Positions 1 through 64,000 of a stretch of DNA of 64,000 bases are shown here, piece by piece. The notes beneath the pieces were generated by a model. The model searched no databases, had not been told where the DNA came from, and saw only the letters and a list, made by a program, of their open reading frames with translations. The stretch is taken from positions 10,280 to 74,279 of the forward strand of contig JAJDXO010000024.1 in assembly GCA_022823235.1 (NCBI GenBank). The letters run 5' to 3'. Every line of letters begins with the position of its first letter. The first letter of the stretch is position 1. This DNA comes from Rhodospirillales bacterium (GTDB lineage Bacteria > Pseudomonadota > Alphaproteobacteria > Rhodospirillales > UBA2165). The translations under genes were made by a program, and so were the position numbers.

Positions 1-780
1 ATGCACCAGGATCCCGTTTTCACCTGCACCGCCGTCACCATGCGCAAGGATGCCCTGCACCAGTCTCTGCTCCATGGCTCCGGGCGAATTCTGGAGCGCT
101 GCGACTCCAACAACATGAACACGCTGCGCACCGAAGCCGAGATCCTGGGCCTTCTCCGCCAGACCATAAGGGAGCCGGTGGCGGTCCGCATGATGACCAA
201 CTCGGGCGGCGCCCAGACGGTCAGGGTCGCCATGCGTCAGACCCGGCACGGCGAGGCCCGCAATGCCGTCACCGCCGTCTTCGGCAAAGTGATGCGCGTA
301 AAGCACGTGTTCGTCTATGACGAGGACATCGACATCTTCGACGACCGTCAGACGGAATGGGCGTTCGGCACCCGGTTCCAGGCCCATCGCGACATCATGA
401 TCTTCGAGGGCATGCAGGGCATGACCATGGACCCGTCCCTATTGGGCGAACGCACCGGCGCCAAGGCCGGTTTCGACTGCACCCGTCCCATGGAAACCAA
501 GGACCGGGTGACCGCACAGCGGCCACAGGCGAAAAAGTTCGAGGGCCAGGCGCGCTACCAAACCGTCGAGCAGGCCCTGGAGGCGGAGCCCCTCTACTTC
601 GCCGACGTCATGGAGGCGATAGGCAGCCTCGATGGCCGCGAAGTGGCCTGCGCATTGGACGAATTACGCGATGAGGGCAGGCTCGGCCGGGACCGGGACG
701 GCAAATATCACCTCGCCGACGGCGAGAAGGGCCTCACCGCCGCGGTCGGAGAAATGGATCACGATCCCAACGAGCTCTAA
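1..780 (+). CDS. UbiD-family (prFMN-dependent) decarboxylase, C-terminal part; probably begins upstream of the window
   Basis: UbiD C-terminal motifs KHVFVYDEDIDIFD, EWAFGTRFQAHRDI, MDPS and KAGFDCTRP, followed by an extra ~70 aa tail. Confidence 0.85.
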   Translation: MHQDPVFTCTAVTMRKDALHQSLLHGSGRILERCDSNNMNTLRTEAEILGLLRQTIREPVAVRMMTNSGGAQTVRVAMRQTRHGEARNAVTAVFGKVMRVKHVFVYDEDIDIFDDRQTEWAFGTRFQAHRDIMIFEGMQGMTMDPSLLGERTGAKAGFDCTRPMETKDRVTAQRPQAKKFEGQARYQTVEQALEAEPLYFADVMEAIGSLDGREVACALDELRDEGRLGRDRDGKYHLADGEKGLTAAVGEMDHDPNEL

Positions 781-926
781 AAAAAGATCATGCTCAAATT
801 GACGGGCAGAGGGATCAGCCCTAGGATTTTTTGGATAATCGGGCGTGGTTGCGGGCTCGAGCGGATATGCAACGACGCCAAACGCGCCGGCCGTTCCGAC
901 GGCCGAACACAGGGAGGAAGTACACC

Positions 927-1943
927 ATGAAGAAAGCCGCTTTGCTGGCCGCGGGTGCGGCCGTCATCGTCACCGGCATCAGTTTCGCGCCGCCGGTCGA
1001 CGCCGCCGACAACACCTTGCGGATTGGATCGCGCACGCCGGCGAAGTCGTCGCTGATCCGCAAAGGCCTGCAGCCCTGGGCCGAGGCCGTGTCCCGGGAT
1101 TCCGGCGGCACGCTGGAAATCAAGACGTTCTGGGGCGGTTCGCTGGTGCGGAGTCTCGCCAAGCAGTACGAGGCGGTGCTCGGCGGTATCCAGGACGGCG
1201 CACAAATCCTGCCCGCCTACACCGCGAAACTGTTCCCCGACTACACGGTGTTTTCGCTGCCCTACATGTTCCCGGATCCGGACAAGGGCTCGGAAATCGC
1301 CTGGCGCGCCCATGAGGCCGGGCTGCTGACCGGAACGGAGAAACTCCACGTGGCCACCGTCTTTACCAATGACAACGGCGGAATCCACTTGTCGGTGAAG
1401 CTGAACACCATCGGCGACCTCAAGGGCAACAAGATCCGCGCCGCGGGACCCGAGGAAGCAAAGGTGATCTCCATTCTCGGCGGCTCGCCCGTCAGCATGG
1501 GCATCCCGGCGGTGGCCGAGGGCCTGAACAGGGGCGTCATCACCGGCCTGCTGTCGGGCTGGTCGGCGCTTCGCACATTCCGCCTGGAACCGCTGTTGAA
1601 GACCCATGTGGATGTTCCGTCGGGCGTTCGCTCGTTCGTCCTCGGCGTCCGGAAGGACAAATTCGATGCCCTGCCCGCGGCGGCCCGCCGGTCATTCGAC
1701 AAGCATTCGGGACTGGCCCTCGCCAAGACCATGGGCGGTATCAACCAAGGCAACCAGGTCCGGGTCCGCAAGTCCGAGGCCGAGAAGGGCAAGACCATCC
1801 TCAAGCCCATGGGCGCCGAGGAGGCCGCGCTTCGCAAGAAGTTCCAGGTCCTGCACGATGAGTGGATCGCGCGGGTCAAGGACGGACCGCGCAAGTACAA
1901 GGAAATCCAGAAGATCATCAAACAGGTGAACTCGAGCTCCTAG
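927..1943 (+). CDS. dctP: TRAP transporter substrate-binding protein (DctP family)
   Basis: GGAGG RBS before ATG 927; signal peptide MKKAALLAAGA; motif LKGNKIRAAG; followed by dctQ and dctM. Confidence 0.9.
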   Translation: MKKAALLAAGAAVIVTGISFAPPVDAADNTLRIGSRTPAKSSLIRKGLQPWAEAVSRDSGGTLEIKTFWGGSLVRSLAKQYEAVLGGIQDGAQILPAYTAKLFPDYTVFSLPYMFPDPDKGSEIAWRAHEAGLLTGTEKLHVATVFTNDNGGIHLSVKLNTIGDLKGNKIRAAGPEEAKVISILGGSPVSMGIPAVAEGLNRGVITGLLSGWSALRTFRLEPLLKTHVDVPSGVRSFVLGVRKDKFDALPAAARRSFDKHSGLALAKTMGGINQGNQVRVRKSEAEKGKTILKPMGAEEAALRKKFQVLHDEWIARVKDGPRKYKEIQKIIKQVNSSS

Positions 1944-1964
1944 GCCCTAGGCAACCGGCGTTGT

Positions 1965-1998
1965 CCGGCGCGGCGGTCCATCGCGGCCGCTGCGCCGG
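1965..1998 (+). terminator. GC-rich stem-loop between dctP and dctQ (mRNA stabiliser or attenuator)
   Basis: ccggcgcggcgg (1965-1976) pairs with ccgctgcgccgg (1987-1998) with one G-U pair; no U-tract. Confidence 0.5.
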
Positions 1999-2019
1999 GG
2001 CGGCGCTCAAGGTGATTTC

Positions 2020-2553
2020 ATGGATAGTTTTCTGGGTCCTCGCGGCCGCATGGGCCGCAGCATGGACTGGGTCGCGTTGATCGGCGCAGTGGCGGTGATC
2101 GTCATCGCCGCGTCGATCACCGGCGACGTCGTCATGCGGTGGATATTCAACGCGCCCATACTCGCCGTCGACGATTTGAACCGCTACAACATCGCCATCG
2201 TCATCGCCAGCTTCTTTCCCCTCTGCCTGGTGGGCAAGCATCTGGTCACCATCCGGTTTCTGGGCCGCGCGCTCGGCGTGCGCAGCCATCTCTGGCTTGA
2301 GGTGTTCGGCGCGTCAATCACGCTGTTCGCCATGGTGCTCTACAGCTGGCAGTTCATCCTGTTCGCCCTGCGGGTGACCGAGAACGGCCTCGCCTCCGGC
2401 GTCTTGGAGGTGCCCCAGTGGCCGTGGTGGTGGGTGGTGGCCACGGTGGTCTTTATCGCCGCGGTGGTGCAGGTCGGCGTCCTGGTTCATGCCGTATATC
2501 AGGCGGTGACCGGCGAGGCGGTCGAGACCGAAGGCGAATCCCATGAGATTTAG
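2020..2553 (+). CDS. dctQ: TRAP small permease (DctQ); start uncertain (2020, 2050 or 2062)
   Basis: About 170 aa, four hydrophobic segments, VVMRWIFNAPI motif, located between dctP and dctM. Confidence 0.88.
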   Translation: MDSFLGPRGRMGRSMDWVALIGAVAVIVIAASITGDVVMRWIFNAPILAVDDLNRYNIAIVIASFFPLCLVGKHLVTIRFLGRALGVRSHLWLEVFGASITLFAMVLYSWQFILFALRVTENGLASGVLEVPQWPWWWVVATVVFIAAVVQVGVLVHAVYQAVTGEAVETEGESHEI

Positions 2554-2583
2554 CGTTCGGCATTTGGCGGCGGAGGCAGGCTG

Positions 2584-3897
2584 ATGGACCCCATTACGCT
2601 CGGCAGCCTCGGCATCGTATTCATGTTCGTCCTCATCGCGTTGCATGTGCCCATCGGCATCGCGATGGCGGTGGCCGGCTTCTTCGGTCTTTGGGCGATG
2701 ATCGGCATCGAGGGCGCGACCAACATCTTCGCCACCACGCCCACCGATCTGCTGGTGCATCAAAGCCTTGCCGCGATCCCCATGTTTCTCCTGATGGGCA
2801 GTTTCGCCTCCGCGGCGGGACTGTCGGGCGATCTCTATCGCCTGTTCCACGGCTTCGTCGGCCACTATCGGGGCGGCCTCGCCATGGCGACCGTCGCCGG
2901 GTGCGGCGGCTTCGGCGCGGTCTGCGGCTCCTCCATCGCCACCGCGTCCACCTTCATGCGGGTCGCGCTGCCTGAAATGCTCGACCGGAAGTACAAGCCG
3001 TCGCTCGCCATCGGCTGCATCGCCGCGGGCGGCACCCTCGGCATCCTCATCCCGCCGTCCAACCTGATGCTGCTCTACGGCGTCCTGACCGAGCAATTCG
3101 TCATCGCCCTGTTCACCGCCGCGATTATTCCCGGACTGATCTCGATCGCCATCTATTTCATCGCCATCGCCATCCTGGTCCGCGTCCGGCCCGACATGGC
3201 GCCGTCCGGCGCGCGTCTCGCCTGGGCTGGGCGGTTGCCGGTGATCACCGGCGCTTGGGGGGTGATCGTTTTGGCCTTCGTCGTTTCGGGCGGCATTTAC
3301 GGGGGCGTGTTCACGGTCCTCGAAGCGGCGGCGGTCGGCTGCATCTTCGCCATCCTGTTTACCTGGTATCGAGGCCAGCTCAACTGGCCGACGGTCCGCC
3401 GGGTCCTCGGCCAGACGGCGGCAACCACCGGGTTCATCTACATCATCATTTTCGGCGCCAACATCTTCTCGGCGTTCATCACCATTACCCAGCTGCCCGA
3501 AACCCTCGCCGGCGGCATCCGCGACGCCGGGCTTTCTCCGCCCATGGTGCTGTTCCTGCTGTTGGTGATGTACATCATCCTGGGCGCCATCTTCGATACG
3601 GTCGCCGCGATGATCATCACCTTGCCGGTCGTCTTCCCCCTGATGATCGATCTCGGCTTCAATCCGATTTGGTGGGGGGTCATCAACATCATGGTCATCG
3701 AGATCGGTCAGACGACGCCGCCGATCGGCATCATACCATTCGTGCTGCACGGGATGAGACCGGACATTCCGCTGCAGACGATCTTCTATGGCATCGGGCC
3801 GTTTTTCGTCGCGGACCTCATACGGCTCGCCATTGTCGCCTCGTTCCCGGCATTGGCGCTTTGGCTGCCCGAATTCCTGGGAATGTCGACATTGTGA
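2584..3897 (+). CDS. dctM: TRAP large permease (DctM)
   Basis: Motifs AIPMFLLMG, GGTLGILIPPS and TPPIG; 437 aa and highly hydrophobic. Confidence 0.92.
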   Translation: MDPITLGSLGIVFMFVLIALHVPIGIAMAVAGFFGLWAMIGIEGATNIFATTPTDLLVHQSLAAIPMFLLMGSFASAAGLSGDLYRLFHGFVGHYRGGLAMATVAGCGGFGAVCGSSIATASTFMRVALPEMLDRKYKPSLAIGCIAAGGTLGILIPPSNLMLLYGVLTEQFVIALFTAAIIPGLISIAIYFIAIAILVRVRPDMAPSGARLAWAGRLPVITGAWGVIVLAFVVSGGIYGGVFTVLEAAAVGCIFAILFTWYRGQLNWPTVRRVLGQTAATTGFIYIIIFGANIFSAFITITQLPETLAGGIRDAGLSPPMVLFLLLVMYIILGAIFDTVAAMIITLPVVFPLMIDLGFNPIWWGVINIMVIEIGQTTPPIGIIPFVLHGMRPDIPLQTIFYGIGPFFVADLIRLAIVASFPALALWLPEFLGMSTL

Positions 3898-3953
3898 CCG
3901 GAGGGAATCAGTAGCCGTTCGACGATATTATTTGTCATTGACGGGAGAGTGAT

Positions 3954-4277
3954 ATGGACGACTTGCCACGCGAAGTGCACCGGACGCTGAACACGGATCC
4001 CAGCGAGTACGAGCAGGCGCTCTCGAAGACCTTGTTCGGCATTCTATCCAAAAGCATTCACGATTTGCCCGGCATCGTCTCGGCCCTCAATGAGAGCGAG
4101 GTCCGGCCGCCCGAGGCCGATGCCTGGACCGAGGAAATCTTCGCCGCCGAGATGGAGCGTCTCGGCGCCTACCCCAATAGCGTCGGCGCGCCCCTCGGCG
4201 AACACCCGGCCGGCGTCGTCCCGCCGGGCACGTCAATTACCGACCGGCCCGGTCCGGGGAGTCACGGAGGAAACTGA
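3954..4277 (+). CDS. Small protein resembling the recombinase-like HTH proteins found upstream of Rieske oxygenases
   Basis: GGGAG RBS; 107 aa with YEQALSKTL, IHDLPGIVSALN and AWTEEIFAAEMERLG; stop lies 1 nt before the Rieske start. Family call is from recall. Confidence 0.6.
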   Translation: MDDLPREVHRTLNTDPSEYEQALSKTLFGILSKSIHDLPGIVSALNESEVRPPEADAWTEEIFAAEMERLGAYPNSVGAPLGEHPAGVVPPGTSITDRPGPGSHGGN

Positions 4278-4278
4278 C

Positions 4279-5337
4279 ATGAGCAAGCTGGAGCACAATG
4301 ACGAACGCATCGAGCGCCTGCTGTCGCTCGGCATTCGCAACCGCTGGTACTGTATCTGCCCGTCGGCGATGGTTCAGGACACGCCGGTGGCGATGACCCG
4401 CCTCGGCGAGAAGCTCGTCGCCTGGCGCGACGGAACCGGCAAGGTCAACCTGGTGGCGGACCGCTGTCCCCATCGCGCCGCCCCCCTGTCCTTCGGACGC
4501 ATCATCGAGGGCCGGCTCACCTGCCGGTATCACGGTGTCCAGGTCGGCGGGGACGGCGTCGTCCAGGCCGTGCCCGCTTTTCCCGACTGCAATCTGGTCG
4601 GACAGGAACTGGTAAGATCCTATCCGGTGATCGAGCATTTCCAGGGCATCTGGGCCTATTTCGGCGACGAGGCCCATCCCGAGCCGCCGCCGCTCGAATT
4701 CCCGGAGGAACTGACCTCCCCCGAATGGACCGGGTTCATCGTCTCAAACACGTGGCACTGCAATTTCCAGTACGCCCTCGACAACGTGGTCGACATTATG
4801 CACCCGCCGTACCTCCACGACGATACCTACACCCTCGCCTATGGCGACAAGTCCGACGTGGTGGAGGTCGATGAGACGGATAACGGTTTCGCGGTCCGCC
4901 GGAAGGAGGACCGGGAAAGCAACGTCGAGGTCATGCAGATCATGGATACCGGCTGCTTCTTCGATCGGGTCGGGGTGTTCATTCCGCCGGGCGGCGGTCC
5001 GGGCGGCGTGCTGCGGATCATCGCGACCGCGGTGCCCATCGACGAGAACCGCTGCCAGTTCAATGCGTGGCGGATGCGGAAGGTCGCGGGCTGGCAGGGC
5101 GCCATGTTCCGGTTCATGTTCAACATGATGTACGAGAAGATGACCTGGGAGGTGATCGAGCAGGACCGCGATATGCTTGAACGGATGCCGCCCTGGCCGG
5201 CGGAAGAGAATCTCTACCAGCACGATCTCGGGGTGGCCAAGTTCCGCAACTACATGCGCCACGAGGCCGAGGCGCAGGTTGCCGCCCTGGACGAACTTCA
5301 CGCCGGCCGGCAACCCGTCAGTCTGGCCGGAGAGTAG
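4279..5337 (+). CDS. Rieske non-heme iron oxygenase, alpha subunit (alpha3 / VanA-KshA type)
   Basis: Rieske motif CPH...CRYH; mononuclear Fe motif DIMHPPYLH and QD; GGAGG RBS before ATG 4279. Confidence 0.92.
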   Translation: MSKLEHNDERIERLLSLGIRNRWYCICPSAMVQDTPVAMTRLGEKLVAWRDGTGKVNLVADRCPHRAAPLSFGRIIEGRLTCRYHGVQVGGDGVVQAVPAFPDCNLVGQELVRSYPVIEHFQGIWAYFGDEAHPEPPPLEFPEELTSPEWTGFIVSNTWHCNFQYALDNVVDIMHPPYLHDDTYTLAYGDKSDVVEVDETDNGFAVRRKEDRESNVEVMQIMDTGCFFDRVGVFIPPGGGPGGVLRIIATAVPIDENRCQFNAWRMRKVAGWQGAMFRFMFNMMYEKMTWEVIEQDRDMLERMPPWPAEENLYQHDLGVAKFRNYMRHEAEAQVAALDELHAGRQPVSLAGE

Positions 5338-5543
5338 GCCGGCCCGGTCCCGGGGCGGCCTTGACCGACCGTGCCGAGAGCGTCGTTGCCAGCGGTCACA
5401 CGACCAATCGGATCGGGACCTTGCTTCCCTGGAACGTCGGGCTACGCTGACCCGTTGGAGGTTTATTCCGGTTGGGCGGCCTGCGTTTTGATCGTGCGGC
5501 GGCGTGGGTGACCGAAGGATCGCCAACCCGAAAGGACGGCATC

Positions 5544-7229
5544 ATGCGAGCGGTAATAGTCGGTGCGGGAATGGGCGGGCTGATGACGGCGTTGGCGCTG
5601 CGGCAGTCCGCCGCCTTCTCATCGATCGATGTCTACGAACAGACCAAAGAGCCGGCCACCGCCGGCGCCGGGTTGAACGTCCCGCCCAACGGGGCCCGGT
5701 TATGCCGCTGGCTGGGCGTCGACCTCGATGGCGGGGACCACAAGGGCCCCCACGGGGCGATCGACGGCGGCCGGGCGGCCATTCTGGAGTCGTCGCGGCA
5801 ATTCAACGAAGACGGAAGCATGTCGGAGAGGCCGTTCGATCATGTTACGGCCACGGGCGACGGCGCCGGTTTTCATCACATGCACAGGCTGGACCTGTTG
5901 ATGTGCCTCTACAAACGGGTGTTCGAGTTCGGTCCCGACAGCGGGAGACCCTGCCCGATTGCCGTCCACATGGACAGCAGATTGACGGAGTTGCAGCAGA
6001 CCGCGGACGGCGTGACGGCGATCTTTTCGAATGGCCTGGCCGCGACGGGCGATGTTCTCGTGGGTGCCGACGGGATCAATTCCGCCACATTGGAGTTGGC
6101 GTGGCCGAGCCCGCGCCCCCGACGCTGGACCGAGGTGATCTGCTTTCGCGGGCTCATTCCACGGGCCGACGTCGCCGCGCTTCGCAAGGCCGACGGCAGT
6201 CCCCTGGACTACAATCCCATCGACTCCTTCAGCATGGACCGCCATAAGACCGACACGAGTGCGGTGACCACCTACTGGGTGCGCAGGGGCGAGTTGCTGA
6301 ACGTCTGGATCGCCCACTACGAGCCCGAATCAACGGAGTTTGAGCAGGAGGAAGGCGACTGGTTTCCGGTCGGAAACGAGGAGATCGTTCGTCAGGTCGG
6401 CGAGGCGTTCGCTCAAGCCCCAAACCGGGACGACCTCGTCGCGCTGGCCGGGGCGATCGTTCGCCCGACCAAATGGGGCCTCTATGACCGGGACGCGCTC
6501 GATACCTGGGTGCAGGGCCGTGTCTGTCTGCTGGGCGACGCGGCGCATCCGATGCTTCCCACATTTGGTCAGGGTGCGGCGCAATCCTTCGAGGACGCCG
6601 CTGCGCTCTCCAGCGCTTTCGCCCTGCACGGCCGCGACGTGGCGACGGCGCTGTTGCACTACGAACGTGTCCGCCATTACCGCGCCACCCGCTTTCAACT
6701 GAGCTCCAAATTCGCCTTCGATCATTTGCGGGCCCGAGACACGGCGGCGCAGAAGGCGCTGCTCGAAGGGCTCGACGAGCGTGTAAGTCCTGCCTTTGCC
6801 CACGACAAACGCGGCGGTGAAAATGACGACTGGATCTATGCGTACGACGCCCGTGATATCGGTACCGAACTGCCTCCCAGGAAACTGGGGCCGTGGGACT
6901 TTCGCCGGGCCGCCAAGGCCGACCACGCCGCGATCACGCAGGAGCTTTGGACGCCGGCCAGCCCGGCCGATGGAACGCGCCGCGTGACGCGCGAAGAGGT
7001 CGCTCGGCACGACAACAAAGATGACTGTTGGGTCATCATCTCAGGGAAAGTTTACGACATTACCGAGTGGGCCCCCCATCACCCCGGCGGCGCGGGAATC
7101 GCCCGAATGTACGCCGGCAAGGATGCCACGGCGGAATTCGGCGATTACCACAGCGCCGAAGCCGTCGCGCATATGGCCAATTTCTGCATCGGCGACCTCC
7201 AGCCGACTGGCCGTGACCGGACGCGCTGA
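5544..7229 (+). CDS. Group A flavin monooxygenase (NahG/NicC-like) fused to a C-terminal cytochrome b5 domain
   Basis: GAGMGG, VLVGADG and GDAAHPMLPTFGQG motifs; C-terminus has DCWVIISGKVYDIT, HPGG and GKDATAEFGDYHS. Confidence 0.9.
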   Translation: MRAVIVGAGMGGLMTALALRQSAAFSSIDVYEQTKEPATAGAGLNVPPNGARLCRWLGVDLDGGDHKGPHGAIDGGRAAILESSRQFNEDGSMSERPFDHVTATGDGAGFHHMHRLDLLMCLYKRVFEFGPDSGRPCPIAVHMDSRLTELQQTADGVTAIFSNGLAATGDVLVGADGINSATLELAWPSPRPRRWTEVICFRGLIPRADVAALRKADGSPLDYNPIDSFSMDRHKTDTSAVTTYWVRRGELLNVWIAHYEPESTEFEQEEGDWFPVGNEEIVRQVGEAFAQAPNRDDLVALAGAIVRPTKWGLYDRDALDTWVQGRVCLLGDAAHPMLPTFGQGAAQSFEDAAALSSAFALHGRDVATALLHYERVRHYRATRFQLSSKFAFDHLRARDTAAQKALLEGLDERVSPAFAHDKRGGENDDWIYAYDARDIGTELPPRKLGPWDFRRAAKADHAAITQELWTPASPADGTRRVTREEVARHDNKDDCWVIISGKVYDITEWAPHHPGGAGIARMYAGKDATAEFGDYHSAEAVAHMANFCIGDLQPTGRDRTR

Positions 7230-7325
7230 CCGACGGCACATCGAGGTCCGGTATCGGGGCGGCAAAGAAAATGATCGCGCGATCGGCAAGACTGAAATCA
7301 TCACCGGCCAACCGAGGAGCGCCAT

Positions 7326-7342
7326 CAAATTGATTCAATTTG
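7326..7342. repeat. Perfect palindrome containing a GANTC site, inside a short TAGAGC-ended intergenic element
   Basis: caaattga-t-tcaatttg; the minus strand reads TAGAGCAGTTTCC from 7358, resembling alphaproteobacterial intergenic repeats. Confidence 0.35.
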
Positions 7343-7403
7343 GCCGGAAACTGCTCTAGGCTCCATTCGAGAAGTATTTGAGCGGCGGAACACGGCGCAT
7401 CAA

Positions 7404-7622
7404 ATGGCGGCGATGCAGAGTTCGGAAAATCCACGCGGCGACCGAGAGCATGACCGCGTCCAGACGGGGGGCTCCCTGCACGACAATTTCGTTCGCCAGG
7501 TGCAGGAGCTTCTCGACAAGAGCGATATATCCGAGGAAGACCGCCGGATCATCCTTGCGAACATGTCCTGCCCCTGCTGCGGCGGCAGCGCCGCATCGGT
7601 GAACATCAAACTCGGCGACTAA
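7404..7622 (+). CDS. Small hypothetical protein with a CPCCG motif
   Basis: 72 aa, protein-like composition, fills the gap before the convergent hydantoinase B stop. Confidence 0.55.
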   Translation: MAAMQSSENPRGDREHDRVQTGGSLHDNFVRQVQELLDKSDISEEDRRIILANMSCPCCGGSAASVNIKLGD

Positions 7623-7625
7623 GGG

Positions 7626-9377
7626 TTAGCCGCGCCGTTTGCCGCGTAACGCTTGGGTCGCCTCGGCGTCCAATGCCAGTGTTTCCGGATCGACGACGAC
7701 GCCGTAATTCCGTTCCGCGGAGTCGATGGAGACATAACCCTGCCGGACATCCTCGGCGACGATATCGGCCGGGCGGTCCAGCGGGTCGCCGAAACCGCCG
7801 CCGCCGCCGGACCTGAGCCGGAACGCCTCACCCTCCTTCAGCTGGGCGGTCAATACCTTGGCGTTGGGGAAATCCTCTTTCCATTTTCCATCCAGCTCGA
7901 GCGCAACCGTGTTGCCGGTGGCATCGCCGCCCCCGTCCAATCCCCAGGGGCGGCAGTTCATCCGTTCGATCTGCGTGTTGACGACGATATCGCTCCGGGC
8001 GCGAACGACGCGCTCGATGCCAAGCCCGCCCCGCTGCCGGCCGGCCCCGCCCGAGTCCCGGATCAGGCAGTTGTTTTCGATCAGCACCGGCGACTTGGTC
8101 TCGGCCTGCTCGATGGGGGCGTTGTGGGTGTCGCCGTCGTTGATGCACACCACCGCATTGGCGCCGTCCTCGGTGAGCTTGGCGCCCCAGCCGCCGCCCT
8201 GGGGGCCGAAGTTGCCGATGAAGAACTCCCGGGTGCGCGGATTTATGCCGTGGAACATCACCACCACCAGGTCGGCGTGATGCCCGGCGATCACCCTGTC
8301 CGGAATGGCGGGCTCCAACGCCTTGAAGACCGTGTCGACGACGGTCATCGGAAACGTCATCCACCAGCGCATGGGCGCCGGCCGGACGGCGCTCACCACC
8401 TTGCCCATGGGGACGATGGTCTTGAGGTTCCGGAAGGCGCCGTCGTTGATCGGATAGTCGGTCGGCGAGGCGATGCATTTGAAGGCAACCTGGGTGCAGG
8501 CGTGGCCGGTGGTCACCCCGGAATTGTAGAACCCGCGCACCTGTTCGGAGACGTCGGAGAGGTCGATGGTCATCTCGTCTCCCTCGACGACGATTTTCAC
8601 CCGGATGGGAATCCGGCGGCCGACATCGATCCCGTCGTCATCCATGAAGGATTCGGCCTCGTAGACGCCGTCCGGTATGGAGAGGGTGCGGCGCCGGGAC
8701 GCCTCCTCGGCGTGATCCATGATGGCGGCGATGCTGTCGCGGACGGCGTCAAACCCATAGCGCCGCACGAGTTCCAGGAAGCGGCGCTCGCCGGTCTTGA
8801 CGGCGGTTACCTGGGCCCGGAGGTCGCCCATGGCCCGGGAGGGAATGCGCACGTTCATGCGAATGATGTCTTCCAGGTCCGTGTTGACCGTGCCCTCGTT
8901 CTGATATTTGAGGATCGGCACCTGCAGGCCTTCGGAATAGATGTCCGTGGTCATCCCGCCGAGCGTGCCGCCGATGTCGATCCAGTGGGCCATGCAGCAG
9001 GCGAACCCCACCAGCCGGCCGTCGTCGAAGACCGGCAAGGTAAAGGTCATGTGGTTGAGATGACTGCCGGTGAGGTAGGCATCGTTGGTGACGTAGATGT
9101 CGCCCGGCTTGATGCCGTCCTCTCCGAAATGCCTGATCTTGGCTTTGACCGTCTCCGCCATCCCCCGGATGAACATGGGCAGGCCGATGCCGATGGAGAC
9201 GGTCTCCCCCTCGGGCGTGAAGATGCCGACGGTGAAATCCAGCGCCTCGTAGATGATGGTGTTGTAGGCGGTCCGCATGAGGTTGTTCTTCATTTCCTCG
9301 GTCACCGCCAGGACGCCGTTGCGGACGATCTCGGTGGTCACCGGATCGGTCCCCGGATATTTTTGCCAGTCGGTCAT
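7626..9377 (-). CDS. Hydantoinase B / 5-oxoprolinase family subunit (copy 1)
   Basis: DPVTTEIVRN, AYNTIIYEALDF, HLNH, HWIDIGG and DSGGAGRQRGG; 4-nt overlap with the A subunit. Confidence 0.92.
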   Translation of the reverse strand: MTDWQKYPGTDPVTTEIVRNGVLAVTEEMKNNLMRTAYNTIIYEALDFTVGIFTPEGETVSIGIGLPMFIRGMAETVKAKIRHFGEDGIKPGDIYVTNDAYLTGSHLNHMTFTLPVFDDGRLVGFACCMAHWIDIGGTLGGMTTDIYSEGLQVPILKYQNEGTVNTDLEDIIRMNVRIPSRAMGDLRAQVTAVKTGERRFLELVRRYGFDAVRDSIAAIMDHAEEASRRRTLSIPDGVYEAESFMDDDGIDVGRRIPIRVKIVVEGDEMTIDLSDVSEQVRGFYNSGVTTGHACTQVAFKCIASPTDYPINDGAFRNLKTIVPMGKVVSAVRPAPMRWWMTFPMTVVDTVFKALEPAIPDRVIAGHHADLVVVMFHGINPRTREFFIGNFGPQGGGWGAKLTEDGANAVVCINDGDTHNAPIEQAETKSPVLIENNCLIRDSGGAGRQRGGLGIERVVRARSDIVVNTQIERMNCRPWGLDGGGDATGNTVALELDGKWKEDFPNAKVLTAQLKEGEAFRLRSGGGGGFGDPLDRPADIVAEDVRQGYVSIDSAERNYGVVVDPETLALDAEATQALRGKRRG

Positions 9378-11482
9378 GAGGAATACCCCGCCACGGTGAT
9401 GATCAGGTTGAGATAGTCGTCCACCTCCAGGGTGTCGCCGGGAAACAGGACCGTGGTCGAGGCATGTTCCTCGACAACGGCGGGCCCCTCGATCCTGTGG
9501 CCCGGTTTCAAACGGGTGCGGTCGAAGGACGGCGTCTCCCGGTAGCCCGCGTTCCTGTCGAAGCAGATTTGGCGGCTGCCGGCCGCGGCATCGGAGGCGC
9601 CGCCGGCGCCCTCGTTCGGATAGGCCCGGAGCTCGGGAACCGGCATCTTCCCGACGATCGAGCTTCTCAGACTGACGATCTCCCCGGGCTCGGCCGGCGC
9701 GTTGGTGCCGTAGCGCTCGAGGTGAACCTTGTCGAATTCCCGTTTGATGCCGTCCCGGTCCTCGTCGGCAAACAGCTTATCATCAAGCGGAACCGTGACC
9801 GGGTGCTCCTGACCGACATAACGCATGTCCGCGGCGCGCGAGATCACGATTCCCTCCGGCTCGATGGAGGTCCTGCGGATCGCCTCCCGGCCCTGTTCGG
9901 CCATTTCGCCGTAGGTTTGCTCCATCACGCCGAATTCCATATCCGCCAGCCGGCCCGGCGCGGTGCGGACGTAGTCGTATCGAAGATCCGAGAACAGCAT
10001 GCCGAAGGCCGAGAAGTGCCCGGGCGACAGCGGGACGATGATGGTCTTCATGCCGATCTCGCGGGCGACCTGGGTGGCGTGCAAGGGCCCGGCGCCGCCA
10101 TAGGCCACCATGGAGAAGCTCGCCGCGTCCAGCCCCCGCTCGGTGGAGACGCCCTTGACCGCATAGGACATGGCCGTCGACGCAATCCTGAGAATACCTT
10201 CGGCGGCCTCCGTAACATCAAGGCCGAGCGGCTCGGCAACCTGCGTCGCAATGGCCCTTTCGGCGGCTTCCCGGTCCAGTTTCATCTCGCCGCCCAGGAA
10301 GCGGTCCGCGTCCAAACGGCCCAGCACAAGATTGGCGTCCGTCACCGTCGGCCGGTTTCCGCCGAGGCCGTAACAGGCCGGGCCGGGGTCCGCGCCGGCG
10401 CTTTCCGGCCCCACGTGAAGGGCGCCGGACTCGTCCAAAAGGGCGAGGCTGCCGCCGCCGGTGCCGACCTCGAAGATATCCATCATGGCGATCTGAACGG
10501 GCAATCCCTGCTCGTAACCGCCTATCAGCGTGTCGCCGATGGTCAGCACCTCGCCGTTATGGATCACGCCGGACTTGGCGGTGGTGCCCCCCATATCGAA
10601 GGAAATCGCGTCCTCAAGGCCGAGAATATGGCAAAGGGCGCGCGTTCCGATGACCCCCGCCGCCGGGCCCGACTCCAACATCCGGACGCATTCGGAACGG
10701 GCCTGCCCGGCTTCAAAAAGGCCGCCGGTGGACTGGACCACGAGGAAGGAGCCATCGAAGCCGCTTGCCCTGATGTGGCTGTCGATCCCGTCCACATAGC
10801 CGCGCACCGTGGGTCCGATGTAGGCATTGGCCGCCACGGTGGAGCAGCGTTCATACTCCCGGTATTCCTGGGACAGTTCGTGGGAGACCGTGACGAAGAC
10901 CCCCGGGAGTTCCTCTTCCAATATTTCGCGCGCCCGGATTTCGTGGACGGGATTTCGATAGGCGTGCAGAAACAGGACGGCGATGCTTTCGATGCCGTCG
11001 AGTCCCTTGGCGAGCCGCCGAAGCGCCGTCTCGTTCAGGGGCGTGCGGATCTCGCCCTCGGCGTACATGCGCTCCGGCACTTCGAAACGTTTGGCCCGCT
11101 CGATCAACGGCACGTGTTTCTTGAAATAAAGGTTATAGGCGTCCGGCCGGTTGACCCTGCCGATTTCATAGATGTCGCGGAACCCCTCGGTGATGACCAA
11201 CGCCGTATCGGCGCCGGTGCGCTCCAGGATCGTGTTGATGGCGATGGTGGAGCCGTGGAGGAACAGCGAGGCATCGGCGTATTCGAGGCCCGCCTTGGCG
11301 ACGCCGCCGCTGATGCCGTCGACGAGGGCGGCTGGGGTCGACAAGGTTTTTCCCCAGGAAAGCCTGCCCGTTCCTTCGTCGAACGCGGCGACATCGGTAA
11401 ACGTGCCGCCTATGTCTGTAGCAATTCGTACTCTGCGGCCTGATACGGTATTTTTTATATATTTATCAATATACTGTGGCAT
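9374..11482 (-). CDS. Hydantoinase A / 5-oxoprolinase family ATP-binding subunit (copy 1)
   Basis: DIGGTFTD, HGSTIAINT, ESGPAAG and DMGGTTAK. Start placed at ATG 11482 by comparison with copy 2. Confidence 0.92.
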   Translation of the reverse strand: MPQYIDKYIKNTVSGRRVRIATDIGGTFTDVAAFDEGTGRLSWGKTLSTPAALVDGISGGVAKAGLEYADASLFLHGSTIAINTILERTGADTALVITEGFRDIYEIGRVNRPDAYNLYFKKHVPLIERAKRFEVPERMYAEGEIRTPLNETALRRLAKGLDGIESIAVLFLHAYRNPVHEIRAREILEEELPGVFVTVSHELSQEYREYERCSTVAANAYIGPTVRGYVDGIDSHIRASGFDGSFLVVQSTGGLFEAGQARSECVRMLESGPAAGVIGTRALCHILGLEDAISFDMGGTTAKSGVIHNGEVLTIGDTLIGGYEQGLPVQIAMMDIFEVGTGGGSLALLDESGALHVGPESAGADPGPACYGLGGNRPTVTDANLVLGRLDADRFLGGEMKLDREAAERAIATQVAEPLGLDVTEAAEGILRIASTAMSYAVKGVSTERGLDAASFSMVAYGGAGPLHATQVAREIGMKTIIVPLSPGHFSAFGMLFSDLRYDYVRTAPGRLADMEFGVMEQTYGEMAEQGREAIRRTSIEPEGIVISRAADMRYVGQEHPVTVPLDDKLFADEDRDGIKREFDKVHLERYGTNAPAEPGEIVSLRSSIVGKMPVPELRAYPNEGAGGASDAAAGSRQICFDRNAGYRETPSFDRTRLKPGHRIEGPAVVEEHASTTVLFPGDTLEVDDYLNLIITVAGYSS

Positions 11483-11508
11483 TTCTCGGCCCGATAGATA
11501 ACTGGCAA

Positions 11509-11684
11509 AATCGGGCCAGCGTAAGCATGCTGAAAGAGGATTCACTCCAACGCCGGGTTTTGAATCGCCGACAGGCTGCCGGCGGGACCGCCGAGGAACG
11601 AACCCGCATCGAGCGCTCTCGACGCCGGCCACGACACTCCCTAGCATGGTAACAGCGAAATTGCGGAGCGTCACCGCGACCCGA
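11509..11684 (-). ncRNA. Conserved 176-bp non-coding leader, copy 1 (candidate promoter plus structured 5' UTR)
   Basis: 165/176 identical, ungapped, to 63609-63784; ends 26 nt upstream of the hydantoinase A start. The repeat is certain; the RNA function is inferred. Confidence 0.55.
11646..11674 (-). promoter_or_regulatory. Putative sigma70 promoter, copy 1
   Basis: -35 GTGACG (11674-11669), 17-nt spacer ending in TGt (extended -10), then -10 TACCAT (11651-11646). Confidence 0.5.
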
Positions 11685-11812
11685 AGCGGAGGAAGACGTG
11701 CGCGGTGCTACGCAGCCAGATTGCAGGCCTGAAAAGTTGGGCGGATACCCGCGTATATGACCCGGTCCCGTATACGTAGAAGACATAGATCCCAAAGGAC
11801 TTTGAAAGCTGA

Positions 11813-12191
11813 TCACGTAATCAGAGTTTGGCGCCGGCGGCGGGCTACCGCCACCCGTCCACGCTCAACGGCGAACAGAGTTTTTTTGAAGCTCAGTCCC
11901 TCGCGCTTGAGAAACCGCCGGCGACGTCCCCCCATCCGGCCCGGCGAAACGCTCCCCATTGCCCGGTAGCGCTGTGACCACTTAACCACGCTCGAAACCG
12001 AAACACCAAAACGTGACGCGACTGCCCGGCAGCTCTCGCCCGCCGCGAACGCCAAAACAACGCGCTCTCGAAGATCATTCGAATAAGGTGGGGTCATGGG
12101 TGCTGGCCTTCTTGCCCAGCATCCATCTTGAATCACAAATCAAACCCTGAGGGAAACCCATATCGATTCCGAATAAACGTGAAACGCTCTA
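11813..12191 (-). mobile_element. IS630-family remnant: left end plus an internally deleted transposase orfA
   Basis: ORF 12097-11813 reads YSNDLRERVV...SVVKWSQRYRAMGSVSPGRMGG joined directly to FLKREGLSFKKT; A7C slippery motif near 11880; left end begins TAGAGCG at a CTAG site. Confidence 0.8.
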
Positions 12192-13136
12192 GATAGCCTC
12201 CCGGCCATAGTATAAATTGACGACATGCTCGGCATCGGCAAATAGAAGCCAGCGTTCGATGACGACACCTGTGGCGCTGGCAATGACGGCGGCGCCCGCC
12301 GCGAACAAGCCGAACATTCCCGGAAGCACAAGAATTAGGGCCAGCAGAAGGGCCGGAGTTATAAAACAAAGGGTAAGCACGTGCCGCCTCAGCCGTTCAG
12401 AGTGTCTTCGCGCAATGGCGTATCCCATTTCCTTGTTGAGGTAATTGGGAGCTGTGTGGGGCGGGTCGAGAGGCCTGACATTGCCGAACTGTTTCAGGCC
12501 GGTGGCCGACTCGACTGTGTGCTCGCGCGATCTTGTATTGAGGAATGCCCAATACTTTAATTTCAATGCCAGCGCGGCAAGCAGCGCCGCAATGGCGATC
12601 ATGACGGCCCACGCCTGCCAAATACCGAAAGCTAACATTAGAAAGTTGAGGAGAACCGCACCGGTCGCCAGAGCGAGGAATAAAAATACCGGCGGCACCA
12701 GACCATTGTGCCACTGCGGGATGGTCTTCAAGGATGCATAGATCATCGCCGTGCTATAGACCGTCGCGACAGAGAAGAACGCCGTCAGCCATGCCATAAG
12801 GTTCCACACCGAAGACGTCGTCTCAAAATATATCCACCCGATCGCGAGCACGCCTGACGGCACATAAGTGAAAACGGCGAGCACCCCCTCCCGGGAGAGC
12901 CACGAGGACCGCCATTGAGAGAAGGCGCGCCAGGAGCGCTCCGGATGACCTAGGTGAAAAGTTGAGGAAAGGAGGCCGCCGGAGATCAGCCCGAGGGCAA
13001 TCGCAAAGCCCGCAAGTCCAAACCAGCGCTCGGCGGGAAGCAGACCAAGCGCCCCCAAAATCGCCAGCAAAAACAACAGTCCGTATCCGGCCCCTGAGGA
13101 GGTGGTGAAAAAAATGACGGAATATGCCGGGTGCAT
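12189..13136 (-). CDS. soeC: Sulfite:quinone oxidoreductase membrane anchor (DmsC/NrfD family)
   Basis: MHPAYSVIFFT, HLGHPERSWRAFSQWRSSWLSRE and ERWLLF; context xsc-pta-soeAB. Confidence 0.85.
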   Translation of the reverse strand: MHPAYSVIFFTTSSGAGYGLLFLLAILGALGLLPAERWFGLAGFAIALGLISGGLLSSTFHLGHPERSWRAFSQWRSSWLSREGVLAVFTYVPSGVLAIGWIYFETTSSVWNLMAWLTAFFSVATVYSTAMIYASLKTIPQWHNGLVPPVFLFLALATGAVLLNFLMLAFGIWQAWAVMIAIAALLAALALKLKYWAFLNTRSREHTVESATGLKQFGNVRPLDPPHTAPNYLNKEMGYAIARRHSERLRRHVLTLCFITPALLLALILVLPGMFGLFAAGAAVIASATGVVIERWLLFADAEHVVNLYYGREAI

Positions 13137-13150
13137 TGTCGGCGCGTCCC

Positions 13151-13909
13151 TCAATCGGACAACATTCGGTCGGCCCACCCGAAAAACTTCTCGACGGCCG
13201 TAGGAGCGTGAACGGCATCAATTTGCGCCGGCCTCTCTCCGGCGGGTTTTGCATGGGAGCGGTCAACCTCCCTCGTTCGCGGCGGCAGATATTTGTTGAC
13301 CGGTCTGTACCCAAGCTCGGGCAGCAGGTCGTATCCTTCGCGTTCCTTGACGACTTTTGAAACGATGCTGTCCGGATCGCCCAAATCACCGAAATGCCTC
13401 GCGCCGGTTGGGCAGGCCATTACGCAGGCCGGCACTCGATCAGCTTCCGGCAGGTTGTCGTTATATATGCGATCCACGCAGAGGGTGCACTTTTTCATGA
13501 CGCCGTGGCTCTGATCGTATTCCCGGGCGCCATAGGGGCACGCCCACGAACAGAGTTTACAGCCGATGCAGGTGTCGGGATTGACCAGCACGATTCCATC
13601 TTCGGACCGCTTGTACGAGGCCCCTGTCGGACAGACCGTTACGCAGTCCGGTTCCTCACAGTGCAGACAGGAGCGTGGAAAATGGACTGTCCGGCCGCCG
13701 GTTCCGTCACCGGCTTCAAAGCTGTGAATCCGGTTCAACCATGGACCGTGGGGGTCGTTGCCATAGGCGTCGATATCGGAAAGCGGCGCCGAGTATCCGC
13801 CGGTATTCCATTCCTTGCAGCTTACGGCACAGGCGTGACACCCGACGCAAATATCGAGATCTATGACCAGCCCCAACTTCTTGCCGGTTGCCGGCGGAAG
13901 CGTTGTCAT
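13151..13909 (-). CDS. soeB: Sulfite dehydrogenase 4Fe-4S subunit
   Basis: Four Cys clusters: CVGCHACAVSC, CLHCEEPDCVTVC, CIGCKLCSWAC and KCTLC...C. Confidence 0.88.
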   Translation of the reverse strand: MTTLPPATGKKLGLVIDLDICVGCHACAVSCKEWNTGGYSAPLSDIDAYGNDPHGPWLNRIHSFEAGDGTGGRTVHFPRSCLHCEEPDCVTVCPTGASYKRSEDGIVLVNPDTCIGCKLCSWACPYGAREYDQSHGVMKKCTLCVDRIYNDNLPEADRVPACVMACPTGARHFGDLGDPDSIVSKVVKEREGYDLLPELGYRPVNKYLPPRTREVDRSHAKPAGERPAQIDAVHAPTAVEKFFGWADRMLSD

Positions 13910-16782
13910 GTCGTTGCGTCCCCAAACTCGGCGCCATATCGCAGATTGGCCGGGGCCGGCGGCACGACGGCCGGCCGGCCGATCACTTCGAATTGGGGAA
14001 GCGAGACCCCGTCGACCGTGTCCACCGCTTTTGCGATGCGGACGCGGAGGTCATACCAGGCGGCCTGCCCGGTAACCGGATCGCTGTTCGAGTAGCGGTA
14101 GCTGTCACCCCGTTTAGGAAGCAATTCGGAAATGAGGTGGTTTAAAAGGAACCCTTGCCTTGACTCGGCCGCTTCAGGGTCGAGGTTCCAGGAACCCGCC
14201 CGTTTACCGATGGCATTCCACGTCCAGACAGTGTCCGGGTTTACGCCATCCATCAGTTTCACCTGCGTCCTGATGCGGCCAATATGGCTGCTTACCCACA
14301 CCCAGTCTTCATCGGCGATACCCAGTTCGGCCGCGCGTCCACGATGAATATAGAGCCGATTGTGGCCATGAATCTGCCGGAGCCAGGCATTTTGCGAGCC
14401 CCACGAATGGTACATCGCCATCGGGCGCTGGGTGATGGCGTGCATGGGATATTCATCCTGGGTCACCATGGCTTCTTCAAAAGGCGGATACCAGAACGGC
14501 AGGGGGTCAAAATAGGTGCGTATCCGCTCGCGGTGCTCCGCCGGCGGCGTGACATTGCCGTGCCCCCGGGCAGCCAAGCGGAACTTTTGCATGGGCTCTA
14601 GGTAAATTTGAAAAAATACCGGCTTGTCCGTAATCCGGTAGCCGACTTTTACGGCCCAATCGATGTACGCTTTGTTCACGTGTCTGTAGTAGCGCTGGTC
14701 TTCGGGAATTTCGTGGACGGCGAAACAACCATTCTCGATATATTTCTCGATTTGGTTCGGGTTCGGCGTCCCGACTCCCCACTCGTCCTGAAATTCACCC
14801 CGCCAAGCGGACAGCGGCCCGATGCCCGGCTTGCGCTCATGATTGGCGATGTAGTCAGGATATCCGCCCGGGTAGAGGGGCGAGCCGTCATCCTTGGCAA
14901 AACCCGGCAAGCCCAATCGTGCGCCGAGATCGATGAGAACTTCCTGAAACGGCCGGACATTCCTGTCGGGCTGGACCACCGGCCGACGGATCGAGTCCGC
15001 GGCCGCATTCGGCTCGGAAATCGGCCGGTCCAACATCGAGATACAGTCCCATCGCTCGAGATAAGTGGTATCCGGCAGGATGAGGTCGGCGTAGGGAACC
15101 ATCTCGGAGTAATAGGCGTCCGAGTAGATGATTTTCGGGATGACATACTCACCGGTCCGGTCATCCTTGCCGGTGAGACTCTTGATGGTATCCGGAACAT
15201 TCATGGACGAGTTCCAGCTCATATTCGCCATGTACATGAACAACACGTCTATCGGATATGGATCCTGTTTGAACGCATTGTTGATGACCATATGCATGAG
15301 CCCGTGGGACGCGAATGGCGCATCCCAACTGAAGGCCTTGTCGATGCGCTGCGGGTTTCCGTCAGCGTCGATCAGCAGGTCTTCCGGCTCCGTGGGAAAT
15401 CCGAGATGCGGTCCCCCAAGGGGTTCAGATGGGCGGATATCTCCCGGCTTACCGGACGGTTTCAAGAGCGGCGGCGTTTGTTTTGGGTAGGGCGGTTTGA
15501 ACCGGAAACCGCCCGGGCAATCGATACTGCCCAGGAGGATTTGGAGTATGTGGATCATCCGGCAGGTATGGAAGCCGTTTGAATGCGCCGAAATGCCCCG
15601 CATGGCGTGCATGGATACCGGACGCCCAACGATCTTGTCGTGTTTTTCGCCCCGCCAATCGGTCCAGGAAACATCCAGGGTTATTTCCTGCTGGAATGCA
15701 ACCTGGGCCAGTTCGGCTGCAATCCGTCGTATTGTCTCCGCCGGAATATTCGTCTCCTCCGCGACCGCACCGGGCGAATACCTGTCCGACAAGAATCTTT
15801 TGACGAGGAGTTGAAACGCGGGTACCGCGACTTGTCCGGTCGACAGTGTGAATTCCCCGGAGAGGGCCGGCACCACATGTTTATCAATGGCCCCGGCGAG
15901 CCGCTCGTTTTGTCTGTCGAAGCACAGCGGCTGCCCATCTCCGTCGCGTGCGAACAAACCGTCTTCAGGCGACCCTTCGTCCTGGATTATGAGCCATCCG
16001 GCGTTTGTGTAGCGGATCAGAAAATCCAGATCGACGTTTTCGGTCCGGAGGAGTTCGTGAATGAGCGCTCCAACCAATAGCCCATCCGTGCCCGGCCGGA
16101 TTCCGAGCCATTCGTCGGCAATGGCGGAGTATCCCGTCCTAACGGGATTGACCGATACGAACTTCGTTCCACGCCCCTTCAGTTTGCCAAGGGCTGCCTT
16201 GAGCGGATTGGAACCGTGCTCCTCAGCCACGCCAAACATGAGAAAGTATTTGGTGTGTTCCCAATCCGGCTCCCCAAACTCCCAAAATGAGCCGCCCAAC
16301 GTGTACAGTCCGGCCGTTGCCATGTTGACGGAACAGAATCCGCCGTGAGCGGCAAAATTCGGCGTCCCGAATTGAATGGCCCAAAAACCGGTCAGTGACT
16401 GGCTTTGGTCCCGTCCAGTAAAAAAAGCGAGTCGTCTAGGGTCATTCTCCCTGACCTTGCCAAGCCACTTCGTCGCCAATTCGAGGGCTTCATCCCATGA
16501 TATTTCCTTGAACTCCCCGCTGCCCCGATCCCCTGTTCTGAGCATCGGTGCCGTAAGCCTTGCGGGAGAGTATTGCTGCATGATCCCGGCCGACCCTTTC
16601 CCGCACAGGATGCCTTTGTTGACGGGGTGGTCAGGGTTCCCTTCGATGTAACGGATTTTTCCGTTCTTAAGGTGGACCTTGATCCCGCAACGGCAGGCAC
16701 ACATGTAACAAGTGGTGGTTTTCACTTCGTCGGAGACGAGAGGAGAGGTGTCTATCGTCGGTTGGCTATTGGCGGCGGTCAT
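13906..16782 (-). CDS. soeA: Sulfite dehydrogenase molybdopterin subunit (cytoplasmic, no Tat signal)
   Basis: CYMCACRCG...C, GFCSVNM and LPDTTYLE; lies downstream of pta and xsc. Confidence 0.88.
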   Translation of the reverse strand: MTAANSQPTIDTSPLVSDEVKTTTCYMCACRCGIKVHLKNGKIRYIEGNPDHPVNKGILCGKGSAGIMQQYSPARLTAPMLRTGDRGSGEFKEISWDEALELATKWLGKVRENDPRRLAFFTGRDQSQSLTGFWAIQFGTPNFAAHGGFCSVNMATAGLYTLGGSFWEFGEPDWEHTKYFLMFGVAEEHGSNPLKAALGKLKGRGTKFVSVNPVRTGYSAIADEWLGIRPGTDGLLVGALIHELLRTENVDLDFLIRYTNAGWLIIQDEGSPEDGLFARDGDGQPLCFDRQNERLAGAIDKHVVPALSGEFTLSTGQVAVPAFQLLVKRFLSDRYSPGAVAEETNIPAETIRRIAAELAQVAFQQEITLDVSWTDWRGEKHDKIVGRPVSMHAMRGISAHSNGFHTCRMIHILQILLGSIDCPGGFRFKPPYPKQTPPLLKPSGKPGDIRPSEPLGGPHLGFPTEPEDLLIDADGNPQRIDKAFSWDAPFASHGLMHMVINNAFKQDPYPIDVLFMYMANMSWNSSMNVPDTIKSLTGKDDRTGEYVIPKIIYSDAYYSEMVPYADLILPDTTYLERWDCISMLDRPISEPNAAADSIRRPVVQPDRNVRPFQEVLIDLGARLGLPGFAKDDGSPLYPGGYPDYIANHERKPGIGPLSAWRGEFQDEWGVGTPNPNQIEKYIENGCFAVHEIPEDQRYYRHVNKAYIDWAVKVGYRITDKPVFFQIYLEPMQKFRLAARGHGNVTPPAEHRERIRTYFDPLPFWYPPFEEAMVTQDEYPMHAITQRPMAMYHSWGSQNAWLRQIHGHNRLYIHRGRAAELGIADEDWVWVSSHIGRIRTQVKLMDGVNPDTVWTWNAIGKRAGSWNLDPEAAESRQGFLLNHLISELLPKRGDSYRYSNSDPVTGQAAWYDLRVRIAKAVDTVDGVSLPQFEVIGRPAVVPPAPANLRYGAEFGDATT

Positions 16783-16794
16783 TGTTATTCCCGG

Positions 16795-17826
16795 CTAGGC
16801 TGGTGCGGCTGAGTTGATTTTTTTTTGGTCCGTGACCTGGGCTTGAACGCTCGTTACCGCAATCATCCGGTAAATGTCCTCCGCACTGCAGCCGCGGGAT
16901 AAGTCGTTCGCGGGCTTCGCCAGTCCTTGTAGTATCGGTCCAATCGCCTTTGCCTTGCCGATCCGCTCGGCGATCTTGTAGCCGATGTTCCCGGAATTTA
17001 GGTCTGGGAAGATCATGACGTTTGCGTTGCCGGCGACAGCGGATTCCGGGGCTTTTAGGTTTCCAATCTCGGGCACGAACGAAGCGTCGAACTGAATGCC
17101 ACCCTCGACGGGAATGTCAGGCCGAAGCTCCTTGAGCCGCCTCGCCGCATTGTCGACCTTGTCGACGAGTTGGTGACCCGCGCTTTGACGTGTCGAGAAC
17201 GACAACATGGCCAGTTTGGGGTCCAGGTTCAGGAGCGTATTGGCGCTGTCTGCTGTCGCTGAAGCAATTTGAACAAGCTGCTCTTCGTCCGGGTCCACGA
17301 TCAATGCGCAATCCGCGAAGAGTATTGACCCCTTGAAATCGTGGAATTCTTCTTCCAACAGCATGATGAAAAAGCTGGACACCAGGGAGTAACGATTGTC
17401 GATTCCAATTACCTGAAAGGCTGTTCGGACCACGTCCGCGGTTGTGCGTGTGGCCCCGCCAAGGGATCCTGCCGCATCACCTTCCCGGACCATGAGATCG
17501 GCAAATATCAAAGGGTCCGAAACCGCCGACTCGGCTGACTTTTCATCGACGCCTTTGTGTTTTCTCAATTGGTAGAAGGTGTCCGCATAACCGTGTCTAG
17601 CCGGTGACTTGTCCGGTTCAATCACATTTATGGTGGAAACGTCACCGCCGAACTCTTTGAGGGTAGGCCGAATGTTGTCCGGGTCTCCGAGAATTGTAAC
17701 AACGGCGAGGCCATCGCGGGCGGCACGGAGGCCGCCTTCGATCACACGCTCGTCTCCTCCCTCCGCCAGAACGATGTGTTTAGGATTGGAACGGGCCCGG
17801 CTGATTATGGAATCGAACTGGCTCAT
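16795..17826 (-). CDS. pta: Phosphate acetyltransferase
   Basis: IVLAEGGDERV, LAMLSFST, IQFDAS, FPDLNSGNIGYK and GPILQG. Confidence 0.92.
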   Translation of the reverse strand: MSQFDSIISRARSNPKHIVLAEGGDERVIEGGLRAARDGLAVVTILGDPDNIRPTLKEFGGDVSTINVIEPDKSPARHGYADTFYQLRKHKGVDEKSAESAVSDPLIFADLMVREGDAAGSLGGATRTTADVVRTAFQVIGIDNRYSLVSSFFIMLLEEEFHDFKGSILFADCALIVDPDEEQLVQIASATADSANTLLNLDPKLAMLSFSTRQSAGHQLVDKVDNAARRLKELRPDIPVEGGIQFDASFVPEIGNLKAPESAVAGNANVMIFPDLNSGNIGYKIAERIGKAKAIGPILQGLAKPANDLSRGCSAEDIYRMIAVTSVQAQVTDQKKINSAAPA

Positions 17827-17900
17827 TCGACTGGCCGGAATGCCTCTATCGGGAGTCCGGGGGACCGGAGGGACACCACCTGGGACGTCCCTTCCCGCCC

Positions 17901-19691
17901 TCAGCCGGAATGTTCCCCAACCTGCTGGGGGCGCATATCGCCGGCATCTATTCCCGCAACGGGAACCGGCGCCTTCATTGCGTCCCGGCGGAACGGCTCG
18001 CCAAGCTCCTGGTTGAGTACAACCTCGACGAAGGTCGTGACACCGCTTGCCTGGGCCTCGCAGCCTTCCCTTATCGCGGCGGTAAGCTCGTCTTGCGTTC
18101 TGGCCTGAACACCTCTCAGTCCGCAACCTTCGGCGATTTTCGCATAGCTGAGATTGGGGTCCAGTTCCGTGCCGACAAAATTATTGTCGTACCATAGGAT
18201 GGTGTTTCTTTTTTCGGCGCCCCACTGATAATTGCGGAAGATGACCATCGTGATGGCCGGCCAGTCTTCACGGCCGCAAGATGTCATTTCGTTCATCGAA
18301 ATGCCGAACGCACCGTCTCCGGCAAAGCCGACGACCGGCGTATCCGGGCAGCCGATTTTCGCGCCGAGGATTGACGGGAAGCCATAACCGCACGGGCCAA
18401 ACAGCCCCGGAGCAAGGTACTTCCGGCCTTGCTCAAATGTCGGGTAGGCATTGCCAATAGCGCAATTGTTCCCGATGTCGGTTGAAATGATCGCATCCCC
18501 GGGCAATCCGGCTTGAATTGCTCGCCAAGCCTTGCGGGGTGACATCAAATCCGCATCCCGTTCGCGTGCTTCTTCGTTCCAGACAGTACCCGGGTCGTCC
18601 TCTTCGTGATCCAGACTGCTCAATGTCTGCAGCCAAGCTGATTTTGTCTGGTGGATCAGCGCCTTTCGGTCTTCTCGTCCTTTGTCTCCCGCCGAGTCAG
18701 GCAGTCGGTCAAGAATCTGCCGGGCAACCAGCTTGGCGTCCCCGCTGATTCCGACATCTACCTTCTTCGTCAAGCCAATACGATCCGGATTGATGTCGAC
18801 TTGGATGATAGCGGCGTCCTGTGGCCAGTAGTCGATACCATAGCCGGGAAGCGTGGAAAACGGATTCAGGCGCGTCCCGAGCGCGAGGACGACATCGGCC
18901 TTTGAAATGAGTTCCATGGCCGCCTTGGATCCGTTGTATCCCAGCGGCCCTACGGCCAGAGGGTGGCTGCCAGGAAAACTATCGTTGTGTTGATAGCCGC
19001 TGCAGACGGGAGCATCGAGCCGTTCGGCGAGCGCCCGGCACTCCGGAATGGCTTCTCCGATAACAACACCCGCCCCAGACAAAATTACGGGAAACTCCGA
19101 GGCGGCCAGGAGATCTGCCGCTTTGGCGATCGATTCGGCGCCGCCACCGGACCTCTCAAGGCGCACAATTTGAGGCATCTCAATATCGATGACCTGGGTC
19201 CAAAAATCCCTCGGTACATTTATTTGCGCGGGCGCAGACCCCCGCCACGCTTTCTCGATGACCCGGTTCAAAACCTCGGCCATTCTGGACGGGTCGCGGA
19301 CTTCTTCCTGGTAGCAGACCATGTCGCGGAAGAGAGCCATCTGCTCCACTTCCTGGAAACCGCCTTGCCCCATGGTCTTGTTCGCGGCCTGCGGCGTTAC
19401 CAGCAGCATCGGCGTATGGTTCCAATAAGCTGTCTTGATCGGCGTCACGAAGTTTGTGATTCCGGGACCGTTCTGCGCGATGGCCATGGCCATCTTTCCG
19501 GTGGATCGGGTATATCCGTCGGCGATGAATCCGGCGTTGGCTTCGTGGGCACAATCCCAAAATTTGATCCCGGCGGCGGGGAATAAATCCGAAATAGGCA
19601 TCATGGCGGAACCGATAATGCCGAAGGCATGTTCGATGCCGTGGTTTTGAAGCACTTTTACGAATGCTTCTTCGGTCGTCATCTTAGTCAT
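17901..19691 (-). CDS. xsc: Sulfoacetaldehyde acetyltransferase (ThDP-dependent)
   Basis: MTTEEAFVKVL, QNGPGITN, GDGAFGISMNE and NYQWGAEKRN are typical Xsc signatures. Confidence 0.95.
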   Translation of the reverse strand: MTKMTTEEAFVKVLQNHGIEHAFGIIGSAMMPISDLFPAAGIKFWDCAHEANAGFIADGYTRSTGKMAMAIAQNGPGITNFVTPIKTAYWNHTPMLLVTPQAANKTMGQGGFQEVEQMALFRDMVCYQEEVRDPSRMAEVLNRVIEKAWRGSAPAQINVPRDFWTQVIDIEMPQIVRLERSGGGAESIAKAADLLAASEFPVILSGAGVVIGEAIPECRALAERLDAPVCSGYQHNDSFPGSHPLAVGPLGYNGSKAAMELISKADVVLALGTRLNPFSTLPGYGIDYWPQDAAIIQVDINPDRIGLTKKVDVGISGDAKLVARQILDRLPDSAGDKGREDRKALIHQTKSAWLQTLSSLDHEEDDPGTVWNEEARERDADLMSPRKAWRAIQAGLPGDAIISTDIGNNCAIGNAYPTFEQGRKYLAPGLFGPCGYGFPSILGAKIGCPDTPVVGFAGDGAFGISMNEMTSCGREDWPAITMVIFRNYQWGAEKRNTILWYDNNFVGTELDPNLSYAKIAEGCGLRGVQARTQDELTAAIREGCEAQASGVTTFVEVVLNQELGEPFRRDAMKAPVPVAGIDAGDMRPQQVGEHSG

Positions 19692-19750
19692 GATTCTGGT
19701 CTCTCTGGTTGTTCCTCGATGTGTTGTACAGATTCGCCATCGGTACAAAT

Positions 19751-20644
19751 TCAACTCGCGACCGCATTAAGGTTTGCGCCCCTAGACCGGATTACCGCCG
19801 TTCCGATTTGACTTGGAACGGCCACAACCTCGACACCCGCCTGCTCCAACGCGGTTTTCTTGGATTTGTATGTCCCTTTGTCACCGGTGACGATCGCGCC
19901 GGCATGGCCCATCTTTTTGTCCTTCGGAGCGGTCCGTCCGGCGACAAACGCCACAACGGGTTTGGACATGGTGGCTGCGTACTCGGCGGCTTCCTCTTCG
20001 GCTGTGCCGCCAATTTCGCCGCACAGAACGACCGCCTCGGTCCGAGGGTCCCGGTCCAAAATTTCGAGCGCATCCCGGCTGGACGTGCCGATGACGGAAT
20101 CTCCGCCAACGCCGTAAAAAACGGACTGACCGATCCCATGCTGAACCAATTGCAGGCTGACGAGGGTTCCCAGGCTTCCCGACCGGGAGACGATACCGAC
20201 ATTACCGGGCTGAAAAACATTCTCATTGAAGGCAGGCATAATGCCGACGAAACATTCGCCAGGAACGACGATACCCGCTGTGTTCGGGCCAACTACGCGC
20301 GTTCCGTTTGTTTTGGCGGCGGCCATTATTTCCAAGACATCCTGGATGGGAATGTGTTCCGTGAGGCAAACCAGCATTTTGGCGCCGGATTCGATGGCGT
20401 CGATGGCGGCCGCTTTGGCTCCAGCTGGAGGGATAAACATCACCGCAATATCGAAACAGGATTCCCGCAAAGCCTGTTGAGCGGAACCGTATACCGGAAG
20501 CCCGAGGTGGGAGGTGCCCGCTTTCTTGGGATTGACCCCGCCTACCACGTTCGAACCGCATGCAATCATCTGCTCGGTCCAGAACGTACCCTGACGCCCG
20601 GTCATGCCTTGAACGAGGATTTTGTGTGATGAAGTTGGGATCAC
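19751..20644 (-). CDS. Succinyl-CoA-synthetase alpha-like subunit, probably sulfoacetate-CoA ligase (ADP-forming)
   Basis: VQGMTGRQG, VGPNTAG and MGHAGA (phospho-His); located between sauS and xsc. Confidence 0.8.
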   Translation of the reverse strand: MIPTSSHKILVQGMTGRQGTFWTEQMIACGSNVVGGVNPKKAGTSHLGLPVYGSAQQALRESCFDIAVMFIPPAGAKAAAIDAIESGAKMLVCLTEHIPIQDVLEIMAAAKTNGTRVVGPNTAGIVVPGECFVGIMPAFNENVFQPGNVGIVSRSGSLGTLVSLQLVQHGIGQSVFYGVGGDSVIGTSSRDALEILDRDPRTEAVVLCGEIGGTAEEEAAEYAATMSKPVVAFVAGRTAPKDKKMGHAGAIVTGDKGTYKSKKTALEQAGVEVVAVPSQIGTAVIRSRGANLNAVAS

Positions 20645-21765
20645 CTTGCCGCCTCCACTGCTGCAGTGACGGCATCGTCCATAAGGTCATATGGAGTTAT
20701 GCCCAACTCATTTTGAACAAGCTTGATGGCCTCTTCCTCACCTGTTCCGTGGATGGTGAAAAACACCGGGATGGAAGGATTAACGTCCTTCCATGCTTGC
20801 AGGAGTCCGTCGGTCATCACGTCCGTCCGGGCAAAGGCGCCGCAGAAGTTCACCAGCAAACTTTTGACAGAGGGATTGGCGAGGACAATTTCCAGGGCGT
20901 CCCTGCCTTTGGTGTAAGCGTCACCCCCAATTTCCAGAAAATTTGCGGGCGATCCGCCATAGTGAGTTACCGCGTCCATGGTCGTCATGGTCAGACCGGC
21001 GCCATTTGCCAGAATGCCCACCTCCCCTGGAAGCTCGATATATTTGAGACCCAGATCCCTAGCCCTTTGCTCAAGCGGTGTCAGTCGTTCCGGGGTCCCG
21101 CCCTCTGCAAGGGATTCTTGGCGATAGGCCGACTGATCGTCCAAGATGAACTTGCAGTCCAGCGCAATCACACGCCCATCTTCCAAGAGGCCGAGTGGAT
21201 TAATCTCGATCAACTCGGCATCGGTAGAACGGTAGGCCGTATAGAGATCGGCGATAAACTCGACGATATGTTCTTCCGAGCCAAATAGATCCAACCCCTC
21301 CAGAAGTTCATGTACTGCCGGGAGGTTGATGCCCTTTCGGATATCCACAGGCATTTGCCGCATCAGTTCCGGCGCGGTTGCAGCTGACTCTTCGATGTCC
21401 ATGCCGCCCGCCGCCGAAAACAATATCAACGGAGATTTCGTTGCCGCGTCGTTGAAAATCGAAAGGTAAAACTCAGATGTAAATCTCACTTGTTCTTCGA
21501 CCAAGACCCGCTCGACCAGCAGGCCGCCGATCTCCATGCCAAGGATGCCGATAGCATTTTCCCGAGCTTCCGGAACGGTGTTGGAGAGTTTGATGCCGCC
21601 GGCTTTTCCCCGTTTGCCGGTCGCGACCTGGGCCTTGATGACGCACGGCCCTAGACGCCCCGCAGCCGTTTCGACTTCCTCGACGGTTGAGCAAAGAACC
21701 CCCGAAGGCACGGGCAGGCCGTTTTCCTTCAGCATTCGTTTTCCGGCATGTTCGACGAAATTCAT
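20641..21765 (-). CDS. Succinyl-CoA-synthetase beta-like subunit, probably sulfoacetate-CoA ligase
   Basis: IKAQVATGKRGKAGG, EINPL and ANGAGLTM...PANFLEIGG. Confidence 0.8.
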   Translation of the reverse strand: MNFVEHAGKRMLKENGLPVPSGVLCSTVEEVETAAGRLGPCVIKAQVATGKRGKAGGIKLSNTVPEARENAIGILGMEIGGLLVERVLVEEQVRFTSEFYLSIFNDAATKSPLILFSAAGGMDIEESAATAPELMRQMPVDIRKGINLPAVHELLEGLDLFGSEEHIVEFIADLYTAYRSTDAELIEINPLGLLEDGRVIALDCKFILDDQSAYRQESLAEGGTPERLTPLEQRARDLGLKYIELPGEVGILANGAGLTMTTMDAVTHYGGSPANFLEIGGDAYTKGRDALEIVLANPSVKSLLVNFCGAFARTDVMTDGLLQAWKDVNPSIPVFFTIHGTGEEEAIKLVQNELGITPYDLMDDAVTAAVEAAR

Positions 21766-21769
21766 CAGA

Positions 21770-23200
21770 CTATTTCCCGTACCTTTCCCAGTAGCCGCCG
21801 AACAGTTCTTCTTCGGATGGTTTGTCTTCGCCGGCCGTTCGGACGAGATGGGTAATGTTGATGAAGTGCCGGTAGTTTAGATTTTCCGAGATGCTGTTTC
21901 CGGCCCAGGTTCCGCATCCCATGGACAAGGTAAAATTCAAGGCGTTGTCGAAGGAACCACCATTTCCGAACGTGTGGGCTTGGTTGACCAACACACGGAC
22001 GACAGGGAGTTCCTCTGCAAGCTCCCGGGCGTGATCGGCGTTGGCGGTATGAATGCCACAAGAATGGCCGATACCTTTTACATTTAGGATACCGGTGACG
22101 AGGTCCTTGGCGTGAGAAAAATCCTTGGCACGATAAACGGTTAAAACCAAAGAGAGTTTTTCATCGGAGAAGGGGTGCTCCTTCCCGACCTCATGATCCT
22201 CGACCATGAAGAACCGGCTGGATTTGGCGTCGTCCGGAAGCCCGGCGAGATCGGCAAAAACATCGGCGTTCTTGGCAATCATGTGGCGGTTGAGGTGCCC
22301 GTCGACCCACAAGGAATTTTGGATCAGCGCCTTCTCCTCTGACGAGGCGAGATAACCTCCAGCCCTACGAAGGGCGGCTATGGCGCGGTCGTAAACGTCA
22401 TTGAGAATGACGACCGAGTTTTCAGAAGAGCACGAGGTCGAATTGTCGAAAATTTTGGATTGGCAGATTTTCTCGGCCGCGTCAGTCAAGTCCGCGCTGC
22501 TGTCGATAATGACCGGTACGTTCCCGGCCCCTACCCCGATCGCGACCGTGCCGCTGGTGTAGGCCCTGCGTACATTGTTCTGCGAGCCGGTGCAGACAAC
22601 CAAGTCCGATTGTTCCATCAGGGCTTGCGTCAAATCCTTGGTTACCGGCGCCTGCAGCACCTGAACAAGATCCTTGGGATGACCGGAACGCTCCAGTTCC
22701 CGCCTCATGTAGTCGACGGTTTTTGCGGTCGTCGTGTATCCGGCGGGAGAGGGCGCGATAACGACGGCGTTGCCGCCTTTGAGGGCCATCATCGCCTTGT
22801 TGACGGGGGTGGCCGCCGGATTGGTTGATGGACAAACAGCCGCGACAACACCTACAGGTTTGGCATACCGGACAAGCCCTTTCTCGGGTTCATCCGAGAT
22901 GATCCCTACGGTCTTCGCCCGCAGCAGGTCGCGCAACGCGCCAAACGTTTTCCGGCTATTCTTGGTAACCTTGTCCGCAACATTGCCGAGGCCCGTATCT
23001 TTTACCGCGAGCTCGGCTAATTCCCGGCATCGTTGCGGTTCATATATCGACCAGGCGAGAGCCCGAACCGCATCGTCCACGCGATTCTGGTCATGGTTTT
23101 CATAGCTCTCCATGGCCTCGCGAGCCCGCCAGACCAATTCAGAGGTAATCGTCACCGGGTCGGCGATATCGGCTTTTTTCGCTACGGACTCCAATGTCAT
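21770..23200 (-). CDS. sauS: Acylating sulfoacetaldehyde dehydrogenase
   Basis: PSTNP, FDNSTSCSSEN (catalytic Cys), EKLS and GCGTW...SENL; context xsc. Confidence 0.88.
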   Translation of the reverse strand: MTLESVAKKADIADPVTITSELVWRAREAMESYENHDQNRVDDAVRALAWSIYEPQRCRELAELAVKDTGLGNVADKVTKNSRKTFGALRDLLRAKTVGIISDEPEKGLVRYAKPVGVVAAVCPSTNPAATPVNKAMMALKGGNAVVIAPSPAGYTTTAKTVDYMRRELERSGHPKDLVQVLQAPVTKDLTQALMEQSDLVVCTGSQNNVRRAYTSGTVAIGVGAGNVPVIIDSSADLTDAAEKICQSKIFDNSTSCSSENSVVILNDVYDRAIAALRRAGGYLASSEEKALIQNSLWVDGHLNRHMIAKNADVFADLAGLPDDAKSSRFFMVEDHEVGKEHPFSDEKLSLVLTVYRAKDFSHAKDLVTGILNVKGIGHSCGIHTANADHARELAEELPVVRVLVNQAHTFGNGGSFDNALNFTLSMGCGTWAGNSISENLNYRHFINITHLVRTAGEDKPSEEELFGGYWERYGK

Positions 23201-23421
23201 CACCAATCCTATTATTCATTTAATGGGACAAAACGTCCCACTTTATTATGTTCTAGGGCAGAAAAGTCAAGCTAAATTGGGGAAAAATCGTTGAAGTATG
23301 GTGTTTTTCGTCGTTTCGCCGAGATTTTTGAAAGTCCGGACTTCTTGCGCTTAAAATTTCAAACAAATATCAATTGAATGGCAAAAAACCATCTTTCCGG
23401 CAGCGGCAATGGTGACACCGC

Positions 23422-23465
23422 TCCCGGAACTCCGGCGCCCAAAATCGAGGCGGGGAGTTCCGGGA
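23422..23465 (-). terminator. Stem-loop downstream of tctC
   Basis: 12-bp perfect inverted repeat tcccggaactcc / ggagttccggga. Confidence 0.5.
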
Positions 23466-23480
23466 TCGGATATTGCCGGT

Positions 23481-24437
23481 TTACAGGCCCTTCAGCAGCT
23501 CGGTCAGAAAGGCTTGCCTTTCTTTCCACATCTTCTTGACCTGATCACGATTGAGTACCCGCAATGGTGATCCGCCATTTTTCATTTGCTTGGCGACACG
23601 GGCATTCTTGAACATCTCCGGCACTTTTGCGGCCAATACGTCAATGACCTCTTTCGGCGTGCCTTTGCGCACCATAATTCCACGGAAGTTCACCGAGGAG
23701 TCGTCGACATTGAAGCCCTGTTCCTTGAAAGTCGGAACGTCCGGGAGAAATTCCTTGTCGCGCTGGTTGTCGGCGATGCCGAGAATTTTAAGGTTGGAAC
23801 GGCTGCGGAAAGCATCCGACAGGTTGTTGACGCCCGCCATCACTTGACCGCCGATTACGGATTTGAGCGCCGGTGCGCCACCCTTGTGCGGGACATAGCT
23901 TAGCTTAACCCCGGTTTCCTTTTGAATCTGAAGAAACGCGATGTGGTGGCCGACGAAGAGCCCGGCGCCCGATACGGTCACCTTGCCTGGGTTGGCTTTC
24001 GCGAACTTGACTACGTCGGCCACGGAATTGAACGGGCTGTCTTTACCGACGACGAAAACGGCCGGATCAGCGCCCCAATTGGCGATCGGCTCCAGGTTAT
24101 TGATGTTGTACTTGGTCTTGAACTTGATCGATTGGGCAATGAAGTGCGGCACGTTGTAGGCGGCCAGTTCATAACCATCGGTCTTAGCCTTTGAGGCAAA
24201 GTGATTCCATCCGACTTTGCCGCCGGCGCCCGGTTTGTTGATGATGACGATGGGTTGACCGAGATATTGAGCGTTACCGGCCACCATCGTGACGATACGG
24301 GCCTGGAAATCGGTTGCCCCGCCCGCACTATAGGCAACGGTGACGCTAACCGGACGATCCGGATATTTCTGCGCAAGGGCGTCCCCTGCGAAAGCGACCG
24401 ACAGCGCGGCCGCCATGGTCATCAGTATGCGTTTCAT
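23481..24437 (-). CDS. tctC: Tripartite tricarboxylate transporter substrate-binding protein (Bug/TctC)
   Basis: Signal peptide, YPDRPVSVTVAYSAGGATD, INKPGAGG and VPHKGG. Confidence 0.88.
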   Translation of the reverse strand: MKRILMTMAAALSVAFAGDALAQKYPDRPVSVTVAYSAGGATDFQARIVTMVAGNAQYLGQPIVIINKPGAGGKVGWNHFASKAKTDGYELAAYNVPHFIAQSIKFKTKYNINNLEPIANWGADPAVFVVGKDSPFNSVADVVKFAKANPGKVTVSGAGLFVGHHIAFLQIQKETGVKLSYVPHKGGAPALKSVIGGQVMAGVNNLSDAFRSRSNLKILGIADNQRDKEFLPDVPTFKEQGFNVDDSSVNFRGIMVRKGTPKEVIDVLAAKVPEMFKNARVAKQMKNGGSPLRVLNRDQVKKMWKERQAFLTELLKGL

Positions 24438-24486
24438 TTCTAGCCTCCTGAAATCGAAAGAATGATGATGAGATTCGGAGCCGTTC

Positions 24487-24963
24487 TCATAACAACAGCC
24501 CTTTGGGGATTTGGACTTTCAACAAAAGGGTAAAAAGCCCGTACATGACGGCTGTGAAGCCGATCATTACGCCGATCCGCTTGACCCAGGTCTGGATTTC
24601 AAAATGGGAAGCGGGATCATAGAGTGAGACGATGACGAGAAATGTCAGCGCCGACGCCGTATAAAACCCGAGAAACTCAGCCAAAAAGAAGACAAAGAGC
24701 CCCATCACGGCCACACCGGCGGCTACGTTTTTCAATTTTGTTTTGGTAAAGCCCTCACCGACGTTGTCCTTGCCCAGGAACGCACGGATCAGGGCCAACA
24801 CGGAGAGCCCCACCAAGGCGATTGAGATGAGTCTGGGAAACAGATAGGGCTGCGGGTCATCGACGTTGAAGCTGACAAACGCAATCCAAAGCGAGAAGGC
24901 AACGACGATCCCAGGGGGGATTATCTGCTGCAGTCGCTGGGAGGCGCCTTGATGATCGTTCAT
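24487..24963 (-). CDS. tctB: TTT small membrane subunit (TctB)
   Basis: Four hydrophobic segments, LFPRLIS and LLKVQIPKG; 4-nt overlap with tctA. Confidence 0.82.
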   Translation of the reverse strand: MNDHQGASQRLQQIIPPGIVVAFSLWIAFVSFNVDDPQPYLFPRLISIALVGLSVLALIRAFLGKDNVGEGFTKTKLKNVAAGVAVMGLFVFFLAEFLGFYTASALTFLVIVSLYDPASHFEIQTWVKRIGVMIGFTAVMYGLFTLLLKVQIPKGLLL

Positions 24964-26489
24964 GCGGGTTCCTCCCCGACCTCGTTCTCCGTCACAGCCG
25001 TTTGCTGACGCCTCGTCCTCACCTCCATTACGATGCTGTAGCCGATCGAGGCCAGGCACAGGACATATAGGGTCACGTTCAACGGGCCGGTCAGAAAATA
25101 GGAAATCATTCCGTCGCCGGCTTGGGCGATGATCCTCCCTTGCACGTAGTTTGATTCTGCGATTGGGCCAAGAATGATGCCCAGCACCAGGGGCGCCGCC
25201 GTATATCCAAACTTTTCCAGGCAATACATGCCGAGACCGAGCGTCAGCATGACCAGGACGTCGGAAATGGAGTGCTGAACCGAATAAGACCCGAAGACCG
25301 CAAGTATCAGAATGCCGCTGGCGAGAATAGGTGGCGGCACCAATATGATTTTCGCGGCCAGACGCGCGATGTAGAGACCGAATACCAGCATCAATATTTG
25401 GCCGACAAGCATGGAATCTATAAAGGTCCACGCGACATCCGCGTGTTTGGTAAAGAGATCTGGACCCGGAAAAATGCCATGGATCAGCAAGCCGCCCAAC
25501 AACACGGCGGCGGTAGGACTTCCCGGCACGCTGAGGGTCAGCAACGGCACCAAAGACGGCCCGACCATGGCGTTGTTGGCCGATTCCGCGGCAACGACAC
25601 CCTCGCTTTCGCCGGAGCCGAACCTCTCGCGGTTGGGGCTGAATTTGCGGGTTTGGTCGTAGGAGATAATGCCGGCGATCTGTCCGCCCGCACCCGGTAT
25701 CAACCCGATGATGACGCCAACCGTGCTGCCGATGAACAAGGCGCGGACCTTGCCCAGCACCTCAAGAATGGAGTCAACGACACTGTGCTGCGCTGTATTC
25801 ATGAGGGTCATGATTTTCTTGTTTCGGCCTATCTCCAGCATCTCCACGACCTGGGGAATGGCAAATAGGCCGATCAAAGCGGCGATCACGTGAATGCCGC
25901 CGTCCAGATGTTCGGAAAAGGTGAAGCGCTCGACCCCTTGGATGGAATCCAGCCCGATAGTCGAAATCCAAAGTCCGATACAGCCCGAAAGGAGGCCTTT
26001 CACCACCGAATTGGAATCCAACGTGGCAATGACGGTGACGCCGAGAATAGCGATCCAAAAGAGATGAGAGGGGCCAAATCCAAGCGCCCAAGCCGCTAGG
26101 ACGGGTGTGAGGAATATCAGAACCAAAATGCCGACCACCCCGCCCACGGCCGAGGAGACAAAGCACATTTGCAATGCCTTTGCGGCCTCGCCTTTCTGCG
26201 CCATGGCATAGCCGTCCAAAGCGGTGGCTATGTTTGCGGGTGCACCTGGAATTCTCAGGAGTATGGCGCTTACGGCGCCGCCGGCTACCGAGGACGTGTA
26301 GGCCGCGCCAAGCAGAATGAGGCCGTGTGCGGGTTCCATTTGGAAGGTGAAGGGGATAAGCAGCGCAACCGCCATGGTGGGACTCAATCCCGGCGTCGCG
26401 CCGAGAATTAACCCGCCAACCGTTCCAATAATGAGAATCAGAAATGGGAAGGGCGAAAAAACCGCGCCGAAATAACTGACGAACTCCAT
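24960..26489 (-). CDS. tctA: TTT large membrane subunit (TctA)
   Basis: GATPGLSPTMAVALL, IPGAPANIATALDGY and ESANNA. Confidence 0.9.
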   Translation of the reverse strand: MEFVSYFGAVFSPFPFLILIIGTVGGLILGATPGLSPTMAVALLIPFTFQMEPAHGLILLGAAYTSSVAGGAVSAILLRIPGAPANIATALDGYAMAQKGEAAKALQMCFVSSAVGGVVGILVLIFLTPVLAAWALGFGPSHLFWIAILGVTVIATLDSNSVVKGLLSGCIGLWISTIGLDSIQGVERFTFSEHLDGGIHVIAALIGLFAIPQVVEMLEIGRNKKIMTLMNTAQHSVVDSILEVLGKVRALFIGSTVGVIIGLIPGAGGQIAGIISYDQTRKFSPNRERFGSGESEGVVAAESANNAMVGPSLVPLLTLSVPGSPTAAVLLGGLLIHGIFPGPDLFTKHADVAWTFIDSMLVGQILMLVFGLYIARLAAKIILVPPPILASGILILAVFGSYSVQHSISDVLVMLTLGLGMYCLEKFGYTAAPLVLGIILGPIAESNYVQGRIIAQAGDGMISYFLTGPLNVTLYVLCLASIGYSIVMEVRTRRQQTAVTENEVGEEPA

Positions 26490-26712
26490 ACCGGGCCTCC
26501 GGACACTGCGGAGCGGACTTTTTTCATTAATAAATGGGTCGCAGCGTCCTATTAATTTACAAATCGTTTTCCATATGTCAATTAATTTTTAATAAACGGG
26601 CAATTTTGGTATTAAAAATGGTCACGAGGTCAAAATTAAGACTCAAGGTGTTGGACGAGCGCCCGATAATTGATTATTCAAACCTGGGGCGACTGGGCGG
26701 AGGTGGTGATAA

Positions 26713-27492
26713 ATGGACGAAGCCGTTAAAAAGGTGGGCCGTCTTTCGGCGCTTGAAAAAGCGATTACCATCCTGGAAATCATCATAGATCAACCGCAAT
26801 CGATCGGACTTCCCGATCTCACCAGCCGAACCGGCTTGCCGCGGCAGACTCTCCACCGGTTTCTCAAACAATTGGAAGCCGAAGGCCTCATCGTCCGCGA
26901 CCCCAGCCGGGTTCGCTTCTCCATCGGACCAAGATTGGCCCGTCTTTCGATGAACGCGCTTCTTTCCACCAATCAGGACGCCCCGGTCAGAACAATCCTT
27001 CAGTCCCTGGTCGACGACATACATGAGACCTGCAATCTGGGAGTCCTGGACGGTATGGAGTTTATGTATCTGGAGAGAATCGAGACCGACTGGACTCTGC
27101 GGGTTTCGCTTCAGGCCGGCAGCCGCGTTCCCGCCCATAGTTCAGCGGGCGGAAAAATGCTGCTGGCAAACTTGCCGGGCCCGTTGCGGAAGCGACTTCT
27201 CAAAGCGGCTCCCTTAAATGCTTTCACGAAGTTCACCATTACCGACCCCGGTCAGCTGGAAGAACACCTTCAAGATATCAGGGAATTAGGCTACTCCCTC
27301 AATAATCAGGAGACCACCATCGGAATAATCGGTGTGGCGGTGCCGGTATTGGACCAGTCGGGCAAATCACTGGCGGCATTGGCCTGCCACGCACCTTCGG
27401 CCAGAGTATCCCCGGAGGAGATTATCGGGCATGTGCGCCGGCTCCGGCAAGCAGCCAAAGACATGGCGCCGGTATGGGATGACCCCGATTGA
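26713..27492 (+). CDS. IclR-family regulator, divergent from the TTT-sau operon (SauR-like)
   Basis: N-terminal HTH (LPRQTLHRFL); C-terminal PAHSSAGGK and GIIGVAVPV. Confidence 0.85.
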   Translation: MDEAVKKVGRLSALEKAITILEIIIDQPQSIGLPDLTSRTGLPRQTLHRFLKQLEAEGLIVRDPSRVRFSIGPRLARLSMNALLSTNQDAPVRTILQSLVDDIHETCNLGVLDGMEFMYLERIETDWTLRVSLQAGSRVPAHSSAGGKMLLANLPGPLRKRLLKAAPLNAFTKFTITDPGQLEEHLQDIRELGYSLNNQETTIGIIGVAVPVLDQSGKSLAALACHAPSARVSPEEIIGHVRRLRQAAKDMAPVWDDPD

Positions 27493-27743
27493 CCCCAATC
27501 TCTAATTTAGACCGTGGATCACCTATTGGGGACAGTACAAGAACGATGAAGTCCCTTGCCCAACGCATACTGTGGCGAAGGGCCGTAGGTACCTGCCCGC
27601 CATCTTCGAATACAACCCCTCGTAATCCGGCGACAAAAGCGACAACGTCTCATCATCCATCGCTCGGACCGGGCGAAGCGGATGCGTCGTCGGTCCCGGC
27701 GAAACGCCTGCCCGCTTCCGTTACAAGACCGGCGCTCCGAATA

Positions 27744-28553
27744 TCAGAGCCGGTCTTCAAGAAAGATGGCGCGAAGTTCCCCGGCCGCCTCGCGTAGCGC
27801 GGGGACATGACGCCGGACCTCTTCGAACGACATGCGATCGATCGGACCGTGCACCGCCACGGTTGCCATCAGCCGACCCCTTTCGTCGTCGACGGGTACG
27901 GCGACGGCGACCATTCCCTGCACGAATTCTTCGTCGTCCACGCCGACACGGTCTTTCGCAATTTCCTTGAGAGTGTCCAGGAGGACTTCCGGATCGGTTA
28001 TCGTGTTCTTCGTCAGGCTATCAAGTCGCAACGAGTGCGCGATCCGGCGCTGCTTCGATCTCGGCAGGGAGCTCAGGTAGAGCTTTCCGCTTGCCGTGCA
28101 GTAGAACGGCACCGTCCCGCCGACCGGCAGTTGGATGCGCAACGGCCAGCGCGTTTCGACCCGGTCGAGATAGACCATGCCTTCGCGGATGGGAATTGTG
28201 ATGTTGCAGGTCTCTCCGATCGCTTCCGAAAGGCGGCGTAGGATCGCGACCCGGGCATGTGTAAACCGTGAGAATACCGCCAGACGGCCCGTAAAGGCCA
28301 CGAGATTTCGGCCCGGAAGCAAGCGTTTCCCGTCCAGGTCCCTGGCAAACCATTCCCCGTCGAGCAGGCGCTGGCAGATTCTGTGGATGGTCGCCTTCGG
28401 AAGATTTAGCCGTTCGTTGATCGCCGTTGGCGTAAGCGGCACTCCGGCGTCCAGCAGCGCCTGAATGACCAGCAGATCCCGCAAACCCGCGGGAGGAGCG
28501 TCCCGATCCGGGGGTTGCGCTTCGTCCAACGGATTTCCAGCCACTGGCGGCAC
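27744..28553 (-). CDS. IclR-family regulator (IseR-like); start uncertain (GTG 28553, GTG 28544 or TTG 28529)
   Basis: LPKATIHRI, ETCNIT, PFYCTASGK and EEFVQGMVAVAVP; this is the coding tail of the 803-aa track ORF. Confidence 0.82.
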   Translation of the reverse strand: MPPVAGNPLDEAQPPDRDAPPAGLRDLLVIQALLDAGVPLTPTAINERLNLPKATIHRICQRLLDGEWFARDLDGKRLLPGRNLVAFTGRLAVFSRFTHARVAILRRLSEAIGETCNITIPIREGMVYLDRVETRWPLRIQLPVGGTVPFYCTASGKLYLSSLPRSKQRRIAHSLRLDSLTKNTITDPEVLLDTLKEIAKDRVGVDDEEFVQGMVAVAVPVDDERGRLMATVAVHGPIDRMSFEEVRRHVPALREAAGELRAIFLEDRL

Positions 28554-30010
28554 TATTTTTGAAATGTTCCCGCGCCTTCGTGAACAAGTAGAACGGTGGA
28601 GATATCCGGCACCAGCGCCACCACCAGCCACACGAGCGACAGGGCGATGAAATAGGGTACGGTGTAGTACAGCAGTCGGAAGTAGGGGATGCCCGTGATG
28701 CCGCTGGCGACGTAGAGGTTCAGGCCGTAAGGCGGCGTAATGAAGCCGATCGCGTCGCCGATGAGGAATACCACGGCGAAATGGATCGGATCGATGCCAA
28801 ACTGCGCCGCGATCGGCGCCAGGATCGGCGCAAAGATGATGGTATTGGGCAGACTTTCCAGAATCGTGCCGGCCAGCAGCACGATCCCCATGCAGACGAA
28901 CAGCACCGCATAGTATCCGCCCATCCCGCCGACGAAGTCGGTGAAGAATTCCTTGGCACCCAGCAGCGTCAGAATTTGCTGCATTACGACCGAAATCGCG
29001 ATCAGCGGCGCCAGGACGCCGGTGATCTGGCCGGAGCGCATGATGAGGTCCGGCAGTTCGCGGAATGAAAAGCCGGGGATCACGACCCGCTCGAGATACC
29101 CGGTGCTGTCGGAATACTGCTCGGCCGCCAGATTGCCCATGCCGGCCCGGTCGGCGCCGGACAGGACCGCCGCCTCTTCCTGCTCGATCTGTTCCCGGGT
29201 GGCCACCTTGTTCCGGTGCACATAACGGTAGATGGGATAGAAGATCAGGCCGACGATCGTGCAGAAGCCCGCGGTGACGCCGGCCGCCTCGGTCGGCGAG
29301 AATTTTCCGGAATAGATGCCCCAGATCACCAGGAGGATGGCGCCGAACCCGATCCAGGCGCCGATCGCCGTCTTGACGATGCGCCGGAGGTCGATCGAGA
29401 TCAGGTCTCCCCAGCCGTTGAGCTGGCAGATCAACCAGCAGACGAACTGCATGGCGACGATCATCATCACGCCGGGCAGCAGGCCGCCGATGAACAGGTC
29501 GGAAATCGACAGGTTCATCAGGAAGCCATAGACGATGAAGATGATCGACGGTGGGATGATGATGCCGACCGTGCCGCCGGCGGCGATCGTGGAGGCGGCG
29601 AAATTCCGGTCGTAGCCGCCCTTGGTCATCTCCGGATGCATGATCGACCCGATGGTGGCGGTGGTTGCCGAATTCGATCCGGAAATCGCCGCGAACAGGC
29701 CGCACGCGCCCAGAGATGCCATGCCGAGGCCGCCGCGCAGCCAGCCGAGAATCGAGTAGGCGACCTCGGAAAGCCGTTTGGCGATGCCGGCGCCCTTGAT
29801 CAGGTCGCCGGTCAGGATGAACAGGGGCAGCGCCAGCAGGCCGAAGAAATTCAATCCCTCGAACAGGGTCACGCCCAGATTGGCGAGAGTGAAGTCGATC
29901 ACGAGGCTGACGCCGATGACCCAGAAGCCGATGACCAGGAAGATCGGCACGCCCAGGACGAAGAAGACCGTGACGACGCCCGAGACCAGAAGAATCCAGA
30001 AAGTCTCCAT
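28553..30010 (-). CDS. TRAP large permease with a ~45-aa hydrophilic insertion (IseM-like)
   Basis: ALPLFILTG, GGTVGIIIPPS and ITPPYGLNL. Confidence 0.9.
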   Translation of the reverse strand: METFWILLVSGVVTVFFVLGVPIFLVIGFWVIGVSLVIDFTLANLGVTLFEGLNFFGLLALPLFILTGDLIKGAGIAKRLSEVAYSILGWLRGGLGMASLGACGLFAAISGSNSATTATIGSIMHPEMTKGGYDRNFAASTIAAGGTVGIIIPPSIIFIVYGFLMNLSISDLFIGGLLPGVMMIVAMQFVCWLICQLNGWGDLISIDLRRIVKTAIGAWIGFGAILLVIWGIYSGKFSPTEAAGVTAGFCTIVGLIFYPIYRYVHRNKVATREQIEQEEAAVLSGADRAGMGNLAAEQYSDSTGYLERVVIPGFSFRELPDLIMRSGQITGVLAPLIAISVVMQQILTLLGAKEFFTDFVGGMGGYYAVLFVCMGIVLLAGTILESLPNTIIFAPILAPIAAQFGIDPIHFAVVFLIGDAIGFITPPYGLNLYVASGITGIPYFRLLYYTVPYFIALSLVWLVVALVPDISTVLLVHEGAGTFQK

Positions 30011-30019
30011 CGCCGCCCC

Positions 30020-30538
30020 CTAATCGCCGAGCATGCTGGTCTGGACCTTCAGCGGCCGGCCGTTCCGGTAGTCGGAAATGTCTTTCGCGACATTCTGCAG
30101 AACCCGGAAGATCAGCAGGGCGAAGGCGAGCGGCGTCGCGATGTAGAACCACCACTGCAAGACATTGTCGGTGCCCTGGACAATGGCGAAATTATCCCGG
30201 GACAGCAGGACCTGCTGGGCCGTGTAGTAGATGACGATGACGGAGAAGACGATCCACAGAAGGCCGTCCAGCAGCAGGCAGAGCAGCTGTCCGCGCTGGG
30301 ACAGCTTGGTGCGGAGTTCGTCGAAGCTGAGATGGGCGCGAATCCGCACGTTATAGGCGCAGGCGATCCAGACGACCCAGAGAAACAGATAGATCGGGAT
30401 GGTCGATGACCAGGCTACCTGCTCGTTCAGCAGGAACCGGCGGATGACCTCGACGAAGATGATCCCGGCCATGAACACATAGGCGACCAGGATGATGATG
30501 CGCTCAATGTTGGAATCGACCCATCGCAAGAGTTGCAT
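30020..30538 (-). CDS. TRAP small permease (IseL-like)
   Basis: EVIRRFLLN, four hydrophobic segments, position within the TRAP operon. Confidence 0.88.
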   Translation of the reverse strand: MQLLRWVDSNIERIIILVAYVFMAGIIFVEVIRRFLLNEQVAWSSTIPIYLFLWVVWIACAYNVRIRAHLSFDELRTKLSQRGQLLCLLLDGLLWIVFSVIVIYYTAQQVLLSRDNFAIVQGTDNVLQWWFYIATPLAFALLIFRVLQNVAKDISDYRNGRPLKVQTSMLGD

Positions 30539-30686
30539 CGCCGTTCCCCCCGTGTTTCCCCCGTGTTGCGCCGCGCCGGCCCCGGCCGGCCGCTACAGAA
30601 TGCCGATCATGCCGGTTGCCGGTGCGGATGTCCATTCCCCAAGCCGCCGCGAACCCGCCGGCCGGACCCGATAAAGGGAACGGGAA

Positions 30687-30712
30687 ACGGGCTCCGAAAA
30701 ACCGAAGCCCGT
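30687..30712 (-). terminator. Stem-loop after the SBP gene
   Basis: Minus-strand acgggcttcgg-tttt-tcggagcccgt forms an 11-bp stem with two G-U pairs. Confidence 0.45.
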
Positions 30713-30746
30713 CCCTTCGTCGTCAGCAGCCGTCACCGGCCGGATG

Positions 30747-31982
30747 CTAGCCTTTCCACCAGCGCCGCGGTTCGACATTCTCGGCCAAGGTGTCGGCCGG
30801 AATCTCGCGCGCGACGTCGTAGATATACTTGTAGGTGTCGAGGCCGCCGGACCAGCCGTTCAGCCGTTCGCGCCATTGTTCCCACGCCTTGGGCTGGAAT
30901 TCCGGCGAGCACATCTCCTCCGCCTCGCGCCGCGCCGCCTTGCTCAGCCAGGCAACCCGGACGTCGTTCTTGGCGAACAGCGTGTTGGGCAACTGCGGAT
31001 TGGAGAAGCCGACGGTGTTGACCAGCGAGGCCTCGTTGGCCGCCTGGACATGGACCTGCGTCAGAAAGGACGATTCCATCACCGCATCCTGCAGGTCGCC
31101 GCCCAGCTTGTCGAAGGTCTTGCTGCTCATTGCCGTATGTTCGGTGCCGCAGAAGAATTCCAGGTCAACGCACTGGGAAACCACCGGCGACATATTGGCG
31201 TAGGCCACGGCGGAGGGCCAGGTTTCGGCGCCGTCGACCAAGCCCTGTTTCAGGCCGTCGAGGGTTTCCGCCCAGGCGATCGGCGTCGGATTCAGCTTCA
31301 TCAGATTCATCGCGATCCGGCCCAGCTGCGTGCCCGTCACGCGGTTCTTCGTGCCGGCCAGGTCCTTTACGCTCTTGACCAGCGGCTTGTCCTTCCACTT
31401 CAGGCCGAGCTGAATGCCGCGCAGTTCCGCATGCGAGAACAGAAATTCTATGCCATGCCGCTTGCGCATGGGCTCGCGCAATACCTTCATGCTCTTGGGC
31501 GAGTACAGGAAGTAGTACTGCGCCGCGCGGGACGGGAACATGTAGGCGTAGTCCAGCACGTTCAGGTAGGGCGCGCCGCCGGCCGAGTTCTGCGTCGACG
31601 CGGCATAGATGTCGACGATGCCCTGCTGCGTCTTGGTCACGCAATTCAGCTGGCCGCAAATCTGGTTGGAGCCGATGAACTCAACCTGGATTTCGCCGTC
31701 GGTCCGTTCTTCCAGATCGTTGACGAATTGCAGGCACCCGGCTCGCTCGATCAGCAGATTGCGTTCGTTGAAGCCCGCTGCGCCGAATTTCAACTGGAAC
31801 CGCGCCTTCTTCTTGAAGCGCTTCTTGTAGGTCGAGTTCGCCGCCTCGGCGAGTTGCGGCACCGTGATTGCGCCGGTGAGCCCGGCAGCCGCGATCAATG
31901 TCGATGACAGGCCGAACTGCCCCGATATCCGCAGCACGTCGCGCCGCGAAACATTCTTCAGTTTTTCCGGAATCGATTGCAT
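30747..31982 (-). CDS. TRAP substrate-binding protein with a twin-arginine signal (IseK-like)
   Basis: SRRDVLR Tat motif; KNRVTG and GLVDGAETW; adjacent to a GMC dehydrogenase. Confidence 0.85.
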   Translation of the reverse strand: MQSIPEKLKNVSRRDVLRISGQFGLSSTLIAAAGLTGAITVPQLAEAANSTYKKRFKKKARFQLKFGAAGFNERNLLIERAGCLQFVNDLEERTDGEIQVEFIGSNQICGQLNCVTKTQQGIVDIYAASTQNSAGGAPYLNVLDYAYMFPSRAAQYYFLYSPKSMKVLREPMRKRHGIEFLFSHAELRGIQLGLKWKDKPLVKSVKDLAGTKNRVTGTQLGRIAMNLMKLNPTPIAWAETLDGLKQGLVDGAETWPSAVAYANMSPVVSQCVDLEFFCGTEHTAMSSKTFDKLGGDLQDAVMESSFLTQVHVQAANEASLVNTVGFSNPQLPNTLFAKNDVRVAWLSKAARREAEEMCSPEFQPKAWEQWRERLNGWSGGLDTYKYIYDVAREIPADTLAENVEPRRWWKG

Positions 31983-32149
31983 CAATGTGTCCTCCTGGTC
32001 CACCCGTTGGAAGCCGCCACACCCAATATTTTGACAAGATCGTCAAAATTTGAGACTGACATTCTCATTATTGACCCGTATTGTGTTTTCTACAAGCACT
32101 GAATGGTTATCGGGGCGATATTTTGATCGATGGGGGCGGGGAAGCAGGC

Positions 32150-33760
32150 ATGAACTACGATTATGTCATCGTCGGCGCCGGTTCGGCCGGTTGCGTGCTC
32201 GCCAACCGCCTGTCCGCCGACCCTTCGAAAAACGTACTGCTGCTCGAGGCCGGCGGCAAGGACAGCAACCCCTGGATCCATGTGCCGGTCGGCTATTTCA
32301 AGACGATGCACAATCCGAAGACCGACTGGTGCTTCAAGGCCGATCCCGATCCGGGCCTGAACGGGCGCAGCCTGGACTGGCCGCGCGGCAAGGTGCTCGG
32401 CGGATCGAGTTCGATCAACGGGCTGCTCTATATCCGCGGCCAGAAGGAGGATTACGATAACTGGCGCCAGATGGGTAACGACGGCTGGTCCTACGACGAC
32501 GTGCTGCCCTATTTCCGGCGCTCCGAGGACCAGGAGCGCGGCGCAGATGCGTTTCACGGCGAAGGCGGGCCGCTCGCCGTCTCGGACATGCGTTCCCGGC
32601 GCGACGTCTGCGAAGCTCTGATTGCCGCGGCGGAAGAACTCGGAATTCCGCGCAACGACGATTTCAACGGCGCCCTGCAGGAGGGCGCCGGCTATTTCCA
32701 GCTTACGGCGCGCGGCGGCAGACGTTGCTCGGCGGCAACCGCCTATCTGAAGCCGGTCCGCTCCCGCAGGAACCTGGAGGTCGTGACCGGTGCGCTGGCG
32801 GAGCGTCTACTTTTTGACGCGGCCGACCCGAGAACCGCTACCGGCGTCGCATACGCCGCCGGCGGCGAACGGCGGCAGGCGATGGTGCGCGCCGGCGGCG
32901 AGGTGATCCTCTCGTCCGGCGCGATAGGCTCGCCCCAGATTCTCCAGCTCTCCGGCATCGGTCCCGGTTCGGTCCTGAGCGCAGCCGGCGTCGCCGTCCG
33001 GCATGAACTGCCGGGCGTCGGAGAGAACCTGCAGGACCACCTCCAGATCCGCTCGGTGTATGAGGTCAACGTTCCGACGCTCAACGACGAAATCAACAAT
33101 CTGGTGCGCCGGGCAGCGATCGGGTTGCGCTATATCCTGACCCGGCGCGGGCCTATGGCGATGGGCGCCAGCCAGGTCTGCATCTTCTGCAAGACCCGGC
33201 CCGAACTGGCGACGCCCGACATCCAGTTCCATTTCCAGCCGCTCAGCGCCGACAAGCCGGGCCTGGAAATGCACCCGTTCTCCGGAGTGACCATGTCGGT
33301 CTGCCAACTCCGGCCGGAAAGCCGCGGCCGGATCGCCATCCGGTCGCCGGACCCGGCGGCGCATCCCTCTATTCAGCCCAACTATCTTTCGACGGAAACC
33401 GACCGGCGAACCGTCATCGACGGCCTCAGGGTCACCCGCCGGCTGGTTGAAACCCAGGCCATGTCAGGGTTCGTCCGGCGCGAGCATTTGCCCGGCCCGG
33501 ATGCGCAGACCGACGAGGAATTGCTCGACGCCGCGCGCAATATCTCCGAGACCATCTATCATCCGACCAGTAGCTGCCGCATGGGCAGGGATCCGATGGC
33601 CGTGGTCGATAACGAGTTCCGGGTCCACGGCGTCGGAGGCCTGCGCGTCGTGGACGCCTCGGCCATGCCGGCGATTACGTCAGGAAACACCAATTCCCCG
33701 ACCATCATGATGGCGGAAAAGGCGAGCGACCTGATCCTGGGCAGCGTACCGCAGGGTTAG
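32150..33760 (+). CDS. iseJ: GMC oxidoreductase, probably isethionate dehydrogenase
   Basis: GAGSAG, PRGKVLGGSSSING, GENLQDH, YHP and GNTNSP. The IseJ assignment rests on synteny with TRAP, IclR and xsc. Confidence 0.7.
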   Translation: MNYDYVIVGAGSAGCVLANRLSADPSKNVLLLEAGGKDSNPWIHVPVGYFKTMHNPKTDWCFKADPDPGLNGRSLDWPRGKVLGGSSSINGLLYIRGQKEDYDNWRQMGNDGWSYDDVLPYFRRSEDQERGADAFHGEGGPLAVSDMRSRRDVCEALIAAAEELGIPRNDDFNGALQEGAGYFQLTARGGRRCSAATAYLKPVRSRRNLEVVTGALAERLLFDAADPRTATGVAYAAGGERRQAMVRAGGEVILSSGAIGSPQILQLSGIGPGSVLSAAGVAVRHELPGVGENLQDHLQIRSVYEVNVPTLNDEINNLVRRAAIGLRYILTRRGPMAMGASQVCIFCKTRPELATPDIQFHFQPLSADKPGLEMHPFSGVTMSVCQLRPESRGRIAIRSPDPAAHPSIQPNYLSTETDRRTVIDGLRVTRRLVETQAMSGFVRREHLPGPDAQTDEELLDAARNISETIYHPTSSCRMGRDPMAVVDNEFRVHGVGGLRVVDASAMPAITSGNTNSPTIMMAEKASDLILGSVPQG

Positions 33761-33955
33761 CCCGTATTCCTCATTGGAGGGAGGCTCGGTAGGAGATGAG
33801 CCCGATAGTATTTCCGCACATCGGTCTGCGCCCAGCCCAAATTGTAAAATTTGTTAAAGCAAATCGTTATCTTTTATCGCTTTATGTTACGAAAACTAAT
33901 CGATAGCGTTGGACCCCAGTTCGAGGCCTTCAAGAGTCAGGATGAGGGGTTGGGC

Positions 33956-34684
33956 GTGACGGAAACCGACAAGAACATAGACGTCTCGGTCTGGCGCGGA
34001 GGACCGGACGGCGGAAGTTTCCAGCGGTTCGAAGTTCCTAAGCAAGACAACCAGACAATTCTTGATGTCGTCGCATGGATTCAACAAAACGACGACCCCA
34101 CTCTGTCCTACCGATTTGCCTGCCGGGTTGGAATGTGCGGGTCTTGCGCCATGATGGTAAATGGCAATCCGCGCTGGACCTGCCGGACTCACGTCAACAA
34201 GGTGCTCAAAAACGATCGCCTTGAAATCGCGCCCCTGCGCAACCTGCCGGTGATCAAGGATCTTGCGGCGGATATGGATCCGTTCTTCGACAAATGGCGC
34301 GAGGCGGGAGGTGTGTTTCACCCAACCAAGTCCCGTAACGACCCGGTCGAGGAGATCAGCCCCCTCGAAGAAGAGCGCCAGAACGCGAATGCGGGCATCG
34401 AGTGCATAAATTGCGGGGTCTGTTACGCGGCTTGCGATGTGGTGGCCGGGAACCCGGACTACTTGGGCCCCGCTGCGCTAAACCGCGCCTGGACCCTATT
34501 GAACGACACAAGGGATTGCGGGTCGCAGTCCATTTTGGCCGCCGTAAGTCGGGGGGGCGGCTGTCACAACTGCCATTCCATGGGCAACTGCGCACACCTT
34601 TGCCCAAATGAGTTAAGCCCGATGACATCTATCGCCGGCCTTAAACGTGTTACGGCGCTATCCTTTCTTAGGCCGGGCAACTGA
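33956..34684 (+). CDS. SdhB/FrdB-like iron-sulfur subunit
   Basis: CRVGMCGSC...C, CINCGVCYAAC and CHSMGNCAHLCP; GTG start with GAGGGG RBS. Confidence 0.88.
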   Translation: MTETDKNIDVSVWRGGPDGGSFQRFEVPKQDNQTILDVVAWIQQNDDPTLSYRFACRVGMCGSCAMMVNGNPRWTCRTHVNKVLKNDRLEIAPLRNLPVIKDLAADMDPFFDKWREAGGVFHPTKSRNDPVEEISPLEEERQNANAGIECINCGVCYAACDVVAGNPDYLGPAALNRAWTLLNDTRDCGSQSILAAVSRGGGCHNCHSMGNCAHLCPNELSPMTSIAGLKRVTALSFLRPGN

Positions 34685-34687
34685 GGC

Positions 34688-35029
34688 ATGCTCGATCTCA
34701 AGCTCTATTTGTTGCAGCGGCTTTCAGCGTTGGTGATGGCGCCCCTGGTGCTGGGGCACCTCGCGGTCATAATCGTTGCCGTGCAAAACGGCCTGACCTC
34801 CGAGGAAATTCTTTCCCGCACGCAAGGCAGCTTTTGGTGGGCGCTGCTCTACGGAACCTTCGTCGTGGCCGTCTCCGTCCATGCGGCAATTGGGTTGCGC
34901 GTGATCGTCTTCGAAACGCTGAAGTTGAAAGGCTTCGCACTAAATTCGCTGACCTGGGCAATCTTCCTGGGGCTTTTTTTTATGGGCGCGCGCGCCGTGT
35001 GGGCCGTCACGGCGGTAGGTGCAACATGA
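34688..35029 (+). CDS. SDH-like membrane anchor 1
   Basis: LQRLSA, three hydrophobic segments, HAAIGLR. Confidence 0.8.
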   Translation: MLDLKLYLLQRLSALVMAPLVLGHLAVIIVAVQNGLTSEEILSRTQGSFWWALLYGTFVVAVSVHAAIGLRVIVFETLKLKGFALNSLTWAIFLGLFFMGARAVWAVTAVGAT

Positions 35030-35367
35030 TCCGGCCGCACCGTTCCCATCCGCTCTGGCTGGCGTTCATTCTGCATCGGATATCGGGATTGGCGCTCGCG
35101 CTCTTCCTGCCGGTCCACTTCTGGGTATTGTCCTTGATGCTGACCGATAGGGAACGGCTGGACGGATTTCTTCTCCTCACCGAGAACGCGGTTGTAAAAT
35201 TGGCCGAACTCGGCCTCGTGTTTCTCCTCGCGGTACACATTTTCGGCGGACTGCGGCTATTGGCAATGGAGTTTTTGCCTTGGACATCGCGCCAGAAGAC
35301 CGCCGCCGCCGCGGCCATCGGCGTTTCGATACTGATTTCCGGAACATTCCTCCTTCAGGCGATATGA
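35026..35367 (+). CDS. SDH-like membrane anchor 2
   Basis: LHRISG and HIFGGLR; ATGA overlaps at both ends. Confidence 0.8.
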   Translation: MIRPHRSHPLWLAFILHRISGLALALFLPVHFWVLSLMLTDRERLDGFLLLTENAVVKLAELGLVFLLAVHIFGGLRLLAMEFLPWTSRQKTAAAAAIGVSILISGTFLLQAI

Positions 35368-37169
35368 AAATGCCGTTGAAAGCCGATATCGACCGACACG
35401 ACACCGATATTCTCATTCTCGGGACCGGAGGAGCGGGTCTGTTCGCGGCGCTCCATGCGCAAACATCGGCCCCTGCGGGCACGAAAATCACCATCGCGGT
35501 CAAGGGTCTGATCGGCAAATGCGGTTGCACCCGGATGGTGCAGGGCGGCTACAACGTTGCGCTGGGTCCGGGTGACTCGGTCGAGCGTCATTTCATGGAT
35601 ACGATCGTCGGCGGCAAGTGGCTGCCGAACCAAGACATGGCCTGGAGGCTGTGTGAGCAGGCGGTGATACGCGTGCAGGAATTGGAGAATGAGATCGGGT
35701 GCTATTTCGATCGTAAGGATGATGGCACGTTGGACCACAAGGCATTTGCGGGCCAGACTGCCGACCGCACCGTACACAAAGGCGATCTAACCGGGATTGA
35801 GATCATCAACCGGCTCATGGAGCAGGTTCTCGCGCGCCCGGTGGAGAAGTTGCAGGAACACCGGGCCATAGCGCTGATCCCGACCAAGGACCGATCGGCC
35901 GTGGCCGGCGTTCTATTTGTCGACATGCGGACCGGTCAGTTCCGATTTGTCCGGACCAAGACGGTCCTAATGGCCACGGGCGGCGGTCCGACCATGTACA
36001 AGTACCACACGCCGTCGGGCGACAAGACGATGGACGGGCTAGCGATGGCACTACGCATCGGTCTGCCTTTGCGGGATATGGAAATGGTGCAGTTCCATCC
36101 CACCGGTCTACTGGGTGGCGAGGGCACCAAGATGACCGGAACCGTGCTTGAGGAAGGGCTGCGCGGCGCCGGCGGACACCTGCTCAATGGTTCTGAGCAC
36201 CGTTTCATGTTCGACTATGACGACAAGGGCGAGCGGGCGACCCGTGATGTGGTCAGCCGGGGCATCTATTCGGAGATGCGCAAGAACAACTCCTCGCCCA
36301 ATGGCGGTGTTTTCATCTCCATGTCGCATCTTGGCGTCGAAAATGTACGGCAAGATTTCTCCGGCATGGTCAAGCGCTGTGCCGATTGCGGCTTTGATCT
36401 TGCGGGCAGCAAAGTAGAGGTCGTACCGACCGCGCATTATATGATGGGCGGCGTGGTGGTCGATCCCGATACTCGGACCGCGATGGAAGGGCTCTACGTC
36501 GCCGGGGAGGATGCGGGCGGCGCACACGGCTCCAACAGGTTGGGCGGCAACGGGGTCGCCAACTCCACCGTCTATGGCGGGGTCGCCGGCGATACAATGG
36601 GATTGGATGTCCGGAAAATGACGACACTGCGCGATCCTGATGAAGAGGTGCTGACCGCCGAAATGGTTAGGGCCGAACATCCATTTTCCAGACCGGAAAG
36701 TCATCCCCAACACCTTCGAACCAAGTTGCAGGACGCGATGTGGAACGATGTTGGCATCGTGCGCGGCGAAACTGGCTTGAAAAAAGGAATTACCCAAATT
36801 CAGGAAATCAGCGATGAACTCATGGAAACCGGCGTTGCAGGAGACAATTTAGCCTTTAACTTGTCTTGGCATGATTGGCTCAATTTGCGCAGTCTTTGCG
36901 ATATTTCCGAGGTGATAGCCAAAGCAGCACTCGCACGTGAGAATTCTCGTGGTGCCCACTATCGGGAGGATTTCCCTGATCAGGGAGATCTAGACACCTC
37001 GTATTTCACCATCGTCCAAAATGAGGGGGATATGCTGAACGTTTCGCGTGAACCGGTCGAGTTTTCCATTGTTCGCCCGGGCGAGACCGTATTGCCCGAG
37101 GGTGAACCGGAAACCCTAGTCGAAGCACCGTCGGGTCCGCCCGGACAACCGCAGGAGGCTGCACAATGA
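35364..37169 (+). CDS. SdhA/FrdA/NadB-family flavoprotein (non-canonical)
   Basis: GTGGAG, QFHPTG, TRDVVSR, AHYMMGG, HGSNRLGGN and ENSRGAHYRED. Confidence 0.88.
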   Translation: MKMPLKADIDRHDTDILILGTGGAGLFAALHAQTSAPAGTKITIAVKGLIGKCGCTRMVQGGYNVALGPGDSVERHFMDTIVGGKWLPNQDMAWRLCEQAVIRVQELENEIGCYFDRKDDGTLDHKAFAGQTADRTVHKGDLTGIEIINRLMEQVLARPVEKLQEHRAIALIPTKDRSAVAGVLFVDMRTGQFRFVRTKTVLMATGGGPTMYKYHTPSGDKTMDGLAMALRIGLPLRDMEMVQFHPTGLLGGEGTKMTGTVLEEGLRGAGGHLLNGSEHRFMFDYDDKGERATRDVVSRGIYSEMRKNNSSPNGGVFISMSHLGVENVRQDFSGMVKRCADCGFDLAGSKVEVVPTAHYMMGGVVVDPDTRTAMEGLYVAGEDAGGAHGSNRLGGNGVANSTVYGGVAGDTMGLDVRKMTTLRDPDEEVLTAEMVRAEHPFSRPESHPQHLRTKLQDAMWNDVGIVRGETGLKKGITQIQEISDELMETGVAGDNLAFNLSWHDWLNLRSLCDISEVIAKAALARENSRGAHYREDFPDQGDLDTSYFTIVQNEGDMLNVSREPVEFSIVRPGETVLPEGEPETLVEAPSGPPGQPQEAAQ

Positions 37170-38134
37170 TATCGATCGACCTCATTGAAAAGACGGCTGG
37201 GGTCCTGATGGACAAAGCCGCCGTTGAGATACCTCAAGACTATTTGGACGGGCTTAAGGCTGCCGCGAACACGGAGGAGGGCGATTTAGCCTCATTCGTC
37301 TTGCAGGCGATGCTGGAAAACTACGAGGTTGCAAAGGAGGATGGCCGCGCCATGTGCGGCGACACCGGCACGCCTCGTTGGTATGTGAAGATGAGCAATA
37401 CCGCACAGGTCGAGGGTGGTCCCATCGCTCTGGAAGCGGCGCTGCGGCGGGCAACGGCAAACCGAACTGTGGGATTGCCGCTACGCCCAAACCGGGTTCA
37501 CCCGTTATGGCGGACCGATCATGACAACAATGTCGGCATCGGTGCCCCAGAAATCGAATACGGCTTTGAGCCGACCCCCGAAGGCGAATGGATAGACCTG
37601 ACCACGGTCCACAAGGGTGGGCTATTTGGCACCGATTACCGGATGCTGTTCCCTTCGGATGGCATTGAGGGCATTAAACGTTTTTACCTCGACAGTCTGG
37701 TGGCATTTGGCAAACGTGGGCTCGCCTGCCAGCCGGCGATAATCGGCATCGGGCTCGGCGGCTGCAAGGACACCTGCATGGTGCTTGGCAAGCGCGCCGC
37801 TTGTCTGCGTACCGTCGGCTCACGCAATGCGGATCCCAAAATCGCCGAGCTTGAGGACGAAATGAAGGAGCTTGGCAACAGTATCGGCATGGGGGCCATG
37901 GGCTTCGTCGGCAAGCACATGGTAATCGATTGCAATATCGAAGTTGGCTATTGCCACACCGGCGGGATGCAAATGAGCGTGCACGCCTTTTGCCTGAGCT
38001 CGCGAAGGGCCGTGGCAAGGATATGGGCCGACGGCCAAATCGAATACCGCACCGATCCCGATTGGTTCACCGATTATCAGCGCAGGGAGACAGTGGAATG
38101 GGACGCCCCGCCAAGCCACGCGAAATCAGCCTGA
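37166..38134 (+). CDS. Fe-S hydro-lyase alpha subunit (class I fumarase / TtdA type)
   Basis: MCGDTG, ACQPAIIGIGLGG and YCH...CLSSRR. Confidence 0.85.
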   Translation: MISIDLIEKTAGVLMDKAAVEIPQDYLDGLKAAANTEEGDLASFVLQAMLENYEVAKEDGRAMCGDTGTPRWYVKMSNTAQVEGGPIALEAALRRATANRTVGLPLRPNRVHPLWRTDHDNNVGIGAPEIEYGFEPTPEGEWIDLTTVHKGGLFGTDYRMLFPSDGIEGIKRFYLDSLVAFGKRGLACQPAIIGIGLGGCKDTCMVLGKRAACLRTVGSRNADPKIAELEDEMKELGNSIGMGAMGFVGKHMVIDCNIEVGYCHTGGMQMSVHAFCLSSRRAVARIWADGQIEYRTDPDWFTDYQRRETVEWDAPPSHAKSA

Positions 38135-38778
38135 GCACCACCCCGACCCCTGATGCGCTTGCTGAATTACAGCTTGGCGACATCGCCTATCTCGACGGGC
38201 TGATTTATACCGCCCGCGAGGGCGTCTATATGCGCGCAATCGAGCAGAAGGCTGAAATTCCCTTAGAGTTGCCGAAGCAAAGTGCGACCAATTTTCATTG
38301 CTCTCCTGCGGCGTCAATTAACGAGGACGGCACGTTCAACATGGGTGCGGTGACCGCGACGGCCTCCTTCCGGTTCGCCAAGTGGCTGTCCGAATGGATG
38401 GATAAGTCCGGCGCCAAAATCATTATCGGAAAAGGCGGAATGACAAGCGAGCTCTACAAGAGCATTTTCGTACCTCACTGTGCGGTTTATCTCTCCACCG
38501 TCGGATACGGAACCGGCGCGCTATTGGGGCGGGGCATCAAGAGGGTTGTTGATATTCATTGGGAGAAAGAAGTCGGTCTTGCGCAGGCCATGTGGGTGAT
38601 AGAGGCCGAAAGAATGGGCCCATTCATCGTTGCGTCGGACCTGGAAGGCAATTGTTTGTTCGAACGCGAGAACGAGAAAATTGCCCACGGTCTGGACAAA
38701 ATCTATGAAGGCACTAAGCCCGCGGTATTGAAACGCTTCGGCGAAACCGACGATAGGAAAGACGAGGTAATCGGCTGA
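38098..38778 (+). CDS. Fe-S hydro-lyase beta subunit (FumB-C / TtdB type)
   Basis: LQLGDIAYLDGLIYTARE, TATASFR and IIIGKGGM. Confidence 0.85.
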   Translation: MGRPAKPREISLSTTPTPDALAELQLGDIAYLDGLIYTAREGVYMRAIEQKAEIPLELPKQSATNFHCSPAASINEDGTFNMGAVTATASFRFAKWLSEWMDKSGAKIIIGKGGMTSELYKSIFVPHCAVYLSTVGYGTGALLGRGIKRVVDIHWEKEVGLAQAMWVIEAERMGPFIVASDLEGNCLFERENEKIAHGLDKIYEGTKPAVLKRFGETDDRKDEVIG

Positions 38779-38879
38779 ACGCCACCGAGCCGGCGTTTTT
38801 GACGCCGCCGCTACCGCTTTGTCGAACACGGCGTCCAGTATCCGGTTTTACCGTGTCACCCCCCGACAGAAGCCCCAGT

Positions 38880-38980
38880 ACCCGTGATGGCGGTGGCGGA
38901 TCAAACGATGCCTTAATGGATGTGCCGCCGATATCGGCTGCCAGCCTGAGGCCGCCATTCTGTTCGTGATTTGCGGTCAA
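38880..38980 (-). pseudogene. Relic N-terminus of an actin-fold ATPase (hydantoinase A-like or ROK kinase-like)
   Basis: GGLRLAADIGGTSIKASFD, after which similarity is lost. Confidence 0.35.
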
Positions 38981-39048
38981 TGTCGTGTCTCTCCCCCGAC
39001 GGCTGGATGGCGTCCTGGTCTCCTGCCGAAACTACGCGCGGCCCATTA

Positions 39049-39192
39049 TCAAGCGTCCGTGCTCATCAAGACAAATGCAACAAGGCGGGGCTCGGTGCCG
39101 GTGTTTTTCCAGCCGTGAATGTTCGCCTGCTGCACCAGCGTATCCCCCCTCTTCATGGTGAGTTCAAGCCCGTCTTCCAGTTCCAACCGTTG
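39049..39192 (-). pseudogene. C-terminal fragment of a cupin protein
   Basis: LELEDGLELTMKRGDTLVQQANIHGWKNTGTEPRLVAFVL with no N-terminal half. Confidence 0.6.
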
Positions 39193-39428
39193 GGCGCGGG
39201 ACGTTTTTATCGGAGTTGCCGCCCGGCACTGACGCCAATTCATCACTGGTATTAATTTATTTGATCAATAAGAAAAATTTCTCAAATGGTGCGAGAGTGC
39301 CCTAGAATTACGCCGTCAGGTCGGATTGAGCCATATCTCAATCGAACGCAGACCGCATAACGAACTTGTCCAACTACAAAACCAAAATTGACATTTGCTG
39401 AAATTCAATATCCAGGGAGGAAATTAAG

Positions 39429-40424
39429 ATGAAAAATGCAGGATTGATCGGAGTTCTTGCGCTCGCCGTTCTCGCGGCGCCGGCAGCCGCCGAGCCCATG
39501 AAGCTCAAGTTTGCTTCACCCTCGCCGCCGAAAGCGCACCTCAACGTCCAGATATTCGGTCCGTGGGTGAAGAAGGTCACGGCCGATTCCAAGGGGACGC
39601 TGGACGTCGAGTTGGTTGCCGGCCGGGTGCTGGCGAGCCACCAGAACCTGTTCGATCGCGTGAAGACCAATGTGGCCCAAATCGGGTGGAGCCTGCAGGG
39701 ATTCGTCCCCGGCAAGTTCAAGAAATCCAACATCGTCGCATTGCCCCTCCTGTTCGAGACGTCGTCGGTCGGATCCCGGGCCTTGTGGCGGCTCTATGAA
39801 CGGGGGCTGATTTCCGACGAGTATCAGGACGTCAAACTTCTGGCGGCCTTCTCGTTCGCGCCGAACGCGCTCCACACCAATTCTCCCGTCAAATCCCTGG
39901 AAGATCTGAAGGGGATGAAAATCGGCTCGACCGGGCCGATGCGGCTCGCAACCGTTGGCGCCCTGGGCGCGACGCCCGTGTCCATGATCACGCCCAAAAT
40001 CTATCAGAACGTGAGCCGCGGTCTGGTCAAGGGTACGTTCATCGCCTGGACCGCGTTTCAGCCCTACCGGCTCTACGAGGTCACCAAATACCACACCGAC
40101 ATCGCCTTGGGCGGTGCCGCCGGCATGGTCATCATGAACAAGAAGACCTATGACGGTCTGAAAGGCGACGCCCGGAGAGCCATCGATAAGAATTCCTTCG
40201 CCGGTTTGGTTCGCAAGTATTCCGAGTTTTGGGATCGAATCCAGGCCGGGTCGAAGAAGAAGTACGGCTCGCTGGAAGGCCACACGGTGATCAAGCTCAC
40301 CGATGCCGAAGAGAAGCGTTGGGCGGACGCGACGCTGTCCGTCCACACCGAATGGGCAAAGAATACGCCGAACGGCGAAGCCATTCTCGCGGCATTCAAG
40401 GAAGAAATAGCCAAGCTCAAATAG
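39429..40424 (+). CDS. dctP: TRAP substrate-binding protein
   Basis: GGGAGG RBS, signal peptide, DctP fold motifs; the usual K(I/L)R position reads KIG. Confidence 0.88.
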   Translation: MKNAGLIGVLALAVLAAPAAAEPMKLKFASPSPPKAHLNVQIFGPWVKKVTADSKGTLDVELVAGRVLASHQNLFDRVKTNVAQIGWSLQGFVPGKFKKSNIVALPLLFETSSVGSRALWRLYERGLISDEYQDVKLLAAFSFAPNALHTNSPVKSLEDLKGMKIGSTGPMRLATVGALGATPVSMITPKIYQNVSRGLVKGTFIAWTAFQPYRLYEVTKYHTDIALGGAAGMVIMNKKTYDGLKGDARRAIDKNSFAGLVRKYSEFWDRIQAGSKKKYGSLEGHTVIKLTDAEEKRWADATLSVHTEWAKNTPNGEAILAAFKEEIAKLK

Positions 40425-40451
40425 GCCGGCCAGCATCAAGCGAAGCCGGTT

Positions 40452-42425
40452 TTGATGTCTTCGTGGCCCAACAACTATGTTGAAAGAAGCATCGCGATCA
40501 CCCGTCGCGTTGCTTCTTTCGGCGTCTTGGGGATGCTCGTCATCTCCCTCTTGACCGTGGGCGATATCACACTGCGGTTTGTATTCAACTCGCCGATCGT
40601 CGGGTTCAACGAGGTCGTGGAGATGGTCATGGCGGTCGCCATCGCGGCGACGTTCCCGGCCGGCCTCGCCCAGCGGGTGCATCTGAAAATCGATCTGCTG
40701 GGCGGCGTTCTCAGTCCGCGAACCCGATGCTGGCTGAACCCCCTGGGTTCGTTCCTGTTGCTCCTCATCTTTTTGGTGTTTGCCTGGCGGATCGGCCATC
40801 ACGCCATCGAGGTCGATAATATCGGCAAGACGACGATGATCCTCGAATGGCGGCTGTCTCCGTTCATGTGGGTGATTACCGCGCTGATGGCCGTGTGCGC
40901 CCTGATTCAGTTCGTCGTGCTGCTGACGGATATCGCGAACGCGTTTGCCGGATTTGTTCCGCCGCGGGATTTCGGCGAAGAAAAAGAGCCGCAACGGCTG
41001 AGCGGCCGGCCGATCACGCCAACCCTGTTTGGCATCATCGCCGTCTTGCTGGTGGCCGTTATCGCCGGCCTGAACGTGTCGCTGCAGGGCATGACGGAGT
41101 TTCTGCCGTCCGTTTTGCCCGACTCCAAGGCGGCCATCGCGGTCACCTTCTTCCTGTTTATGTGGGTCATGATCCTGGCGCTGGTGCCATTGGCGGCGGC
41201 CATGGGTCTGATCGGCTTGATCGGGACGATCCTCATGGTCGGCTTCGAACCGGCCCTCGGCGTGATCGGCACCGAGGTTGTGGAATTCCTGACCAACGGA
41301 AACCTGGCGGTCCTGCCCCTGTTTCTGATGATGGGCGCCTTCGCCTCCGTCGCGGGTCTTTCCGGAGATATCTACAAACTGGCCCATGTCTTGATCGGCC
41401 ACCGGCGGGGCGGGCTTGCGCTGGCGACCATCGGCGGATGCGCCGGGTTTGGCGCGCTGACCGGCTCCTCGCTGGCGACCGCGGTCACAATCGGCCGCGT
41501 GGCCCTGCCGGAAATGCGGGAGCGCGGCTACTCGCCCGACCTCGCGACGGGCTGCGTGGCGGCCGGCGGAACGCTGGGGCAGTTGGTCCCTCCGTCGTCG
41601 GCGATCGTCATCTACGCAATCCTGGTGGAGGAATCCATCGGACGGCTGTTTATCGCGGCCGTTGTGCCCGCGATCATCGCGACGATCTTCTACATGGTCA
41701 CCGTTTCGCTTTACATCCGCTTCGCCAGGAAATCGGCGCCGGCAAGCGAACGGCCGACAGGCGCCGAGGTCTGGGCGGCGCTTCGCCAAAGCTGGGGCGT
41801 GATTGCTCTCTTCGGGGTGGTGATCGGCGGCATCTACGGGGGCATTTTTACCGTCAACGAGGCGGCGGCCGTCGGCGCGGGCGGCGCCTTCATGTTTGCG
41901 CTGTTCCGGGGAAAACTCCACCGGGGCGCCATCTGGGAGGTGATGGGCGAGACCACTCAGACCACGGCGATGATCTACGCGCTGATATTCGGCGCCGTGA
42001 CGTTCTCGTTCTTCATCGGGACGACGGGATTGACCGGCATGGTAACCGACGCCATCGGCGGGCTCGATCTTCACCGGATCGCCATAATTTTCCTGATCCT
42101 TCTGGTCTACCTGATCCTCGGTGCGATCATGGATCCGTTCGCGCTGATGGTGATCACCGTGCCCATCGTATCGCCGCTGATCCTCGATCTCGGATACGAC
42201 CTGATCTGGTTCGGCATCATCATGGTCGTGGTGGTGGAGACGGGCCTGATCACCCCGCCGTTCGGCATCAACGTGTTCGTTTTGAAGGGGGTGGCCGGAG
42301 ATGTTCCCATGCCGACCATATTCAAGGGCGTTCTGCCGTTCGTCGGCGCCGACATCGTGAAGCTCGTTCTGCTGGTCTTTTTCCCGGCATTGATCCTCTG
42401 GCTGCCCTCGACGATGATAAATTGA
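40452..42425 (+). CDS. Fused TRAP DctQ-DctM permease
   Basis: N-terminal DctQ segment (DITLRFVFNSPI) followed by DctM motifs VLPLFLMMG, GGTLGQLVPPS and ITPPFG. Confidence 0.88.
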   Translation: MMSSWPNNYVERSIAITRRVASFGVLGMLVISLLTVGDITLRFVFNSPIVGFNEVVEMVMAVAIAATFPAGLAQRVHLKIDLLGGVLSPRTRCWLNPLGSFLLLLIFLVFAWRIGHHAIEVDNIGKTTMILEWRLSPFMWVITALMAVCALIQFVVLLTDIANAFAGFVPPRDFGEEKEPQRLSGRPITPTLFGIIAVLLVAVIAGLNVSLQGMTEFLPSVLPDSKAAIAVTFFLFMWVMILALVPLAAAMGLIGLIGTILMVGFEPALGVIGTEVVEFLTNGNLAVLPLFLMMGAFASVAGLSGDIYKLAHVLIGHRRGGLALATIGGCAGFGALTGSSLATAVTIGRVALPEMRERGYSPDLATGCVAAGGTLGQLVPPSSAIVIYAILVEESIGRLFIAAVVPAIIATIFYMVTVSLYIRFARKSAPASERPTGAEVWAALRQSWGVIALFGVVIGGIYGGIFTVNEAAAVGAGGAFMFALFRGKLHRGAIWEVMGETTQTTAMIYALIFGAVTFSFFIGTTGLTGMVTDAIGGLDLHRIAIIFLILLVYLILGAIMDPFALMVITVPIVSPLILDLGYDLIWFGIIMVVVVETGLITPPFGINVFVLKGVAGDVPMPTIFKGVLPFVGADIVKLVLLVFFPALILWLPSTMIN

Positions 42426-42453
42426 CGGTCGGGGAGGCTGAGGGCGAAGTGGC

Positions 42454-43359
42454 ATGAAGCTTGTTTCCTTTAACACCGATCGGGGGCCCGGCGTCGGGCT
42501 TGTCGCCGATGACGACCGCATCGTCGATCTCCGGCCGCTCGGAGAGGGCTTCCGCTCGATGCGGGCCATCCTGGAGAACGGCGAGGCGGCGCTTAACGCC
42601 GTTCGCGCCGTCTCCTCGGATCGCCAAGAGGCGCCCGGAGAGCCTGTCCGGTTAAAGGATGCGGACCTTTTGCCGCCCGTCCCGAACCCGAAACTGATCC
42701 TCTCCGTCGGTCTCAATTACTGGAAGCACCTGGAGGAGATGGAGGGAACGCCGGTGCCCAAGCATCCGGCGGCGTTCATCAAGACGCGGGACTCGCTGCT
42801 CGGTTCGGGCAAGCCGGTCACCGCGCCAAGCCAATGCCCCGATATGATGGACTACGAAGGGGAGTTGTGCGTCGTCATGGGCAGGGTGTGCCACGATGCG
42901 GATGCCTCGGCGGCCATGGACGCCGTCGCCGGCTACACCATCGCCAACGACATTTCGGCGCGCAACTGGGTTCACGAGGTCTTCGAGGCGGACGGGACGT
43001 TTCCGGCCATCCACGCCTGGGAGAGAAACCTCAACGGCAAGCAGTTGCCCGGCTTCACGCCATGCGGCCCGGTCCTTGTGACCAAGGACGAGATTCCCGA
43101 TCCCCACGGCCTGCACATGGAGACCCGGCTCAACGGCGAGGTCATGCAATCCACGGGGACGGACGACATGATTTTCAAGATCCCCGATCTCATCGCCTAC
43201 TATTCGAAATGGTTCCGGTTCAATCCCGGCGACATCATCACCACCGGCTCCCCGGCGGGAGTGGGTTTCGGCCGCGATCCCAAGGTGTTCATGAAGCCGG
43301 GCGATGTCGTGGAGGTCGAGGTGGAAGGGATCGGAATCCTGACGAACCGCATTTCATAG
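42454..43359 (+). CDS. Fumarylacetoacetate hydrolase family protein
   Basis: VGLNYWKH, DYEGEL, NDISAR, GK and TGSPAGVG. Confidence 0.9.
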   Translation: MKLVSFNTDRGPGVGLVADDDRIVDLRPLGEGFRSMRAILENGEAALNAVRAVSSDRQEAPGEPVRLKDADLLPPVPNPKLILSVGLNYWKHLEEMEGTPVPKHPAAFIKTRDSLLGSGKPVTAPSQCPDMMDYEGELCVVMGRVCHDADASAAMDAVAGYTIANDISARNWVHEVFEADGTFPAIHAWERNLNGKQLPGFTPCGPVLVTKDEIPDPHGLHMETRLNGEVMQSTGTDDMIFKIPDLIAYYSKWFRFNPGDIITTGSPAGVGFGRDPKVFMKPGDVVEVEVEGIGILTNRIS

Positions 43360-43400
43360 GCGCACCGGACATCTGAAACCAGCCTATGATTGACGGCGGG

Positions 43401-44306
43401 TCAGAAGATCTTTCCGTCGAAAAACCGCTCCATGAACCCATTGAAGGCATCGATCTTTGCCGGCACGTATCTGCTCCGTGCAAACAGGCTGTAGATCGAC
43501 GCGCGCGGAAGGTCGTAGCCGCTCATGACCTGCCTGACGGTTCCGCCGGCGAGCTGTTCGCGAAAAAATGCCTCCGGCCCATAGGCGATGCCGAGACCTT
43601 GCTCGGCCGCGGCGGCGATTACCCGCCCCGCGCTCGTGGTTACCCGGCTTGAAACGGGCACCGCGTAGTCATGCCCGTTGCGGGATAGACGCCAGATGCC
43701 CGGGTCCTCGACATAGCTGTATGACAGGCATTGATGCCGGGCCAAGTCATCGGGCGTGGTCGGCTCGCCATGCCGGTCAAGATAGCCGGGTGACGCGCAC
43801 AGCATTCGCGTCGATTGGAACAGCCGATGAATACCCAGGGTCTTCGGTATCCGCGGTTCGGACTGAAGCAGGCGGATCGCGATATCGAACCCGCCCTCCA
43901 TTGGATCAACCAACTGGTCATTCAGGCTCAAATCCAGCCGGATGAGAGGAAATTCCCGTAGGAATTCGACAACGCCGTCTCCCAAATCGTTCAGGCCGAA
44001 ATTGATCGGCGCGACGACGCGCAATGTTCCCTGAGGTCCGGAGCTGGAATCCGAAACGCTGCGCTCCGCAACATCTATCTCGTCGAGGATCCGGCGGCAC
44101 CTTTCGTAGAAGTTGCCGCCCACATCCGTGAGGCTCATTTGCCTGGTCGTGCGGTTCAGAAGCCTGGCGCCAAGCCTCTCCTCCAGATCAAGAATATGGC
44201 GGCTTACCGCCGCCCTCGATGTACCGGTGCGCCTGGTGGCCTTGGTAAATCCACCCGTTTCGACGACCGCGGTGAAAGCCTTCATCTGATCAAGCTGGTT
44301 CGCCAT
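43401..44306 (-). CDS. LysR-family regulator (CrgA/DmlR-like)
   Basis: AVSRHILDLEERLGARLLNRTTR and FDIAIR; divergent from ligAB-pobA. Confidence 0.92.
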   Translation of the reverse strand: MANQLDQMKAFTAVVETGGFTKATRRTGTSRAAVSRHILDLEERLGARLLNRTTRQMSLTDVGGNFYERCRRILDEIDVAERSVSDSSSGPQGTLRVVAPINFGLNDLGDGVVEFLREFPLIRLDLSLNDQLVDPMEGGFDIAIRLLQSEPRIPKTLGIHRLFQSTRMLCASPGYLDRHGEPTTPDDLARHQCLSYSYVEDPGIWRLSRNGHDYAVPVSSRVTTSAGRVIAAAAEQGLGIAYGPEAFFREQLAGGTVRQVMSGYDLPRASIYSLFARSRYVPAKIDAFNGFMERFFDGKIF

Positions 44307-44317
44307 GCTTCGGTCCC

Positions 44318-44368
44318 CATATTGTCAATTATTATGGGACAATATGTTTCAATAATAACATATTGTCC
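44318..44368. promoter_or_regulatory. Candidate operator: three alternating CATATTGTC half-sites
   Basis: Half-sites at 44318-26 (+), 44338-46 (-) and 44359-67 (+); perfect 12-bp inverted repeat GGACAATATGTT-N8-AACATATTGTCC. Confidence 0.6.
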
Positions 44369-44429
44369 AATTTTTCCGCTCTATTTAGAGTCGCCCCGGT
44401 ACGTTGGATCACGGCGCGAGGGAGACGAG

Positions 44430-44789
44430 ATGGTTGACCAGCTGAAGCCCGGCAAATCGATCAAGGACACTTACGTCTTTGATTTGAAGATGAGCGAGAG
44501 AGGCATGCGCATCAACCGATTGGCCGAGTGGTTGAACGGCGCGGAAAACCGTGAGGCATTCAAATCGGACATGGACGCCGTCATGGATCGCTTCGAACTG
44601 ACCGGCGAGGAGAAGAAGCTGATCCTCGATAACGACTGGCTCAATCTCGTGAAGGCCGGCGGCAATATCTACAACGTCGTCCGGATCGCCGCGATCTTCG
44701 ACGTTGGCCTCTACCCGTTGGGGGCTCAACAACTCGGCATGTCCTACGAGGAATTTCTCGAAACCCGCAATGAAAAGGGAGCGACCTGA
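44430..44789 (+). CDS. ligA: Class III extradiol dioxygenase small subunit (LigA-like)
   Basis: INRLAEWL...NREAF...DWLNLVKAGGNIY...GMSYEEF; directly upstream of ligB. Confidence 0.75.
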   Translation: MVDQLKPGKSIKDTYVFDLKMSERGMRINRLAEWLNGAENREAFKSDMDAVMDRFELTGEEKKLILDNDWLNLVKAGGNIYNVVRIAAIFDVGLYPLGAQQLGMSYEEFLETRNEKGAT

Positions 44790-44790
44790 G

Positions 44791-45636
44791 ATGGCCATGA
44801 TTGTTGCAGGAATTGGAACCTCGCATGTTCCGTCGATTGGCGCCGTCGTGGATAGCGGAAGGCAGAATACGCCGGAGTGGAAGCCTCTCTTCGACGCCTA
44901 CGAGCCGGTAAGGACCTGGTTGTCGGATGAGCGGAAGGTCGACGCGGTCATCGTCATCTATAACGATCACGCCTGCGATTTTTCGTTCTCCAAATATCCG
45001 ACCTTCGCCGTCGGCGCCGCGTCCGAATATGCGATCGCCGATGAGGGTTTCGGCGTCCGGCCGCTGCCGCCGGTAAAGGGCGATCTGGACCTTTCCGCGC
45101 ATATCTGCCGGCATCTCGTCTACGAGGAAGAGTTCGACATCACCATCTGCAAGGAAATGGCCGTCGAACACGGCCTGCTGGTTCCGATGGATCTGTGTTT
45201 TCCGCAGCAGGGCGAGTGGCCGGTCAAGGTCATCCCAGTGCAGGTCAACGTCCTCCAGCATCCCATCCCGACGGCGCTCCGCTGCTTCAAGCTGGGCGCG
45301 GCCCTGAGACGCGCCGTCGAAAGCTATGACCGGGATGTCAATGTGGCCGTCATGGGCACCGGCGGGATGTCGCATCAACTGCACGGTGAGCGGTTCGGGC
45401 ATCTGAACTCCGACTTCGACAATTGGTTCCTGGACAAAATCGAATCGGACCCGCAGGCGATTTGCGGCATGACCCATTTTGATTTGATGGAGCAGGCGGG
45501 CGCCGAAGCGGTCGAGCTCATCATGTGGCTCACCATGCGTGGCGCCATGACCCCCGATGCCCAACGAATTCATCGCAATTACTACGCGCCGATGACCACC
45601 GGCATGGGCCTGATCACCATGCAGGACGCCGCCTAG
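44791..45636 (+). CDS. ligB: Class III extradiol dioxygenase catalytic subunit (LigB-like; protocatechuate or gallate type)
   Basis: TSHVP, YNDH, GTGGMSHQL and GAEAVELIMW. Confidence 0.85.
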   Translation: MAMIVAGIGTSHVPSIGAVVDSGRQNTPEWKPLFDAYEPVRTWLSDERKVDAVIVIYNDHACDFSFSKYPTFAVGAASEYAIADEGFGVRPLPPVKGDLDLSAHICRHLVYEEEFDITICKEMAVEHGLLVPMDLCFPQQGEWPVKVIPVQVNVLQHPIPTALRCFKLGAALRRAVESYDRDVNVAVMGTGGMSHQLHGERFGHLNSDFDNWFLDKIESDPQAICGMTHFDLMEQAGAEAVELIMWLTMRGAMTPDAQRIHRNYYAPMTTGMGLITMQDAA

Positions 45637-45688
45637 TTTTTTTCCGAACTTGCGTCCCCGCCGCGCGCCGGGCAGAGAGGTAACCGTT

Positions 45689-46873
45689 ATGCACGTTCCC
45701 GTAGCAATCGTTGGGGCCGGCCCCTCGGGATCCCTGTTGGCCTGGATCCTTCGCCTCCGCGGCATTGAGAGTATCGTCCTCGAGGCGAGAAGCCGCGAAT
45801 ATGTAGAGCAGCGAATTCGTGCCGGCGTGTTGGAGCAGGGCACCGTCGATATGCTGATCAAGGCCGGTATCGGCGACCGGTTGAAGAAAGAGCACATGTA
45901 CCATCGGGGCGTCTGCATCGGCTACCGGAACCGGCATTACATGCTCGATTTCGAAGAGCTGATCGGCCGCGGCGTTACGGTTTACGGTCAACAGGAAATC
46001 ACCCGCGATCTGCTCGGGGCGCTCGCCAAGGAAAATCACAATGTCATTTATGAAGCGCCCGTTGTTGCGATCGAGGATATCGACAGCGATCGGCCGGCGG
46101 TTCGCTATGAGCACAACGGCCGGACTCACGAGTTGACGGCCGACATCGTTGCAGGGTGTGACGGCTTCCATGGGGCATCCCGGAAGGCCATGCCGGCCGA
46201 CGTCCTGAAGGCCTACGAAACGGTGTATCCCTTCGGCTGGCTGGGCGTCCTGGCCGAGGCTCCCCCGTCAAAAGAGGTTGCGCTTTTTTCCCACCACGAA
46301 AACGGCTTCGCCCTGTTGAGCATGAGATCGCCGACGATCAGCCGTCTATATCTCCAATGCGCGCCGGATGAAGACTTGTCGGAATGGTCCGACGGCCGAA
46401 TATGGGACGAGTTGGAAACGCGGTTGGGGGCGCCCGGATGGACGCTCGAACGCGGGCCGATACTTCAAAAGGAGGTCACGCCGTTGCGGAGCTTCTTCTC
46501 CGAACCGATGCAGCATGGGCGCCTGTTTCTGGCCGGGGATGCGGCACATGTGGTTCCCCCTACCGGCGCAAAGGGTTTGAACTCGGCCGTTGCGGATGTC
46601 AGCGTGCTTTCGGCGGCGTTGATCGACCATTTCACGAAGGGCGACGAGGCGCTGCTTCGGCGATACTCGGACATCGCCCTGGAACGAAACTGGCAGGTCC
46701 AGAGATTCTCCTGGTCGAACACGGCGATGTATCACGTCTATCCGGACCGCTCCCCATTCGATGCCCGTATGCACGAGGCGCAGCTTCGGTATCTGATCGG
46801 CGACAGATCGCCGCAGATCGTCTATGCCGAAAACCATACGGGGCTCCCGATCAGTCACTGGCCGGAGATCTAA
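45689..46873 (+). CDS. pobA: 4-hydroxybenzoate 3-monooxygenase homologue with altered active site
   Basis: RIRAGVLEQG, GCDGFHG, YPFGWLG and GDAAHVVPPTGAKGLN. Confidence 0.8.
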   Translation: MHVPVAIVGAGPSGSLLAWILRLRGIESIVLEARSREYVEQRIRAGVLEQGTVDMLIKAGIGDRLKKEHMYHRGVCIGYRNRHYMLDFEELIGRGVTVYGQQEITRDLLGALAKENHNVIYEAPVVAIEDIDSDRPAVRYEHNGRTHELTADIVAGCDGFHGASRKAMPADVLKAYETVYPFGWLGVLAEAPPSKEVALFSHHENGFALLSMRSPTISRLYLQCAPDEDLSEWSDGRIWDELETRLGAPGWTLERGPILQKEVTPLRSFFSEPMQHGRLFLAGDAAHVVPPTGAKGLNSAVADVSVLSAALIDHFTKGDEALLRRYSDIALERNWQVQRFSWSNTAMYHVYPDRSPFDARMHEAQLRYLIGDRSPQIVYAENHTGLPISHWPEI

Positions 46874-48513
46874 CGTCCGACAACGACATCGAGGATTTGA
46901 TCCGGATTGTCCGGCTCGGTATCGCCGCGCCACGCCACGTGCTGATCGGGGCGGATGAGCGCCAGCGGCTTTTCGTAAAGCGCCAGCAAGCCCGGCTCGG
47001 TTACGTCCACGACCGTCATCGGAATACCACGATCCGCCGCGGCTTTCTCAATTCCCTCCACCGGCGGCGGGTTCTCACCCATGCGCAACAGGGTGAACCC
47101 GGGACCGAAGCGGTCGAACAACGACTCCCGGTCTTCAATCCAGTAGTGGGGCGCCCGCCCGCCGGGCGTAGCCGAGGGCACGTAGGCTTTCGGGTCATCG
47201 GGCGGCGGTGCTGTGCCGTCATCGACGATGATCGGCGAGCCGTCATACCGGGCCCCGAGCTGAATACCCAGGCTGGCGAATTCTTCGCGAAAGGTGTCCA
47301 CCTCGTTGGCGAATTCGGCCCGTTCGGCCTCCCCTTCCGGCGAGTCCTCTTCGATGCGGGGTGGTATCTCGAGATTGGCGATTTTTTCGGCGAGGTTGCC
47401 GGATTCCGTGGTGTTGCGCACGCCGATGGGCCGGCGTTCCGCTTCGTAGCTATCGAGCAATTCGGCCCCGCCCCAGCCGTGGTGAACGGCGGCCAGCTTC
47501 CAGGCCAGGTTCGCGGCATCGTCCATGCCCGTGTTGAAGCCGAATCCGCCCGAAGGCGTGAACAGGTGAACCGAGTCGCCGGCGAGCAAAATCCGCCCCG
47601 ACTGATAGTGATCCAGCACCAGGGCGAGCCCGGCCCACCATTCCTGGACGGATACGACCTCGGCATCCACATCGGCCCCGATGGTCGTGTGAAACAGCTC
47701 CCGGATGTCGATGTCGCCGATGTCCGCGTCCTTGTCGATATGGGCAAGAATGACGAACTCCCCCCGGCAATCGAGGGAGATGCAGTCGAACCGCCGGTCG
47801 GAGTTGATCGTCAGGTAGTGCCATCCGACGGGCATGGTCAAAATGTCGTAGACCTTCGGCGCGCGGAGATAGATCGAGAGCATGCGCCCGTCATAAAAGT
47901 CGGTGCCGGACGATGAGCGGCCGCCGTACTTGAAACCGAGCGTCCGGCGGATCATTCCATTCCCGCCATCGCATCCGATCATGTAGCCGGCCCGGACGGC
48001 TTTGGTCCCGCCGGTGGAAATTTCCTCTATTTCAGCCTCGACAAAGCCGTCGCCCTGCTCGAATTCGTTCATCCGCCAGCTGAAGCGCAAATCGGCGGTC
48101 GGGTGCATTTCGGCGTGCCGCCGCAATACCGGCTCGAGATAGAACTGATTGCAGCGATGAATGGGTTCGGGCGTCAGCAGCGTCGGGCCCCACGGTCCCG
48201 GGTTGCCGACTTTCTCGTCGGTGCTGGGCATCTCGATCCTGCCCAGTTCGTACCCGTTGAACCGGGTCAGATAGACGATATCGGTCGGATGATCCGGCGG
48301 AACGCCGATCCGCCGCAGCTCGGCCGCGACGCCAAGACGACGCAAGTGCTCCATCGACCTTGCGTTGACCGTACTGCCCTTGGGGTGGGCCGACGTCGTT
48401 TCCTTGGCGTCGACAAGCAGAAACGGGACGTCCTTTACGCCCAGCTCGACGGCGAGGAACAGGCCTACCGTCCCGCCGCCAACGATCAGTACAGGTGTCT
48501 CGATGTCCGCCAT
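46870..48513 (-). CDS. FAD-dependent monooxygenase (PheA/TfdB-like), paralogue 1
   Basis: GGGTVG, IGCDGG, GDSVHLFTPSGGFGFNTG and LIRPDQHVAWRG. Confidence 0.88.
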   Translation of the reverse strand: MADIETPVLIVGGGTVGLFLAVELGVKDVPFLLVDAKETTSAHPKGSTVNARSMEHLRRLGVAAELRRIGVPPDHPTDIVYLTRFNGYELGRIEMPSTDEKVGNPGPWGPTLLTPEPIHRCNQFYLEPVLRRHAEMHPTADLRFSWRMNEFEQGDGFVEAEIEEISTGGTKAVRAGYMIGCDGGNGMIRRTLGFKYGGRSSSGTDFYDGRMLSIYLRAPKVYDILTMPVGWHYLTINSDRRFDCISLDCRGEFVILAHIDKDADIGDIDIRELFHTTIGADVDAEVVSVQEWWAGLALVLDHYQSGRILLAGDSVHLFTPSGGFGFNTGMDDAANLAWKLAAVHHGWGGAELLDSYEAERRPIGVRNTTESGNLAEKIANLEIPPRIEEDSPEGEAERAEFANEVDTFREEFASLGIQLGARYDGSPIIVDDGTAPPPDDPKAYVPSATPGGRAPHYWIEDRESLFDRFGPGFTLLRMGENPPPVEGIEKAAADRGIPMTVVDVTEPGLLALYEKPLALIRPDQHVAWRGDTEPDNPDQILDVVVGR

Positions 48514-48636
48514 GAAGGTGTTCGTAGTGGTTTTCGGTCCGGATAGGCAAGCCCACAGCTTCGCTGTCCGACGGCGACTCTGTCAACGGGACCGGCGGCC
48601 GAAAACCGCCAACCGGCGTATGTCGGACGGTTTGCA

Positions 48637-48661
48637 CCCTCTCCCGCAGGGAGGGAGAGGG
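48637..48661. repeat. REP-like palindrome or hairpin downstream of the multicopper oxidase
   Basis: ccctctccc-N7-gggagaggg, a perfect 9-bp inverted repeat of a common alphaproteobacterial REP type. Confidence 0.55.
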
Positions 48662-48692
48662 AGTAGCCGCGTTGCCGCATCGAGGCCAGACC

Positions 48693-50231
48693 CTAAACCA
48701 CCTCGACGGCCTGCATCATGCCCAAATCCTCGTGGCGCAGTATGTGGCAATGAATGACGAACTTCCCTCTGAATTTCCTGAAGTTTGTCTTGAAGGTGAC
48801 CGAACCGGGTTGGCCGCGCCGCCGGACCGGCAGGGCGATCGTGTCCTGCCAACGGCGCAGCGGGGAGTCGATTGCCAGCTCCACGCCGTCGAAATGGGTC
48901 ACGAAAAACGGATTTACGTGGATATGGTAGGGATGTACGCCGTTTGTGTTGTTTTGAACCGTCCATTCCTCCGACTCGCCCAGTTTCATGGTTTGCCGGA
49001 TTTGGCCCGAATAAGCCTCTCCGTCGATCCGAAAACCCGGTCCGAATGTTATGGTTCTCTTTTTCAGTTGGTGATCGTCAAAACCCGGCAGTCCCGGTCC
49101 GGGGCCCGGCAGGGTGTCGTCCCCGGACCATTCATGGTCGACCGGGCGGCCCGCGATGCGGACCGCAAGCTGGACCGGTACGGTATCCGTCAAGACGCCG
49201 TCCAAATGGAGAAAATGGGCGAGCGAGCGCAGCGCCGAAACCATCGTCAGTCCGGTTGCCGCATCGGGGGGAACGCGCGCCATAAGGTCCATGCGATTGC
49301 CCGGTGACAGGGCCGCCGGGTTCAGCCACGGCGGTTCGCGTCCGGTGGATTGGACTCTATGGCGTTTCGGCAGGGTAATCCCGTCAAAGGCGATCTGGTG
49401 GAGTTCGAGGCCGGGATGGCTCGAGGAAATGTGAACGAACGACTCCGCCGTCGTCGCCGCGTTTATGATGCGCCATCTCTGAACTTCCCCCGGCCTCATG
49501 GTGATTGTCGGATCGAACTCGCCGCCGCCCGCGGGATCCACCCTGACCAATCCGCGATTGGTGATCATGAAAATCTGCTCGGCCGCGTTTTCGATATAGC
49601 CCGGCATCGCGCCGGGGCGGTCCTTGACGATCAGGGGGCCGAACAGCCCGCGGCCGACCTGCCGGTTTGTCGAGCCGTGCTTGTGCGCGTGGTACCAAAA
49701 GGTTCCGCTGGGATGGTCCGCCGGAATTTCGAAGCGGTACCTTGTTTCGTACCGGCGAAATTCCGGCGAGTCGCAGTTCAGCCTCTGTTCCCGCGGGACC
49801 ACCTGAAGGAACATGTTGTCGGCATCGTACCGGCCGCTGGAATCGGTGGTCGGAGACACATGCAGACCATGGGTATGGAGGTTCGTCGTATTCAGGCCGT
49901 GAAAGGCGTTGTGGTCGGAAACGCAGTCATCGTCGAGAGCGGGAAGGCTGTTGGTCAGGCGCACGTCCAGCGGCTCTCCCGGACTGGCATGGATGGTCGG
50001 TCCCGGAGACTTCCCGTTGTAGGCATAGCCGCGCCCATCCCGGCCCACGTCCAGATGAAAACCGGCAAAGCCGGTTTGTTCGCCATTCCCGTTTGCCGCG
50101 GTAGCCAAACCGTTCACGCCGGGTGTGGCGGACGCCGCGGCGGCGCCCAACGTCGCGCCCGACCATCCCAGTAATTTTCGGCGGCTTATCTTCCGGCCGC
50201 CTCTTTCGCGCGCCACGTTATCGATTCCCAA
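48693..50231 (-). CDS. Tat-exported multicopper oxidase; start uncertain
   Basis: SRRKLL Tat motif; all four Cu motifs present: HTHG, WYHAH, HPYHIH and HCHILRHEDLGM. Confidence 0.9.
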   Translation of the reverse strand: MGIDNVARERGGRKISRRKLLGWSGATLGAAAASATPGVNGLATAANGNGEQTGFAGFHLDVGRDGRGYAYNGKSPGPTIHASPGEPLDVRLTNSLPALDDDCVSDHNAFHGLNTTNLHTHGLHVSPTTDSSGRYDADNMFLQVVPREQRLNCDSPEFRRYETRYRFEIPADHPSGTFWYHAHKHGSTNRQVGRGLFGPLIVKDRPGAMPGYIENAAEQIFMITNRGLVRVDPAGGGEFDPTITMRPGEVQRWRIINAATTAESFVHISSSHPGLELHQIAFDGITLPKRHRVQSTGREPPWLNPAALSPGNRMDLMARVPPDAATGLTMVSALRSLAHFLHLDGVLTDTVPVQLAVRIAGRPVDHEWSGDDTLPGPGPGLPGFDDHQLKKRTITFGPGFRIDGEAYSGQIRQTMKLGESEEWTVQNNTNGVHPYHIHVNPFFVTHFDGVELAIDSPLRRWQDTIALPVRRRGQPGSVTFKTNFRKFRGKFVIHCHILRHEDLGMMQAVEVV

Positions 50232-50435
50232 CCTGTCCGCGTGACCTACCTGAACCGTTTCCGCCCAAACGGCGGCAATTGGAAATTCCGTCGCCTGCCA
50301 ATTCCCCCCTTGCGCCGGCGTCGGACCGAACTAAATGAATAGGCAAGTGCCGCTCCCTCACCGGGGCGGCGTTCTGCGTATTGGAAGGGAGCCATGCAAA
50401 TTTGTACGAACCAAATGGGGGGTACCTCCCAACCG

Positions 50436-50475
50436 GATGTCATCAAATGTCCATGAATGTCCATGAATGTCCATC
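50436..50475. repeat. 10-bp tandem repeat in a divergent promoter region
   Basis: aatgtccatg, aatgtccatg, aatgtccatc at 50446-50475, plus degenerate gatgtcatca at 50436-50445. Confidence 0.7.
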
Positions 50476-50720
50476 CGCCCGAAAACAGTCATTTTTTGGG
50501 AATTGAATGATTTCAACGACTTGGCGGTATGCGCCCGGTGCATGGCTCGCGCCTCTGGTACCGGTCTCCGGGCGGCTTGACCTTTTGCGGGAAGCCTATG
50601 ACTAATTACGCGCCTTTGCCGCACGCCTTGGACAGGATGGCGCCTGGGGCGCGGTTTCACGCCTGACGGATCACCGATCTCGTCTCGATAGAAGTATTCG
50701 CGGCTGCAGGGAGAACTGAT

Positions 50721-51923
50721 ATGGCCTATCCGGAATTGGGGACAACGGGAAAAAATTATGCCGGGGAGAAGCTGCTCGAGGATCTTCAGGCGCTGGTTCC
50801 CGCCTTGCTGGACCGGGCGGGAGAAGCGGAGGAATCCGGCAGAATCCCCGAGGAAACCATTGACGACCTCAAGCGCATCGACGCGTTCAAGGCGGTCGTC
50901 CCATCGGCCTATGGCGGCCTGGAGGCCGACTATCCGGTGATCCCCCAGATTTTCCGCGTCCTGGGTCGCGGATGCACGTCGACGGCTTGGTGCATGGGAT
51001 TTCTGATCTTTCACAATTTTCAGTTCGGGTTCTTTCCCAAGGAAGCGCAGGAAGAAGTCTGGAGCGGGAAGGGCTACACGATGGCGCCGGGCCAGGTGAT
51101 GCCCAGCGGCGAGGCCATCCCGGAAGACGGCGGGTATCGGCTCTCCGGGCGCTGGGGCTATGCCACCGGCATTCTGCATGGGGACTGGATGCTGCTGAGC
51201 GCACCGGTGAAATTGGACGAGGGCAACGTCGATGTGCGCCGCTTCTATCTGCCTGTCGAGGACGTAAATCTCCTCGACACCTGGCACGTTTCCGCCATGA
51301 AGGCCACCGGCAGCCACGACGTCACCTTGGAGGACGTATTCGTGCCCGCTTACCGCAGTGTCCCGGCCGGCGCGATGCGCGACGGAACCGCGGAAGGGCT
51401 CAAACACATGAACGGCCCGTTGTGGAAGATGCCGCTCCTCACCTACATGATCTTTGGCGGCGTCGCGCCGATGATCGGCGCCGCGGAAACCCTCTTCGAA
51501 ATGGTCAGCGAAATTCTCTCGACGAAGGTCGGCGCCTATTCGGGAGAGAAACAGGCGGGTCTCACCACGCAAAGGGTCAGGATGGCGCGGCTGCGCATGG
51601 AACTCGAAGCGACCATCGGGCTTTGGGAGGATAGAATGGACTTCGCCTGGAACACCGTCGTCGAAGACGGAAGCCTCACCCGGGAACAGAGGGCCGAGAT
51701 GCGCATGGTCATCGTCCATGTCGCCCGAAAATGCACCGAGATCGTCAATGAATTGACGGTGGTTGCGGGCTCGCGGGGAACATTCATGGCGTCGCCGATC
51801 CAGCGGTTTCATCGCGACGTGACGTCATTGGCGACCCATGCGGTCCATGACTTCGACCATGTCGCAAACCTCTTTGGCGGAAGATTTCTCGGTGTCGATC
51901 TCCCCGAAAACGCGATGATTTGA
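50721..51923 (+). CDS. Acyl-CoA-dehydrogenase-fold two-component flavin monooxygenase (HsaA/HpaH-C2-like)
   Basis: LSGRWGYATG, WHVSAMKATGSHDV and IQRFHRDV...H. Confidence 0.85.
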   Translation: MAYPELGTTGKNYAGEKLLEDLQALVPALLDRAGEAEESGRIPEETIDDLKRIDAFKAVVPSAYGGLEADYPVIPQIFRVLGRGCTSTAWCMGFLIFHNFQFGFFPKEAQEEVWSGKGYTMAPGQVMPSGEAIPEDGGYRLSGRWGYATGILHGDWMLLSAPVKLDEGNVDVRRFYLPVEDVNLLDTWHVSAMKATGSHDVTLEDVFVPAYRSVPAGAMRDGTAEGLKHMNGPLWKMPLLTYMIFGGVAPMIGAAETLFEMVSEILSTKVGAYSGEKQAGLTTQRVRMARLRMELEATIGLWEDRMDFAWNTVVEDGSLTREQRAEMRMVIVHVARKCTEIVNELTVVAGSRGTFMASPIQRFHRDVTSLATHAVHDFDHVANLFGGRFLGVDLPENAMI

Positions 51924-51946
51924 CGGGCGCCGGTTAGGAGACAATC

Positions 51947-53008
51947 ATGCGATTTCAGCAAACCGGCCTGCTGCACCACGACCCGGCCCGGTCGTATTCC
52001 GGATTCACCACGATCACCCCGTTCCGGCATCCGAGTTGCTATCTGGTCGACATGGCCGGTGAGACGGTCCACCAATGGGACCTGCCGGGGGCGCTCGGGT
52101 CCAAGGCTTATCTTCTCCCCGGCGGCAACCTGCTCTGCTCGGTCGCGACCGATGAAGGCGCGCCGCTCAAGGCGGCCAAGGGCGGGCGTATCCTGGAGCT
52201 GGATTGGGACGGCAATGTGGTCTGGGAGCATGTCGACCATGATCAGCACCACGACCTGCGCCGCCTCGAAAACGGCAACACCCTCTACATCGCATGGGAG
52301 GAACTGACCGGCGAAGAAATCTCCCGCGTCAAGGGCGGCGTCGCCGGTACGGAGCGGGACGGCAAGATCTATGGCGATGTGTTCCGCGAGGTCACGCCCT
52401 CGGGCGACGTGGCGTGGGAATGGCGGCTGGCCGACGTCGACCTGGACAAATACCCGCTTGCCGAAGACTGCCAGCGAGAGGAATGGGCGCACGCCAATTC
52501 CTGCGCGCCCGCCAACGACGGCAACTTCCTGTTCAACTTCCGCCATCTCGATCTCATGATGATCGTCGACCGCGGCACGAAGGAGATCATTTGGGAGCAG
52601 CGGGACCGCAGCTGGGGTCACCAGCACAATCCGGAAATGCTCGAGAACGGCAACATCACCTTCTTCGCCAACGGCATGAACAATCTCTACCAGCCGGTTC
52701 ACTCCCGCGCCATGGAGCTGGACCCGCGAACCGGAGAGATCACGTGGTTTTATCGCGATCCCCAAAGTTGGTGTTTCTTCAGCCCCGTGATGGGCGGCGT
52801 GCAGCGTCTGCCCAACGGCAACACGCTCATAAACGAGGCCGTCACCGGCCGGTTCTTCGAAGTGACCCATGAGGGCGACATGGTTTGGGAGTTCATAAAT
52901 CCCTACTTCCTGGAAGTCCCGGTCTTCGATGCGCCCTGCAACGCCTGCTTCCGGGCCTATCGGTACGCGCCCGACTCGCCGGAAATCGGCGGGCGATTGG
53001 GCGGGTGA
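51947..53008 (+). CDS. Arylsulfate sulfotransferase (ASST)-like beta-propeller with no signal peptide
   Basis: QHHDLRRLENGNTL, WAHANS, HQHNPE and VQRLPNGNTLINE. Confidence 0.75.
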   Translation: MRFQQTGLLHHDPARSYSGFTTITPFRHPSCYLVDMAGETVHQWDLPGALGSKAYLLPGGNLLCSVATDEGAPLKAAKGGRILELDWDGNVVWEHVDHDQHHDLRRLENGNTLYIAWEELTGEEISRVKGGVAGTERDGKIYGDVFREVTPSGDVAWEWRLADVDLDKYPLAEDCQREEWAHANSCAPANDGNFLFNFRHLDLMMIVDRGTKEIIWEQRDRSWGHQHNPEMLENGNITFFANGMNNLYQPVHSRAMELDPRTGEITWFYRDPQSWCFFSPVMGGVQRLPNGNTLINEAVTGRFFEVTHEGDMVWEFINPYFLEVPVFDAPCNACFRAYRYAPDSPEIGGRLGG

Positions 53009-53072
53009 CGATGCTTCCAGGTTCGGTGATTGGAGATTGTCGAAATTCGAAGACCGATGAGGTCGGCTGAAA

Positions 53073-54722
53073 ATGGCTGAAACGAGGACGCCAATTCTCA
53101 TCGCCGGAGGCGGACCGGTCGGCCTGTGTCTGGCCATGGAGCTTGGATGGCACGGCGTGAGCTTCATTCTGGTAAACGAACGGCCGGGCACGGCGACCCA
53201 TCCCAAGGGAGGCACGATCAACAGCCGCTCCATGGAACACATGCGGCGCCTTAGGGTTGCGCCTGAACTCCGCGGGACCGGACTGCCGCTCGATCACCCG
53301 ACGGACAGCTGCTACGTAACCCGGCTGGCGGGGTTCGAGATCGGCAGGTTGCCCATGCCGTCGACCAGGGAAAAAATGTCCGACCCGGGGCCCTGGGGAG
53401 AGACGCGCCTTACGCCGGAGCCCATGCACCGCTGCAATCAGATGTACTTCGAACCGATAATGCGGCGTCACGCGGAATCGTTTGACGGTACGGATATCCG
53501 ATTCGGCCGGCGCCTGCTGTCCTTCGACGACGACGGAGATGCCGTCACCGCAACCATCGAGGACGTGGAGACCGGCGAACTCGAAACGGTGGTTTGCGAT
53601 TACCTGGTGGGATGCGATGGCGGGCAAAGTCTCGTCCGCAAACAGCTCGGCTTCAAATACCAGGGCCGCAGCAGTTCGGGCGACAAGTTCTTCGACGGGA
53701 GAATGCTGTCGATATTCGTCCGCGCCCCGGAGATCGTCGACGCGCTTACCATGCCGATCGCCTGGCACTATTGGACCATGAACTCGGAAAGGCGGGTGGA
53801 TGTCATCACCTTGGATGGCGAGGGCGAATACATCATGCTGGCGGAAATACCGGTAGACATCCCATTGGAGCGGATTGATGCGGACGCCATCGTCAGAAAC
53901 ACCATCGGCGCGGACACTCCCTTCGAGGTCGTCTCGGCAAACGAGTGGACGGCAGGTGTTGCGCTGGTCACCGACCACTATCAAAAAGGACGCGTCCTCT
54001 TGGCTGGAGACGCGGTCCATCTCTTCACGCCGACCGGGGGATTTGGTTTCAACACCGGGATTGACGACGTCGCCAACCTTGGCTGGAAATTGGCCGCGGT
54101 CGTCAACGGGTGGGCGCCGCCCGATATTCTCGACACCTACGAGATCGAGCGCCGCCCGGTCGGCGTCCGCAATACCTCGGCTTCCGGTGACTATGCAAAC
54201 ACCGTTGGCGCTTTGAAATATCCCGAATATATCGATGAGGACAGTGATCGAGGATCGGGCGCCCGGGAGGAACTGCGCAATTATCTCGAAACCACCTTCA
54301 AGGAAGAGTTTGCGAGTATGGGAATCGTTCTTGGTTCCCGCTATGACGATTCACCCTTGATCGTGAGCGACGGCACCTCTCCGCCTGCCGGGAGCAGGGC
54401 CAAATACACACCGAGCGCCTGTCCCGGGGGGCGCGCTCCCCACTTCTGGATTGATGACCGCCTCTCGCTGTATGACCAATTCGGAAAGGGCTTCACCTTG
54501 CTGCGGATTGGCGACGAGGCTCCGGAAACGGGGGCCTGGGAGTCCGCGGCCGAGGAGTTCGGTATGCCGCTCAAGACATATACGCTCGAAGACAGTCGTG
54601 CGCTTGACCTGTACGAAGCGCCGCTGGCATTGATCCGCCCGGATCAGCACGTCGCGTGGCGGGGTGAAGGCGGCGACCCCTCGGGAATTCTCGGACAGGC
54701 CGCCGCTATAAGCCGGAATTAG
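53073..54722 (+). CDS. FAD-dependent monooxygenase (PheA/TfdB-like), paralogue 2
   Basis: GGGPVG, VGCDGG, GDAVHLFTPTGGFGFNTG and LIRPDQHVAWRG. Confidence 0.88.
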   Translation: MAETRTPILIAGGGPVGLCLAMELGWHGVSFILVNERPGTATHPKGGTINSRSMEHMRRLRVAPELRGTGLPLDHPTDSCYVTRLAGFEIGRLPMPSTREKMSDPGPWGETRLTPEPMHRCNQMYFEPIMRRHAESFDGTDIRFGRRLLSFDDDGDAVTATIEDVETGELETVVCDYLVGCDGGQSLVRKQLGFKYQGRSSSGDKFFDGRMLSIFVRAPEIVDALTMPIAWHYWTMNSERRVDVITLDGEGEYIMLAEIPVDIPLERIDADAIVRNTIGADTPFEVVSANEWTAGVALVTDHYQKGRVLLAGDAVHLFTPTGGFGFNTGIDDVANLGWKLAAVVNGWAPPDILDTYEIERRPVGVRNTSASGDYANTVGALKYPEYIDEDSDRGSGAREELRNYLETTFKEEFASMGIVLGSRYDDSPLIVSDGTSPPAGSRAKYTPSACPGGRAPHFWIDDRLSLYDQFGKGFTLLRIGDEAPETGAWESAAEEFGMPLKTYTLEDSRALDLYEAPLALIRPDQHVAWRGEGGDPSGILGQAAAISRN

Positions 54723-55689
54723 GATCGGCCGACCAGCCGAACGCCTCTTGGGGGAACAGCTCTTCGAGCGGCATGAGTCTGCCGGTCATGCCCTGCTGGT
54801 GAACATACCCGGCCATGGTTTCCAGATTCTTCCTGTTGATATCTGTCAGACCGTAGGACCAGGGGTCCGGTCCAAGGAGTTCCCGCTGTTCCTCCCAGGC
54901 GCTCTGGTACCAGGCCAGCGGCACGATGCGCGGATTGGCCATCCGCCTGTAGTTGATCCGCTTGGCCTCCTCGAAGGCGTCCATCAGGCTTTTGACCACC
55001 CAGGGGTTTTCCTCGACGATCTCTTCCCTGATGGTCGTCACGTGCATGATCGGAAAGATGCCGGTTTTCCGGTAGTAGGCGATCTCGATTTCCTTGTAGT
55101 CGGGAAACAGACGCCCGACACGGGGATCCCGCTCGCGGATACCCCGGGGGACGTCGGGGGAAATCATGGCATCGAGCTCGCCGGTGAGCAGCATCTCGTC
55201 CAGGTCCCGGCCATCGGCAATCCGCTCCACCGTCAGGCCTTCGTGATAGTCGAAGTCGCCGTCTTCGCCGCGCTCGGTGACCCAGGTGATCGACGCATGG
55301 GGAACCCCGTAGTCGTTTTCCAGGATACCCCGCACCCAGATGTTGCCGGCGGGTCCGAAGTTGGTGCCGCCGACGCGCCTGCCGATCAAATCCTTCGGTT
55401 CATTGATTCCCTTCGACGTGTTGACGAAAGCGAAGCCGTGGCGGAACCGGCGGTGGAGATAGACCGGCAGCGCCGTCACCGGGCGGCCGCGGCTGCGGTC
55501 GGCCATATAGGCGCCGGCATTGAATTCGCCGACATCGTACTCGCCTCCGGCGACCCGCTGGTGGATTTCGCGAGCGCCCGGAAACTCGGGAAACTCCAGA
55601 TCGATGCCGTCCGGCCTGACCGTGCCGTCCTTGAGCGCACGGACACTCTCGTAGTCGCCGGTCTGAATGGTCAGCTTCAAATTGGCCAT
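54706..55689 (-). CDS. 4,5-dihydroxyphthalate decarboxylase family protein
   Basis: LKLTIQTGDY...LKDGTVRPDGIDL, LPVYLHRRFRH, GIFPIMH and DPWSYG. Confidence 0.75.
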   Translation of the reverse strand: MANLKLTIQTGDYESVRALKDGTVRPDGIDLEFPEFPGAREIHQRVAGGEYDVGEFNAGAYMADRSRGRPVTALPVYLHRRFRHGFAFVNTSKGINEPKDLIGRRVGGTNFGPAGNIWVRGILENDYGVPHASITWVTERGEDGDFDYHEGLTVERIADGRDLDEMLLTGELDAMISPDVPRGIRERDPRVGRLFPDYKEIEIAYYRKTGIFPIMHVTTIREEIVEENPWVVKSLMDAFEEAKRINYRRMANPRIVPLAWYQSAWEEQRELLGPDPWSYGLTDINRKNLETMAGYVHQQGMTGRLMPLEELFPQEAFGWSADPNSGL

Positions 55690-55778
55690 GGCCCGTCCGC
55701 CGGCCCATCGGCCGGCCCTGGTATCTCCACGTCAGAGCCTATCGGAATTGCAAAAGCCCAAGTAATGGAAAATCCTCT

Positions 55779-56927
55779 ATGATCCATAAGAATTGGTTTC
55801 GGGTCGGAAAGATGAATCACCAGGACAGACTGCGGCTCCTTCAGGGCCTAATGGATGCGGACGGACTTGAGGCCATAATTGCGCTCTCGAATGCCGACCA
55901 TCACGTCGACTGGGGGGATAGCGTTGCGCTGATCAACGGTGTGAAGCCCCTTGGTCCGAGCCTGTCGGTGCTGGAGAAGGACGGCGGGACCCGCCTGGTC
56001 GTTTCTCCCCGCTGGGACGTCGAGCGGGCCCGGACCCACGCTCACGCCGCCAAGGTGGAAGGGGTTTCCGATCTGGGCGCCGCCTTGCCGAATTTGCTCG
56101 ACGGCCTCGGGTCGGCCAGGCGGGTCGGCATCGCCAATCTCTCCGGCATGCCCCATGGGTTCGCAGACAGCCTGCTGAGTATATTGCCGAATGCCGTGGT
56201 CGACGTGACGGCGCTCGTCTTCGACGCCGCGGCGCGGAAAACGGATGAGGAATTGGAAAACGCGCGCAAGGCGACGGAAATCGCCGAACGCGGATATCGT
56301 CACCTGCTCGAAGTAGCCAGACCGGGAATCCCGGAGTGCCGGATGGCGGCCGAAATCAAGGCGATAACCAGGGAACTCGGGGCGGACGACAATTTCATGA
56401 TGTTTCACGCCGAGGGTCATCCGCACGCCGTTCAGCCCTCCGGAGAGCGGGAATTCGAGGCGGGCGATTTGATATTGGCAGAGATCACCCCGAGCTATGG
56501 CGGCCAGTTCACGCAGATCTGCCGAACCGCCTGCCTGGGTGAGGCGACCGATACCCAACACGAGAAGTACGAACTAGTCGCGGCGGCGATGAATAACGGG
56601 ATCGGCAAGGCCGCCGCCGGAGCGGCGATGAAGGAAATCTGCATGGGCATCGATGACGTCCTTCGCGAGGCCGGGTACGGCGCGTATTGCGAACCGCCCC
56701 ACATGAACCGCCGCGGGCACGGGCTCGGCAGCACATCGGTCGCGCCCGGGAACGTCGCGCTGAACAACGAAACCATATTGGAGCCGGGGATGTTCTTTGT
56801 GGTTCACCCGAACCAGTACATTCCCGAAGTAGGATACCTCCTGTGCGGCGAGCCGATAGCGATCACCGATGGCGCGCCGGAGGTTTTGACCGAAGAGCGG
56901 GCGAAATTGGGAACCATATCGATTTGA
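55779..56927 (+). CDS. M24 (pita-bread / creatinase) fold protein 1; start may be 55812
   Basis: RKTDEELEN, QICRT, RGHGLG and GEPIAIT; metal ligand set non-canonical. Confidence 0.78.
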   Translation: MIHKNWFRVGKMNHQDRLRLLQGLMDADGLEAIIALSNADHHVDWGDSVALINGVKPLGPSLSVLEKDGGTRLVVSPRWDVERARTHAHAAKVEGVSDLGAALPNLLDGLGSARRVGIANLSGMPHGFADSLLSILPNAVVDVTALVFDAAARKTDEELENARKATEIAERGYRHLLEVARPGIPECRMAAEIKAITRELGADDNFMMFHAEGHPHAVQPSGEREFEAGDLILAEITPSYGGQFTQICRTACLGEATDTQHEKYELVAAAMNNGIGKAAAGAAMKEICMGIDDVLREAGYGAYCEPPHMNRRGHGLGSTSVAPGNVALNNETILEPGMFFVVHPNQYIPEVGYLLCGEPIAITDGAPEVLTEERAKLGTISI

Positions 56928-56961
56928 CCGGTTCGGGGCCGGCCCATCGGGGGAAGACCGA

Positions 56962-58119
56962 ATGCAAACGATGAATCCGGTGCTGCAAGTCGGGGCATAT
57001 GATTGGAATCCCGATGTCGTGCCGCCGGCTGAATTTCAGTCCCGATTGTCGAGCCTTCGCGAACACATGCTCGCCGGGGGGTGGTCGGGGGCGGCCGTGT
57101 TCGGGGATCGCCCGGATCACGGAAACCTCTCCTATCTGACGAATTTTACCCCGCGCCTTAGCGGCGCATTGGCCTTGATCCCCGCCAAGGGCGACGTGCG
57201 CATTCTGTCGTTCGACGGCGGGCGCATGATTCCGGCGGGCAAGGAGACCACCTGGGTGGACGATGTCAGACCGGCCAAGGACCTCGCCGCGGCGACGCAC
57301 GAGTGGATCGCCGAACTCGGTAACGGCGCCCGGATCGCCGCCATCGGCTTCGGCGCCATGCCAAAAGGGATATTCGACAGTCTCGCGACGGTCCCGGGCT
57401 TCGCCGATGCGGACGACGTCACCGAATTCCTGCTGAACCTGCGGCGGCGCAAGTCGCCCGCCGAGGCGGCGGCCATACGCGGGGCGGCGGCGTTGCTGAC
57501 ACAGGCGGAAGCGAAAATTCACGCCTGCCGGGAGGAAGGCGCTTCGTTTACGGCAAGCGTCTTGTCGGCGGAAACCGCGGCCCGCAGGGCCGGCGCCCAG
57601 GATATACGATCGCTCTACTCGCCGGATGGCGGACGCACGTTCATTCCGGTCGAGCATCCGACGGATGCGGCGGAGGGGCCGTTGGCCGCATACCTGGCGG
57701 TCAGGAACCGAGGCTATTGGGTCGACGGCTTCATAACCGCCGGCGCCGTCGGCGCGCCCGCGGGCGAAGCCGCCGGACGGGCGCTTCAGGCGATGATGGA
57801 CAAGGCGAGGGACGGAGCCTCGATCTCCGATCTTCGGGCCGCCCGGAACAGCCGCTTGGGGAAGATGCGGGCCCATGACGTCGTCGGCGACGGTTGCGGG
57901 TCCGGGCTCGGCCTGTCGCTGGGCGAACATCCCGACCTAACCGACGGCTCGGACCTGCCCCTCAGGTCCGGCGATATCTGCTCGCTCAAGGTCGGCGTCG
58001 CCGACGACGAAGCCGGCGCCGCCATAATTTCGGCCGTCGTCCGGATAACGGGTGACGGCCGGGAGGTCCTGTGGCAACCCGTGGACCGGGAAAGCATGGC
58101 CGCGGCCGGAGGCGGGTAA
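56962..58119 (+). CDS. Degenerate M24-fold protein 2
   Basis: Creatinase-like N-domain (HGNLSYLTNF), RRRKSPAE and GSGLGLSLGEHP; metal ligands absent. Confidence 0.65.
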   Translation: MQTMNPVLQVGAYDWNPDVVPPAEFQSRLSSLREHMLAGGWSGAAVFGDRPDHGNLSYLTNFTPRLSGALALIPAKGDVRILSFDGGRMIPAGKETTWVDDVRPAKDLAAATHEWIAELGNGARIAAIGFGAMPKGIFDSLATVPGFADADDVTEFLLNLRRRKSPAEAAAIRGAAALLTQAEAKIHACREEGASFTASVLSAETAARRAGAQDIRSLYSPDGGRTFIPVEHPTDAAEGPLAAYLAVRNRGYWVDGFITAGAVGAPAGEAAGRALQAMMDKARDGASISDLRAARNSRLGKMRAHDVVGDGCGSGLGLSLGEHPDLTDGSDLPLRSGDICSLKVGVADDEAGAAIISAVVRITGDGREVLWQPVDRESMAAAGGG

Positions 58120-58123
58120 CAGG

Positions 58124-59449
58124 TTGCCGATACTGACCGATCTTGCCGGGCAACTGGCGAATGCCGCCGGGACGCCGTTGCCGGACGCGGATCGCGGCGT
58201 GTTGAGCTTGCACCTGCTGGATACGGTCGGCGCGACACTCGCCGGGGCGGCGACGGCCGATGCGCAATCGGCGTTCCGATTTCTGTCCGGCGGCGGATCC
58301 GTCGACCATGCGGCCGCCAATTGCACGGCGACCCGCCTGTCCGAGATCGACGACATCCATTTGCCGTCCGGATGTACGCCGGGCTCGATCATCGTTCCGG
58401 CCGCCCTTACCATGTCCGCGTACCTGAAGGTCCATGACCCGGACCGCGTAAGCGCGGCCCTGGTTGCCGGTTATGAAGCCATGACGCGGCTGGCGGCATC
58501 CGTCGACGGCCAGAACATCGTCTACAAGGGGGTTTGGACGACCTACCTGACGGCGCCGTTCGGCGCGGCCGCGGTGACCGCCGCGCTGCTCAATCTCGAT
58601 GATGAGCGGACGGCGCATGCGCTGTCGATCGCGCTTACCTCTCTCGCGGGCCGGATAGGCCAGCCGGGTAATGTCCGGACCTCCCGCTGGCTGATGGCGG
58701 GGCAGGCTGCCCGCGCTGGGTGCTTCGCCGCGCTGGCGGCGGCCGACGGGTTCCACGGCGATCTCGCGCTTTTGGACGGCGACTGGATGGCGACGGCACA
58801 CGGCCTTCAGTGCGACCCGCGGCACTTTTCAAAGGCTCCCGGAAGCCCGATGGTGGTTCACGACATCAGCATGAAGCCTTATTGCTCCGCCAAGCAGGTG
58901 GTCGCGGCCATCGCCGGCTTCGAGGAAATTCTCGGACGCGGCGTCCGGCCGGACGGCATCGATGAGGTCATCGTGTCGGTTCCCGGGCGTTACGCGAAAA
59001 TGATCGATCACGGTGTCGTCGAGGGCAACCGCCTGTCGAGCGCGACCAGCGCGCCCTACCAGCTCTCATTGGCCGCCTATCACAAGCCGGGGCTGTTTGA
59101 CGTGGCGCGGTCCAGCTACGTGCTGACCGAAGACATCACGGCCCTCATGGAAAAGGTTCATGTCGAGGTCGACGAGAAACTCGGGGCCCATCTCCCCGGC
59201 CGGTGGCCGGCCCGGGTGCGCGTGGAGGCGGGCGGCCGGTCGGAAGCAGCGACAATCATCGAAGCGCCGGGGGATCCAAAGCGGCGATTTACCGCCGAGG
59301 AGACATCGGCCAAATTCACCAATTTCACGTCACTCGTCCTGGACGCGGCCGAAGTGGATAACTGGAGATCCCTGTCGGCAGGCGCGCTCGAGAGCGCCGG
59401 CGCCCTCATGCGATTGCAGGAGAAATATCTCTCGATTTGGGAGGTCTAG
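58124..59449 (+). CDS. MmgE/PrpD family protein (start inferred at TTG 58124)
   Basis: HLLDTVG, EIDDIHLPSGCTPG, MKPYCSAK and EAPGDP. Confidence 0.82.
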   Translation: MPILTDLAGQLANAAGTPLPDADRGVLSLHLLDTVGATLAGAATADAQSAFRFLSGGGSVDHAAANCTATRLSEIDDIHLPSGCTPGSIIVPAALTMSAYLKVHDPDRVSAALVAGYEAMTRLAASVDGQNIVYKGVWTTYLTAPFGAAAVTAALLNLDDERTAHALSIALTSLAGRIGQPGNVRTSRWLMAGQAARAGCFAALAAADGFHGDLALLDGDWMATAHGLQCDPRHFSKAPGSPMVVHDISMKPYCSAKQVVAAIAGFEEILGRGVRPDGIDEVIVSVPGRYAKMIDHGVVEGNRLSSATSAPYQLSLAAYHKPGLFDVARSSYVLTEDITALMEKVHVEVDEKLGAHLPGRWPARVRVEAGGRSEAATIIEAPGDPKRRFTAEETSAKFTNFTSLVLDAAEVDNWRSLSAGALESAGALMRLQEKYLSIWEV

Positions 59450-59568
59450 GGTCTGCACTCAATTGAGCCGCCATATGAGTGTTGCGGCGATGAGGACGGA
59501 CGCCGGGTGAGGGGATGAGCCTGCGAGCCATAGCCATAGCCACAGCGGCGGCGGCATAAAATGATTTC

Positions 59569-59649
59569 GTCATGGCCGGGCCCGGACCCGGCCATCCACG
59601 TGTTTCACGGCCGCCAGGCGTGGATCACCGGGTCAAGCCCGGTGATGAC
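59569..59649. repeat. Alphaproteobacterial REP-like palindromic element
   Basis: GTCATGGCCGGG...CCCGGCCATCCACG...CGTGGATCACCGGGTCAAGCCCGGTGATGAC matches a widespread intergenic repeat type. Confidence 0.75.
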
Positions 59650-59733
59650 GACATTGCGGGTGAGCGGGGAGTGGGGACAGGGTGAGGGGGGCAAAAACGA
59701 GAATCCCCTAATTGAGGCCGGACCCTAGCTTCC

Positions 59734-61497
59734 TTATTCCGCCGCCGTTTGGGCCGCCGCGCGGCGCTTCGATCTCAGTTCCTCGGTCGCCGGCCCATCG
59801 ACCTCGCTGGTTGCGTCATCGATGACCACGCCGTAATCGTCCCGGGCCGCCTCGGCCGACACATACCCTTCCTTGACATCGTCGGCGACAAGCCCGGCCT
59901 CCCGCTCCAAGGGGTTTCCCCACCCGCCGCCGCCGCCGGTGCGGACAATGAGCTGCGAGTTCTTGGGCAACAAGTTGCGCGGCGTGTCCGCCACGGAGAA
60001 ATCGTCCTCTCCCGGCGTTCTGTACAGAAATTCACCGACCTTGCCGGGCTTGCCCTCCCACAGCCCCCACGCCGGGCAAATCTCTCCCCGCTTCGGGGGC
60101 TCGCAAATCCACGTCCCGTCGACCAGCACCTCGACGAGGGTCTGCATGCCGAGGCCGCCCCGGTACCGCCCGGCCCCGCCGGAATCGGTCCGCAGCGTCC
60201 TCTCTTCGATGATCACGGGGCATTTCAGTTCAATGCCCTCGATCGTCGCATTGCGGACGTCCCCCTGGCAGACGCTGACGGTTGCGGACTCGCCGTTCTC
60301 GTGCGGCCTCCCGCCCCAGCCGCCGCCCTCGATGCTTTGGACGATGAACCTCTTGCCGGTCTTCGGGTGGATACCGGTGAAAACCACCGGCCCGCCGAGC
60401 AGGCCGAAGTGGGCCGCCGGGATCGTGTCCTTCATCCCGGGGGCGAGCGCGCGGATGACGGTATCGACGACGGTCGGGACGATGACGCTCCACATGCACA
60501 TGGGCGCCGGATAGACCGCCATCATGATATTGCCCTCGGGGATGACGACATCGACGGCGCGGAAAGAACCTTCGTTGACCGGTTCGGTCGGCGCCGTCAG
60601 AGCCTTGTAGGCCACCCGCGCGCCGGCCAGGGTTCTGGAATTGATCGCGGCGCGGCGGGCATCGGCGCACCCGGACAGATCGATGGTCATGTCGCTGCCC
60701 GCGACCGTGACCTTGGCGTGAATGCGGATCGGCTCGCCGATCTCGATCCCGTCGTCGGTCAGAAACGCCTCGGCTTCGTACACCCCATCGGCGATGCCGG
60801 TCACCACGTTCCGGCATTTCTGTTCGGTCTCGTCGAAAATCCGATCCAGCGCCGCGTGAATGATGCCGGGGCCGAATTTCTCGAACAGTTCCTCCAGACG
60901 GCGTGTGGCCAAGCGGCAGGCCGCGATCTGCGAACGCATGTCGCCAAGGGAGGATTCCGGAAACCGGATATTGTCGTGAATAAGCTTATAGAGCGTTTCG
61001 TTCCGCTCGCCCGCCTCGTAGATTTTCAGTTGATCGAACTGGAGTCCTTCCATCCAGGGATCGGCAACATCCGGACCGCCGCCGAAGCCGGTGCTCATGC
61101 CGCCGACGTCGATCCAGTGGGCCCGCACCATGGAGAAGAAGATCAACTCACCCTCAAAAAAGAACGGGGTGTAGATGACGATATTGTTGAGATGCTGCCC
61201 GGCGACCCGCTGGTGGTTGGTGATGATCACGTCGCCCGGTTGAAAGCCGTCGGCGCCGATCTTTTCCATGCCGTCCTCGATCACCACCCCGAGGTCGGCG
61301 ACGAAATGCGACACCCCGCCGACATTCTGCGACACCAGTTCGCCGTTGGGTTTGACCACGGCGGTGCAGAAATCACGGACCTCGTAAATCATCATGTTGT
61401 AAGAGGTCCGCTGGAGATCCGCCGCCATTTCGTTGGCGATGGCCGGAAAGGCGTTGCGGACCACTTCGAGAGTCACGGGATCGAGTGTTGTGCTCAT
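59734..61497 (-). CDS. Hydantoinase B / 5-oxoprolinase family subunit (copy 2)
   Basis: DPVTLEVVRN, HLNN, HWIDVGG and DSGGAGRYRGG. Confidence 0.92.
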   Translation of the reverse strand: MSTTLDPVTLEVVRNAFPAIANEMAADLQRTSYNMMIYEVRDFCTAVVKPNGELVSQNVGGVSHFVADLGVVIEDGMEKIGADGFQPGDVIITNHQRVAGQHLNNIVIYTPFFFEGELIFFSMVRAHWIDVGGMSTGFGGGPDVADPWMEGLQFDQLKIYEAGERNETLYKLIHDNIRFPESSLGDMRSQIAACRLATRRLEELFEKFGPGIIHAALDRIFDETEQKCRNVVTGIADGVYEAEAFLTDDGIEIGEPIRIHAKVTVAGSDMTIDLSGCADARRAAINSRTLAGARVAYKALTAPTEPVNEGSFRAVDVVIPEGNIMMAVYPAPMCMWSVIVPTVVDTVIRALAPGMKDTIPAAHFGLLGGPVVFTGIHPKTGKRFIVQSIEGGGWGGRPHENGESATVSVCQGDVRNATIEGIELKCPVIIEERTLRTDSGGAGRYRGGLGMQTLVEVLVDGTWICEPPKRGEICPAWGLWEGKPGKVGEFLYRTPGEDDFSVADTPRNLLPKNSQLIVRTGGGGGWGNPLEREAGLVADDVKEGYVSAEAARDDYGVVIDDATSEVDGPATEELRSKRRAAAQTAAE

Positions 61498-63581
61498 GCG
61501 TTCAGCCCCACGGAAATAATCATCTCGCCCGTCTCGGCGACGCGGCAGCGGTCGCCGGCGAACATCACCGTCGTCGATGCGTACTCCTGGACCAGCGCGG
61601 GGCCCTCGAATTCAAATCCGGGACCGAGCGCGGTCCGTTCATGGACCGGGCACGCCGCCGGCGCCGTTGGATCGTCAAGGTACACCTGGCGCCGCTTGGG
61701 TTCCATACCACTTCCGTCGGCGCCGATCTGCGGCAGGGCCAACGTCGGACGGCGGCCCATGGCGACAAGGCGGAGATTGACCACCTCGACGGGTTCGTCC
61801 GCGGCGTGATGGGCATAGCGGAGCTCATGGAGATCGTCGTAGGCCTTGCGGATCGCCGGGACGTCGCCCGCCTTGATCAGCTCCAGCGAGACCGGGACCG
61901 ACAGCGTGAACTCCTGGCCGACATAGCGCAGATCCAGCTTGACCTGGAACTCCATATTGTCTCCCAGCTTCAGTTCGGCCTTCGCCTGTCCGACCATTTC
62001 GTCGTGGATTCTCTCCAGTACCGAAAAATCCACCTGTTCGAGGCCGGCGAGGCAGGTCTGGATGAAGTCCTGGCGCTCGTCCGCCATGAGCATCCCCAGC
62101 GCCGAAAAGTGCGCGGGGAAGCGCGGAATGATCACCGTCGGGATATGAAGCTCGCGGGCAATGGCGACGGCATGAAGCGGACCGGCGCCGCCGGAGGCGA
62201 ACATGGCGAAATCCCGGGGGTCGTAGCCCTTCTCGACCGAAACTTCCCGGACCGCGAGGGACATTTTGGTGATGGCGATCCGAATAATCGCCTGGGCGGC
62301 TTCGTACACATCCATGCCGAGGGGTCCGGCGACTTTCTCCTTGGTGCCGGCGATCGCGCCCTCGAGGTCGAGGGGCATTTCGCCGCCCAGAAAATCCGAT
62401 GCGCCGACGCGGCCGAGGATCACGTTGGCGTCGGTGATGGTCGGTTCCCGGCCGCCGCCCGCGTAGCAGATGGGCCCCGGATCGGCGCCCGAGCTTTGCG
62501 GGCCCACCTTGAGCGCGCCGACATCGTCGATCCAGGCAATGCTGCCGCCCCCGGCGCCCACCTCGACCACATCGACAACCGGCGCCATGACCGGGTCGCC
62601 GCTTGCGTAGCCGCCGACGTAATAGCCCTCGGCGGTCGTAGCCTGCCGGTCCCGGATCAGGCTGGCTTTTGCAGTGGTGCCGCCCATGTCGAATGAGATG
62701 ACGTCGTCATAGCCGAGCGCGCCGCCCACCTCGGCGGACGCGATGATGCCGCCGACCGGACCGGATTCCATCATGTTGACCGGTTTCTTGACCGCCACAT
62801 CCGGCGCCATGACGCCGCCGTTGGACTGCATAATGGACAAATCGCCCTTGAATCCGATGTCGTGCAGCCGTTGCTCGAGCCCGTGAACGTAGCCGCTCAT
62901 CCGGGGGCCGATATAGGCGTTCACCACCGTCGTCGAGGTCCGTTCGAACTCCCTGTATTCACGCAGGATCTCGTGGGAGAGCGAGACGTAGATATCCGGC
63001 AGTTTTTGCGCCAGCACCTCTCCCGCCAGCTGCTCGTGGACGGGGTTCGCATAGGCATGAAGAAAGCAAACGGCAACGGCCTCGATATCCAGGGATTTCA
63101 GCCGATCGCAAATGGGGTCCAACTGGGCCGGGTCCATTGGGTCCCGGATTTCGCCGCCCGCCAGAATGCGTTCCGCGACTTCGAAGGTCAGGCTGCGGGG
63201 AACCAGCGGCCGATGCCGATGAAAGAGCAGATTGTAGGATTCCGGGCGGTTGCCGCGGCCGATGGTATAAACATCGCGCGTGCCCTTGGTGACGAGGAGG
63301 GCCGTCTTGGCGCCCTTGCGCTCGATCAGCGTGTTGATCGCCTGGGTGGTCCCGTGGATGACGTCGCCGGCCCCGCCGACTTCGAGACCGCTCTTGTCGA
63401 TGCAGTCGAGGATGCCCTGGGCCAGGTCGTGGGGGGTTGTCGGGCTCTTTGCCTGATAGAAGCCCTGCGACGCCACGTCAAAGGCCATCAAGTCGGTGAA
63501 GGTGCCGCCGATGTCAGCTGCAAGGCGTATTCCACCGCCGGAAACTGATTTTTTTGTATGTTTTTCAATATCTTGTTTCAT
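61494..63581 (-). CDS. Hydantoinase A / 5-oxoprolinase family subunit (copy 2)
   Basis: DIGGTFTD, HGTTQAIN, ESGPVGG and DMGGTTAK. Confidence 0.92.
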   Translation of the reverse strand: MKQDIEKHTKKSVSGGGIRLAADIGGTFTDLMAFDVASQGFYQAKSPTTPHDLAQGILDCIDKSGLEVGGAGDVIHGTTQAINTLIERKGAKTALLVTKGTRDVYTIGRGNRPESYNLLFHRHRPLVPRSLTFEVAERILAGGEIRDPMDPAQLDPICDRLKSLDIEAVAVCFLHAYANPVHEQLAGEVLAQKLPDIYVSLSHEILREYREFERTSTTVVNAYIGPRMSGYVHGLEQRLHDIGFKGDLSIMQSNGGVMAPDVAVKKPVNMMESGPVGGIIASAEVGGALGYDDVISFDMGGTTAKASLIRDRQATTAEGYYVGGYASGDPVMAPVVDVVEVGAGGGSIAWIDDVGALKVGPQSSGADPGPICYAGGGREPTITDANVILGRVGASDFLGGEMPLDLEGAIAGTKEKVAGPLGMDVYEAAQAIIRIAITKMSLAVREVSVEKGYDPRDFAMFASGGAGPLHAVAIARELHIPTVIIPRFPAHFSALGMLMADERQDFIQTCLAGLEQVDFSVLERIHDEMVGQAKAELKLGDNMEFQVKLDLRYVGQEFTLSVPVSLELIKAGDVPAIRKAYDDLHELRYAHHAADEPVEVVNLRLVAMGRRPTLALPQIGADGSGMEPKRRQVYLDDPTAPAACPVHERTALGPGFEFEGPALVQEYASTTVMFAGDRCRVAETGEMIISVGLNA

Positions 63582-63608
63582 GATCGAAGCTCGACAGACT
63601 ACTGATGG

Positions 63609-63784
63609 AATCGGGTCAGCGTAAGCATACTGTAAGAGGATTCACTCCAACGCCGGGTTTTGAATCGCCGGCAGGCTGCCGGCGCGACCGCCGAGGAACG
63701 AACCCGCATCGAGCGCTCTCAACGCCGGCCACGATACTCCTTGGCATCGTAACAGCGAAATCGCGGAGCGTCACCGCGACCCGA
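63609..63784 (-). ncRNA. Conserved 176-bp non-coding leader, copy 2
   Basis: 165/176 identical to 11509-11684; fills the gap between the cyclase stop (63788) and 27 nt before the hydantoinase A ATG. Confidence 0.55.
63746..63774 (-). promoter_or_regulatory. Putative sigma70 promoter, copy 2
   Basis: GTGACG-N17-TACGAT with TG extension; the -10 differs from copy 1 only at a weakly constrained position. Confidence 0.5.
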
Positions 63785-63787
63785 CCC

Positions 63788-64000
63788 TCAGCCGTTCAGA
63801 CTGAAGACGTCGATCTCGCCGGCGCGTCCCTTGACGCGGTGGCGGCCGGCCGGTTTCGGTGTAAAACCCGAGCCCAAACCGGCCGCCGTTTCACCGCTGA
63901 CCAGGATCGCGGCCTCGGTGCCTTCGGGGAATAGCGTCTTGCCCAGCTGTTCGAGACGCTGGCCGACATTCACGGCGTCGCCGATGATCGTGTAGTTGAT
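63788..64000 (-). CDS. Class III adenylate/guanylate cyclase, C-terminal fragment (runs off the window)
   Basis: NYTIIGDAVNVGQRLE and VKGR are cyclase catalytic-domain motifs. Confidence 0.85.
   Translation of the reverse strand: MNYTIIGDAVNVGQRLEQLGKTLFPEGTEAAILVSGETAAGLGSGFTPKPAGRHRVKGRAGEIDVFSLNG

Follow-up and report, generated by a model that had tools for sequence, protein, structure and literature searches.

Two nearly identical 176-nt repeats precede the divergent hydantoinase/oxoprolinase operons (hyuAB) of the window, i.e. the whole 64-kb stretch of DNA analysed here, and they probably do not represent a riboswitch that selection has maintained. Each repeat makes up the outer two-thirds of an approximately 280-nt 5′ module of hyuA genes. 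The favoured explanation, to which a probability of about 0.6 is given, is that foreign DNA enters hyuA site-specifically, at GGCGGCAC(C) in its 5′ end, and brings a replacement 5′ module for the interrupted gene. The evidence consists of the joints of a 27.5-kb island, of orphan copies that break off at the same base, of the distribution of the unit in other genomes and of its absence from close orthologues.

The 176-nt repeat and the 5′ module of hyuA

The two copies of the repeat match far beyond chance. As an initial annotation of this DNA had described, they align without gaps at an offset of 52100, with 11 mismatches over 176 nt (93.75%, blastn E = 2.65e-74), and lie 26 and 27 nt before the ATG of a hydantoinase A gene. 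A third copy was not found in the 64-kb window. The abrupt end noted on the upstream side was reproduced and is seen downstream as well, with identity falling to 25–50% within 20 nt on either side. Copy B begins immediately after the stop codon of a gene with an adenylate/guanylate-cyclase domain. The repeat had been called non-coding, and this holds because copy B closes a reading frame that is open in copy A; a coding repeat was rejected on the same ground, and the overlapping open reading frames had no Pfam matches.

The genes behind the repeats are indeed much more diverged, as the annotation had stated. Identity is 46% between HyuA-A and HyuA-B and 40% between HyuB-A and HyuB-B, so conservation is much stronger in the repeat than in the genes, and the two hyuAB sets of the window are old paralogues.

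In its full length, the module (Table 1) has a sharp 5′ edge, followed by the outer part, a core of about 30 nt (TTGGAGTGAATCCNCTTACAGTATGCTTACG) with a direct repeat GCTTAC-N5-GCTTAC, a spacer, the start codon and the codons up to GGCGGCAC(C). The coding portion comprises the first 18–27 codons, and GGCGGCAC(C) itself encodes the GGT of the DxGGT phosphate-binding motif.

The nearest proteins to those of the window come from metagenome-assembled genomes (MAGs) of Rhodospirillales/Rhodospirillaceae, and word matches of the window DNA are found in sponge metagenomes. Two independent sponge-metagenome contigs (X2 and X5) span the region of copy A, and another (X3) spans the joint at 38.9 kb.

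Table 1. Positions of the hyuAB operons, the parts of the two modules and the island in the window
Feature	Position	Strand	Remarks
hyuB-A	7626..9377	-	
hyuA-A, hydantoinase/oxoprolinase family	9374..11482	-	702 aa; first 27 codons are part of module A
Inner part of module A (type Y)	11403..11508	-	Spacer, ATG at 11482-11480, tag codons MPQYIDKYIKNTVSGRRVRIATDIGGT; ends with GGCGGCAC at 11410-11403 (attR-like joint)
Island between two GGCGGCAC repeats	11411..38921		27,511 bp; low GC, catabolic cargo, module A at the hyuA-proximal end
Copy A of the 176-nt repeat	11509..11684	-	Outer (5′) two-thirds of module A; shared with L011 and L014 at 73–75% identity
Core of copy A, TTGGAGTGAATCCTCTTTCAGCATGCTTACG	11520..11550	-	GCTTAC-type direct repeat with an 11-nt period
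IS630-type transposase HTH fragment	11813..12136	-	107 aa; directly upstream of module A
5′ remnant of a native hyuA, LTANHEQNGGLRLAADIGGT	38922..38980	-	TTG start; breaks after GGCGGCAC at 38929-38922 (attL-like joint), then unrelated sequence
hyuB-B	59734..61497	-	
hyuA-B	61494..63581	-	695 aa; first 27 codons are part of module B
Inner part of module B (type X)	63501..63608	-	Spacer, ATG at 63581-63579, tag codons MKQDIEKHTKKSVSGGGIRLAADIGGT; ends with GGCGGCACC at 63509-63501
Copy B of the 176-nt repeat	63609..63784	-	Outer part of module B
Core of copy B	63620..63650	-	Conserved

A 27.5-kb island and its two joints in the window

Read from its sequence, the window appears to contain both ends of one insertion. 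Module A, including copy A, forms the last 274 bp of a 27.5-kb insert and adjoins the body of hyuA-A, and a remnant of a native-type 5′ end of hyuA lies at the far end. The uninterrupted hyuA-A orthologue L003 bridges the two joints: its positions 137-159 correspond to window positions 38944-38922 and its positions 152-169 to 11410-11393, and the 8-nt overlap is GGCGGCAC. In a metagenome (X4), another variant of the joint was found at the same base.

The GC content is 0.53–0.59 in the island as opposed to 0.62–0.65 outside, and GC3 is 0.62–0.70 as opposed to 0.78–0.88, with an exception at 28.5–33.8 kb. Cargo genes that scored above the NCBIfam cutoffs code for sulfoacetaldehyde acetyltransferase (Xsc), phosphate acetyltransferase (Pta) and an acylating sulfoacetaldehyde dehydrogenase (SauS); the island further carries a complex of the DMSO reductase family, TctABC and an IclR regulator. 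This gene content suggests that the island serves sulfoacetaldehyde catabolism. No recombinase genes were found in the island, and four sponge metagenomes showed no true empty site of a near-identical strain. An island is presumed upstream of copy B as well, with its far end beyond the window. A TRAP transporter lies upstream of the remnant; a synteny comparison with a 77% orthologue locus was uninformative here, because the two transporters are not orthologous.

Orthologous loci and reassortment of the module

Close orthologues of both hyuA genes lack the module. For hyuA-A, no trace of the element or of the N-terminal tag was present in loci of 82% (L002) or 77% identity (L003–L006). For hyuA-B, the tag occurs only in the 94% orthologue; proteins of up to 79% identity are shorter by 16–19 residues, and in the 76% orthologue locus (L040) the leader is of an ordinary kind and adjoins a LysR gene. 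Altogether, the module is absent from the 76–82% orthologue loci L002–L006, L040 and L041.

In the closest orthologues, found at 92–94% identity in a second genome (L008 for hyuA-A and L039 for hyuA-B), a module is present and its outer part is replaced. The hyuA-A orthologue (L001, which is the same locus as L008, about 92–93%) retains no more of the repeat than its last ~45 nt, and its spacer and N-terminal tag resemble those of copy B. Homology to the window begins at the 5′ edge of the core in both cases, at 11557 (L008, 92%) and at 63651 (L039, 94%). The two paralogue loci of the second genome share a block of about 385 nt that is 98–100% identical, whose 5′ part is unrelated to the 176 nt of the window and which has the same endpoint just 3′ of the core. 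In a third locus (L038), homology to the window begins only about 25 nt before GGCGGCAC. Three strains with hyuAB-A about 93% identical carry three different modules and different upstream DNA.

The types of the inner part are also swapped between loci in the two genomes, with window copy B (WB), L008, L011 and L014 on one side and window copy A (WA) and L039 on the other. This swap and the genome-specific outer blocks imply that the 5′ module is not inherited along with the gene, and there seems to be a second recombination point next to the core. Purifying selection on a leader inherited together with its genes does not explain the 94% identity of the two copies.

Distribution of the core and subtypes of the module

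The core pattern GAATCCNCTTNCAGNATGCTTACG was scanned against species-representative genomes and metagenomes. The genomes gave 11 places in Deltaproteobacteria, Thermodesulfobacteriota, Candidatus Binatia, Rhodospirillales and Alphaproteobacteria MAGs, and the metagenomes gave 20 further true matches and one AT-rich chance match (L022). In all, 25 distinct copies were found, in MAGs of Alphaproteobacteria, Deltaproteobacteria, Thermodesulfobacteriota and Binatia and in metagenome contigs. The HyuA proteins behind them are 35–42% identical to those of the window and about 35–61% identical to each other. The invariance of the core is partly built in, because, apart from L001/L008 and L039, every copy was picked up through an exact core match, a procedure that misses diverged relatives; in L001/L008 and L039, which were found by way of their proteins, the core was confirmed independently, with one mismatch in L039. 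Copy numbers per genome are low (two in the 64-kb window, one or two per MAG and at most about 3.5-fold depth in a metagenome). No match was obtained with the core pattern in viral contigs, with the 217-nt leader in a distant-mode search of a plasmid collection, or in a protein search with the short N-terminal tag.

A profile of 18 distinct copies of the delta type aligns with the alpha type from the core to GGCGGCACC, over about 150 nt of almost constant length. The universal unit consists of the core, a region with a variable short hairpin, an AT-rich stretch, the start codon and 18–27 codons that end at the GGT of DxGGT. The core always lies on the sense strand, at a distance of 143 ± 2 nt from the GGT codons. 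The sequence upstream of the core is lineage-specific: in the delta type there are 35 nt with GACAGAG and a GC-hairpin, in the alpha type (WA, WB, L011 and L014) a 127-nt part of the repeat, in L008/L039 a different stretch of about 340 nt, and in L038 a unique sequence. An IHF-like consensus is found at a fixed place in 10 of the 18 delta-type units. The GCTTAC repeat, this consensus and the strict spacing between core and joint may reflect protein binding to an attachment arm or may be expression signals.

Orphan copies and the fixed breakpoint

An intact hyuA follows in 14 of the 25 distinct copies, whereas the other 11 stop exactly after GGCGGCACC and continue into unrelated DNA. In these orphans (L007, L009, L014, L016, L019, L021, L023, L028, L032, L035 and L036), the available flank contains no hyuA. 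Compared with each other, they have only 178–181 nt in common, at 88–93% identity. The break after GGCGGCAC(C) takes one position in all 11 orphans, in the remnant of the window and in the X4 variant, with different DNA beyond it. Two orphans with different units (L023 and L036) have the same DNA after the joint; two others (L019 and L028) have upstream flanks that are 99% identical and the same unit, followed by different DNA, which is strain-level polymorphism at the joint. In L028, a full module is followed by a 2.5-kb insert of small genes, a 65-nt repeat of the module end and an intact hyuA.

Orphans are not assembly artefacts, because several were recovered from more than one independent assembly and some are part of complete MAG chromosomes; metagenome misassembly was rejected as their source on these grounds, and the joined DNA does not contain the repeat.

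The DNA beside the orphans is accessory or defence-like, with genes for a NACHT NTPase, an MrfA-type helicase, a NucS-like nuclease, DUF2513 and DUF5677 proteins and a lipase. Two loci (L009 and L025) carry tandem P4-type integrases (Phage_integrase and Arm-DNA-bind_3) at 2.8 and 5.5 kb from the joint and thus not adjacent to it. These integrases are 94% identical, and the DNA straight after the joint differs between the two loci. L007 gave a weak N-terminal integrase match.

A tRNA or tmRNA gene as the target of insertion was rejected, since no such gene was found in the window or in 10 loci. Group II introns, Tn7-like elements, integron attI/attC sites and IS91/ISCR elements were set aside by reasoning only, as there is no common terminal motif (GTGCG, TGT or TTRRRY) after the joint and no transposase linked to the unit.

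Leader RNA and expression signals

The initial annotation had proposed a shared promoter and a structured leader under selection. In its full form, this explanation takes the repeat for a cis-regulatory leader RNA of hyuAB, a riboswitch or an attenuator, and selection for sensing a substrate or product of the lactam/hydantoin hydrolases would account both for the identity of the copies and for the core across phyla. The constant orientation of the core and its fixed distance to the GGT codons, in front of divergent hyuA genes, agree with such a role. The parts of the proposal that stand are the tie of the element to hydantoinase A genes, its non-coding nature and the recurrence of the core before very divergent hyuA genes of four phyla. 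The annotation had recognised no riboswitch class, and no Rfam family matches: at the gathering score there were 0 matches in the window and eight related loci, and in E-value mode the sole match was DUF3800-VI with 15.3 bits against a cutoff of 35 (E = 2.7). Such an RNA would therefore be new.

Tests of structure and covariation gave a divided result. Single-sequence folds are unremarkable (z = -1.2 and -1.7). For the 18 delta-type units, RNAalifold gave a covariation term of 0.03 without a compensatory pair, and an all-pairs scan showed no stacked covarying columns. A long-range helix between the 5′ flank of the delta-type core and the region after the first ATG was rejected, being no better than shuffles or slid controls, and so was a general pairing of the core with upstream sequence, for which only the two window copies reach p ~0.02–0.03. 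In the four alpha-type copies (WA, WB, L011 and L014), six helices have 96.6% of their cells paired, and four pairs are changed on both sides. Of the 11 variable pairs in helices 3–5, which are 100% paired, two are compensatory and the others wobble. With alifold, the energy comes to -60.6 kcal/mol in the sense and -41.2 in the antisense direction. The alpha-type covariation score was reached by 6 of 500 shuffles, with a sample of four related sequences from which the structure itself was derived, and conservation of this structure is only suggestive.

Of the promoter, the GTGACG-N17-TAC(C/G)AT spacing is present on the minus strand, but only 8 of 12 consensus positions agree and it fails a sigma-70 scan. 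A sigma-54 reading of the core was rejected, as the GG-to-GC spacing is 9 and not 10. Promoter and terminator scans found none. Reads of the only metatranscriptome run, X22, do not reach the leader, and the runs X5, X13, X21 and X23 behave as DNA.

Weighing of the explanations

As the cause of the conservation, a leader RNA sensing hydrolase substrates or products is improbable. Its sense-specific alpha-type helices and the position of the core count in its favour, but the delta type, which shows no covariation, does not have the folding outer part, and in L008/L039 and L038 unrelated sequence takes its place; moreover, orthologues of 76–82% identity do without the element, and nearly half of the distinct copies have no hyuA behind them. 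An RNA role of the alpha-type outer part inside the module would be compatible with insertion; it is unlikely, but deserves to be kept in mind. The alternatives named by the annotation itself, recent gene conversion and a dispersed repeat, come closer to the data than the leader. Gene conversion or ectopic homologous recombination between the paralogue upstream regions within each genome, with no mobile element taking part, would account for the genome-specific blocks (176 nt at 94% in one genome, ~385 nt at 98–100% in the other) with the same endpoint 3′ of the core, and likewise the swapped inner parts. However, it leaves unexplained why orphans are joined to non-hyuA DNA at one exact base, why a native 5′ remnant and a 27.5-kb low-GC insert exist, and why near-identical cores occur in four phyla. 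Taken alone, it is rather improbable, and conversion may be acting on top of insertion.

A non-autonomous dispersed repeat of the MITE or PATE kind, about 180–280 nt long, moving on its own and carrying a hyuA-like start by chance, would fit the orphans as discrete blocks of 178–181 nt with unrelated DNA on either side, and also the GACAGAG at the 5′ edge, which is sometimes in tandem. Yet the copy number is low, its ends (GACAGAG... and ...GGCGGCACC) are not inverted repeats, and there is no flanking duplication in the sequences examined. Over half of the copies continue in frame into hyuA, always from the same codon, and plasmids and viral contigs gave no match. This explanation is considered very improbable.

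Proposed course of insertion

Under the insertion model, the exact entry point of genomic islands into the 5′ end of hyuA would be GGCGGCAC(C), and the joints would presumably be made by a site-specific recombinase. The incoming DNA would have a module at its gene-proximal end, so that the interrupted hyuA gains a new leader, start codon and N-terminal tag, and the module would probably supply expression signals as well. The displaced native 5′ end would stay at the far end of the island. Later insertions at the same spot could leave orphan modules between islands, and modules may recombine with each other next to the core and give rise to mosaics. The 94% likeness of the window's two copies would then arise because both paralogues recently received, or exchanged, the same module type. 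The circular joint of an excised island would be predicted to read module A followed directly by ATCCATTAAGG.

A simple attP/attB picture does not account for the sharp 5′ edge of the orphans or for the second breakpoint just 3′ of the core. The sense-strand helices in the four alpha-type copies hint at a role at the RNA level that the insertion model does not need.

Relation to known systems

Insertion into a gene's 5′ end with built-in repair is of a known kind; new are the target, the spread across phyla of sponge symbionts, the conserved core and the orphan arrays. Elements of the SXT/R391 family integrate in the 5′ extremity of prfC, where tandem arrays and hybrids form (PMC5812530). The present case would resemble them in its proposed site-specific insertion into the 5′ end of a protein gene and in the arrays or hybrids at one site. 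In the work of Hochhut and Waldor from 1999, SXT reportedly supplies a new promoter and new N-terminal codons, and prfC stays functional; similarly, module A appears to give hyuA-A a new promoter and new N-terminal codons. Unlike in SXT/R391, the target here is the DxGGT codons of hydantoinase A, the hosts belong to at least four phyla of sponge symbionts, and genes for an integrase, conjugation or excision were not found in the island of the window. The cargo is varied and in many cases small, with 2.5 kb in L028, and the conserved arm measures 180–390 nt with a near-invariant core of 30 nt.

Islands and prophages of the P4/lambda type carry a copy of the end of their target gene, such as tRNA 3′ ends, or icd for phage 21 and e14. 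Shared with them are the short identical sequence at both joints (8 nt here) and the replacement copy of the displaced gene part, and further the tyrosine integrases with an arm-binding domain in two related loci and the IHF-like consensus in delta-type units. In contrast to them, the 5′ end of hyuA with its expression signals would be replaced and not the 3′ end. The linkage to the integrases is putative, and the sequence after the joint is not conserved between the loci with 94% identical integrases.

With riboswitches and other cis-regulatory leaders, the module has in common the sense-strand position before an operon, the core flanked by variable hairpins and the fixed distance to the start codon. 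It differs from the leaders in Rfam in having no match there and in a distribution that follows insertion events and not the phylogeny of the gene. In the literature, no paper was found that links hydantoinase genes to an integration site.

Implications

For motif searches, the case advises caution, as a recombination module, and not a riboswitch, can lie behind a non-coding block whose conservation greatly exceeds that of its genes. The finding has become far less attractive as a candidate riboswitch and is of moderate interest as a recombination hot spot. A wider reading is tentative and somewhat less likely than its opposite: that an undescribed family of integrating DNA, present in at least four phyla of sponge symbionts, has its attachment site at the DxGGT codons of hyuA and carries a portable expression module (30-nt core, start codon and tag) that rewires hyuAB, with the alpha-type outer part as a new structured leader RNA.

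Genes of the hydantoinase/oxoprolinase family are abundant in sponge symbionts and are linked to the use of creatinine, N-methylhydantoin or lactams. If the insertion model is true, they would be a common landing pad for horizontally moving DNA in unrelated sponge symbionts. SXT at prfC would then be joined by a second clear example of DNA that enters the 5′ end of a gene and carries the means of its repair. The landing DNA would bring cargo, such as the sulfoacetaldehyde/sulfoacetate pathway in the window and defence-like genes elsewhere, and would also replace the promoter-proximal part and the N-terminus of its target. This would offer a testable route for gene flow and for the rewiring of a nitrogen-scavenging pathway in the sponge microbiome.

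Composition and cargo of the inserted island

The low-GC inserted island of the window, which carries at its hyuA-proximal end the 5' module of hyuA-A (module A), also holds a gene set for sulfoacetaldehyde/sulfoacetate catabolism (12189-27492). The island's three-subunit DMSO-reductase-family complex matched at family level only and is possibly a SoeABC-like sulfite dehydrogenase. Further inside the island, genes for TRAP transporter subunits and for a GMC-type oxidoreductase form a block with a host-like GC3 of 0.81-0.86, which makes the island a mosaic. Immediately adjoining module A lies a predicted 107-aa ORF that is, by sequence match, a transposase fragment.

Features of the window and of related loci
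Feature	Location	Strand	Basis
ORF, 107 aa	window 11813-12136	-	IS630-family transposases, N-terminal HTH only
DMSO-reductase-family complex	window 12189-16782		family-level matches
Pta	window 16795-18126		score above NCBIfam cutoff
Xsc	window 17901-19754		score above NCBIfam cutoff
SauS	window 21770-23206		score above NCBIfam cutoff
TctABC and IclR regulator	both within window 12189-27492
TRAP transporter, GMC-type oxidoreductase	window 28553-33760
P4-type integrases, tandem pair	L009 5607-8000; L025 (oriented) 10754-13124
Group II intron, two identical copies	L039 1018-1160 and 8728-8870		Rfam RF02003
Tandem hyuAB operons (n = 2)	L028 (oriented) 2800-10495
Orphan module, alpha-type	L014 (oriented) 3532-3806

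Mobile elements and module placement in related loci

Two related loci with the module, L009 and L025, carry a tandem pair of P4-type integrases, which share 57% identity with each other. Between these loci the pair is 94% identical and the adjoining DNA differs; in each of the two, a 70-130-nt repeat adjoins the pair and recurs elsewhere within the locus. At L039, the hyuAB-B orthologue locus of the second MAG, IS elements (DDE_Tnp_1, DDE_3 and IS110) surround the operon (1-10000 and 13600-20200), and hyuB is shortened to 494 aa.

Among the 18 delta-type units aligned (A3), GACAGAG(C) at the 5' edge (positions 1-10) is present in two or three tandem copies in L012, L023, L028 and L032, and an IHF-like WATCAANNNNTTR match, found in 10 units at a constant position (~118), overlaps the first ATG. 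In L028, the module-type start is confined to the first of the tandem hyuAB operons, while the other begins with a short native MEYIIGVDIGGT start. The orphan module of L014, which ends at the exact joint and continues into unrelated DNA instead of hyuA, has a divergent TctC/TctA transporter on one side and the housekeeping genes dinB/aspS on the other, and this placement indicates that orphans also occur outside obvious islands.

What the first reader, a model, noticed from the sequence alone, without database searches (positions are those of the whole stretch)
45689..46873. Natural PobA variant lacking the Tyr201/Tyr385 phenol-activating network
Seen by eye against Pseudomonas PobA numbering: ELIYANH corresponds to VALFSHH (L199A, Y201F) and AENYVGLP to AENHTGLP (Y385H). 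H72, S212, R214, R220, Y222 and T294 appear retained. Known: Y201 and Y385 deprotonate 4-hydroxybenzoate, and Y385/L199 mutants gain protocatechuate-to-gallate activity. Inference: a hydroxylase for a different benzoate (substituted, amino- or dihydroxy-) feeding the adjacent LigAB.
Basis: partly seen in the sequence, partly recalled or inferred. Interest (0 to 1): 0.62.

Follow-up and report, generated by a model that had tools for sequence, protein, structure and literature searches.

The report
Tyrosine-less PobA hydroxylase beside LigAB
This gene encodes a p-hydroxybenzoate-hydroxylase relative that has lost both substrate-activating tyrosines; it belongs to a conserved, mostly marine clade always encoded next to a LigAB-type ring-cleaving dioxygenase, and it most likely hydroxylates an already 3-substituted 4-hydroxybenzoate rather than 4-hydroxybenzoate itself.

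Summary
The 394-aa ORF at 45689-46873 (+) is an intact PobA-family flavoprotein. In Pseudomonas PobA numbering it has A199, F201 and H385 in place of L199, Y201 and Y385. H72, S212, R214, R220, Y222, P293 and T294 are retained.

These changes are not noise. All 102 relatives at 59-96% identity carry A199/F201/H385, and the residues revert to L/Y/Y in relatives at 57% identity or less. Only 34 of 185,579 species genomes carry the signature, mostly marine and sponge- or coral-associated Alpha- and Gammaproteobacteria.

The gene lies within 1.5 kb of ligA-ligB in all 27 loci where the flank is visible. Many clusters add ligI, ligJ or galB, ligK and ligU, and no ligC was seen in any of them. The nearest tyrosine-bearing relative examined sits beside pcaHG.

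The closest solved structure is the natural protocatechuate 5-hydroxylase XaPobA (clade F, 2023). It has the same regulator-ligA-ligB-pobA operon but a different residue signature (V/I199, W201, M210, F385).

My reading: a 5-hydroxylase of a 3-substituted 4-hydroxybenzoate, feeding a LigC-independent ring cleavage. Candidate substrates are protocatechuate, vanillate or 3-halo-4-hydroxybenzoate. It is a new, uncharacterised variant of a recently recognised kind. The substrate has not been tested.

The parts
45689..46873 (+). PobA-family FAD monooxygenase, 394 aa, of the 'AFH' clade (A199/F201/H385 in PobA numbering). Proposed 5-hydroxylase of a 3-substituted 4-hydroxybenzoate.
   Evidence: NF006091 533 bits (cut-off 351); TIGR02360 483.7 bits (cut-off 538.7). 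AlphaFold model pLDDT 91.4; best PDB match 8jqo, TM 0.96.
46280..46288 (+). Codons GCG-CTT-TTT, giving A199-L200-F201 in PobA numbering (own residues 198-200). They replace L-I-Y.
   Evidence: A and F are invariant in 103 of 103 clade members.
46835..46837 (+). Codon CAT, giving H385 in PobA numbering (own residue 383). It replaces Y385.
   Evidence: H in 99 of 99 clade members that cover the position.
44791..45636 (+). LigB-like catalytic (beta) subunit of a class III extradiol dioxygenase, 281 aa. The ATG lies 1 nt after the ligA stop.
   Evidence: NF009902 399.7 bits (cut-off 299); gallate dioxygenase model 336.9 (cut-off 412); 282 bits to LigB 1b4u and 277 bits to DesB 3wku; 61-64% identity to the LigB encoded next to characterised clade F hydroxylases, 46% to SYK-6 LigB, 43% to DesB.
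44430..44789 (+). LigA-like small (alpha) subunit, 119 aa.
   Evidence: best 81 bits, below every protocatechuate 4,5-dioxygenase alpha equivalog cut-off..
43401..44306 (-). Divergently transcribed LysR-type regulator, 301 aa. Conserved with the operon in the closest relatives.
   Evidence: 93% identical orthologues in L003, L012, L026, L030, L040.
44337..44368 (.). Perfect 12-bp inverted repeat, GGACAATATGTT-N8-AACATATTGTCC, in the lysR-ligA intergenic region. Candidate regulator binding site.
   Evidence: One search found the repeat. One search shows the region is nearly invariant across five orthologous loci. Function is inferred.
46870..48513 (-). 547-aa FAD monooxygenase (PRK06126 family), convergent with pobA*. 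Conserved neighbour in this cluster type; role unknown.
   Evidence: 93-94% identical orthologues in L003, L012, L026, L030.
39429..43359 (+). TRAP transporter (DctP 39429-40424, fused DctQM 40452-42425) and an FAA-hydrolase-family protein (42454-43359). Likely uptake and downstream functions.
   Evidence: The same three genes directly flank pobA* in L040. TRAP genes follow ligB in cluster type II.

Best explanation
The gene encodes an active, NAD(P)H- and FAD-dependent group A aromatic hydroxylase of the PobA family. It binds a benzoate through the conserved S212/R214/Y222 carboxylate clamp. It has exchanged the Tyr201-Tyr385 phenol-deprotonating relay and the bulky L199 for F201, H385 and A199.

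By homology with XaPobA and with engineered PobA variants, these changes open the sub-pocket that holds a substituent meta to the carboxylate. The substrate is therefore a 4-hydroxybenzoate that already carries a 3-substituent, and the enzyme hydroxylates C5. Candidate reactions are:
- protocatechuate to gallate (the best-precedented case)
- vanillate to 3-O-methylgallate
- 3-bromo- or 3-chloro-4-hydroxybenzoate to 5-halo-protocatechuate

The product is cleaved by the co-transcribed LigAB-type extradiol dioxygenase. Because C5 carries a heteroatom, cleavage yields 4-oxalomesaconate or 2-pyrone-4,6-dicarboxylate (PDC) directly. The CHMS dehydrogenase LigC is then not needed.

Shown: family membership, intact cofactor motifs and fold, the conserved signature, the conserved operon, and the composition of the lower pathway in relatives.
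Inferred: the substrate class, the regiochemistry and the pocket enlargement.
For: 1. Intact PobA-family enzyme. NF006091 scores 533 bits. The model has pLDDT 91.4 and matches 8jqo at TM 0.96. FAD motifs and carboxylate ligands are conserved.

2. It fails the 4-HB 3-monooxygenase equivalog cut-off and lacks Y201 and Y385.

3. The signature is invariant in 102 of 102 relatives. The clade is monophyletic with 100% bootstrap.

4. The best sequence and structure match is the natural protocatechuate 5-hydroxylase XaPobA (PMC10770758). XaPobA and OtPobA lie in MarR-ligA-ligB-pobA-tctC operons, the same module as here. The window's LigB is closest to theirs, at 61-64% identity.

5. In Pigmentiphaga kullae H8, phbh-pcaA-pcaB-regulator clusters degrade 3-bromo-4-hydroxybenzoate via bromo-protocatechuate (PMC12016517).

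6. ligAB lies within 1.5 kb in 27 of 27 informative loci. Cluster types I and II add LigI (352 bits to 4d8l), LigJ (498 bits to 6dxq) or a PIG-L GalB-like protein, OMA tautomerase and LigK. No GFO/IDH/MocA LigC appears in any +/-10 kb context.

7. LigAB enzymes convert gallate to OMA and 3-O-methylgallate to CHMOD and then PDC. Protocatechuate gives CHMS, which needs a further oxidation step (PMC8091115).

8. The nearest Y201/Y385 relative examined lies next to pcaHG.

9. PobA Y385F, L199V/Y385F and related mutants gain protocatechuate hydroxylation. In XaPobA the 3-OH pocket is formed by residues 72, 75, 199 and 201. Summed standard residue volumes at positions 72/75/199/201/385 are 725 cubic angstroms here, 847 in PaPobA and 887 in XaPobA.
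Against: - No biochemical data exist for any member of this clade.
- OtPobA (clade F) still uses 4-HB about as well as protocatechuate. Loss of the tyrosines therefore does not by itself exclude 4-HB turnover.
- H72 is retained. New polar or aromatic residues (N346, Y350, Y381) appear together with H385. They could rebuild a proton relay for 4-HB.
- The XaPobA V199A mutant is dead on protocatechuate, which argues against protocatechuate specifically.
- This window carries no ligI/J/K/U, and ligC could lie elsewhere in the genome.
- The LigC screen of unlabelled ORFs showed only the top 25 of 50 families.
- The sister relation to clade F has only 24% bootstrap support.
Confidence: 0.62

Rival explanations
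1. It is an ordinary 4-hydroxybenzoate 3-hydroxylase. It makes protocatechuate for a protocatechuate 4,5-dioxygenase. A rebuilt proton network (H385 with Y350, Y381, N346 and H72) replaces Tyr201/Tyr385, and ligC is encoded elsewhere.
For: It passes the PobA subfamily model and keeps the carboxylate clamp, H72, P293 and T294. Public annotations name clade members 4-hydroxybenzoate 3-monooxygenase. Clade-specific gains of Y350, Y381 and N346 accompany H385. OtPobA without the tyrosines retains kcat/Km 8.2 per mM per s on 4-HB. LigAB-type enzymes do cleave protocatechuate.
Against: It falls below the equivalog cut-off. F201 cannot hydrogen-bond the 4-OH. In XaPobA, restoring Tyr at 201 or 385 raises 4-HB activity. 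No ligC was seen in any cluster, although the rest of the lower pathway is often present. The nearest tyrosine-bearing relative examined partners with pcaHG, so the residue change coincides with the change of partner.
Confidence: 0.2
2. It hydroxylates a benzoate with a different para or ortho group, such as 4-aminobenzoate, 2,4-dihydroxybenzoate or 4-mercaptobenzoate, for which phenol deprotonation is not needed.
For: Loss of a deprotonating relay fits a substrate that needs no deprotonation. PobA binds 4-aminobenzoate and 2,4-dihydroxybenzoate (PDB 1pbb and related titles).
Against: XaPobA showed no activity on these compounds. The associated lower pathway (LigI, LigJ/GalB, LigU, LigK) processes PDC and OMA. 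It has no deaminase or semialdehyde dehydrogenase. LigB here is 58-64% identical to partners of protocatechuate or halo-HB hydroxylases.
Confidence: 0.08
3. It is a decaying or uncoupled enzyme (an NADPH oxidase or pseudo-enzyme) with no specific catabolic role.
For: PaPobA Y201F and Y385F mutants are reported as largely impaired or uncoupled (literature summarised in PMC10770758). One relative, L025, carries an in-frame TGA.
Against: The reading frame is intact. All cofactor and carboxylate residues are conserved over a 59-96% identity range in more than 100 lineages, which indicates purifying selection. Operon coupling with ligAB is conserved.
Confidence: 0.03

Closest known systems
Clade F protocatechuate 5-hydroxylases: XaPobA (PDB 8JQO/8JQP/8JQQ), OtPobA, PkPobA (Katsuki et al. 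2023, PMC10770758)
   Same: - PobA fold: TM 0.96, rmsd 1.4 angstroms, 50% identity.
- Both Tyr201 and Tyr385 are missing.
- The S212/R214/Y222 clamp and P293-T294-G295 are retained.
- The operon is the same: regulator(-)-ligA-ligB-pobA-transporter.
- The partner LigB proteins are each other's closest relatives among those compared.
   Different: - Every signature residue differs. Here H72, V75, A199, F201, L210, T347, H385, against M/Q72, I75, V/I199, W201, M210, C347, F385.
- Clade F builds a hydrophobic cavity. This clade keeps or gains polar residues (H72, H385, N346, Y350, Y381) and has about 160 cubic angstroms less side-chain volume at five of the cavity positions named for XaPobA.
- XaPobA V199A is inactive, yet A199 is invariant here.
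- Hosts differ: marine Alpha- and Gammaproteobacteria rather than Burkholderiales.
- Regulators are LysR or IclR rather than MarR.
- Common ancestry is unresolved (24% bootstrap).
Canonical p-hydroxybenzoate hydroxylase PobA (P. aeruginosa/fluorescens, PDB 1PBE and related; EC 1.14.13.2)
   Same: 48% identity and the same length and fold. The FAD motifs, R44, H72, S212, R214, R220, Y222, P293 and T294 are all retained.
   Different: L199A, Y201F, Y385H, E198V, M346N, L350Y and I381Y. It falls below the TIGR02360 cut-off. It is encoded with ligAB, whereas the closest tyrosine-bearing relative examined is encoded with pcaHG.
Engineered PobA variants that make gallate (Y385F, L199V/Y385F, Y385F/T294A, V47I/L199N/T294A/Y385I)
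   Same: The same positions (199 and 385) are altered, towards smaller or non-hydroxyl residues. Those changes let protocatechuate bind with C5 facing the flavin (PDB 6ju1).
   Different: This is a natural enzyme. It additionally lacks Y201, has His rather than Phe/Ile at 385, and keeps T294.
bhb1/bhb2 clusters of Pigmentiphaga kullae H8 (phbh-pcaA-pcaB-regulator; 3-bromo-4-hydroxybenzoate catabolism; PMC12016517)
   Same: A minimal module of one PobA-type hydroxylase, a two-subunit protocatechuate-4,5-type dioxygenase and one regulator (LysR in bhb1). It is genetically shown to degrade a 3-substituted 4-hydroxybenzoate via bromo-protocatechuate.
   Different: The Phbh1/2 sequences could not be fetched, so residue signatures and orthology were not compared. 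The host is a soil betaproteobacterium.
Gallate and syringate lower pathways (P. putida galABCD; Sphingobium SYK-6 and Novosphingobium LigAB/DesB/DesZ-LigI-LigU-LigJ-LigK)
   Same: Related clusters carry OMA tautomerase, CHA aldolase, LigJ or a PIG-L GalB-like hydratase, and LigI. LigAB enzymes accept gallate and 3-O-methylgallate.
   Different: The dioxygenase is a separate two-subunit branch, 43-46% identical to both LigB and DesB. A hydroxylase, not an O-demethylase, sits at the head of the operon. This window has none of the lower-pathway genes.

Membership tests
PobA / PHBH family (group A flavoprotein monooxygenase; NCBIfam NF006091) | Full-length profile match above the curated cut-off | tested here: met
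   533 bits against 351; residues 1-389 on profile positions 1-391.
PobA / PHBH family (group A flavoprotein monooxygenase; NCBIfam NF006091) | FAD fingerprints (GxGxxG, DG, GD) and the PHBH fold | tested here: met
   GAGPSG, CDGFHG and GDAAHVVPPTGAKGLN are present and invariant. Model pLDDT 91.4, TM 0.95-0.96 to PHBH and PCAH structures.
PobA / PHBH family (group A flavoprotein monooxygenase; NCBIfam NF006091) | Benzoate carboxylate clamp S212/R214/Y222, plus R220, P293 and T294 | tested here: met
   All present in the query and in at least 102 of 103 clade members.
4-hydroxybenzoate 3-monooxygenase sensu stricto (EC 1.14.13.2; TIGR02360 equivalog) | Equivalog score at or above the cut-off | tested here: not met
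   483.7 bits against a cut-off of 538.7.
4-hydroxybenzoate 3-monooxygenase sensu stricto (EC 1.14.13.2; TIGR02360 equivalog) | Tyr201-Tyr385(-His72) proton relay that deprotonates the 4-OH | tested here: not met
   F201 and H385 replace the tyrosines; H72 is retained. Westphal et al. 2018 found Tyr201 100% conserved in their PHBH set.
4-hydroxybenzoate 3-monooxygenase sensu stricto (EC 1.14.13.2; TIGR02360 equivalog) | Coupled conversion of 4-HB to protocatechuate | not testable with these tools
   Needs an enzyme assay.
Clade F protocatechuate 5-hydroxylase (XaPobA type) | Signature residues V/I199, W201, M210, F385 (plus M/Q72, I75, C347) | tested here: not met
   A199, F201, L210, H385, H72, V75 and T347.
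Clade F protocatechuate 5-hydroxylase (XaPobA type) | Phylogenetic placement inside or sister to clade F | tested here: inconclusive
   Sister in the NJ tree but with 24% bootstrap. Each clade alone has 100%.
Clade F protocatechuate 5-hydroxylase (XaPobA type) | Operon regulator-ligA-ligB-pobA | tested here: met
   Window 43401-46873, compared with L042 and L043.
Clade F protocatechuate 5-hydroxylase (XaPobA type) | Protocatechuate-dependent NADPH oxidation yielding gallate | not testable with these tools
   Needs an assay.
Protocatechuate 4,5-dioxygenase LigAB / gallate dioxygenase (the neighbouring genes) | Equivalog-level match to LigA (TIGR02792, NF009918), LigAB fusion (NF009912) or gallate dioxygenase (NF009904) | tested here: not met
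   LigA-like scores 81.3 (cut-off 161) and 55.1 (cut-off 108.6). LigB-like scores 336.9 (cut-off 412) and 318.3 (cut-off 837). Only the generic class III extradiol family NF009902 passes, 399.7 against 299.
Protocatechuate 4,5-cleavage pathway (ligABCIJK) | CHMS dehydrogenase LigC (GFO/IDH/MocA) encoded with ligAB | tested here: not met
   Absent from all +/-10 kb precomputed Pfam contexts and from the contiguous type I and II clusters. Not in the 25 of 50 families listed for unlabelled ORFs. Whole genomes were not searched.

The most novel reading that the evidence does not exclude
The enlarged A199/F201/H385 pocket is built for a bulky 3-substituent. The enzyme would hydroxylate 3-bromo- or 3-chloro-4-hydroxybenzoate, or vanillate, at C5. 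The partner LigAB then opens the ring, and bromide, chloride or methanol is expelled on cyclisation to PDC.

This would be a dehalogenase-free and O-demethylase-free route for halogenated or methoxylated phenolic acids. It would be widespread in sponge- and coral-associated and pelagic marine bacteria. It would also explain why the related clusters keep LigI but show no LigC.
Probability: 0.3. Interest if true: 0.7.

Novelty: new variant of a known kind. Interest (0 to 1): 0.5.

Why it matters
PobA is the textbook flavoprotein hydroxylase, and its Tyr201/Tyr385 'password' relay is considered essential. One natural tyrosine-less clade was described in 2023. This is a second, well-populated clade with a different and more polar solution (His385 with new Tyr350, Tyr381 and Asn346).

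- It offers an independent natural experiment on how substrate-triggered flavin reduction can work without the relay.
- Genome pipelines currently call all these genes 4-hydroxybenzoate 3-monooxygenase. If the reading here is right, marine aromatic-carbon budgets inferred from 'pobA + ligAB' are mis-assigned for this clade.
- The enzymes are candidate biocatalysts for gallate, 3-O-methylgallate or PDC production.
- They may also mark a ring-cleavage-driven dehalogenation or demethoxylation route in sponge symbionts.

Tried and rejected
- **Longer TTG start at 45650:** rejected on RBS, homologue length and an 11-bp indel in a near-identical strain.
- **Plasmid collection (tblastn):** only canonical PobAs below 60% identity, no clade member.
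- **TRAP binding proteins against the PDB:** best matches about 135 bits, too distant to infer a ligand.
- **Assigning the LigAB pair:** equidistant from LigB (282 bits) and DesB (277 bits), so it cannot be called either.
- **Expression evidence:** the four runs returned are of unknown type and behave like DNA assemblies, with contigs spanning intergenic regions. No statement on transcription is possible.
- **Single loss of the tyrosines shared with clade F:** the NJ tree is unresolved at 24% bootstrap.
- **50%-identity representative library:** it holds no separate representative of this clade, best 52% identity. It shows other scattered Tyr201-less lineages but none with A/F/H.
- **Exact search for the intergenic palindrome in other loci:** no match. 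Alignment shows it is conserved with one or two substitutions.
- **Literature searches:** 'protocatechuate hydroxylase + gallate' and 'protocatechuate 5-hydroxylase' found nothing. No paper found mentions an F201/H385 PobA. A 2026 SAR116 preprint treats pobA-ligAB as the ordinary protocatechuate route and has ligC.
- **Pfam screen for LigC in unlabelled flanking ORFs:** none among the listed families, but only 25 of 50 were shown.
Full report
**1. What is at the coordinates**

The window has an ORF at 45650-46873 (+). Its functional start is the ATG at 45689, for three reasons. A GAGAGG ribosome-binding site lies 8 nt upstream. Almost all relatives are exactly 394 aa. A ~95%-identical strain in public runs has an 11-bp insertion at 45651, which would destroy a longer frame.

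The 394-aa product is a full-length member of the PobA family. It scores 533 bits on NF006091 (cut-off 351). It falls below NCBI's equivalog model for 4-hydroxybenzoate 3-monooxygenase, TIGR02360, at 483.7 against 538.7. An AlphaFold model built on 37 homologues is confident (pLDDT 91.4, pTM 0.89). It superposes on PHBH-type structures at TM 0.95-0.96. The best match is 8JQO, the protocatechuate hydroxylase of Xylophilus ampelinus.

**2. The observation**

- L199 to A (GCG, 46280-46282)
- I200 to L
- Y201 to F (TTT, 46286-46288)
- Y385 to H (CAT, 46835-46837)

H72, S212, R214, R220, Y222, P293 and T294 are retained. F and H are each one nucleotide from a Tyr codon, so error had to be excluded.

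Among the 120 best database relatives, all 102 at 59-96% identity carry A199/F201/H385. Truncated fragments that lack position 385 are the only gaps. The 18 next-best relatives, at 57% identity or less and mostly 391 aa, all carry L199/Y201/Y385.

Further clade-specific replacements are L15S, R113L, E198V, K338Q, M346N, L350Y and I/L381Y. The clade has 100% bootstrap support.

A degenerate DNA pattern for V198-A199-x-F201...GFALLSMR matches once in the window and never in shuffles. It matches every clade locus fetched up to that point. It matches 34 of 185,579 species-representative genomes. These are mainly marine Alpha- and Gammaproteobacterial MAGs, several from sponges or corals. They also include Tropicibacter sp. 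Alg240-R139, Ruegeria lacuscaerulensis and R. arenilitoris isolates, and Shimia and Leisingera MAGs.

The window itself is found almost word-for-word in sponge metagenomes. Its closest genomic relatives are Rhodospirillales MAGs at 95% protein identity.

**3. Surroundings**

The gene is the third of a tight operon:
- ligA-like, 44430-44789
- ligB-like, 44791-45636, with its start 1 nt after the ligA stop
- pobA*, 45689-46873

A divergent LysR gene lies at 43401-44306. A perfect 12-bp inverted repeat lies in the intergenic region at 44337-44368 and is conserved in orthologous loci.

Upstream are a TRAP transporter and an FAA-hydrolase-family gene. Downstream, on the minus strand, are a 547-aa FAD monooxygenase and a multicopper oxidase.

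Across all clade loci, ligA and ligB lie within 1.5 kb of pobA* in 27 of the 34 genome loci. The other seven are cut by a contig or chunk edge, or show only 800 bp of flank. There is therefore no clear counter-example.

Three arrangements recur:
- **Type I (Gammaproteobacteria MAGs):** ligI, lysR, ligU, ligK, ligJ, pobA*, ligA, ligB and a VanA-like Rieske oxygenase.
- **Type II (Rhodobacteraceae and Rhizobiaceae):** SDR, a PIG-L protein (a GalB-like candidate), ligK, ligU, ligI, a SnoaL-like protein, pobA*, ligA, ligB and dctPQM.
- **Type III (this window and its Rhodospirillales relatives):** MCO, FAD monooxygenase, lysR, ligA, ligB and pobA*, with the TRAP and FAA-hydrolase genes beside it.

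Identities were checked:
- The ~295-aa amidohydrolase scores 352 bits to PDC hydrolase LigI (4D8L).
- The 350-aa amidohydrolase scores 498 bits to OMA hydratase LigJ (6DXQ).
- OMA tautomerase and CHA aldolase pass their NCBIfam equivalogs.

No GFO/IDH/MocA protein (LigC, the CHMS dehydrogenase) occurs in any +/-10 kb context with precomputed Pfam. There is no room for one in the contiguous type I and II clusters. A Pfam screen of 40 unlabelled flanking ORFs did not list it either, though only 25 of 50 families were displayed.

By contrast, the one tyrosine-bearing relative examined among the closest ones lies directly after pcaH-pcaG, the intradiol route.

**4. Comparison with what is known**

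The best PDB sequence hit is XaPobA at 427 bits, against about 398 for Pseudomonas PobA.

Katsuki et al. 2023 (PMC10770758) showed the following:
- 'Clade F' PobAs lack Tyr201 and Tyr385. Their signature is V/I199, W201, M210 and F385, and XaPobA also has M72, I75 and C347.
- They prefer protocatechuate and make gallate.
- They hold the substrate's 3-OH in a hydrophobic pocket formed by residues 72, 75, 199 and 201.
- The physiological role was left open.

I find that XaPobA and OtPobA are encoded in MarR(-)-ligA-ligB-pobA-tctC operons. This is the same module as in this window.

The window's LigB is 61-64% identical to theirs. It is 58% identical to the type I and II LigBs, 46% to SYK-6 LigB and 43% to DesB. 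The LigAB partners of tyrosine-less PobAs thus form their own branch. That branch passes only the generic class III extradiol model NF009902.

The same architecture (phbh-pcaA-pcaB plus a LysR or MarR regulator) was shown genetically in Pigmentiphaga kullae H8. There it degrades 3-bromo-4-hydroxybenzoate through bromo-protocatechuate (PMC12016517).

The present clade is nevertheless not clade F. It differs at every signature position: H72, V75, A199, F201, L210, T347 and H385. It keeps or gains polar residues where clade F is hydrophobic. The NJ sister grouping with clade F has only 24% bootstrap. The closest sequences by distance are tyrosine-bearing PobAs (56% identity, against 50% to XaPobA).

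**5. How it most likely works**

Shown:
- An intact PobA-type enzyme with the benzoate carboxylate clamp.
- Loss of the phenol-deprotonating tyrosines.
- Obligate genomic coupling to a LigAB-type dioxygenase.
- A lower pathway in relatives that starts at PDC or OMA, with no LigC seen.

Established chemistry (PMC8091115):
- LigAB-type cleavage of protocatechuate gives the semialdehyde CHMS, which must be oxidised before it can enter the pathway as PDC.
- Cleavage of gallate gives OMA directly.
- Cleavage of 3-O-methylgallate gives CHMOD, which cyclises to PDC.
- From my own recollection of Kersten, Chapman and Dagley 1985 (not re-read here), 5-halo-protocatechuates likewise give PDC with halide release.

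Inference: a cluster with LigI/LigU/LigJ(GalB)/LigK and no LigC makes sense if the ring-cleavage substrate carries a heteroatom at C5. The hydroxylase would then add the second ortho-hydroxyl to a 4-hydroxybenzoate that already has a 3-substituent. Three observations agree with this:
- Engineered PobAs gain protocatechuate hydroxylation by shrinking or de-hydroxylating exactly positions 199 and 385.
- In XaPobA, F385Y and W201Y shift preference back to 4-HB.
- Summed residue volumes at 72/75/199/201/385 are 725 cubic angstroms here, against 847 in PaPobA and 887 in XaPobA.

Which substituent is open:
- **Protocatechuate to gallate** has the best precedent. It also fits the GalB-like, LigK and LigU genes of type II.
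- **A bulkier group** (OCH3, Br or Cl) is suggested by several points. The pocket appears larger than XaPobA's. XaPobA V199A is inactive on protocatechuate. LigI is conserved. The Pigmentiphaga module has a 3-bromo-4-HB role. The habitat is sponge and coral; the abundance of brominated aromatics there is my own knowledge.

I put about 0.62 on the class '5-hydroxylase of a 3-substituted 4-hydroxybenzoate'. Within it, roughly 0.25 is protocatechuate, 0.2 is 3-halo-4-HB, 0.15 is vanillate, and the rest is other 3-substituents.

**6. Rivals**

- **An ordinary 4-HB 3-hydroxylase with a rebuilt relay** (H385, Y350, Y381, N346, H72), with ligC elsewhere. This remains possible at 0.2. OtPobA still turns over 4-HB. 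This window has no lower-pathway genes. Whole genomes were not searched.
- **Amino- or 2-hydroxy-benzoates.** The nitrogen-free lower pathway and XaPobA's lack of activity on them disfavour this (0.08).
- **A decaying enzyme.** Conservation across more than 100 lineages contradicts this (0.03).

**7. Novelty and verdict**

This is not a new kind of system. Natural tyrosine-less PobAs in ligAB operons have been known since 2022-2023.

It is, however, a distinct and uncharacterised clade with a different active-site solution, a marine and host-associated distribution, and a fuller pathway context than was reported for clade F. All public names found for it say '4-hydroxybenzoate 3-monooxygenase'.

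I rate it a new variant of a known kind, with interest 0.5. It rises to about 0.7 if the substrate proves to be a halogenated or methoxylated 4-hydroxybenzoate.

Noticed in passing
window 44337-44368: Perfect 12-bp inverted repeat (GGACAATATGTT-N8-AACATATTGTCC) between lysR and ligA. The whole ~120-bp intergenic region is nearly invariant in five orthologous loci. It is a likely operator for the LysR regulator.
   Followed up: partly
window 46870-48513 (-) and 53073-54722 (+): Two paralogous ~547-aa FAD monooxygenases (57% identical, PRK06126 family, substrate unknown). The first is a conserved neighbour of the ligAB-pobA* operon in the Rhodospirillales relatives. Its stop codon overlaps the pobA* stop codon tail-to-tail (46870-46873).
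   Followed up: partly
window 48693-50231 (-), 50721-51923, 51947-53008: A multicopper oxidase whose N-terminus looks like a twin-arginine export signal, an acyl-CoA-dehydrogenase-like (flavin monooxygenase type) protein, and an arylsulfotransferase-like protein. Together with the hydroxylases this looks like a phenolic-compound island.
   Followed up: no
window 5472-7229 (+): A 585-aa protein that combines a FAD_binding_3 monooxygenase domain with a C-terminal cytochrome b5-like domain. I do not recall seeing this fusion before.
   Followed up: no
window ~12000-28000 and 34000-40000: Stretches of lower G+C (0.55-0.58, against 0.62-0.65 elsewhere). They hold a 958-aa molybdopterin oxidoreductase, TctA/TctC transporter genes and a fumarate-hydratase-like gene. 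They may have been acquired separately.
   Followed up: no
L025 258-260 (OX638326.1, uncultured alphaproteobacterium): The pobA* orthologue has an in-frame TGA exactly at the Cys76 codon, in an otherwise intact 394-codon gene. It could be a pseudogene, an assembly error or, less likely, a recoded codon. Position 76 is variable in the clade.
   Followed up: partly
L004, L009, L010, L017, L020, L021, L023, L029, L041 (gene after ligB): A 353-aa VanA-like Rieske oxygenase (88-94% identical among these Gammaproteobacterial MAGs) directly follows ligB. No reductase partner was noted among the annotated neighbours. A VanA-like gene also lies near OtPobA (L043 4864-5937).
   Followed up: partly
L002 8291-9079, L008, L027, L034, L035: A conserved 262-aa SnoaL-like protein sits between ligI and pobA* in the Rhodobacteraceae and Rhizobiaceae clusters. 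An SDR and a PIG-L protein (GalB-like candidate) are also conserved there. The function of the SnoaL-like protein is unknown.
   Followed up: no
P0121-P0240; P0258, P0277, P0278, P0301, P0312, P0345: Clade F is far larger in metagenomes than the 37 sequences published: at least 120 clusters at 90% identity. It mostly has Q72 and I199 rather than XaPobA's M72 and V199. Several other PobA-like lineages also lack Tyr201 (for example F201/M385, M201/F385) and appear unstudied.
   Followed up: partly

What the first reader, a model, noticed from the sequence alone, without database searches (positions are those of the whole stretch)
63609..63784. Leader substitutions preserve stems; alternative pairing suggests a switch
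Seen, reading the minus-strand RNA. Stem A GCGUCGAG/CUCGAUGC (11606-11625): C-G becomes U-G in copy 2. Stem B CGCCGGCA/UGUCGGCG (11566-11584): G-U becomes G-C. Stem C CAGC/GCUG (11517-11532): C-G becomes U-G. All three changes inside these stems keep pairing. An invariant GAUUCA/UGAAUC helix encloses AACCCG, which is complementary to an invariant upstream CGGGUU, giving a possible pseudoknot or competing fold. Both GANTC sites (CcrM targets in Alphaproteobacteria) are conserved. Both downstream Shine-Dalgarno sequences are weak and there is no U-tract, so any control would more likely be translational. Two sequences give little statistical power.
Basis: partly seen in the sequence, partly recalled or inferred. 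Interest (0 to 1): 0.7.

Follow-up and report, generated by a model that had tools for sequence, protein, structure and literature searches.

The report
Portable 5′ cassette of hydantoinase genes
The conserved "leader" is not a demonstrable riboswitch; it is one copy of a portable cassette (promoter region, leader and first codons) that sponge-symbiont bacteria of several phyla swap between hydantoinase genes and also leave as cut-off copies beside mobile and defence genes, by a mechanism still unknown.

Summary
The two copies are real: minus strand, 63620-63784 and 11520-11684, 155/165 identical. The hyuA/hyuB proteins behind them are only 46%/40% identical. The three in-stem substitutions do keep pairing, but that is 3 of 10 differences (chance about 0.125).

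This identity does not reflect conservation of a riboswitch.
- In a sister genome the orthologous genes are 92-94% identical, yet they carry an unalignable upstream part (32-39%), which is again 94-97% identical between that genome's own two copies.
- The element is a three-part mosaic. S1 is the upstream part plus a near-invariant 25-nt core, TGAATCC(T/G)CTTACAGTATGCTTACG. S2 is a variable stretch, an AT-rich tract and the first 17-27 codons. The gene body joins exactly after GGCGGCACC (the G-G-T of DxGGT).
- Nineteen distinct modules were found, in sponge-metagenome contigs and in MAGs labelled Alphaproteobacteria/Rhodospirillales, Binatia and Thermodesulfobacteriota. They sit on hyuA genes only 33-63% identical.
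- Ten loci hold copies cut exactly after GGCACC, mostly beside defence or mobile genes.
- Stems A and B mostly persist. The GAUUCA/UGAAUC helix, the proposed switch and the 5′ GANTC site do not. There is no Rfam match.

Best reading: a mobile promoter-leader-N-terminus cassette. How it moves and what the core does remain unknown.

The parts
63645..63784 (-). Copy 2, S1 left part (version A). Conserved block starts at GGTGACG (~63775). Candidate -35 GTGACG is at 63769-63774 and candidate -10 TACGAT at 63746-63751. Contains stems A and B.
   Evidence: 94% identical to copy 1. Homology to contigs of four other sponge metagenomes stops at 63774-63776 with different flanks. 72-75% identical to L010/L012. 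The promoter hexamers are read from the sequence; the 9/12 scan did not call them.
63706..63725 (-). Stem A, GCGUUGAG-AGCG-CUCGAUGC
   Evidence: 100% paired in 4 sequences; 4 pairs vary on one side only. Some metagenome variants disrupt it.
63666..63684 (-). Stem B, CGCCGGCA-GCC-UGCCGGCG
   Evidence: Inner 6 bp are kept. There is one C-G to U-A double change in L010. The outer 2 bp are lost in L010/L012.
63620..63644 (-). Near-invariant core TGAATCCTCTTACAGTATGCTTACG. It holds a 6-5-6 direct repeat (T/G)CTTAC-N5-GCTTAC, the 3′ GANTC, and an AUG that opens a possible short uORF (MLT...).
   Evidence: Present in 19 distinct modules from MAGs labelled with three phyla. All five positions left free in the search pattern are invariant in the 13 Binatia-type modules. 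uORF.
63501..63619 (-). Copy 2, S2: variable post-core stretch, AT-rich tract, ATG at 63579-63581, first 27 codons. Ends with GGCGGCACC (63501-63509), which is the junction with the gene body.
   Evidence: Identity to copy 1 falls from 93% in the core to 60-70% here. It is 80-85% identical to the S2 of the non-orthologous gene in L008. Ortholog identity jumps from 66% (S2b) to 94% at the junction.
61494..63581 (-). hyuA-2 (hydantoinase/oxoprolinase A subunit, 695 aa) with a 16-aa AT-rich N-terminal extension
   Evidence: Homologues carry PF05378/PF01968/PF19278. Of the 120 best hits, only the 94%-identical P0001 has the extension.
59734..61497 (-). hyuB-2 (Hydantoinase_B)
   Evidence: Pfam PF02538, E = 8e-136
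11545..11684 (-). Copy 1, S1 left part (stem A 11606-11625, stem B 11566-11584)
11520..11544 (-). Copy 1 core, TGAATCCTCTTTCAGCATGCTTACG
11402..11519 (-). Copy 1, S2: hairpin GGCCCGAU...AUCGGGCC (11488-11517), ATG at 11480-11482, ends with GGCGGCACG (11402-11410)
9374..11482 (-). hyuA-1 (702 aa)
   Evidence: 46% identical to HyuA-2. The ortholog P0121/L008 is 93% identical.
7626..9377 (-). hyuB-1 (Hydantoinase_B)
   Evidence: Pfam PF02538, E = 6e-153
11813..12136 (-). IS630-like transposase HTH fragment, about 130 nt upstream of the copy 1 cassette
   Evidence: Pfam HTH_23/HTH_28/HTH_Tnp_1

Best explanation
The stretch is the upstream two-thirds of a portable 5′ cassette for hydantoinase-A (hyuA) genes.

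The cassette has two exchangeable parts.
- S1 in this genome is a ~130-nt lineage-specific part. It probably comprises a promoter (-35 GTGACG, -10 TAnnnT) and a hairpin-rich 5′ UTR. It is followed by a near-invariant 25-nt core with a 6-5-6 direct repeat.
- S2 is a fast-changing spacer of tightly held length, then an AT-rich tract, the start codon and the first 17-27 codons.
- The cassette joins the gene body exactly after GGCGGCACC, the G-G-T codons of the DxGGT ATP-binding motif.

Shown:
- S1, S2 and the gene bodies have independent histories.
- S1 is copied or homogenised within a genome and replaced between closely related genomes.
- The same core and junction occur on very different hyuA genes in MAGs labelled with three phyla, most of them from sponge metagenomes.
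- Copies cut off exactly at the junction lie in front of unrelated DNA.

Inferred:
- The cassette supplies transcription and translation start signals to whatever lies behind the junction.
- The core is a sequence-specific protein recognition site, most likely an operator for a direct-repeat-binding regulator. Its distance to the start region is held at 92 ± 1 nt.
- Stems A and B are lineage-specific UTR structure, not a ligand-sensing aptamer.
- The 94% identity of the two window copies comes from recent intragenomic copying or conversion of S1, not from selection on a switch.
- The enzyme that makes the precise junction is not identified.
For: Mosaic structure.
- Within a genome, S1 is 94% identical (w1-w2) and 94-97% identical (L001-L008), while the gene bodies are 58%.
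- Between genomes, the orthologous gene bodies are 92-94% identical but S1 is only 32-39% and S2 37-71%.
- The S2 of w2 is 80-85% identical to the S2 of the non-orthologous L008 gene.
- Identity steps up right at GGCACC.

Spread.
- The genome scan gave 6 loci, in MAGs labelled Rhodospirillales, Alphaproteobacteria, Binatia (two) and Thermodesulfobacteriota.
- The metagenome scan gave 19 further true loci.
- The window's source is a sponge metagenome, and the L024 locus is held by sponge-metagenome runs.
- The attached HyuA proteins are only 33-63% identical to one another.

Sharp junction.
- Homology stops exactly after GGCACC in L009, L013, L016, L018, L019/L033, L024, L032 and L012; L029 holds a decayed copy (GGCGACAC). 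Different DNA follows in each.
- L016 and L024 share a 99%-identical upstream region and the module, but differ completely after GGCACC. Both alleles co-occur in one sample.

Other points.
- The left edge of S1 is sharp at 63774-63776 in several upstream contexts and coincides with a -35-like hexamer.
- Core-to-ATG spacing is 92 nt in 10 of 13 Binatia-type modules, and core-to-junction spacing is 142-144 nt in 18 of 19 modules, despite unalignable spacer sequence.
- Thirteen modules show no conserved RNA fold around the core.
- The next gene after a truncated copy is mostly co-oriented with it.
- The concept has precedent: 'putative mobile promoters' shared by unrelated genes and across phyla, mechanism unknown (PMC3575422).
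Against: - No transcription data could be obtained. The promoter, the UTR and the direction of any regulation are therefore inferred.
- The candidate promoter scores only 8/12 and was not called by the scan.
- No regulator has been linked to the core.
- Invariance of the spacer and flanks of the direct repeat is more than an ordinary operator needs.
- A regulatory cassette does not by itself explain why ten independent copies end at the very same base. That calls for a site-specific cut-and-join activity, which was not found.
- Ascertainment: every homologue was found through exact matches to the core, so diverged cores are invisible and the core's invariance is partly built in.
Confidence: 0.45

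Rival explanations
1. Attachment site or integration hot spot. Genomic islands integrate by site-specific recombination at GGCGGCACC in the 5′ end of hyuA and bring their own cassette, so the gene stays expressed (as SXT does in prfC, or islands in dusA). Truncated copies would be the displaced older 5′ ends. The core direct repeat and the AT-rich IHF-like site would be arm-type and bending sites at a fixed distance from the crossover.
For: - The break point is exact in ten loci.
- Neighbours are defence or mobile genes: Mrr-NACHT, HEPN_Swt1 + NYN, NucS-like, DUF2513, IS3, IS256 and DUF3800.
- L024 has a full truncated module, then a 2.3-kb insert, then a partial module (last ~80 nt) plus an intact hyuA.
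- The same island segment lies downstream of one module (L032) and upstream of another (L013).
- Core-to-junction spacing is fixed at 142-144 nt even in the alphaproteobacterial modules, where the start codon has moved 30 nt.
- WATCAANNNNTTR-like TATCAAnTAGTTA occurs in most Binatia-type modules, and GTCGG...CCGAC dyad symmetry surrounds the junction (read).
Against: - No recombinase gene lies next to any of about 19 junctions.
- The only integrases found (L009, L018/L021) are 2.9-5.6 kb away and abut a different repeat family.
- The DNA following the junction shares no sequence among islands.
- L012 is followed by housekeeping genes, dinB and aspS.
- The apparent excision joint in run X29 was a mapping artefact.
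- There is no hit in viral contigs.
Confidence: 0.25
2. One reading: a structured 5′ leader RNA (riboswitch-like) that controls translation of hyuA through alternative pairing.
For: - Stems A and B persist in L010/L012, with two double changes.
- Seven of seven one-sided changes give G-U on the sense strand.
- The conserved block starts at a -35-like element, so the stems would be transcribed.
- The SD is weak and there is no terminator.
Against: - Orthologous genes carry an unalignable S1.
- The proposed switch helices are broken in homologues and in natural variants.
- Variants carry disruptive changes in stem A and the long-range helix.
- Folding z-scores are -1.0 and -1.4.
- No consensus structure emerges from 13 modules that share the core.
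- No Rfam match.
- Copies occur detached from hyuA.
Confidence: 0.1
3. The cassette is the terminal segment of a larger transposable element, whose end is cleaved exactly after GGCACC and joined to target DNA. Junctions with hyuA would be a preferred target.
For: - L009, L029, L016 and L024 share the same upstream gene (uspA-like, 83-99% identical) plus the module, but have different downstream DNA. That is what one element inserted at different targets would look like.
- L019 and L033 are fused into a ferritin-like gene fragment.
Against: - There is no terminal inverted repeat, no target duplication, and no 5′-TG...CA-3′ terminus.
- No transposase is consistently linked.
- Upstream DNA differs among most loci.
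- In-frame joining to six divergent hyuA lineages is hard to obtain by transposition.
Confidence: 0.1
4. Leader-peptide control: the invariant AUG in the core opens a short uORF (MLT...) whose translation governs hyuA expression.
For: - An AUG sits at the same core position in 18 of 19 modules.
- The peptides are 9-26 aa long (apart from L008, whose frame runs on).
- Three alphaproteobacterial copies encode MLT(L/P)(A/T)RF(H/Q)Q-stop, with synonymous TTC/TTT and CAT/CAC changes.
Against: - There is no SD within range.
- The start is ACG in L001.
- The stop is lost in w1 and L008.
- The lengths are what chance gives in this base composition.
- The frame relative to hyuA is not kept.
Confidence: 0.07

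Closest known systems
Putative mobile promoters (Matus-Garcia, Nijveen & van Passel 2012; PMC3575422)
   Same: Highly similar (>=80%, >=50 nt) upstream regions in front of genes that are not close paralogues. They occur within a genome and occasionally across phyla. Most have no Rfam match and no known vehicle of movement.
   Different: Here the unit extends into the coding region and ends at one exact base inside a conserved protein motif. It is a two-part mosaic around a near-invariant 25-nt core. It also occurs as truncated copies beside defence and mobile genes.
Integrating elements that target the 5′ end of a gene and supply a new 5′ end (SXT/R391 in prfC; DusA-associated islands). Recalled from my own knowledge, not tested here.
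   Same: There is a duplicated 5′ gene fragment at an island border, the gene is kept functional, and the cargo is variable.
   Different: No adjacent integrase was found. No repeated core is seen on the island side. The junction partners are unrelated in sequence.
Integron platform (Pc promoter + attI followed by cassettes). Recalled from my own knowledge.
   Same: A fixed promoter-bearing sequence is followed, from one exact point, by variable and mostly co-oriented genes.
   Different: No IntI-like gene was seen in the ORFs inspected, and no attC search was run. Only 2 of 9 junctions begin GTYAGGC. The platform carries a start codon and 17 codons of a metabolic gene.
Riboswitches and other cis-regulatory leader RNAs (Rfam)
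   Same: A long conserved leader with hairpins in front of a metabolic operon, with a weak SD.
   Different: There is no family match. The architecture is not conserved between orthologues or across the module family. The conserved part is primary sequence without structure.
PhoP/PmrA-type boxes of OmpR-family regulators (hexamer-N5-hexamer direct repeats). Recalled from my own knowledge.
   Same: GCTTAC-N5-GCTTAC has the same 6-5-6, 11-bp-period layout, and its spacing to the start region is constrained.
   Different: The sequence differs from known boxes. The spacer and flanks are invariant too. No regulator has been identified and binding is untested.
Promoter-carrying MITEs (Correia, ERIC, REPIN)
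   Same: A small (~180 nt) dispersed unit with hairpins that can carry promoters and overlap ORFs.
   Different: There are no terminal inverted repeats and no target-site duplication. Copy number per genome is low.

Membership tests
Riboswitch / known cis-regulatory RNA family | Match to a curated covariance model | tested here: not met
   No Rfam hit at gathering score in the window or in 16 related loci. Only chance-level hits (E > 2) appear in the leader.
Riboswitch / known cis-regulatory RNA family | Secondary structure conserved across homologues, with covariation | tested here: inconclusive
   Four version-A sequences give 94% paired cells, 2 pairs changed on both sides, and 18/500 shuffles as good. 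Thirteen Binatia-type modules give no consensus fold. Natural variants both keep and break the stems.
Riboswitch / known cis-regulatory RNA family | The aptamer stays with orthologous genes | tested here: not met
   Orthologues at 92-94% identity carry S1 at only 32-39% identity.
CcrM (GANTC)-controlled regulatory region | GANTC sites conserved in homologues of GANTC-methylating lineages | tested here: not met
   The 5′ GATTC is replaced in L010/L012 and in most metagenome variants. The 3′ GAATC is part of a core that is also invariant in MAGs labelled Binatia and Thermodesulfobacteriota. Methylation itself is not testable here.
Putative mobile promoter | >=80% identity over >=50 nt upstream of genes whose coding parts are not similarly conserved | tested here: met
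   S1 is 94% identical against 58% for the gene body within the genome, and occurs in MAGs labelled with three phyla.
Putative mobile promoter | Promoter activity | not testable with these tools
   Only an 8/12 hexamer pair at the left edge of conservation. No RNA data.
Tyrosine-integrase attachment site | Integrase gene at or near one junction | tested here: not met
   tblastn with the L009 integrases hits only L009 and L018/L021, 2.9-5.6 kb from the module and next to another repeat. Only 2-10 kb per locus could be seen.
Tyrosine-integrase attachment site | Direct repeats of the core at both ends of the inserted DNA | tested here: inconclusive
   L024 has a full module and an ~80-nt partial module flanking 2.3 kb. 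The other loci are too short to reach a second end.
Tyrosine-integrase attachment site | Excision or empty-site products | tested here: inconclusive
   Two alleles differing from GGCACC onward co-occur in run X22. The 'joint' in X29 was an artefact of a divergent spacer.
MITE / transposon end | Terminal inverted repeats and target-site duplication | tested here: not met
   No TIR between GACAGAG... and ...GGCGGCACC, and no TSD at the junctions. The doubled GACAGAGC belongs to a separate 125-nt MITE.
Integron | IntI integrase and attC sites bounding cassettes | not tested
   No dedicated search was run. No IntI-like ORF was noticed in the ORFs inspected.

The most novel reading that the evidence does not exclude
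A previously undescribed site-specific system for exchanging the 5′ ends of genes. A ~180-nt platform carries transcription signals, an invariant 25-nt recognition box, a start codon and 17 codons. It is cut and joined exactly after the G-G-T codons of the DxGGT (ASKHA phosphate-1) motif. Divergent hyuA genes, or unrelated cargo such as defence genes, can then be placed behind it. It is shared horizontally among sponge symbionts assigned to three phyla. Functionally this would be an integron-like expression and insertion platform that lacks an integron integrase and uses an unknown recombinase or nuclease.
Probability: 0.15. Interest if true: 0.85.

Novelty: new variant of a known kind. Interest (0 to 1): 0.6.

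Why it matters
If the cassette is what it appears to be, regulatory-plus-N-terminal gene ends can move as units between distantly related bacteria of one habitat and dock at a conserved protein-motif codon block. That would make promoter transfer a concrete, testable case with exact junctions. It would also mark a recombination hot spot at which defence and mobile genes accumulate in sponge symbionts. More generally, the case warns that near-identity of two leaders within one genome, even with pair-preserving substitutions, can result from copying rather than from selection on an RNA switch.

Tried and rejected
- Rfam at gathering and at E <= 10 on the window and on 16 loci: nothing for the module.
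- Plasmid collection search with the leader, blastn: no match.
- Exact look-up of the window's own HyuA proteins: not on record.
- RNA evidence: no RNA run holds the leader. The two runs that hold the operon are contigs at depth 2 without direction, and are uninformative.
- A third protein search with the 40-aa N-terminus found no candidate, and that search was wasted.
- Sigma-54 and ECF readings of the core were rejected on spacing and lack of conservation (read).
- tRNA as integrase target: none in six loci.
- Integrase linkage: only two loci, and there associated with another repeat.
- Idea that the DNA upstream of GACAGAG is a decayed older N-terminal fragment: alignment scores equal shuffles, z from -1.3 to 1.3.
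- DGR-like adenine-specific variation in the hypervariable spacer: not seen.
- 'Excision joint' in run X29: explained by a divergent spacer.
- Viral contigs: no match to the core.
- Conserved hairpin after the core in Binatia-type modules: not supported.

Full report
**1. The observation**

On the minus strand there are two copies of a conserved non-coding block.
- Copy 2 is at 63620-63784 and copy 1 at 11520-11684. They show 10 differences in 165 nt.
- Each precedes a hyuA-hyuB pair (61494-63581 / 59734-61497 and 9374-11482 / 7626-9377). Pfam gives Hydantoinase_B, E = 1e-136 to 1e-153.
- The proteins are only 46% (A subunit) and 40% (B subunit) identical, and the DNA about 63%.
The three substitutions inside them are transitions that keep G-U or G-C pairs.

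This is true but weak.
- Three of 10 differences fall in stems that occupy 24% of the block.
- 3/3 pair-keeping transitions has p = 0.125.
- Folding energies are ordinary: z = -1.0 and -1.4 on the sense strand, +0.1 on the antisense strand.
- The MFE folds of the two copies agree only on stems A and B.
- No Rfam family matches. No terminator is present.

**2. Relatives**

Most HyuA homologues of 65-82% identity lack the AT-rich N-terminal extension. Their loci lack the leader (L002 has a divergent LysR gene instead; L007).

The two near-orthologues do carry a related leader: P0001/L001 (94% identical to HyuA-2) and P0121/L006 = L008 (93% identical to HyuA-1). A pattern taken from the shared part found:
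- 6 loci in species-representative genomes, in MAGs labelled Rhodospirillales, Alphaproteobacteria, Binatia (two) and Thermodesulfobacteriota;
- 21 loci in JGI metagenomes, two of them chance hits.

The window's own sequence is held by sponge metagenomes. So is locus L024.

**3. Anatomy of the family**

There are 19 distinct modules. Each has these parts.
- **A left part of variable kind.** It is ~35 nt starting at GACAGAG in the 13 'Binatia-type' modules. It is ~130 nt in alphaproteobacterial version A (the window, L010, L012). In version B (L001, L008) the two copies share ~350 nt upstream of the core.
- **A near-invariant core,** TGAATCC(T/G)CTTACAGTATGCTTACG. It contains the direct repeat (T/G)CTTAC-N5-GCTTAC. 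The five positions left free in the search pattern are invariant in all 13 Binatia-type modules.
- **A highly variable spacer.**
- **An AT-rich tract,** often TATCAAnTAGTTA.
- **The start codon and 17 codons** (27 in the alphaproteobacterial modules), ending in GGCGGCACC. These are the G-G-T codons of DxGGT.

Core-to-ATG spacing is 92 nt in 10 of 13 Binatia-type modules. Core-to-junction spacing is 142-144 nt in 18 of 19 modules. Yet BLAST cannot align the spacers of the two types.

**4. The parts have separate histories**

Identity by segment, left part of S1 (S1-left) / core / S2a / S2b / gene body:

| Pair | S1-left | core | S2a | S2b | gene |
|---|---|---|---|---|---|
| w1-w2 (same genome) | 94 | 93 | 60 | 70 | 58% |
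| L001-L008 (same genome) | 94 | 96 | 37 | 63 | 58% |
| w1-L008 (orthologues) | 32 | 85 | 63 | 71 | 92% |
| w2-L001 (orthologues) | 39 | 89 | 37 | 66 | 94% |

- L001-L008 are a further 97% identical over -350 to -141.
- w2-L008 are not orthologues, yet S2 is 80-85% identical between them.
- In 20-30-nt windows, ortholog identity rises from 0.65-0.85 to 0.87-0.97 right at GGCACC.

S1 is therefore copied or homogenised within a genome and replaced between sister genomes. S2 reassorts separately. The gene bodies are inherited vertically. The particular stems A and B are dispensable for these very genes.

**5. Cut-off copies**

In L009, L013, L016 (= L026/L030/L034), L018 (= L021), L019 (= L022), L033, L024 (= L031), L032 and the alphaproteobacterial L012, homology ends exactly after GGCACC and unrelated DNA follows. 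L029 holds a decayed copy.
- L016 and L024 share a 99%-identical upstream region and the module. Their 9 differences all fall between the core and the last 43 nt of the module. They diverge completely after GGCACC.
- Both alleles are present in one sponge sample.
- L009, L029 and L016 share an upstream uspA-like gene.
- L019 and L033 share the downstream DNA, an in-frame ferritin-like fragment followed by a MerR gene. They differ upstream and in the spacer.
- L024 has a truncated full module, 2.3 kb of insert, then the last ~80 nt of a module joined to an intact hyuA.
- A 1-kb segment lies 1.7 kb downstream of the L032 module and 4.1 kb upstream of the L013 module.
- Neighbours are largely defence or mobile genes: Mrr-NACHT STAND, HEPN_Swt1 + NYN, NucS-like, DUF2513, DUF3800, IS3 (ALIL pseudoknot) and IS256.
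- In the window, an IS630-like fragment lies upstream of copy 1. In L001 there are a group II intron and DDE transposases.

**6. RNA structure, tested**

In the four version-A sequences:
- Stem A is 100% paired, with 4 pairs varying on one side.
- Stem B is 87.5% paired, with one C-G to U-A change; the outer two pairs are lost.
It has one C-G to G-C change.
- Seven of seven one-sided changes in stems A, B and this helix give G-U rather than A-C on the sense strand (about 0.008). This hints at folding of that strand.
- The whole-structure controls are weak: 18/500 shuffles do as well.

Contigs from four further sponge metagenomes add version-A variants.
- Some keep the stems: 63708 U>C, 63721 U>C, 63681 C>U, 63671 C>U.
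- Others break them: 63708 U>G, 63710 G>A and 63718 G>C in stem A; 63703, 63699 and 63640 in the long-range helix.
- Most alter GAUUCA (63662-63666).
- Their homology ends at 63774-63776, against different upstream DNA. This is exactly where a -35-like GTGACG begins. It is followed after 17 nt by TAnnnT in all four aligned sequences.
- A promoter at the left edge with a ~158-nt UTR is my inference; the scan's 9/12 threshold is not reached.

RNAalifold on the 13 Binatia-type modules finds only a 4-bp GC hairpin and no covariation. The conserved element of the family is therefore primary sequence plus spacing, not a fold.

**7. What it most likely is**

I favour a mobile promoter-leader-N-terminus cassette (confidence 0.45). 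This is an instance of the 'putative mobile promoters' described by Matus-Garcia, Nijveen and van Passel, but with unusually sharp anatomy.
- I read the core as a protein recognition site. The 6-5-6 direct repeat and the ±1-nt spacing to the start region fit an operator for a direct-repeat-binding regulator.
- This is inferred, and the invariance of the spacer and flanks exceeds what an operator needs.
- The unexplained fact is the identical break point in ten loci.

The main rival (0.25) is an attachment site of integrating islands that carry a replacement 5′ end.
- It explains the break point, the defence cargo, the L024 arrangement and the fixed core-to-junction distance.
- Against it, no recombinase is adjacent to any junction. 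The only integrases seen belong with another repeat family.

Lesser rivals:
- a transposon end (0.1);
- a leader peptide starting at the core's AUG (0.07).

These readings are not mutually exclusive.

**8. Limits**
- All homologues were found by exact matches to the core, so its invariance is partly ascertained and diverged relatives are unseen.
- Loci are 2-14 kb long, so far ends of islands could not be reached.
- Several assemblies are low-coverage long-read MAGs.
- No transcript data exist.

Noticed in passing
L009 1401-1530 and 5432-5500; L021 (positions relative to the core) +5534..+5618 and, inverted, -4930..-5059; L020 -4295..-4428; L016 +1967..+2019: A second dispersed repeat family of ~90-150 nt (GAGGTGGTCCCACTTTGTAGGACAGGTAGGCGGCGGAG...CATGCCGCCAGGGTCCTGTT). 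On the opposite strand it reads like the 5′ end of a gene. One copy directly abuts two tandem P4-like tyrosine integrase genes, so it may be their attachment site.
   Followed up: partly
L016 (oriented) -168..-36 relative to the core; empty site in L024: A 125-nt MITE with perfect 25-nt terminal inverted repeats (GTAACCGTTCGGGCTTGCCGTGGAG) and an 8-bp duplication, GACAGAGC. It is inserted at the left edge of the module. L024 and several other loci show a doubled or tripled GACAGAG(C) without the MITE.
   Followed up: partly
L019 and L033, directly after GGCACC: The truncated module is fused in frame to a ferritin/bacterioferritin-like C-terminal fragment (...RRIIEDILKTEKEHGDDLE), giving a 91-aa ORF. 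A MerR-family gene follows.
   Followed up: no
window 63620-63634 / 11520-11534, and all modules: The invariant core contains an AUG that opens a short ORF (MLT..., 9-26 aa). Three alphaproteobacterial copies end MLT(L/P)(A/T)RF(H/Q)Q-stop. There is no SD. The start is ACG in L001 and the stop is lost in copy 1 and L008.
   Followed up: partly
window 63540-63581 and 11441-11482: The first ~14 codons of both hyuA genes are strikingly AT-rich in a 61% GC window (MKQDIEKHTKKSVS / MPQYIDKYIKNTVS). In Binatia-type modules the homologous AT-rich tract is untranslated and lies just 5′ of the ATG. There it often matches the IHF consensus WATCAANNNNTTR.
   Followed up: partly
window 11813-12136 (-): An IS630-like transposase HTH fragment (HTH_23/HTH_28), about 130 nt upstream of the copy 1 cassette.
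   Followed up: no
window 12189-19754 (-): A DmsABC-like molybdopterin oxidoreductase (DmsC, 4Fe-4S and Mo subunits), followed by phosphate acetyltransferase and a TPP enzyme. The latter pair is reminiscent of sulfoacetaldehyde (taurine) catabolism, which is known from sponge symbionts.
   Followed up: no
L001 62-1870 (-), 1744-2571 and 6680-7414: A group II intron (Rfam D1-D4, 87 bits, with an RVT_1 ORF) and DDE_Tnp_1 transposases bracket the hyuAB pair of the sister genome. hyuB there is shortened to 494 aa.
   Followed up: no
L014 72-200: A core-like GAATCCGCTTTCAGTACGCTTACG lies ~60 nt upstream of a VapB-type antitoxin gene (MGRTNIVIDESLVRKA) in an unrelated metagenome. The nhmmer E-value is 2e-4. 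It is probably a chance pattern hit, but this was not excluded.
   Followed up: no
L024 oriented +674..+1956 (original 8540-9822): The 2.3-kb insert between the truncated module and hyuA is also present, at ~95% identity, in contigs of two 'viral metagenome' runs (X28, X30), without the module.
   Followed up: no
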